From NCBI GenBank assembly GCA_003990765.1, contig RBNJ01000297.1:1-33827 (forward strand): a stretch of 33,827 nucleotides of DNA, given 5' to 3'. The translations under genes were made by a program, and so were the position numbers. The DNA is from Jimgerdemannia flammicorona. Taxonomy: Eukaryota. The notes beneath the pieces are model-generated. The model was given only the letters and a program-made list of their open reading frames with translations, had not been told where the DNA came from and made no database searches. This document shows, piece by piece, positions 1-33,827 of this stretch. How positions within the stretch are numbered: the first letter of the stretch is position 1; each line of letters begins with the position of its first letter.

Positions 1-15
1 AAAAAAAAAAAAAAA

Positions 16-840
16 ATCGATGATGTAATCATCTATAGCAAGACATCTAAGGAACACCTGCAGTACATATAGCAGATAATGGAAAGACTGAGAAAGCATG
101 GCCTGTATATCAAGTCTAAGAAATGCAAATTTGCAGAAATCAAGATCTCCTACCTTGGCCATGTTATCAATCAAGATGGAATGCACATGGACCCCCTCAA
201 GATACAAGTAGTAGCAGCATACCCAAGACCCACTACTATTATGGAAGCCCAAGCCTTTATGGGACTCACCTCCTACTATTACAGATTTATCAGAGGATTT
301 TCCAATATTGTAGGTCCAATCTATGAACTCAACAAAAAGAATACTAAGTTCCAGTGGACTGGCAGACAACAAAAAGCATTTGATGAACTCAAGATCAGAC
401 TGATCCAGGCACCCATCCTCAGACAACCCAATTGGACTCAAGAGTTTATCCTTCAGACAGATGCAAGTATACAAGGACTAGGAGTAGTTCTAGCTCAAAA
501 GGAAGACAAAAAAGAGTATATCATTGCATATCTTAGCCATGGAACCCAAGGAGCTGAAAAAGAATATGAATCCTACAAGTTGGAATACCTCACAGTTATC
601 AGGGCTGTGGAAAAGTTCTATTACTATCTGGCTGGAAAACACTTCACCATTCAGATAGACCACTCAGCTCTCACCTGGCTACTGACAACTGGACAACCCA
701 AAAGAATCTATACCAGATGGATAATGAAGTTATAAGCCTATGATGTAACCATTGTATATCACCCTGGAAGAATAAATTCCAATACAGATGCTCTCTTACG
801 GACACCTCAAAATACCTCTAACCAACAAAATCAATTATGA
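16..840 (+). pseudogene. Reverse transcriptase C-terminal part plus RNase H of gypsy copy 1
   Basis: One frame from IDDVIIYS through ORF 79..735 to NTDALLRTP (NADALSR motif), ending TGA 838-840; internal TAG/TAA stops explainable as CAG/CAA to TAG/TAA. Confidence 0.92.
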
Positions 841-2021
841 ATAAGGAGCTCTATTACAGAATCATCACATATCTGGGACAGCAAAAGATGCCCCAACATC
901 TGAAAGAATAGACATAAATGATTATCAACAGAACATGGAAACAATTCAAAACTGATAGACAAACACTGAAGAAAGAAAAACTACTAGTTATACTAGAGCA
1001 TAAGAAGGAGTAAACAATGAAATCAGTACATAAACTTGACTATCTAAGAGAAATAAATATATATAACAAAACAAGAAGAATGATATAGTGACCAGGAATA
1101 GAGAAAGATATCAGACAATTTGTCAAAAACTGTGACAAATACCAGAAACAGAAACAAGACCAACAAAACCAAGCCCCAGGATCAGCATATATAGAACTAG
1201 TACTATTTGCCCACATAGCAATGGATGTAATCAGCCCTCTACCCTTGACCCTGACTGGCAACTGATATATCATTATCATTATAGACCTTTTTATGAAGTG
1301 GATAGAAGCAGGACCCCTCAAGGAAGCCAATGCATAGTCAATTGCCAATTTCTTCCACAAAGAAATCATCTGCTGGTTCAAGACCCCAATGCAAGTAAAT
1401 ACAGATAGAGGAACAGAATTTGTGAACCAGTTCTTTGAGGTTCTTTACAAGAAGTACAAGATCCAGCACATTCAGACTACAGCCTATCACTCTCAAGGAA
1501 ATAGACAAGCAGAAAGGACCAACAAGACCCTCCTCAAGCCAAGATCTATGATAACTATGAAAACTGGGATCACTATCTGCTAATAGCATTATCTGCTCTC
1601 CGAGATATCAGATCACAAAGTACCCACTTTACCCCTCGAGAAATGCTATTTGGAAAAGAAAGTTCTCAAAACACCCTATCATCCAATAGAGATACTATAT
1701 GGAAACATATGGATGGAGAAATATAGAGACTATACCAAATCAGAAAGAAGGCTGAGGATTACATAATGAAGGCACAGGCACTACAATGAAAGAATATGGA
1801 AAAACCTGGAGATTATCAAGATAGGAGACAAGGTTTTGGTATATCAGAATATGGTAGAAGTCTCATGATCATGAAAACTAGAGCCCAAGTGGGAAGGACC
1901 TTACCTTGTGCAAGATATAAAAGGAACCACCTTTTGGCTACAAAAACTCTCAGGCACAATCATCTCCACTACTATTTACTGAAACTGACTCAAGAAGTAT
2001 CATGACCAGTCAACAAAGTAA
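837..2021 (+). pseudogene. Integrase of gypsy copy 1 (HHCC relic, DDE core, GPY/F motif, no chromodomain seen)
   Basis: ATG 837 MNKELYY; FVKNCDKYQ, IAMDVI, TDRGTEFVN, NRQAERTNKTL, LEPKWEGPYLV; several stops and a frameshift near 1530; exact 3' end uncertain (2021 or 2098). Confidence 0.9.
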
Positions 2022-2097
2022 TACTGCTGCCCTCAGAATTACTAGTGCAGCCCAGTGAACCATTGAAAGACAGTAGTGTTCTACCGAGCCACCAATA

Positions 2098-2463
2098 ATG
2101 GAAGAATCCTTTGACAGTATCCAGAGTATAGTGCAAACACACTTGTCATGAATCTCACATTCCAAGGTCTACTAGAACTGAACTGAATTCCAGGAATACT
2201 TCAAGTTGGGACAGCTATTGAATTCAAAACTGAAGATAGGAAAAGAAGACTGGATCAGAGAATGTCAGCTCTCCTACACTCAGATTACAATTGCAAAAAA
2301 AGTATATAAGTTATTTAAAGATAATGAGTCAGCCTTAGCCCATTTCCAAGGAGTAACCCCAGGAGACTTTGGATATGTCAAGAGACAACATTGGAAGAAT
2401 GTAATGATACAAATCGCATAGTATAAGGAAATACAAATTGTAGAAGCCTGGGAATTTGAGTGA
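2098..2463 (+). pseudogene. Extra ~121-codon ORF of unknown function between integrase and PPT
   Basis: Single frame MEESFDSIQS...EYFKLGQLL...IAKKVYKLFKD...EAWEFE*; the four internal stops (TGA, TAG, TGA, TAG) revert to CGA/CAG; includes track ORF 2206..2421. Confidence 0.65.
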
Positions 2464-2494
2464 ATAGGATACTCCTGAGATGAATCACCTATTC

Positions 2495-2504
2495 AGGAGG
2501 AAGA
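2495..2504 (+). other. Polypurine tract
   Basis: AGGAGGAAGA directly before TGTGACA. Confidence 0.75.
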
Positions 2505-2972
2505 TGTGACAGCTGATTCGAATTAGTAACATGAAACAGAGAAATTAGACATTTGATCATGGTACCTGAATCTGATTTTCAATATAGCTTAGCCTCATAA
2601 AAATAGTAGCTATATTCTGCAAAGTGTAGAAACTTTAATGTTTGCAAAGATTTAGGAGATATTAGAATCTTTGCAATCAGCAAAATCTTAGCAGATGTTA
2701 AAAGATTCAACACTTATGAAATGAGTCATTACTTAGCCACCTTATAGTTAGCAAAACTTATATAAATAACTCAGTATCTTAGAGTGAATAAACCTCAGAT
2801 CGAAATAGTTTAAAAGCAAAGAGATAGCAAAGGAACTAGTAAGCCTGCAGGCAGATACACTTCAGACTCATCTACCCCTATATCCCAAGGACTCCGAGGA
2901 GTCAGAGAAGATTAAGTATTCAAGATATAGAAATCCAACATACTTTCAAGAGTAAGCATCTGCTATGTTACA
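2505..2972 (+). repeat. 3' LTR of gypsy copy 1 (~468 bp)
   Basis: Starts TGTGACA, ends TGTTACA (imperfect inverted termini); TATAAATA near 2761 and AATAAA near 2787; unrelated protease relic begins right after. Confidence 0.8.
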
Positions 2973-3350
2973 ATATCTATATAGAGATACATATTAGAGA
3001 TAAAAGACAAAAATTCTCATTAATATAAGAGCAGCTATCTGTATTATTACTAAATAATTTCTAGATACTCTCCAGTAGCCCATTGATAGACCATCTAACC
3101 TCAGTATTATAATAGTAGATAGAGTCCAAACTCAAACTCTTAGAGAAGTACAAAACATCACTATCTCTTTAGAATATATTCAGTTTTCTATTCTAAAAGC
3201 TATTATTACTAAAGCTGTTATCTATGATATAATCCTTGGTACTAACTAGATAAAGGAAATAAATACAGTTATTAATATTAGTCAATAGATGCTCAAATTC
3301 AACTATAGAGAAAAGAAGTATAGAATTAAAATAATTAGCTATAAGTAACT
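2973..3350 (+). pseudogene. Heavily mutated retroviral-type aspartic protease of an older LTR element
   Basis: Frame from 3013 reads ILINIRAAICIIT...TLREV...YDIILGTN*I; reverting transitions gives ILIDTGAA...LGEV...DIILGTNW, the retropepsin DTGA and ILGxDW motifs; followed by a GAA-rich acidic linker. Confidence 0.7.
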
Positions 3351-5909
3351 AAAGAAGAAGAAGAGAAGAGTATATATATCAGTAGTAAAGAATCTACTAT
3401 AGAAGAAGAAGAAGAAGATAGAAATAATTCCAGACTCAACTCACAAATCAATCTAGTAGATAATAAATCAGAAGACAATATAAGTATAGAGTAAGAAGTA
3501 GAAGAGAAAAATATTATTTATTATTTCAGATAGTATATATTTATGTATTGAGTAATATAACTTAAAGATAATATAGTTTATATAAACTATATTATCAAGA
3601 TATCAAAATAATAGAAATTTTAACAAAATTTACTATTAAAAGTTATATAATATGATTTATAAATTAGTTATACTAATATTAAGTCAAGAGTAATTATAAA
3701 ATAGCTATATCTATAAATTATAAAGTCTATATAATATAATATTAAATAGCTTCAAAATATATAAATACTTATATTCTAGAACTATAAAACTATATTTCTT
3801 TTACTAAGATCAAATTTTATAATAAAGTTAATCTTTAAATTTCTTAATCTATTTTAAAAAGTTCTATTAAGTTAATAAAGAGCTCAATCTCTGAATATAA
3901 ATATAAATTTAAAAAAGTAATAATAATTATTATATATATAAGTAATAGTATATAAGAATATTCTTTTTAAATTTCTTCAAATAAAGATAGAGTAGACTAA
4001 GTAATTTATAAATAGTACTCTGATCAATTATTTTCTATAATATATTTCAAACTAAGAGAGATCTATAGATAAATAGATAACTGATAGATTCTGAGTCTTG
4101 GATTAAAACCTTCTTCTAGCTTAAATTAGTAATTATTTTAGATATTTTAGAATATCTTCTTTTAGAAAATAATTCTCTTTTTCTAATATAGAGAATTTAA
4201 GTATATACTTACTAGTTGAATTTTTATATAATATAATAGCTAAAGTAGTTGATAGAGTAGTAGATTGCTCAGCAACTTCTTATAGTATTTCTATAGTATA
4301 TAGCAGTCTTTTAAAGATATTTATAATATATACTTATAAGATAGTCTTGTTAATTATCTTAAAAGAGAGAAGAATAATATTTAGATAAGATGAGTTCAGT
4401 ATTTTTGGCTTCTATAATGATATAGTTACTTTTAATATAATTAGCTACTAAAATATTAAGCTAATTATAGTCTTTCTTAGAGAGATAGATAATATCTCAA
4501 AAGATTACTCCTTTAAGATAAGTAATAATCCAGAGTATATAGTAAAATATCTAATAGATATAAAGAGTAATTTAATTTTCTAATATCTAAAGTTTCTTAA
4601 TAAGATCTTTTTAATTATTATTATTAATTTCATTATAGAGATAGTAACTAGTTTTATAATTATACTAAAGAATAAAATAGATCTTAATTACTTTAAGCTA
4701 GTACATATAGTATAGTATTACAGTAATTGATAAAGTGATCCAGATCTTCTATATAGAAGTTAAAGTACTTAATAGTATTTAAATATTAGCAGACTATCTT
4801 AATAGTTTTGAAGATATATACTTTAAGACTAAAAATAAAGATAAAATAGTAAACTATTTAACAAATAGAGACTATTATAATTAATACTAGTTTGAATGAT
4901 TTTTATAGAAATCCTAAATAATAGAAATAAAGTTTCTAATAGTTTAGTTTATAAATACTAAGATTTGTAATTTAGTTTAACAATTTAGATAAGATCTTCA
5001 GATAATATTATTTGATAGTTATATTATCTTATTACTGATAAGAGCTAAATTTAATATTCTAAAACTTAGTATCTTTTATTTTAGTTTTAAATTATACTAT
5101 ATTAATATAGTATAGTATATTAAACTAAAAACCAAACTAAAATAAATTAAATCAAAATAGTAATTAGCTATTTATTAAATTAAGTTAAAATAAGTAAATT
5201 AACTATAATTATTAATAATAAAGTAGATATACAGTTATAACTTTAAAGGTCAAATAGCTTAATTTTTACAAAAAGATCAAATTTACTAATCTGATAATTA
5301 TATAACTTAATAGTTTAAGATTAAATTAAAAGAGCTAAGAAAAATTAAATTAAATTAAATTAAATAAATTAAAAGATATAGTTAATTTAAAAAATATATA
5401 TATAATCTAGTTTAAGATTAATTTAAAAGAGAAAGATTAAAATCAAATTAGAAGATATAGTTTAAAAATTATAATTTTAATCTTTTTTAAAATTTATAGA
5501 TTTTTTATTTTATTTTATTAATAATATATTATTTAAATTTTTAAATTTGTAATATATTTAAATACTAAAATTTAATTATATAATTCTAGCTCAAGATTAT
5601 CAAATTTGAATAATAATATACTGAGATATAAAATAAAAAAGCTTATAGTTAAAGATAATTATAAAAAGTAGCCAAATTGTATAAAACTTAGTACTTTAAA
5701 AGAATATTAAATTATAACTAAAATATCTATATATTAGTTATCTAGTAGAGAATTTTCATTCTTATTTCATTTTGCTAAAAGACTTAGAAAAATATTTATT
5801 TTCATACTAAACATAAAAGATATTCTAAAAATTTATTACTATTCAATTAAGACTACTTATCAGAATAGCAAGTAATTTTCAGGAGAAATTATCGCGGAAC
5901 CTTTCCCTG
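3350..5909. repeat. Extremely AT-rich decayed repeat, possibly a DNA-transposon (hAT-like) relic
   Basis: Essentially no CpG until ~5893, TpA-rich, no ORFs; (AAATT)n arrays near 5120-5370; ends in CCCTG at 5905-5909. Family assignment is speculative. Confidence 0.45.
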
Positions 5910-6067
5910 CATCCTTAAAGCAGTGGTGGCTAGTAATGGTCAATTATGTCTATCTGAGCCCATCAATATATCACATTCGAGATCTTTTGTTTTATTCTCA
6001 TGCCCCGAAAATGAATTAGAGCGACATGGATGAACGCCTCTCCTATTTCATCCTTTTTGTTCTTGAT

Positions 6068-8794
<2,727 letters not shown>

Positions 8795-9431
8795 TGTTTC
8801 GTGTTAAGGACGAATGATTGAGTTTGCGGTATGAATGAGGCTTTGTGTTGGAGAGAAATGAAGAGGGGAAGAGAGGATTCTCAATGTCTTTGAAGCTAGG
8901 CAGGTTTCTTACCCAAAGAGAAGGAGAGGAGGAGAAGTAACGCGCCAGGTAGGAGACCGCCTGCTTTTGTACAAATTTTTGATATGAATTAAGGAACTAC
9001 CAAGGTCACCCGATACGGATCGTTCCAATCCTCATCCGATTAATCGTATGAAACAAAAGAAAATTAGGGATACAGAGGCCACAGGACATACCGGGGAAAG
9101 CCTCGCTCTGGAGGCAAAGGAGAGTGAGCGCAGCATGGTTATGGCCGGTTGGTGCAGGGGCGGATAAAGGAGAGGGATGCTGGGCTTGTCAATCTAGCAT
9201 GTCAGGGTTTCCGATTTGTGCCGTTTTCGGGATTTGGTCCAGGGGCCTGTGCCTGGGACGCGCCTTTTTTTTTTTCCACGGACACACCGCCAGCCACTGG
9301 TGACATCAAGATGACCATTTTGGGAATGGAGTTTAGAAACCCTGTTACATTTTTATTTCTAAAGGTATTGTCCCTATTACTGTCACCATTTTCGCTTCGC
9401 GTCACATGTTACGAATTGGCCATTGACTTCA

Positions 9432-10524
9432 TCAGGGCAAAGAATATTCAACCATCTGGAATGGCAACGATTTTTTGTAAGTCAATGGTCAGCCGAGCAT
9501 ATCTGAAGTAAATGTGTCCACACATTTGACCGAGATACAATAAAACTCGTAGCCACCACTTCTACCGACGTAACAAATAATATCAACTCCCAACACTTAC
9601 ATTCTTGGGACCCATGAACGCTAACCAATCGGACGCTGTCGTAGGTAATAAGCCCATGGCCGAGCACTTGTATACCCCCATAGCGATGAGCCCCAACTGG
9701 AAGCCCACGAAAGCTAGCTTGGGCATCAACAGGTTCGTGTCTCGTGATTTGGACGGGGTGGTGCTCTCGAACTTTGCGAAAACTGAGGTTTACAATATGA
9801 AGGCGGGATTGTGAGACAAGAGACCAAAAAAAAAAAAAATTGAACAAATCCCCGAGAATCTGGCATGGTGTATCCATGAATGTAGACATTTAGCAAATAC
9901 CTTGGCTGATATTGGCGATCGCCTTAAAGGGCTGCCAGAACAACATGACGGTGAACATGACGGAGAAAATCTGAACGCCATTGCCGGTCATCCACATCAT
10001 GAAGGCTTGCATCGGGATCGCCTTGCCGGCGGCCATAGCGGCATCCCATGCTTTCTGAAGTTGTGTGACATGGAAAGACCGTTAGACAAATGGCTTGCGA
10101 GTCCGTCATTGTGTACCAAAAATGGGGTTGAATGCAGTAAAATTGACCAAAGTGCCTGTATACCTTGACCTTGAGGTCGGCAAAGTCGTCCTGGTTGGCG
10201 CCAGCTTTCACGGATTTCTGGTGTGTGGTATGTGGTCATGGGTATGTGGTTTCCGAAAAAATGGGACGGTGCAAAGGACAACAAATTCCGGCAGTATACC
10301 TGTTGAGTCTTCGACAAAGACCCAGGCGCCGCGTGCGCGAAACCTGGGGGATCCATGATGGTCTGGCTGCCACGCTGCCTAGGGATGTGAGGACATCGAA
10401 TGGCTTAAATTCAGGCCTCTTTTGCTCCCAAAAGTGGCATGCGTACATAAAGAACATACCTCACTGGCTCGAGGGTAGCGAAATCGACGGTCCACTTATT
10501 CTGCGCTTCGTACCGTTTCGACAT
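9432..10524 (-). CDS. EMC4: ER membrane protein complex subunit 4 (TMEM85 family), 6 exons, 185 aa
   Basis: Exons 10524-10460, 10378-10300, 10217-10164, 10054-9901, 9782-9601, 9455-9432; protein [15 protein letters not shown]...DPPGF...[39 protein letters not shown]...[19 protein letters not shown]...VEYSLP. Confidence 0.93.
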
Positions 10525-10653
10525 GTGTCAAGGTCTTCCTCTGAACATTGGATTTCTGTTGACGTGTTGCGTCACCGCCTGAATAGAGTCTACGTCATCG
10601 ATTCGACAGGCTTTTGTGACCGACAACTCTACTGCATCCATCTGGCTCAAAGG
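10525..10653. promoter_or_regulatory. 129-bp divergent interval between EMC4 and UBA2 start codons
   Basis: ATG on minus at 10524 and ATG on plus at 10654. Confidence 0.7.
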
Positions 10654-13600
10654 ATGTCGACACGCGATTCTCACTCGAACGCCATCCTCGGTAAACCTCT
10701 ATTCGAGCGCGTCGCATCCTGTCGGGTGCTCATGGTTGGCGCCGGCGGTATAGGTTGCGAGCTTCTGAAAAATCTGGTCCTTTCAGGCTTCAAAAACGTT
10801 GAAGTTGTGAGTACATTTATCGGTTGAGGTTACTGAGGAGAGATTGCGAACTTTTTAATTTTCCGTTTTATAGAGTTTGGAAAATAGAAAACTATTTTAA
10901 TGGGTTTTATGAATAAAGTGTTCTCATTCTCATTCTGGCCTTTACTTTTCTATCATAACTTTTGCGAGCTAGGTCGACCTCGATACCATCGACCTCTCAA
11001 ATTTGAACAGGCAATTTCTTTTCCAAAAACAACATATTAAAAAGTCCAAAGCCCACGTATGTCTGACTGATTCGTTGTTCTTAATCTATGATTTGAGAGC
11101 CATACCTAAACAATTCGCAATATGCTTTGATGTTGATCATCTGTATTCGTAGGTTGCCAAAGAATCCGCCCTCAAATTCAATCCCTCTGTCAACATCACC
11201 TCCCACCATTCTAACATTAAAGACCCTCATTTCAATGTCGAGTGGTTCAAATCATTCGATATCGTCATGAATGCGTTGGATAACCTCGGTAATTTTCCGC
11301 GCGATCATGACCACGCTTATACTTGTGAGCACACCATTGAATTTACCTTCCGTTTCAATGCCGTAACATCCCCACAGATGCACGAAGGCACGTGAACATG
11401 ATGTGCCTGGCCGCGGATGTCCCACTCATCGAATCAGGCACCACAGGGTATCTGGGGCAGGCATACGTGATCAAAAAGGTTGAACTCTTGATTCCATAGT
11501 CAAGCTTGCTTATGGCGTCTCATTGACTTCGAGGTTGAATTTACCATTTTCCCTGGTAGCCCTTTTTTCACAAAAGTCAATTGTAAATTCCGATTTCAGG
11601 GCCAGACGGAGTGCTTCGATTGCAGTCCTAAGCCTACACCCACGACCTACCCGGTCTGTACGATTCGTAGCACGCCCAGCGCTCCCATTCATTGCATCGT
11701 TTGGGCCAAGAGCTATCTGTTCAGGTGAGTCACGTTAATCGCAGGCCAGGTTCGCGTGTGCTGAGTGCAAGGAGTGCATATTGGAAGACCTTTCTGATAT
11801 TATTTATACCTTTTGCGCCGATTGTATCAAGTCAATTGTTTGGTAAATCAGAGGACGAAGACGAAGAGATATTAGACAAGGAGCTTACGGAAGAAAATGG
11901 TGAGTGCATTGCGGAAGAGCGATCTCCCTATGCGTTGGTATCGGATACCTATGGCAATAATGCAGGTTCTACGTTGCCAATATCGCCGAACTTGGTTGGC
12001 ATGCTATTATAGCCAAAGAAATTGAAGCACTGAAACAGGAGACAGAGGAATTGAAGGCTATTAAAGCGGCAGCAGGAACGGACGAGTACGCAAGGAAGGT
12101 GTTTGACAAGGTGATCTTCGAGACATATTGATTCGGTACATGCGATTCGATACGTATCGCCGACCTACTGTCCATCTTCACTGTCTCACTTCGAACATGC
12201 GGGTGATTCGTCAAAATACCGATCTGAATTCTCCCATTACCACTTTTTCACTAAACCCTTCACAGGTCTTCACCACCGACATCACTCGGCTTCTCTCAAT
12301 GGAGGACATGTGGAAGACACGCAAACCGCCCACACCGCTGCATTTCGACGAGCTGCGCGATATGATGGACACGCGTGTCGTTGATGGGCCTTCGCAGGGT
12401 GTCGGGTTGAAGGATCAGCAGGTGTGGACGATCAAGGAGGATTTCGACGTGTTTCTAGACAGGTATGTGTTCTTATGCCCCACGCACATGCCATGCTACC
12501 ATCACCACCAGCCTTCTCGTGTATGGCATGAAGTTTTTTTCTTTTCTTTTCCGCAGCCTCCAGCGCCTCTCCACACGCCTTGCGAACGACAAGGGTGCTG
12601 ATCCCGAAGCCGTACTTTCTTTCGATAAAGACGACGACGATGCGCTCGATTTTGTAACGGCGACGTCGAATCTGCGCGCCCGAGTGTTTGGTATTCAGGA
12701 GAAGAGTCGGTTCATGATTAAGTGTAAGTTTACTTTGCTCATTAGCCTTTGAAGTAAACATAATGCATGATGCTTTCGATTAGCTTTAATTGTTCGGACA
12801 ACACAGCCATGGCAGGTAACATCATTCCGGCTATCGCCACGACCAACGCCATCGTCGCCGGTGTGGTGGTGATGCAAGCTTTCAAGGTGTTAAATGGACG
12901 ATTGGAGGATGCGAAGAGGGTATCTGTTTCATTTTATTTAGTGTAATTTATTCATGGGTTGCATACTCAACTAGGCAATCCTTTCCGAGAGGCTTTTTCA
13001 ATGTGTATTTACTTTAGGCTTAAACAACCATCGGCTAACACATTTTCTGTCCACCTCCTTGCGCAACAGACGTACCTTCGACCCGGTACACGCGCCCCGC
13101 AGCTTTTGTACCTTGAAGCAAACTCAGCGCCCAACCCTAAATGTCCGGTCTGTCAAAACACGAACGTCGGCCTCAAGATCGACGTGCATAAGGCGACGCT
13201 GGGGGACCTGGTGACGAAAGTGGTGTGCGCTTCGGAAGAGGAGGGTGGGATCGAGCTTGGGGAAGAGGTCGCGATCACTGAGGGCGGGAGGTATGTTTCT
13301 TTGTTCATTTGTCGGTTGCTTCGTGGCGGTTTGCTGGGGATTTTGGATTTATGCGTGATGGAATCGTCATTTCCTTGTTATTAAAACAAATGTTCAACTT
13401 CGCTCCTCTATAGGATGCTATATGATGTTGAATTTGAAGATAATCTTACCAAGACACTAGCAGATCTTGGTGTGGTAGACGGCAAGATGGTGAGCGTCAC
13501 GGCGGAGGACGATGAGGGCAAAGAGCCAGTGGTGTTGCTAATCCAGCATTGGTGAGTTTTTTGTAATTCATTTATCGATTGGCAGAGATACAAACCATTT

Positions 13601-13919
13601 TCTAAGCCACCCCATTTTTTGCATTGGCATTTCCAGCCCAACAACCGACTTGAACGGCAAACTCTTCGCCCTCACTGGGCCCATTCACATTCGCCAGCGC
13701 CCCACCCTGCCAATGGTGGAGGCGAAGGCGGAAGGAGCGGGGAAACGCAAGGCGCCCTCGGACGGTAGCGGCGACGCGGAGGTCGGCAGCTCCAAGAAGC
13801 GCGCGGTCGGGTTGGGTGCGGCACCTGAGAGGCAGGAGATTGTGGTGGGCGAGGATGAAGTAGTGATTACGGAGGATGGCGAGCGGAAGGAGTTGTTTGT
13901 GATCCTTGACGATGATTGA
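10654..13919 (+). CDS. UBA2: SUMO-activating enzyme E1 subunit 2, 13 exons, ~627 aa
   Basis: Exons 10654-10806, 10973-11056, 11153-11288, 11378-11478, 11600-11724, 11832-11899, 12013-12110, 12266-12462, 12557-12723, 12807-12919, 13070-13290, 13414-13551, 13637-13919; [22 protein letters not shown], catalytic PVCTIRSTP (Cys codon 11657-11659), [20 protein letters not shown], CxxC pairs. Confidence 0.96.
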
Positions 13920-14502
13920 GTTGCGCTTTTGCTGATCAATAGATGGGGTCTAATGATTGAGCAGGACCTTGATTTCCCCTCTAATCATCACACAATTAAA
14001 AATGTTTTCCAACGTGCATATACCACACGAACCGAGCCCTCACGCCCTCCATACCGAAGGGACACTAGCTGTCGCCAGCCGAGTCAATGGCAACGCACAA
14101 TGCCCGAACTGTCAATGTGAAATGAAATAGAGAGCAGAGCTACCCGTATCCAATGGAAACCAGTAAACAAACGCCAAGTACAGAAGCGCAAAAATTCGCA
14201 AACTTTATTGCAACGACATGAAGTGTGGGAAAACCACTGCAGACTGCAAACAACTAAACGAAGTAAACGCGGCTAATACTAAACCGAAAATCATTGTTCT
14301 TTCCCTTTTTTTTGTACAAACCCTGCAACACTAGAGAGTGATGACGCTGTCTTGCACTCCTATACTACCCAACAGTACTATCGTCCTTTTGCAAGACTGC
14401 TACTTTAAGTACTTGAGAGCTCCGTACACGGATGATTTACTTTTTCAACCAACGTCCATCATCCCGGCAAAAAACCTAATCGTTATACCTCCAAGTACGC
14501 AG

Positions 14503-15982
14503 TTAATGAGCGCTCATCCTCCCCTTCTCACTCTCGAGCCTTGAGTACAGTAGGTATAGCGCCATCTGGTTGCTCTCTGGGGTACCGGTAATGGTGACGA
14601 GTCGCTCGTTTGTGTTGCCGTGCGGCTCGGCGATCTTGATGTGTGAGCCGGATAGGTGCCGGATTTCGTTGATTTTGGCCCCACCCTTACCGATTATACA
14701 GCCCACCATGTCGTTCGGGATGAAAATCTGCTGCGCCTGCGAACCTGGTGGGGGAGGGTTGCCGCCGCCAGGACCGCCGGGCCCGCCACCGACACCAGGA
14801 CCAAAATCGCCAGCACCTCGGCCACCGGGGGGACCACCATACGTTGGTGGAGGCGGGTTGTAGAAGAACGGGGGAGCGTTGCCACCGGGACCAGGGCCCG
14901 CACCGGGAACGCCACCGGGACCGCCGGGAGGGCTGCCGGCGTTGGGAGGATAAGCGAACCTGGCCTGAGGTTTGTAGGGTATAGTGCCAGAGGCGCGCTC
15001 CATGTGCTCCTGCAGGATCTCGCCGACCTTGTAGCACGCAATGTGGATCGAATCCGGCACACCTGTGATGGAAATAGAGCGCTCCGTTGACATAGGCAGG
15101 CGGTCCTCTGAGGCATTGAGGCGCGCCCCAGAGGCTTCCTGAATCTCCTTGATCTTGACACCGCCCTTGCCAATCACGGAACCCATACGGGCGTCTGGTA
15201 CCAGCAGACGGATCGAGAGGATACGAGTGCCATTGGTGGGGTCTTCATTCTCCAAGTTTTCGTCGAGGATCTTGCGAGCAACGAGGGCGTATGCCTGATG
15301 CAGACAGTATTATAAGAGCCAAAATAATAATGGGAAACGAACGTTATTCTCAGATTTCGAACGGCCAAAGGCCAAATAGAGTCATGTACAACCAAGACTC
15401 CCACAAGTCAATGGGACACAATATATTCACGCACAGCGATCACAAAAATATAAGCCCTACCTTGGCAACAGCATCCAACGGCCCAGTAACGGTGAGGATG
15501 CGCTCGTAGGCCCCTTGCACCATCTCCGAGATCGTGACGCGAGCGCCGGACTTGTCGCGGATATCACTCACGTTCTTCCCGCCCTTTCCGATGATAACGC
15601 CAGCCTCCTTAGTGGTGACGAGAGAACGGATGGAGATGGAGGGGGCCGTGCTGGACTTGACAGACCCACCCGTAACGCTCCCGTCACCGCCGGCGCCGTC
15701 GCCGCCCTCGACGGTTCCCTGCGCGTCGTCGGTGCCGTCGCGCTCCATGGGAAGGACGGAGGAAGAGACACCGTCGCCGACGTTCAGGGTGCTCGCGCCG
15801 CCGCCGTTGGAGCTTTCGACACCGCTGGGGCCGTTGTCGTTGGGACCGTTGCCACCAGTGGCCTGGCGTTTGAAACGGGCGTGGCGGTCGTCGGAGTCGG
15901 AGTCGGAATGACCGTCGTCGTCTTCGGGGAGGGAACGCTTGAGGCGTTCGGAAGGTGAGTCAGTCTCCTCGTTATCAGACAT
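14503..15982 (-). CDS. Three-KH-domain RNA-binding protein (Rnc1/Pbp2/hnRNP K-PCBP family), 2 exons, ~437 aa
   Basis: Exons 15982-15461 and 15294-14503; three GxxG loops (IIGKGG, VIGKGG, IIGKGG), Gly/Pro linker before KH3, C-terminal ALYLLYSRLESEK. Confidence 0.93.
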
Positions 15983-16887
15983 GGTTTGTGGTTGTTGCTT
16001 GGGGGCAGGGGTACAAATATTTGGCGCCAAATGTACTGTTGTTGTTTGGTGGACTGAAGCCAGTTCAGTTTACGTTATCGTGCAGCACGCGTCGCGGGGA
16101 GGGGTGGGGGGATTATTACTTTTTTTTTACGCGTTGCGACGTTGCGTGGAGAGCGCGTGCTAGTATATACTTGGCGTGAGACAGAGAAGAGGGGTTTGTG
16201 CGCGCGAGTGGCGCAAAGCGCAATGTTCTTGATTTCAGGAGGAGATTAAGGGAAGCTCAGTGGGCGTGGACGGTGTTGTGTGGTCGTGTGTGGGAAGTGA
16301 ATTTTGGGTGGGTAGGTGAAGCACTATCAGGTCTACCGTGGAGTGGAGGAGGAGGAAGAAGGGGAGGGGGTTGGGTGAGGATCGCTTGTGCTCGCGTTTA
16401 GGTGAAAAGGGGAATGATCAACGGTAAGCGGGTACGTATAGAACGTGTTGTTGTGCACAAAATACATGGCTTGTTTTTTTCTCGTATCTCGTGCGGTTCT
16501 TCGTTGCGCCACCACCACGACTTCCTCTTCCACTCAGGTTCCAGTGCAGGACAAGAGTAGGCATATGGGCGAAGCAGTGTGTGTGCAGGACATAAGGATT
16601 TAGTGTGATCGTACCAGTATGCTCCTTTCGTACTTAGGGGAAGGGGAGTGGTGTGTGGAAGAGAAAGACACGCGGCAAGTCAAACTTTTTTTGTTCTTTG
16701 GCAATAATAATAATTATTTGCCGCCCAGTCACCCAGCACCCAGTCATTCACCCTCTGACGTCACCTGTGGGGGAGATCTGATAAATTATTGACACAAATA
16801 TATCGTTCAGCACTTGAACATGAAAAAAAAAAAAAAAGGAAAAATGCACCGCTCGCATTCAAACACGACCATGCAGCAATGTCAAGT

Positions 16888-19800
16888 TCAAGTTAGTGAT
16901 CCCCATCGCTCCAGATCAATGGGCGCCTTCCGTTGCATTTGCCCCAATATTGTCTACATGATACAAAGAGCTTTGCATTAGAAATGGCGCGAGTAATACT
17001 ATAAATCTCCAAGAAAAAAAAAATTCAACACATACTTTGGCAACCCTTTCCACTTCCGCACCACTCATCCTCCTCGCCTCCACTTCATTCTGTCTCCGCC
17101 GCTCACCATAAGCCAGCACCTGCCTCACAATCTCCTCCATCACCGGTAACGACGGCACCACGCCCTCATTCACCTCCCTCCGCGGCGCGGTTCCCGGTTT
17201 CAAGAACGGATCCTCCAACAGCTCTGGTATCGTCAACCTCAGCTTGCTATCACGCTGCAGGCATGTTTTCATGACTCTCAGCAAGTCCGGCTCAACGAGG
17301 ACGCCGGGCTGTGGGACGGCATTGTTCGCGTCCGCAGAGGGGATGGGGACGGCGATGGCAGGAAAGTCGATCAGGTATTGTGGGTTGGGGATGCATTGGA
17401 TTTTTTGGTACATGGTCAGATGGGAAAAGGGAGTGCGACCGTAGACCATCTGATAAAGGATGCAGCCGAGGGACCAGATGTCGCTGGGGCGGCCGAGCTA
17501 TTTGTTTGGAAGCCGGAGATAGGTTGAGGTAAACGTGGCCAAACAGATATGACAAAACGCATTCACCAAAAGATGAATCCTCACCTTCATACACCGTCTT
17601 CCACCAGGCTGGTTTCCATTCGTGTCCAGGATTGCTTCAGGGGACATGTAATTCACTGTACCGATCTGCTCAACAGGGGTAAGTGAGAATTCAACCAAGC
17701 GCACAATATATGCCAGCCTTGGCGTCTATTGCTATCACAACACGTACCTGCTGATCCCTGTGAATATTGGTGGTATCGTTCGAGATAGCTTTGGCGATGC
17801 CAAAATCGATCAACTTTAGTGACCCCTCGACAAACAAGAAGTTGGCGGGTTTCAGGTCGGAATGTACAATCTTCTCCTGGTGGATCGCGTCAACCGCTTG
17901 GAGCATCTACAGGGATGGCTCACCGTAATGGTGAGGCGGGATCAACAACTGGATGTACCGAAAAAAAAAAAAAAAAAACGGTTGTACGTACTTGCTCCCA
18001 ATACAACCGAATAAAATTTAAATTGATCGGCTTGCCCTGCTGCTTCGTTAATACGTGCGCAAGATCGATCTCACCACACTCCATCAACTGGTTTTTTTTT
18101 TTTTTTTCAAAAAAAAAAAAAAAAATTACGTCAAATCGCATATCACGCCAGTCCCGCCAACACCAGAGCATGGACCACGCACCACCAATACCCAATTCGG
18201 TACCAAACTCACCATCATCAGATAACTCTTTTCATAATTCACCTCCGAGTCGTACATCTTTATGATGCGCTCGTGTCCGGCCATCCGTTTGAGCAGGTTG
18301 ATCTCGTTAATATAGCCTGAGATGGCGCTCTGGTCAGCCTTGTCGAACATCACTTTCTTGAGTGCGTAGATGTGGTGGTTTGTGGTCATGACCTTGTAGA
18401 CCTTGCTCGAGCCACCTCGACCGATGGTGTCCAAGCGGGTGAACTGCCGGTTGTTGACCTGGGATTGAAAGGATGTTAGGTGAAAAGAATTTCATTCAGG
18501 CGGCTATTAAGCAAACCGTGGTCGACGATTCAAAAATATGCTTACCACCATGATCCCTTTGCCAACCTTTACGGGAGGAGTTTCCGATGCCTCTCCCTCT
18601 GCCACTTCCAATGCCGTTACCGATGGAGCCACGGCGGGCTGCGGTGGTGGCATGCTCACAGGTTGCGGCGGCGGCTTGACCACGCGCTCTGGTGGTGGCG
18701 GCATGCTGTTGACAGATTCTAGTATCGGCCTCAACGAGTTCTGCCCGAGTGGCATTGATGCCGACAACACCTGCCTCCACGGCTCCAGAGGAGCGACCTA
18801 TAAAAAGTATGAATGACCGGGGTACATCAACATCCTTATTCACACTGCAGAACCTTTGTTTGGTGATAAGCTCACCTTTTTGGTTTCGACATGGCGATTC
18901 CCGCCCTGTGAGCTCCCCGACGACGATCGGTATGAGGATGCTGGCTAGCGTGGATAAAAAGAATGGTGTCAGTGAGGAGTGACATGATATAGCGGCTGTA
19001 GACCTTGACTATAAACAATCCGCGCAACGTACCGCGTTCTCTTTCCTGTCGCTGGCTGGTTGTTGGATACTTGGTGGTGGACTTGACCTTTCTACCTTCT
19101 ATCGATTTCGTTTATATTAGAACAGCTTTTATACTACGTTATTATCGACAAACCCTCCATAAACTCGGAAACCAGCTTACCGTCGCCGCTGCAGATTCTT
19201 GTTTCGGCTCTTGGAACCGATTCAGCAGGCTCAACGAACTCTGCTGACCGCCGAAATCGATTCTGGACACACGCGGCTGCGATGGCGGCTCCTCCTGTAC
19301 CTGCTGTACGGGGAGCTTAGCCGTCGAAGAGTTCTCTGGACTAGTGCCGGGCGACTCGATGGGGCTCGAGCTCGCGGAAGAGGAGGAGGAAGAGGCAGAC
19401 GAGACAATCGCGTCACGGGACGCGAGTCGGTCCACGTCTCGGTCTTTACGAGGACCTTGAGGGAGTGGGGTTACCGTGGGGCCGGCGGGGTCGGCGAAAG
19501 CGACGGCGACTCTGGACGGCGCGGTGGTGTAGGTGGTTTTTTTTGTTACTTGAAGAGATTGAAAGGGTTAGAGTTGCATTAATACCTTCTATTAATTGAC
19601 CGGACATAATACTGAGCAGCCGTCACCTACCATTATCGATCCCCCAATCTGGCGCATCCTTCTTTACCACATCATCCTCGGTCAACATCGACCGGCCATC
19701 AGAATCTATGAGAAAAGGCAACACATGAAATCGGTCAATGCAAAAAGTTACCAATGGTTTAGGCTTCTACTGCACGGAGAAACCCTTAGCGTAGTAGGGG

Positions 19801-21079
19801 GGTAAGGGGACATACCACACCTCTCCAGCCTTGGAGAGTCTTCCCCTATGTTTGGATCCTCTCCGTCAGCACTCCCTATCCCATCCGACAAACGAGAACG
19901 CTTTGGTGGGCCTGAACAAAGAAGCAAATTCTCGTTCAGATATCACCCTGTGGCGATCACCCGAAATCGACGACAAATTTGTGCCACACCTAGCTTACCA
20001 AGATTTGGGAGACGTTTGAGTCGCGGATACCGCAACGTGGACGGAGCGGTCCGGTCCGGTTGCATGCTGTGCGTTAAAGTTGCAGAGTGCGTAATCATAA
20101 ATCTCGATGAAAATATAATGCCTCTGTACACCATACAATGAATGACCGGTGGTAGCGAAATACCTCGGTGGCCTGATCGCGGGTGTGACGTGCGTCGATT
20201 GAGCGTCGCGAGTCGAAGACATCGTCTGCACCAGCGGAGTACTCTGAATCTGGATGGTGATGTCAAATACATTAGCAAACCTGATGGTTGTCGGAACACT
20301 CTTGTGTCCAAACCCTTCCATAGACAAGGAATGACTTGTTACCTCTGGAGCCAGATATGACTGCAGCTCAGTGGTGGCATCGTCCGCATCAGCATTGTCC
20401 GTATTCAAATCCCGCAGATGGCCAATTGCAGATGCCGAGTACTTGGAATCCTGTGGCGCGACATCGTGGAACGCGTCACGGTAGCAAGAGGCGGCGGACG
20501 AGCGGAAGAAGTTGGACTGGTTCGCAGGAAACAAGTCAACGGTCGGTCGCAGTGAATGGCTTTAAAATGTCCACATGCAAGGATCGAAGCGATGCTACTC
20601 AACAGACACATACCAGATCCGACGGAGGTGACACATCTCCGTCCCCCGATCTACTCAACGTCGATAGCGATCGATTGCCCACGCGACCCCCAAGCGCCGA
20701 GGCAGATCCGGCGGACCCACTATTATCTCTTTTTGGCCAGGGGAAAAGTGACATGGGCTCCCCGTCAGCCAAAGACTTGAGCTTGAATTTGGGAAGATCA
20801 TCCTCTTCATCCTCATTGTCGTCACCGAACGTGGGTCGTGACTTTGCCAACGGAACACCGTCCCAGAGCGGGTTCTCCTTGTCGTTAGTGATCTTGCGCC
20901 ATGTCTCGGCGGAGGCATGGGAGGTGGCGGGCGGTGTGAAGAGTTCGTCGCGGGTGGAGAAGACCTGTTGTAATGGGGGCCTGTGAGCATGTTTTCTCTG
21001 GAAATTTCTTTTCAAATGTTACCCTGCACGCATTTCTAGCAAATCAAATAAGAATGCATACACTGCCAAAGTTTGCCAT
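16888..21079 (-). CDS. MPS1: Mps1/TTK spindle-checkpoint kinase, multi-exon
   Basis: Kinase exons 18458-18213, 18087-17992, 17906-17748, 17665-17585, 17497-17036, last exon 16953-16888; [54 protein letters not shown]. Likely first exon 21079-21062 (MANFGS) spliced to 20997; low-complexity middle exons not fully resolved. Confidence 0.92.
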
Positions 21080-21389
21080 TCTTGTTGAACGTTTTTCTTT
21101 ATTTTTAATATATTATTATCCGACGGGGTTTGAGCAAGATCTCGGTCGACGATGTCTCCAGGAAGAACGAAGGTTAATGGTGGGCTAGTTTGAACAGGAA
21201 GCTAGTCGGGGGGGGAGGATGTATCGGACGCGAATGTTTGTTTACGCATGTAGAAAGTGACTTCCCAAAGGGGAGGCTACACATTGATCACGTGTGACAG
21301 CAATAAAAAAAATAAAAAAAATACAGACAGGCAGTCACACTTTTACAAAAGGCACAAGAAAATAAGAAAAAACACACCCCACCAAAGCC
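21080..21389. promoter_or_regulatory. 310-bp divergent interval between MPS1 and NOP15-like gene
   Basis: Opposed start codons; contains TCACGTG (21288-21294) and ACGCG near 21228; depends on the inferred MPS1 start. Confidence 0.55.
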
Positions 21390-23065
21390 ATGCCCGTGAC
21401 AAGAAGCACAGCGAAGAATAATTCCCCAAGGAAATCCTTGTCCCCCAAAACCCCCACCCCCGCCAGCCGACCCACCCAAGCAACTCAACAAACCCCTTCC
21501 AGACCCAAACCCGTCGCAAGAGCATCCGTCAACTCCGAGCCCAAGGCCGTCCCCGAGTCGTCGCCCAAACCTGCCGTAGCTCCTTCGCCCAAGGTCGTCA
21601 CCACCCCCGTCACAGCGACAGCTGCCCCTGCTACCCCCAGGACTAACAAGCGGAAAGCCGCCGCGACCCCGAAACAATCGGTAAAGAAGGTCAAGGAGGC
21701 CGAGGAGGCGAAGAAAGAGGAAGCAGAACCTGTGTCTTTATTCGCCAAGGAGTTTAAGGCGCTCGAAATTAGCGATGATGAAAAGGAAACGTTGACGGCG
21801 AAGAAGTCCACGCCCAAAAAGGAGTCACCAGTCAAGAAAACAACGCCGGCAAAGGAGGCACCGGCAAAGAAGGAGACGCCAGCAAAAAAGGAGACGCCCG
21901 CAAATATAGTTACGCCAACGAAGAAAGTTACGCCAGCAAGGAAGGTCACGCCGATGAAGATGGAAGCCGAGCAGGCCGAGCAGGCCGAGGAGGAGGAGAT
22001 CAGCGACGAAGAGGCAGCGCAGGCCGCGCTAGACGAGGCGATATTGCAAGGCATTGATAGCAGCGAGGGTGAGGACAGCTCAGACGACGAGGATATGGCC
22101 GGCAAGGAGGACGTGTTCAGGTCGATGAAGAACCAGATCGCGCTCAATCCCAAGGACGAGGTCGCGCTGAGGAAGAAGACGGCCGCCGCCTCCAAGGTAC
22201 GTATTCTGTCTGCATTTCGCCTGATCCGCGCATATCCGCCGTGCTGTCAGCTTACCTCACTTCCTCTTCCGCCAAAATTTACAGGCCCCAAAAGTCAAGC
22301 CTGGTGTAATCTACCTTGGCCGCATTCCGCACGGTTTCTACGAGGAGGAGATGAAGGCTTACTTTGAACAATTTGGCACCGTCTCACGCCTACGCCTGTC
22401 ACGGAACAAGAAGACAGGTCGCCCGAAGCACTACGCTTTTATCGAGTTCGAGTCGGAGGAGGTAGCCAAGATTGTGGCGGAGACCATGGATAATTACTTG
22501 CTGTACGGGCACATCATGAAGTGTAGGTATATCCTTTTTTGCTTTATCGTTTGGTATCTTGTCTTTGTTCCAGTTATATTTCTTTGTATTATTATTGGAG
22601 ATTATGTTATTCCTTTGCAATGCATTTTATAACCTTCATCCCCCACACCGTCTTTTCCTCGCCCTCCCCCCCCCCCCCCCCCCCAGGCCAGGTGCTGCCT
22701 GAAGATAGGGTCCACGCGACCATGTTCATCAACGCCAACCGCAAGTTCAAAGTTATCCCGTGGACCAAGATCGCGCGCAAGCAGCACAACAAACCCAGGA
22801 CGGCAGAGAACCGCGAGCAGCTCGTCGAAAAGCTGCTTCTTAAGGAGGGGAAGAAGCGGAAACAGTTGGAGGAGTTGGGGATCGAGTACGAATTTACCGG
22901 TTACGTGAGTGATCCATCTGGGAGTTCTCGAAAGGGGGTTGTGCTTTTTATTTTGGTGGACAAATTACGCACTTGGTCAATGATCTGACAGTTTCTTTCT
23001 CTGTGATCTACGAATCTTTGCAGCTCGGCGACGTCAAACAGAAGCCGACACACATCAAGTTCTAA
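21390..23065 (+). CDS. NOP15: Nop15/NIFK (MKI67IP)-like nucleolar RRM protein, 4 exons, ~434 aa
   Basis: Exons 21390-22196, 22285-22522, 22687-22904, 23024-23065; [65 protein letters not shown]. Confidence 0.92.
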
Positions 23066-23504
23066 TGGGGATTGAGTTGAATCGGAGGAGGGGGAGGGGG
23101 TTTGATCCTTAGAGCTTTATTTTTTGTATCTTTATTCGAAGAACAATTTCTCGCTTATAAAATGCTGCATCTCGGGAAAAAAAAAAAAAACAACGCTGCC
23201 AAAATTGCTACTAGCACATACGTTGTGCCGGGATAGTGTGAAATTATATGTCGGTTATATGCGCATATACAGTCAAGATTCAAGGTTTGAATTTCTTTGT
23301 TAGCTATGTATATACAAAGCATCACCACCATATTTGGATAGGTGTGTGTCTTTAATTTGTAGGGGATAGATCAGGCAAATGACATAATCTTCCAACAGCA
23401 ACTATTTACAAAGAAAGATGGACGGAAAAGACATTGCAATCCGATCCAATTGAAAGTAATGCGACGGATTGACACCGAATCGCACAACCCCACCACCCTT
23501 CACT

Positions 23505-23915
23505 TCACTGACAATAATCCAGATTCTGATCCCCGTCCTGCCTCGTCGCGCCGGGGGTCCACCCGCTAGCCTTCTGGGTATCGTAGGAGTGGGGCCCGCT
23601 ACGCTCGCTGTGGACGTCCTTGTCGAGCTGCACGCCGGAGAAGGCCAATTCGTAGACAGACGAGTTCGCACGCGGTCGCTGCTCCTGGCCCTCCTGTTGT
23701 TTCTCCTGGTGGCCGCACTGCTCGTCGGTCGCGGTTGGGGATACGTCCGTTGGGGATGCATCGGTGTGGGATGACGACGGCGCTTCGGAGCGCGCCACGG
23801 GGATGGTAATGGAGGGTCGCTGAGAGCTCGCGGCGACATCAGGGTGCTCAGTGTCCGGCTGATTCAGGGGGTGATGCTCGCGAGAGTTTTTAGGGTTGAA
23901 CTTTGGTTTGGTCAT
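23505..23915 (-). CDS. Hypothetical hydrophilic 136-aa protein, single exon
   Basis: ATG in ACCATG context after a pyrimidine-rich leader, CpG-intact, GC-rich like the other island genes; no recognisable domain. Confidence 0.55.
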   Translation of the reverse strand: MTKPKFNPKNSREHHPLNQPDTEHPDVAASSQRPSITIPVARSEAPSSSHTDASPTDVSPTATDEQCGHQEKQQEGQEQRPRANSSVYELAFSGVQLDKDVHSERSGPHSYDTQKASGWTPGATRQDGDQNLDYCQ

Positions 23916-23999
23916 GGTTGATACTTGAAGGGGAGGGTGAGGGTGAAAGGGTGGGAAAGAAGAGTGGGCGTTTCGAGCTGTCAGAAAAGCAAGTCATGC

Positions 24000-25531
24000 C
24001 TTACAAGATGATGTCATCAGTTATTTATACTGTTAGACTAATGTTGGCTAATAGTATTATTGGCTATTAATGGCCAATGAAATTAATTATTGGGGTTTCA
24101 GCTGAATAGAGTAACTGGGAGCTCAATTTATACTATATAAATAAGTATCTTATTAGACTTATTCCTTAGATAGTAATATAGCCAAATTTGGCTATAAATT
24201 TTTGAAAATTTATAAGTCTGAGTGTGTCTTCACTGTTTTGGTAATTATACCCTTTAAACTAATGATCCTTGATATCAATAACTTAAAGATACTTATGTCA
24301 GATATCTGTAGCTTGAGAAAGTGGCTGTTTTAATGCCTAAGTACTGTCTGTTGTACTTCTAATTGATCTAGTCTTCTTCTGATAGACTTGAATAATAATT
24401 TGATAATTACAGATTTTAATTTTTAAAGTCTAAGTCTTTTAGTATATCTTTCTTAAATATAGTCTGGTTCTGAGAATTATATTTAGATTCTTCAGAGTTC
24501 AAGTATTTTTAAAATTCAGGGTATCTAATTTTAGATATAGTCTTTCTATTAAGAATTATTTAGAGACTTATCTATATATTATAGACTTAAGTCTTAATTA
24601 TCTTCTTATTTGATATTGTGTAAATCTTGTCTTTTATTGAGTTACTTGCTTGAGAGTATTTATACATTTTTAAGGACTTTATATATTGATTGACTATTGG
24701 CTAAAAGATATAAGACAGAAAGTCACTGAAAATAATATAAAAGTTACACTATAATAGTGTCATTATAAAGTCATAATAATGCTATTTAATGATATCATTT
24801 TCATATACTATTTATGAAGTAATGTTTTAGATTTTTGACTAAGACTTTGTGATGTAATGTATTACATCATGAGATAGTAACAGACTTCTCTGAAAAGAGA
24901 TAAGACTTCTTCCAGAGTTTTAGATCTAAATGATATAGTACTAAACTTATTAGAGTTTAGTTTTGATCTAGTAGTTACAGATGATGATGTAAATACTGGT
25001 GAGGCTAGTCTTACATTGAATGATACAGAAATTCTCTGTGGCCAGATGTTCAGAAGGTGTGAAGATGATTTATTTATATTTTAGTTTTATTTTGAGAAAA
25101 GGATATCTATGTGATAATTGTTTAAATAATTATTTTTCAGAGCCAATTTGTAGAGTATTTATTTGTTTACCAAATAAACTATTTTAATATATAACAACTA
25201 TGATTTCATAGCTTGTCATAGTCTAGTTTAACCTATGAAGTTGTTGGTCTTAAAGATCTTACTAGCTCCTAATATCAGAGAGCTAATAATATTAATGGCT
25301 AATTTTGATATACTCTAGTTTCTATAATATTATAGACTATTTTAGTTTATGACATCAATATGGCTGAAGACTAATTTAGTCTCATGCTATTTTTAGCATC
25401 TTTAGTCTATTTTTAAGATATATCCATAGTGATGTTAGTGTGAGTATATACTAAACTAGTATAGAGACTAGTGTGACTACTATGATGTTACTGGCTAAAG
25501 AGAGTTGAAATTAGTATAAAATCATTATAAT

Positions 25532-25534
<3 letters not shown>
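24000..25534. repeat. Decayed AT-rich, CpG-depleted repeat of unassigned family
   Basis: Abrupt loss of CpG after ~23980; no ORFs or recognisable motifs. Confidence 0.5.
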
Positions 25535-25598
<64 letters not shown>

Positions 25599-26306
25599 GT
25601 TACTTGGACTTCTTTATTACTATCTATCTATAATAATTACAGTATCTCTATCCCACTACCCAATCTCCTTAGGACTCCTTCCCTCCTCTACTCTATTATA
25701 CTTAAATATTATCTTACCATCTACTACTATAACTCTCTCTTCACTCTACCCATAGATTTTCTCCATCAAGTACCAATGACCTCTCTGCAGACCCCATTCC
25801 ATCTACCATTCTGCCAAGACATTCATCATCAATTCATTCTATTTTGTCAGCTATATTTCTAATCCCAAATACCTCTCTTCTTTAAAAACAAATAGCCAGT
25901 ATCCAGCCCATTCTACCCATATAGCTACAATCTACCCCAAAGTAAGCCACTAATTTCCAACCCCCCCAACCAATCTATCTCTCAGGTCCTCTCATTGACT
26001 CCTCTCTCTATTCCTTCTCTTCATAATACTCAATCTATTATTAATCACTAGTCAAAAATCTCCAAGTATTTCATACTCTCCCAGCCAATATTTTGGCATC
26101 TATATATATCCCCCATTCTGTCCTATATTATAACACTCCTTACAATTAAAGCTTCTCCTCTTTACAAGATAGCCTATATAAAAGTTAAGTATGATATTTC
26201 TCTTCAACATATACCACTAGATCATCTAGAATTTAGAGAGTAGCTATCTTCAGATCTCTTCACTCTAGGCCCAGACCCCATTCCAGTCCCACCTCTCTCT
26301 AATACT
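25535..26306 (-). mobile_element. 5'-truncated L1/Tx1-like LINE, 3' end with poly(A) tail (copy A)
   Basis: T61 at 25535-25595 (A tail on minus) with minus-strand AATAAA at ~25612-25617; 25640-26306 aligns by eye with 29865-30528 (shared ACCTCTCTGCAGACCCCATTCCA, ACCAATCTATCTCTCAG, TAGGCCCAGACCCCATT). Confidence 0.88.
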
Positions 26307-26331
26307 ATAAGAGGGTTGCTTTTAGGGTAAC

Positions 26332-26976
26332 TGTTACATAGTTCTGGAAGAGTTTTCTGGAAGTTCTGGATATTCTGGAAGACTGTTTTCTTATGGTCAA
26401 GATCAATTTCATATGGAGTATATCCTCTATGCTTATTGATTTCAAGATCAGGTTAATGTCTCAACCAAAGTCCTTTTTTGGACTAGTTCTGAATATTCAG
26501 AATTTTCTGTATTTTAGGAAGTTTAGGAAACTAAGGCCAGCTTAGTTGAATTGGCATATCACTGTAGACAATACCCAATTAGGAAATTTCATGATGGGGT
26601 TAGGAGTGGGACCTAACAGGGAGTAGATTTACTTAAGAGTGGTTTGTGGGTTATTAAATAGGTTTATTCACTATTCATAATATTGCTATACTAGGAGTAG
26701 TTATGTGAAGGAATATTGTGGAGAAGTGTTCAGGAATGTTCTTGTGTATTCGAGTCTGTTCAAGTCTGTTCAAGTCTGTTCAAGTCTGAGATTCTGAGGT
26801 CTGGGGAAAAGGGTATTTATACTAGTGAGGGGCTATCTAGACTATACTAGATATGGATGTAGCACTTAGTGCCTTGCTGAGTCAGAATGCAGTCATGTAG
26901 TATAAGTGTGATCTGACATATGTATCAAGAGATTGTCTGACTGCTGAGTTAGTTCATAGTTATATTGTACATATCA
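26332..26976 (-). repeat. LTR (~645 bp) in minus orientation
   Basis: Minus strand starts TGATATGTA and ends TATGTAACA; TATAAATA at ~26814-26821; shares AGTGAATAAACCT with the LTR at 2505-2972; internal 10-bp repeat GTCTGTTCAA x3 at ~26754-26783; no matching TSD. Confidence 0.7.
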
Positions 26977-29855
26977 CCCTCAAAGTCATGAAGTTTCACC
27001 CTAAAGTCAAGATTCCAGAATATAAGACTGAAGGAGCTATAGGAATAGACTTTGCCAGTATTCGAGATGCTACTCTCAAACCACAGACCACTACCCTACT
27101 TGACACTGGAATTGGAGTCAAGCTGCCAGAGAACTATGCCAGAATTATCAAGACCAGGAGCAGTCTGGCCAAAAGTGAAATCTCAGTTAAAGGAGGAGTA
27201 ATTGACCCTGATTACACTAGTGAGATCTTCCTCATAGTCAGGAATTACAACCCCACCACCCCATTTGAAGTCAAGAAGCATGACAGGATTGGCCAGATGC
27301 TGATCCATGAAATCAAGAAACCCAAGATCATTGAAGCCATCAAACTCATCAAGACCAAGAGAGGAGAACAAGGCTTTAGATCTACTGGAAGAGGAGTCTA
27401 TGCTACCACCAAGATTACTGAACTTAAGCACAAGAAAGACAAGAACCAGAGCAAGCACACATATACCATTGAAGAAAACTTTCCACTGGAGGAACAACTT
27501 CTCAAGATCCTGCATCAGAATGAAGGAATACTTGCTACAGACTTTAGGGATATCTACAATCAAGAACCCAAGTACTACCATGAAGTTGATACTGGTAATA
27601 CCAAGCCCATCTACCAGAAAGCCAGACCCATACCACCTGCCTATAGAGAATGGCTGTGAACAGAACTCAAGGAAATGGAAGAAGCTAGAATCATCAAGCA
27701 AGCTATCAGCCCCTGGGCCTCACTCATTATTCTTGCTCTAAAGAAAGGAAGCAAGCCTGGAGAGTTTGTACTAAGACTCTGCATTAACTATAGGAAGCTC
27801 AATGCCATCACCAAGAAGGATAGGCAGCCCTTGCCAAATATTCAAGAGATCCTTACCACTCTTGAAAGCAAAGCCAAATACTACACCACCTTGAATCTGT
27901 TCTCAGGCTTCTATCAGATTGATCTCACTCAAGATGCTAGTGAGAAATCAGCCTTCATCATATCTGATGCCACCTATATCTATCTGCAAATGCCATTTGG
28001 AATGTATAATGCCCCAGCAAGTTTTCAGTGAATGATGAACAGAGTTTTCAGCAACAAAATTGGAAAATGGCTCTTTGTCTATATTGATGATGTGATCATC
28101 TTCAGCAACACTATAGAGAAACATGTCAATCATATACAGCTAGCCCTCAAGAAGCTCAAGGAGTATAGCCTTTACATCAAGCCCAAGAAATATAAGTTTG
28201 CAGCTCAAGAAATCGCCTATCTAGGACACCTCATCAACCAGACTAGAATCCACACAGACCCTATAAAGATTGAGGCTGTTGCAGCCTACCCAAGACCCAG
28301 AACAACCACAAAAGTCCATGCCTTTCTTGGACTGGCCAGCTACTACAGAAGGTTCATCAAAGGATACTCCAATATTGCAGCATCTATCTATGAGCTACTG
28401 AAGAAAGAAACCAAATTCAAATGGACTAAGGAGCACCAAGAAACCTTCAATAAACTCAAGACCAGGTTGACCCAAGCACCTATCCTCAGAAGACCAGATT
28501 GGAACCTAGAATTCATCCTGTAGACAGATACAAGTACTATAGGACTTAGAGCAGTCCTAGCTTAGAAGAAAGATGGACATGAATATGTCATCTCCTATAT
28601 AAGCTGAGGTACCTGTGAAGCAGAACAGAACTATGAGTTATATAAGCTCAAATGCTTAGCAGTAGTTTAGGCAGTAGACAAGTTCCACTACTACCTAGCT
28701 GAGAAACACTTTACCATTCAAACAGACCATTCCACTCTTGCCTGGCTATTCTATACTCTAAACTCCAAAGGAATATATACCAGATGGATCTACAGGCTGT
28801 AAAAGTATGACTGTACTGTCAAGCACTACTCAGGAAAGACTAACATCAATCCAATGTACTCTCAAGGACACCCTGAAACACTCCCATTAAGACTATTTAA
28901 TATGAATAAGGAGCTATACTATGGATTAATCAGCTACCTTAAGCAGCAGAAGATGCCCAACCACCTTGAACCCTGGATAATCACTATCATCAACTGGACT
29001 TGGAAACAGTTTGAACTAGACAACACTACACTCAGAAAAGGAGGAAAGCTAGTAATATCTGAACACAAGAAGTATTAAGTAATAAAGAAAGTACATGAGC
29101 AAGGATACCTAGGAGGAACCAACACATATGATAAGGCAAGAAGAACTATATGGTGGCCCAAGATGGAAGAAGACCTGTACCAATTTGTCAAAGAGTGTGA
29201 CAAGTGCCAAAAACAGAAACAAGATCAGCAAGACCAGGCACCTGGGTCATCAAGAATTGAGCCTATCTCCTTCCACCACATTGCAATAGATATCATTGAG
29301 TCACTACCAGTAATACTATCAGGAAACTACTATATTATAGTTATTGTAGATCTCTTTACCAAATAGATAGAGGTAGGAGCATTACAAGAAGCCAATGTCC
29401 TCTCTATAGCTGACTTTCTGCACTGAGAAATCATCTGCTGCTACAAGATACTGAAGCAAATCACAACAGACTACAGTATAGAATTTGTTAATAGATTCTA
29501 TAAAATAATATATCAGAAATACAAGATCTAACACATCAAGACCACTGTGTACCACCCTCAAGGAAATGGACAGACAGAAAGAACCAACAAGACCCTCAAG
29601 AACATCCTAACAAAGATCTCAGAGATATATGAGAATTGGGATAACTATCTCCCAACTATTCTCTCTGTCCTATGAGATATATAGTCACAGAGCACACGCT
29701 TTACCACAAGAGAGCTGCTCTTTGGAGAAGAAGATTCTGATGGAACCTCAGCCACAAATCTAGACCTAACTTGGAGATGGGTTGATGCAGAAATCTGGAG
29801 ACTATACCAAATCAGGAAGAAGGCTGAAGATTACATCATCAAGTCACAAGTGCTG
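26977..29855 (+). mobile_element. Ty3/gypsy internal fragment dUTPase-RT-RNase H, integrase; decayed; copy 2, same family as copy 1
   Basis: SPWAS, RLCINYRKLN, MPFGMYNAPASF, YIDD at 28080, YLGH, MNKELYY at 28902, CDKCQ, GNGQTERTNKTLK; co-linear with copy 1; truncated both sides. Confidence 0.95.
26979..27389 (+). pseudogene. Trimeric dUTPase domain in frame with downstream RT
   Basis: All five motifs: AIGIDF, TRSSLA, GVIDPDYTSEI, DRIGQM, RGEQGFRSTG; frame continues to HEVDTG and RT. Confidence 0.92.
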
Positions 29856-32800
29856 ACAATAAAGTACTCTCTTCCACTACTTAATCTCCATAAGAGGACC
29901 CTCTCTCCATACCCTTATACTTAAATACTACCTTACTACCCATTACTCCAACTCTCTCCCCACTCTGCCCACAAATTTTCTCTACTAAATGATACTACCA
30001 ACCTCTCTGCAGACCCCATTCCAGCTACTAGCTCATTAAGATATCCTCTATCAACCCTTCCCACCTTAACAGCTACTCCTCCAAACCTAACTACCTCCCT
30101 TCATCAAAAATAAACAACCAGTATTCTGCTAGCCCCACCCATATAGCTAACACCTAACCCAGAGTGAGCCACTCCTTTCCAACTCCTCCCACCAATCTAT
30201 CTCTCAGATCTTTCTATTGACCCCTCTCACTATCTCCTCTTCTTACAACATCCAATTGATTCCTAACTACTAACTAGAAGTTGTCAAGTATCTTGCACTC
30301 ATTCAGCCAATGTTCTGGTATCTGTACAAATCTCTATTTCTATCCTACATTATAATACTCCTCACAGTCAAAGCTTCTCTCCTCTACAAGGTGGTTTATA
30401 TAAAAGTTGAGCATGGTATTCCTCTACAGTATATACCACCAGACTACTCAGTACTTAGGTGGCAGCCATCATCTTACCTCCACACTTTAGGCCCAGACCC
30501 CATTTTAGTTCTACTCCTCTCTAATACTCACTGTCTGCCAACTACCAGGCTATACATTCTGTCTCAACTCTCTCTGGCACTCAACCCCATTACTAATATT
30601 GAAGTTAATAAGGAAAGTACTCTCCAACAACACTCAATCTCATCTTCATATCACTGGACCCCAAGATATCTCTCCTTTATCCTTCTGTTAGTGAATTCTA
30701 ATAAGTGTGCCCTATCAACTACTTCTCACCAAAAGCTCTTATATTACATATACCCACTATTCAGAAACCCAATCAAAGACAGTAGATCTCCAGTAGAGTC
30801 TCTTAGTGAGAATCTCATCTCTCAAACTTTCTTCATCAGAGAAACCCAGTCACCACCCCTCAGTTCTACAGCTCTCTTCAGCTACCATGCTCTTAGATAA
30901 TATAGCCTCTTTGGGAAGTCAACTAGTCCAAGACCTCCTCTAGCCACTGGTAATGATAAGATCTCCTAGCTAATCTGACCCCTCCTCTCAGCCCAGATCC
31001 AATCTTTTGCCAGCTTTAATAGCCTCTTCACCTAGGCCAGAAAGTCCAGATGATATATTAAATACTACATCTTAGATAGCCAGTAGACATTCAAAATTGA
31101 AACATATTCTGTCAAAGACAAGTGATGGCCTTTCCAACTCTGTAAGACCTCTCTTCAAATAGCCACTCACTGCTCACTAAGGTCTCAGTAAGACTGACCC
31201 ATATACTGAAAAATAGTTGTCCAAGTATCTCACAGTCTCTCTAGTAGAGATAATTATTCCAATAATATCTCCTCCCACCAGACTATTGCTCAACACTATT
31301 GTCTCATACTTATACTAGTTGAGTTTAGCTCTAGAATATATCCCATACTACTTCACTATTTTCTATAGTTTCTTGATATCAGCAATCAATCTCAGGTCAA
31401 TCACCATATTATCTACAAAAGCTTCAACTTTCTATACAATTTCAAATACTGAGAGCTTTGCTACCTTCTGCTGAATCTTATTTATCAATGAAAGAGTATA
31501 CAAAATAGGAGATAGTGGGTCCCTCTGGGGAACACCCCTACCTAGAGAGAACACCACCTCTCAATATCTATTGTATATGAGTGTCACTTTACTTCCTTCT
31601 AGTAGACTGATCATTGCTACTTAGAACTATAGAGACACCAATCCTATTCAGTATTTTTGCCAATCAGACTCACCAAATATGATCATATTCTTTCTCCTGA
31701 TTAAAGAAGACCAATCATCCATTTAGTCCACAGACTCAAGTCTCTTCAATGATGCTATGCATCTAAGCCATACTATCCCTAATGAGCCAGTCCTCTACAA
31801 AATCTTACTACTCCTCACCCAAGACTTGCTGGGCCACCTTCTGTAGTCTTGCTACCACCACCTTAGTGACCAACTTTCTGTCTATATTCAGAAGCATAAT
31901 AGGCCATCAGTTCTTCCAGTTCTCTCTTCTGCCCTTGTTCTTATAAAGCAGTATTATCAGCCCCAGATTCTGCTCACCCACCCATCTCTCTGACTATAGT
32001 ATCAAGTTACAAAGTACCATCAACTCTCCCAGCACTCTGGAGACTCTCACTATCTTCTTCCAGAAGTCTCAGGGCAGACCATCCTCTCCTGGTACTGTGC
32101 CCAGTATAGTCATGGCAAGAATCTGACAAATCTCCTCCTCCTGTACTGGTATCACCAATCTGGCCAGTCTATCTACTTGTGGTGGGTGCCATTTCTCCAA
32201 AATATGTTCAATAGTAATAGTATCAGCCCCACCCTCCTTCTTACTCTACAAACCACTTCACCTCTCCTTTAATAAACCTAAAATATCTTATGAACTATAT
32301 ACTAGCAGACCATCAGAATCAAGAACTCCCTCTCATCTCTGTCTCACTCTCCTTACCTGTAGAGACCTTGAGAGATACTTAGAGGGCCTCTCTCCCTTCT
32401 TCAGCCCCTGCCAGTATAACTGTGCAGCCAAACTCTATGCCTGCACCTCCTCCTCCTCCCTCAATATCTGTTATAGCTCTACAATCTCCAGCCTTGCCCA
32501 CATCACCCTCCAGTCCTCCACTCTCTTCAGGGCCAAAAGATCTGCTCAATTTTCCAAAATCCAAACCAATCTAGCAAAAGCCTAGGTCACCCTCTTCTTT
32601 CTCTATCTTCTTGCTGCCTTGCCAGCCTCACTTCAGTAAATCCTAGCAGCCTTCTTCAATCTCACCCATCAGATATTAACTATGGCACTCTTCTGTATCC
32701 AACCTTCTACTCTCTACTAAATGTCCTCAGCCTACTTGTCCCACAACACCTTCTCAGTCAACAAAGAGGAATTGAGGCACTAATGTCCAGGCTCATCTCC

Positions 32801-32982
32801 ACTCTCTCTGAAATGATCCTGTCCTAACAGCCCCTAATGATCAGACCATAGACACCACTCAGCCTCCAGTAACTTTCAAACATCCAAACCCCAGCAGTCC
32901 ACCTTTAGCACCTAGTCAATCCTTATTTCCAGGTCATTAGTCCAGTGTGTATATACTCTCCTATCTCCCCAGAACTCCCTGC
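29856..32982 (-). mobile_element. L1/Tx1-like LINE ORF2 relic (endonuclease C-end, RT, C-terminal region; copy B)
   Basis: Minus-strand degenerate motifs: RID (~32920), SDH (~32840), PGEDGLP (~32080), N*WPIMLLNIDRK (~31900), NQEKEYD (~31690), GVPQRDPLSPIL (~31520), AFVDN (~31415); many stops. Confidence 0.9.
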
Positions 32983-33020
32983 CAGTAGTGCATCACAACC
33001 CGAGCCAACCCATGTACATA

Positions 33021-33295
33021 TTTAACCCGACTCGGAATTATACGTCACCCATCTTTAACCCGACCCGGAATTATATGTCACCCGCCTTTAACCTGACCCA
33101 GAATAATATGTCACCCATCTTTAACCCGACCCGGAATTATATGTCACCCATCTTTAACCCGACCTGGAAATGTACATACATCACCCATCTTTAACCTGAC
33201 CCAGAATTATACATAACCCATCTTTAACCCAACCCGAGAAATATACGTGACCTGACCCTGACCCGTATTTAACCCAACACAGACCCATCTTTAAT
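33021..33295. repeat. 33-bp tandem repeat, ~7 copies plus degenerate tail
   Basis: Unit TTTAACCCGACCCGGAATTATATGTCACCCATC starting at 33021, 33054, 33087, 33120, 33153, ~33190, ~33223. Confidence 0.93.
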
Positions 33296-33457
33296 CTGCC
33301 TTTAAGCTACAAGGCACCAAAAAAAATATATTACACATCTAAGATATATTTAGAATAAACAAACAGAAACATAATTAGGAATTAGAAATCAAAATGAAAT
33401 CGGAAATAAATAGAAAGTAAATCAGGAAAATAAAGAACTTACCGGTATAAATAGATC

Positions 33458-33826
33458 TTACTCTTCATCACTATAAACCAACTGATCCTCCTCTTCATTG
33501 CTATAAACCAACTGATCCTCCTCCTTCTCATATTCCGAACCATCTTCCTCCATATATTCCGAACTGCTTTCCTCTATATCCTCCTCCTCCATATCCTCCT
33601 CTGGGCCGACCTCCTCCATGCCAACCTCCATTTCGTCCTCCACACCAACCTCCCCATGTTCCTCCGCGCTGACCTCCCCGTGTTCCTCCGCGCTGACCTC
33701 CCTGTGTTCCTCCGCGCCGACCTCCCTGTGTTCCTCCGTGTCAACCTCCCTGTATTCCTCCACGCCGACCTCCCCGTGTTCCTCCACGCCGACCTCCCCC
33801 ATGCCGACCTCCCCATGTTCCTCCAC
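33458..33826 (-). CDS. 3' part of an acidic low-complexity ORF with 24-bp (EEHGEVxx) repeats; runs off the window
   Basis: Open frame with 8-aa repeats and duplicated EEEDQLVYS; coding status unproven. Confidence 0.35.
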   Translation of the reverse strand: MEEHGEVGMGEVGVEEHGEVGVEEYREVDTEEHREVGAEEHREVSAEEHGEVSAEEHGEVGVEDEMEVGMEEVGPEEDMEEEDIEESSSEYMEEDGSEYEKEEDQLVYSNEEEDQLVYSDEE

Positions 33827-33827
33827 G

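What the first reader, a model, noticed from the sequence alone, without database searches (positions are those of the whole stretch)
781..900. Gypsy family with integrase as a separate ORF via stop/restart (AUGA overlap in copy 1)
Seen: the RT-RH frame ends NTDALLRTPQNTSNQQNQL-TGA (838-840), and integrase starts at ATG 837 in the -1 frame (ATGA). Known: Ty3/gypsy integrase is normally cut proteolytically from one Pol polyprotein; AUGA/UAAUG overlaps mediate termination-reinitiation in victoriviruses and hypovirus CHV1. Inference: this family makes free integrase by reinitiation or a subgenomic RNA, which raises the question of how it is packaged. Reverting TGA to CGA does not restore an in-frame fusion.
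Basis: partly seen in the sequence, partly recalled or inferred. Interest (0 to 1): 0.75.

Follow-up and report, generated by a model that had tools for sequence, protein, structure and literature searches.

The report
Gypsy retrotransposon with separately encoded integrase
Two dead copies of a fungal-type gypsy retrotransposon belong to an old lineage that encodes integrase as its own gene, starting at a conserved methionine, rather than as the tail of the Pol polyprotein.

Summary
In copy 1 the RT-RNase H frame ends NTDALLRTPQNTSNQQNQL-TGA (838-840) and ATG 837 opens the integrase (IN) frame. The copy is dead, though: the ATG frame hits TAG after 24 codons.

The separate IN gene is real and inherited. 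Database relatives include intact IN-only ORFs, 83% identical to copy 2 and 70-73% to copy 1. Thirty-two proteins start exactly at the homologous Met and 6 more have Met there. Only 1 of 47 fused Pol proteins has Met at that position. In an IN tree both window copies sit in a 28-row clade (support 99) with no fused member. Of 120 RT-RH relatives, 33 end within 30 residues of the ADALSR motif without IN.

The AUGA/-1 detail is specific to copy 1. A less-decayed soil-metagenome contig has one A fewer in the run 827-830. That puts IN in the +1 frame, with the RT-RH stop at TAA 842-844 (ATGAATAA). Copy 2 shares this geometry, and three relatives share the +1 frame.

The mechanism is unresolved. 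My odds: termination-coupled reinitiation about 0.4, subgenomic or spliced RNA about 0.2, +1 frameshift about 0.15-0.2. Seven literature searches found no description of this split.

The parts
17..840 (+). Copy 1: C-terminal part of RT plus RNase H, frame 1. It has premature stops TAG 70-72 and TAA 733-735 and ends at TGA 838-840.
   Evidence: Translation. tblastn of the copy 2 read-through gives 57% identity over 16-783. P0203 residues 553-816 match 16-804.
781..801 (+). NTDALLR, the decayed ADALSR-type motif that ends the RNase H domain. The X1 contigs read G at 784 and C at 797, which gives NADALSR.
   Evidence: read-laying table 3.
827..830 (+). A4 run. The high-depth X1 junction contig has one A fewer here. 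The extra A is what puts IN at -1 and creates the ATGA overlap in copy 1.
   Evidence: read-laying table 4: 'left out 1' at 827, depth 35 of 37.2, one contig. Copy 2 is also 1 nt shorter in this stretch.
837..2021 (+). Copy 1 integrase coding region. It starts at ATG 837-839 in frame 3, shifts frame at about 1533-1790, returns to frame 3, and ends at TAA 2019-2021 after ...HDQSTK. It has 7 stops in the first 232 codons. A GPY/F module (WEGPYLV) is present and there is no chromodomain.
   Evidence: P0323 19-414 matches 837-2006 at 53%; P0324 27-257 matches 822-1514 at 70%.
842..844 (+). TAA that ends the RT-RH frame when the A-run is read as A3 (...SNQQ/INYE*). It lies inside ATGAATAA and is the same codon as 28907-28909 in copy 2.
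   Evidence: Translations of unchanged pieces: frame 1 of 781-828 and frame 2 of 830-844.
25696..26115 (+). Copy 2: 5' LTR (decayed).
   Evidence: Direct-repeat families D3 and D4, 68-81% identity, spacing about 4220 nt.
26988..28901 (+). Copy 2: dUTPase, RT and RNase H in frame 3, with 7 in-frame stops. No gag or protease lies upstream.
   Evidence: Pfam hits dUTPase 7-134, RVT_1 263-414, RT_RNaseH 479-607 of P0001. P0315 163-514 matches 26973-28028 at 86%.
28850..28909 (+). Copy 2 junction read in frame 2, the ALSR frame: SNVLSRTP*NTPIKTI*YE*. Stops are TGA 28874-28876, TAA 28898-28900 and TAA 28907-28909. A 1-nt gap relative to copy 1 at 28853/28854 breaks the motif in the RH frame.
28902..29870 (+). 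Copy 2 integrase. It starts at ATG 28902-28904 (MNKELYYGLISYL...), is in frame 3, has 6 in-frame stops, and is truncated before the 3' LTR.
   Evidence: It is 83% identical to the intact IN-only ORF P0323.
29915..30337 (+). Copy 2: 3' LTR (decayed).

Best explanation
The window holds two old, dead members (66% identical to each other) of a deep clade of non-chromodomain Ty3/gypsy LTR retrotransposons in which pol is split. One ORF encodes protease, dUTPase, RT and RNase H. In this family it stops about 13 codons after the ADALSR motif. Integrase is a second ORF that begins at a conserved Met (MNKELYY...). This Met replaces the R/Q of the 'Q.D' motif found in fused elements.

In this subfamily the native geometry is IN in the +1 frame, with its AUG 5 nt upstream of the RT-RH stop (AUGAAUAA). 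The AUGA/-1 overlap in copy 1 comes from a 1-nt expansion of an A-run.

Shown here: the split architecture, the conserved start Met, and its inheritance. Inferred: IN is translated from its own AUG as a free protein. I think the most likely route is termination-coupled reinitiation by ribosomes finishing the RT-RH ORF (about 0.4). Less likely routes are a subgenomic or spliced RNA (about 0.2) and a +1 frameshift (about 0.15-0.2).
For: (1) One search found 18 IN-only hits, of which I fetched the best 14. All 14 have Met at the position homologous to ATG 837/28902, and 10 of the 14 start exactly there. P0323 (433 aa, intact) is 83% identical to copy 2 IN. P0324 is 70-73% identical to copy 1 IN.

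(2) An HMM of the IN N-terminus was run over all 340 fetched proteins. Thirty-two start exactly at that Met. Six more have Met there with 60 or fewer residues upstream. Among 47 fused proteins whose N-terminal region aligned, 1 has Met; the others include R 17, Q 6 and E 5.

(3) Of the 120 best RT-RH hits, 33 end within 30 aa of an ADALSR-like motif without IN, and 25 of those end within 6 aa. Forty-six are fused, 26 have no motif and 15 have a long tail. P0203 is PR-dUTPase-RT-RH and ends ...DTLSRSLI.

(4) IN trees. In FastTree on 215 rows, split versus fused needs 5 changes, and there is a 31-row clade without fused members. In the IQ-TREE quick run on 76 rows, a 28-row clade (SH-aLRT 99) holds 23 split, 3 truncated and 2 window rows and 0 fused. 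Copy 1 is sister to P0324 and copy 2 is sister to P0323.

(5) In one search, 0 of 50 hits covered both RH and IN at more than 31% identity, whereas separate PR-dUTPase-RT (P0315, 84-86%) and IN (P0323, 83%) relatives exist.

(6) Junction geometry. The X1 contig lacks one A at 827. Copy 2 and the A3 reading of copy 1 end the RT-RH frame at the same TAA inside ATGAATAA. The upstream extensions of P0323, P0324 and P0329 back-translate to ADALSR in the -1 frame, so IN is at +1 (inference).

(7) In the overlap the RT-RH-frame tail is conserved between the copies (7 of 13 residues and the same stop). The IN-frame stretch upstream of the Met is not (0 of 10 after GH). This points to the Met as the start.

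(8) No Ty1, Ty3, antizyme or prfB heptamer and no X XXY YYZ site lies at either junction.
Against: Both window copies are decayed and the host genome was not available. The database proteins therefore have no genomic context, and their starts are gene-caller choices.

At least one IN-only protein (P0145) carries a Ulp1-like C-terminus (identified by eye from recalled motifs) and may be a Ginger-type DNA transposase rather than a split retroelement.

In the RT-RH tree the split label is scattered. It needs 18 changes among 33 split and 92 fused rows, and no supported clade beyond the two window copies was recovered, although the nearest rows (P0207, P0203) are split-type.

The A3 junction rests on one 153-nt contig of another copy in a soil metagenome. 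Its letters I could not see, and a second low-depth contig has a gap at an unlisted place.

Copy 2 as it stands has RH and IN in one frame. RNA folding of the junctions shows no excess structure (z -0.59 and +0.65). No direct evidence bears on translation.
Confidence: 0.7

Rival explanations
1. Decay artefact. The active ancestor had a normal fused RT-RH-IN Pol, and the frame offsets at the junction are random indels in dead copies.
For: Copy 1 has 7 stops in 232 IN codons and another frame change near 1533. Copy 2 nominally reads RH and IN in one frame. The A-run indel shows that the junction does collect indels.
Against: Over 1782 aligned nt at 66% identity, the only internal indels are the two 1-nt gaps at the junction and one 7-nt gap. 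Copy 2's single frame destroys its ADALSR motif, which reads only in frame 2. Intact IN-only ORFs 83% and 70% identical to the copies start at or just upstream of the same Met. The Met is specific to split forms. The clade has no fused member.
Confidence: 0.06
2. Programmed +1 ribosomal frameshift in the RT-RH/IN overlap makes a PR-dUTPase-RT-RH-IN fusion. IN would then be packaged as part of Pol as usual, and the Met would be incidental.
For: IN is at +1 relative to RT-RH in copy 2, the X1 variant, P0323, P0324 and P0329. The IN frame is open for 18-31 codons upstream of the Met in these sequences. Fungal Ty1 and Ty3 use +1 frameshifting at gag-pol (PMC5911963, passage read). DIRS-1 is proposed to join RT/RH to its recombinase this way (PMC5006619, passage read).
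Against: The Met is invariant in 38 split proteins and nearly absent (1 of 47) in fused ones. Ten of the 14 fetched hits start exactly at it. No known +1 heptamer is present. The IN-frame stretch upstream of the Met is not conserved between the copies, while the RT-RH frame is. Eighteen open codons are expected by chance about 40% of the time (my arithmetic).
Confidence: 0.17
3. IN is translated from a separate subgenomic or spliced mRNA, or from an internal promoter. The Met would be the first AUG of that RNA, as for foamy-virus Pol or retroviral env (recalled).
For: The conserved initiator Met has A at -3 in both copies. Several IN-only ORFs sit on contigs barely longer than the ORF: 1507 nt for the 447-aa P0334 and 1864-2540 nt for others.
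Against: The tight stop/start apposition (ATGAATAA), conserved between two lineages 66% identical, has no purpose under this model. No RNA run holds the stretch, so there is no transcript evidence either way. Short contigs are the norm in these collections.
Confidence: 0.2

Closest known systems
Canonical Ty3/gypsy (Metaviridae) elements of fungi, including dUTPase-bearing ones (Phanerochaete, Postia PosPlaTy3, Tuber Tmt1; PMC2864245, passages read)
   Same: RVT_1 RT, RNase H, H2C2 + DDE integrase with a GPY/F module, domain order RT-RH-IN, LTRs, and dUTPase between PR and RT.
   Different: Integrase is not part of the Pol ORF. The RT-RH ORF stops about 13 codons after ADALSR, and IN has its own conserved start Met in another frame. 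There is no chromodomain.
Stop/restart (termination-reinitiation) systems: victorivirus AUGA, hypovirus CHV1 and influenza B UAAUG, calicivirus TURBS, the non-LTR element SART1 (all recalled, none read here)
   Same: The downstream AUG lies within a few nucleotides of the upstream stop (ATGAATAA, or ATGA in copy 1), and some of these systems work in fungal hosts.
   Different: No upstream pseudoknot or TURBS-like element was detected (on decayed copies). The upstream ORF is more than 2.4 kb. Coupling has not been tested. This would be a first for the integrase of an LTR element.
DIRS-1 of Dictyostelium (PMC5006619, figure-legend passage read)
   Same: The RT/RNase H ORF and the recombinase ORF overlap in different frames, and a +1 frameshift has been proposed but not determined.
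   Different: DIRS uses a tyrosine recombinase and inverted repeats. This element has a DDE integrase and LTRs.
Ty1/Ty3 +1 frameshifting at gag-pol (PMC5911963, passage read)
   Same: A fungal LTR element with the downstream ORF in the +1 frame.
   Different: The site is RH|IN rather than gag|pol. Neither the CUU AGG C nor the GCG AGU U heptamer is present. The downstream ORF has a conserved AUG.
Ginger DNA transposons and domesticated gypsy integrases (recalled)
   Same: Stand-alone gypsy-type integrase ORFs. P0145 (IN + Ulp1-like domain) looks like one.
   Different: In the window, IN directly follows RT-RH within LTRs. The extensions of P0323, P0324 and P0329 encode ADALSR in the other frame, so these INs are parts of retroelements.

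Membership tests
Ty3/gypsy LTR retrotransposon (Metaviridae) | RVT_1-type reverse transcriptase followed by RNase H | tested here: met
   Pfam on the copy 2 read-through: RVT_1 6.7e-29, RT_RNaseH_2 1.9e-28, RT_RNaseH 1.3e-26.
Ty3/gypsy LTR retrotransposon (Metaviridae) | Integrase (H2C2 zinc finger + DDE core) downstream of RT-RH | tested here: met
   Integrase_H2C2 scores 1.7e-14. rve scores 5.4e-05 (23.8 bits, below the curated cut-off) in decayed copy 2. Both are clear in the relative P0323. The order RT-RH-IN holds in both copies.
Ty3/gypsy LTR retrotransposon (Metaviridae) | Long terminal repeats flanking the coding region | tested here: met
   Copy 2: 25696-26115 and 29915-30337, 68-81% identical. 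Copy 1 runs off the window at its 5' end, and its 3' LTR was not delimited.
Ty3/gypsy LTR retrotransposon (Metaviridae) | gag and aspartic protease | tested here: not met
   Absent from both window copies: copy 1 is 5'-truncated and copy 2 has nothing upstream of dUTPase. Protease is present in relatives P0315 and P0203. gag was not examined in relatives.
Ty3/gypsy LTR retrotransposon (Metaviridae) | Single Pol polyprotein containing IN (the textbook arrangement) | tested here: not met
   IN is a separate ORF in this clade. This is the point of the finding. It is a variant architecture and not a reason to exclude the element from the superfamily.
Chromoviruses | Chromodomain at the integrase C-terminus | tested here: not met
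   Copy 1 IN ends about 30 residues after GPY/F. P0323 has only H2C2 and rve. The precomputed Pfam lists of the IN-only hits show no PF00385.
Termination-reinitiation (stop/restart) translation | Restart AUG overlapping or within a few nt of the upstream stop | tested here: met
   ATGA in copy 1. ATGAATAA in copy 2 and in the A3 reading of copy 1.
Termination-reinitiation (stop/restart) translation | Upstream RNA element (pseudoknot or 18S-complementary TURBS) | tested here: inconclusive
   MFE z-scores are -0.59 and +0.65 for 141-nt junction segments. Both copies are mutated, and no intact DNA was available for covariation.
Termination-reinitiation (stop/restart) translation | Downstream translation depends on upstream termination | not testable with these tools
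   This needs reporter assays or ribosome profiling.
Ty-type +1 programmed frameshift | Shift-prone heptamer with a slow A-site codon in the overlap | tested here: not met
   CTTAGGC, GCGAGTT, TCCTGAT, CTTTGAC (motifs recalled) and X XXY YYZ are absent from 760-860 and 28826-28926.

The most novel reading that the evidence does not exclude
A deep, widespread clade of Ty3/gypsy retrotransposons has uncoupled integrase from the Gag-Pol polyprotein. It makes free integrase from its own conserved AUG by termination-coupled reinitiation after a protease-dUTPase-RT-RNase H ORF of more than 2.4 kb. Integrase would then have to reach the reverse-transcribed DNA by a route other than co-packaging as Pol, either by protein-protein recruitment into the particle or by joining the cDNA after uncoating.
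Probability: 0.35. Interest if true: 0.75.

Novelty: new variant of a known kind. Interest (0 to 1): 0.6.

Why it matters
In the retrovirus and LTR-retrotransposon textbook, integrase is delivered into the particle because it is the C-terminal part of Gag-Pol. A long-lived lineage that encodes it as a separate protein would need another way to set the RT:IN ratio. It would also need another way to bring IN to the cDNA.

That makes IN packaging versus post-uncoating recruitment directly testable in a natural system. It would also add an LTR-element example to eukaryotic stop/restart translation.

Practically, annotation pipelines that expect one Pol ORF will call such elements broken or will call their IN a stand-alone transposase.

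Tried and rejected
- **Whole genome of the window:** not held, so the copies could not be censused.
- **The look-up of sequencing runs:** one listed holder, soil metagenome X1, with a share of 0.08. No RNA holder was listed, so there is no evidence on expression.
- **The listing of cluster members for P0003 and P0006:** No DNA context could be obtained for any database protein.
- **The search for related loci:**
  - The metagenome scan with P0003 gave 8 loci at 24-34% identity. L001, L003 and L004 have RT-RH and IN in one frame.
  - Viral contigs gave nothing with P0203, P0059 or alignment A2.
  - Alignment A1 was too diverse to scan.
  - Genome contigs gave one contaminant contig, L009, holding a distant fused gag-pol element.
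  - None of these belongs to the split clade.
- **The search of earlier findings:** nothing by place or by sequence.
- **RNA folding of the junctions:** no excess stability.
- **Reassigned-stop reading (TAA/TAG = Q):** considered because several stops sit where Q is expected. Rejected because TGA also interrupts the frames and TAG-TGA replaces W-W. The pattern is C>T/G>A decay.
- **Intron between RH and IN:** rejected. Only about 12 codons separate ADALSR from the Met.
- **Transcriptional slippage at the A-run:** rejected. The run is only 4 nt and is absent from copy 2.
- **Literature:** seven searches and passages from nine papers found no description of an RH|IN split in Ty3/gypsy. Subscription papers such as Tmt1 (Curr Genet 2008), Repbase reports, and the supplementary structure table of PMC2864245 (an old .doc) were not seen. 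They may describe it.
Full report
**What is at the coordinates**

The window begins with a 5'-truncated gypsy-type element, copy 1. Frame 1 (17-840) encodes the C-terminal part of RT and the RNase H domain. It ends ...YHPGRINSNTDALLRTPQNTSNQQNQL followed by TGA at 838-840. ATG at 837-839 in frame 3 opens MNKELYYRIITYLGQQKMPQHLKE.

It is also a dead copy:
- The ATG frame meets TAG at 909-911.
- It has 7 stops in its first 232 codons, including TAG-TGA where relatives have W-W.
- It changes frame near 1533 and ends at TAA 2019-2021.
- The RT-RH frame itself has premature stops at 70 and 733.

**The second copy**

A second element, copy 2, lies at 25696-30337, between decayed LTRs at 25696-26115 and 29915-30337. 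Its internal part (26988-29870) carries dUTPase, RVT_1, RNase H, Integrase_H2C2 and rve. It has no gag or protease, and its IN is C-terminally truncated.

Copies 1 and 2 are 66% identical over 1782 aligned bases, with 342 transitions and 262 transversions. They therefore represent two diverged sublineages and not recent duplicates. The only internal indels are two 1-nt gaps, both in the 70 nt between RNase H and the IN ATG, and one 7-nt gap near 1532.

Copy 2 nominally reads RH and IN in one frame (frame 3). This is because one of those gaps falls inside its ADALSR motif. The motif (SNVLSRTP) reads only in frame 2. Followed in frame 2, the sequence runs TP*NTPIKTI*YE* and ends at TAA 28907-28909, inside ATGAATAA. 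In both copies, then, IN is out of frame with the conserved end of RNase H: -1 in copy 1 and +1 in copy 2.

**Is the split decay or design?**

The host genome is not held, so I used sequence databases.

*Integrase relatives.* The IN of copy 2, read through with X at stops, finds P0323. P0323 is an intact 433-aa protein with only H2C2 and rve domains and is 83% identical to copy 2 IN. P0324 is 70-73% identical to copy 1 IN. One search returned 18 IN-only proteins, and I fetched the best 14. All 14 have Met at the position of ATG 837/28902, and 10 start exactly there.

A full HMMER search with the more distant IN-only protein P0003 found many more 394-450-aa integrases. Their first residues (M[DN]xxxY..L..YL) align to MNKELYY.

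I then ran an HMM of this N-terminus over all 340 proteins fetched:
- 32 start exactly at the Met.
- 6 more have Met there behind a short extension.
- Of 47 fused Pol proteins whose N-terminal IN region aligned, 1 has Met. The others include R (17), Q (6) and E (5). This is the familiar 'Q.D' motif.

One caveat applies: the HMM was built from split-type sequences. Even so, the contrast in residue and in protein start is plain.

*RT-RH relatives.* Among the 120 best RT-RH relatives of copy 2:
- 33 end within 30 residues of an ADALSR-like motif with no IN, and 25 of these end within 6 residues.
- 46 are fused.
- 26 lack a recognisable motif.
- 15 have longer tails.

P0203 is a complete protease-dUTPase-RT-RNase H ORF that ends ...DTLSRSLI. 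P0315, 84-86% identical to copy 2, carries protease, dUTPase and RT.

No protein covering both RH and IN exceeded 31% identity to copy 2 (0 of 50 hits).

**Inheritance**

- In a FastTree of 215 IN cores, split versus fused needs only 5 changes. The window copies lie in a 31-row clade with no fused member.
- An IQ-TREE quick run was made on 76 rows: all 37 split rows, the 2 window copies, 5 truncated rows and the 32 nearest fused rows. The other fused rows were left out. It gives a 28-row clade with SH-aLRT 99, made of 23 split, 3 truncated and 2 window rows and no fused row. Copy 1 is sister to P0324 and copy 2 is sister to P0323.
- The RT-RH tree is less clean. The window copies' nearest rows are split-type (P0207, P0203). 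However, the split label needs 18 changes among 33 split and 92 fused rows, and no supported clade beyond the two copies was recovered.

Either the RH|IN split arose many times, or some short RT-RH proteins are broken copies or gene-caller products. I cannot tell which.

**The AUGA detail**

One public run holds this family: X1, a soil metagenome kept as Logan contigs. In it, 559 contigs match copy 1 at 80% or more. Their differences are mostly A>G (68) and T>C (59), against C>T (32) and G>A (39). Copy 1 is therefore the more C>T/G>A-decayed sequence.

At the junction these contigs read G at 784 and C at 797, which gives NADALSR. The high-depth contig (704-853, depth 35 of 37.2) has one base fewer at 827, in the run AAAA 827-830. 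A second, low-depth contig has a gap whose place is not listed.

With three A's the RT-RH frame continues ...SNQQ/INYE and stops at TAA 842-844. The IN ATG is then in the +1 frame, 5 nt upstream of that stop (translations of unchanged pieces). This is exactly the geometry of copy 2.

The N-terminal extensions of P0323 (MLTHSQGHPE...), P0324 and P0329 (MPMPSQED...) are what ADALSR-coding DNA gives when read one base later. These relatives therefore also have IN at +1 (this is inference by back-translation).

The ATGA/-1 overlap of copy 1 is thus a copy-specific homopolymer change. I cannot exclude an assembly error.

**How IN is probably made**

Three observations favour initiation at the conserved Met.
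1. The Met is invariant in split forms and essentially absent in fused forms.
2. Both copies have A at -3 of the ATG.
3. In the 57-nt stretch open in both frames, the RT-RH-frame tail is conserved between the copies (7 of 13 residues and the same stop). The IN-frame reading upstream of the Met is not (0 of 10 after GH).

The stop/start apposition is kept in two lineages that are only 66% identical. That is what translational coupling needs, and a separate mRNA would not need it.

Known +1 heptamers and -1 slippery sites are absent. No RNA structure stands out in these mutated copies.

My odds are:
- Termination-coupled reinitiation: about 0.4.
- Subgenomic or spliced RNA: about 0.2.
- +1 frameshift: about 0.15-0.2.
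- Pure decay artefact: about 0.06.
- Other routes (IRES, leaky scanning): the remainder.

None of these was tested directly.

**Comparison with what is known**

The element meets the tested defining features of Ty3/gypsy: RT, RH, H2C2-DDE IN in that order, and LTRs. gag and protease are missing from these two copies. It is not a chromovirus.

dUTPase in fungal gypsy elements is known (PMC2864245, passages read). Overlapping RT/RH and recombinase ORFs are known in DIRS-1 (PMC5006619, passage read). A +1 frameshift at gag-pol is known in Ty1 and Ty3 (PMC5911963, passage read). Stop/restart in victoriviruses, hypoviruses, caliciviruses and SART1 is recalled, not read here.

Seven full-text searches found no description of an integrase ORF split from Pol in Ty3/gypsy. 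Subscription papers, Repbase notes and one old .doc supplement were not seen.

I rate this a new variant of a known kind.

**Host**

The middle of the window (about 6-24 kb, GC about 50%) carries cellular genes with KH, protein kinase, RRM and ThiF domains. It is flanked by AT-rich, transition-riddled repeats. The nearest Atlas cluster of the KH protein is mostly Ascomycota, at a score of 0.91, which is a lead only. A fungus with RIP-like or methylation-driven decay of repeats is likely but not shown.

Noticed in passing
window 26988-27389: A dUTPase domain (Pfam 1e-23) lies directly upstream of RT in copy 2. Relatives carry it between protease and RT (P0203, P0315) or after RNase H (P0270). 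Its position therefore varies within this group.
   Followed up: partly
window 3000-6000: A block with GC of 17-20% holds several AT-rich tandem repeats (5143-5581). It also has a weak protease-like match to P0203 residues 10-112 at 3010-3321. This is probably another, far more decayed retroelement (RIP-like isochore).
   Followed up: no
window 28029-28031 (TGA after ...NAPASFQ): The database protein P0315, 84-86% identical to copy 2, ends at exactly the residue where copy 2 has an in-frame TGA. This is either a shared inherited nonsense mutation or a recurrent CGA>TGA change.
   Followed up: no
window 6000-24000: A gene-dense GC-rich core holds ORFs with ThiF (10147-10824 +), KH (14506-15309 -), a split protein kinase domain (16919-17497 and 18129-18491 -, Mps1-like by eye) and RRM (22225-22629 +).
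   Followed up: partly
window 25535-25595 and 1-16: A 61-nt poly(T) run lies just upstream of the copy 2 5' LTR, and a 16-nt poly(A) lies at the window start, abutting the truncated RT of copy 1.
   Followed up: no
window 33017-33252 and 33588-33822: Two tandem arrays with periods of 33 nt and 24 nt (C-rich strand) lie at the right end of the window.
   Followed up: no
protein P0145: An integrase with the same conserved Met (behind 22 extra residues) is fused to a C-terminal Ulp1-like peptidase. This resembles Ginger1 DNA transposases, so gypsy-type IN ORFs of this clade may have been recruited by DNA transposons.
   Followed up: no
proteins P0310, P0318, P0319, P0321, P0261, P0265, P0241, P0248: Several unrelated-looking RT-RH proteins end one residue after ...DALSR. 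This suggests that a stop placed immediately after the RNase H motif recurs in other gypsy lineages too.
   Followed up: partly
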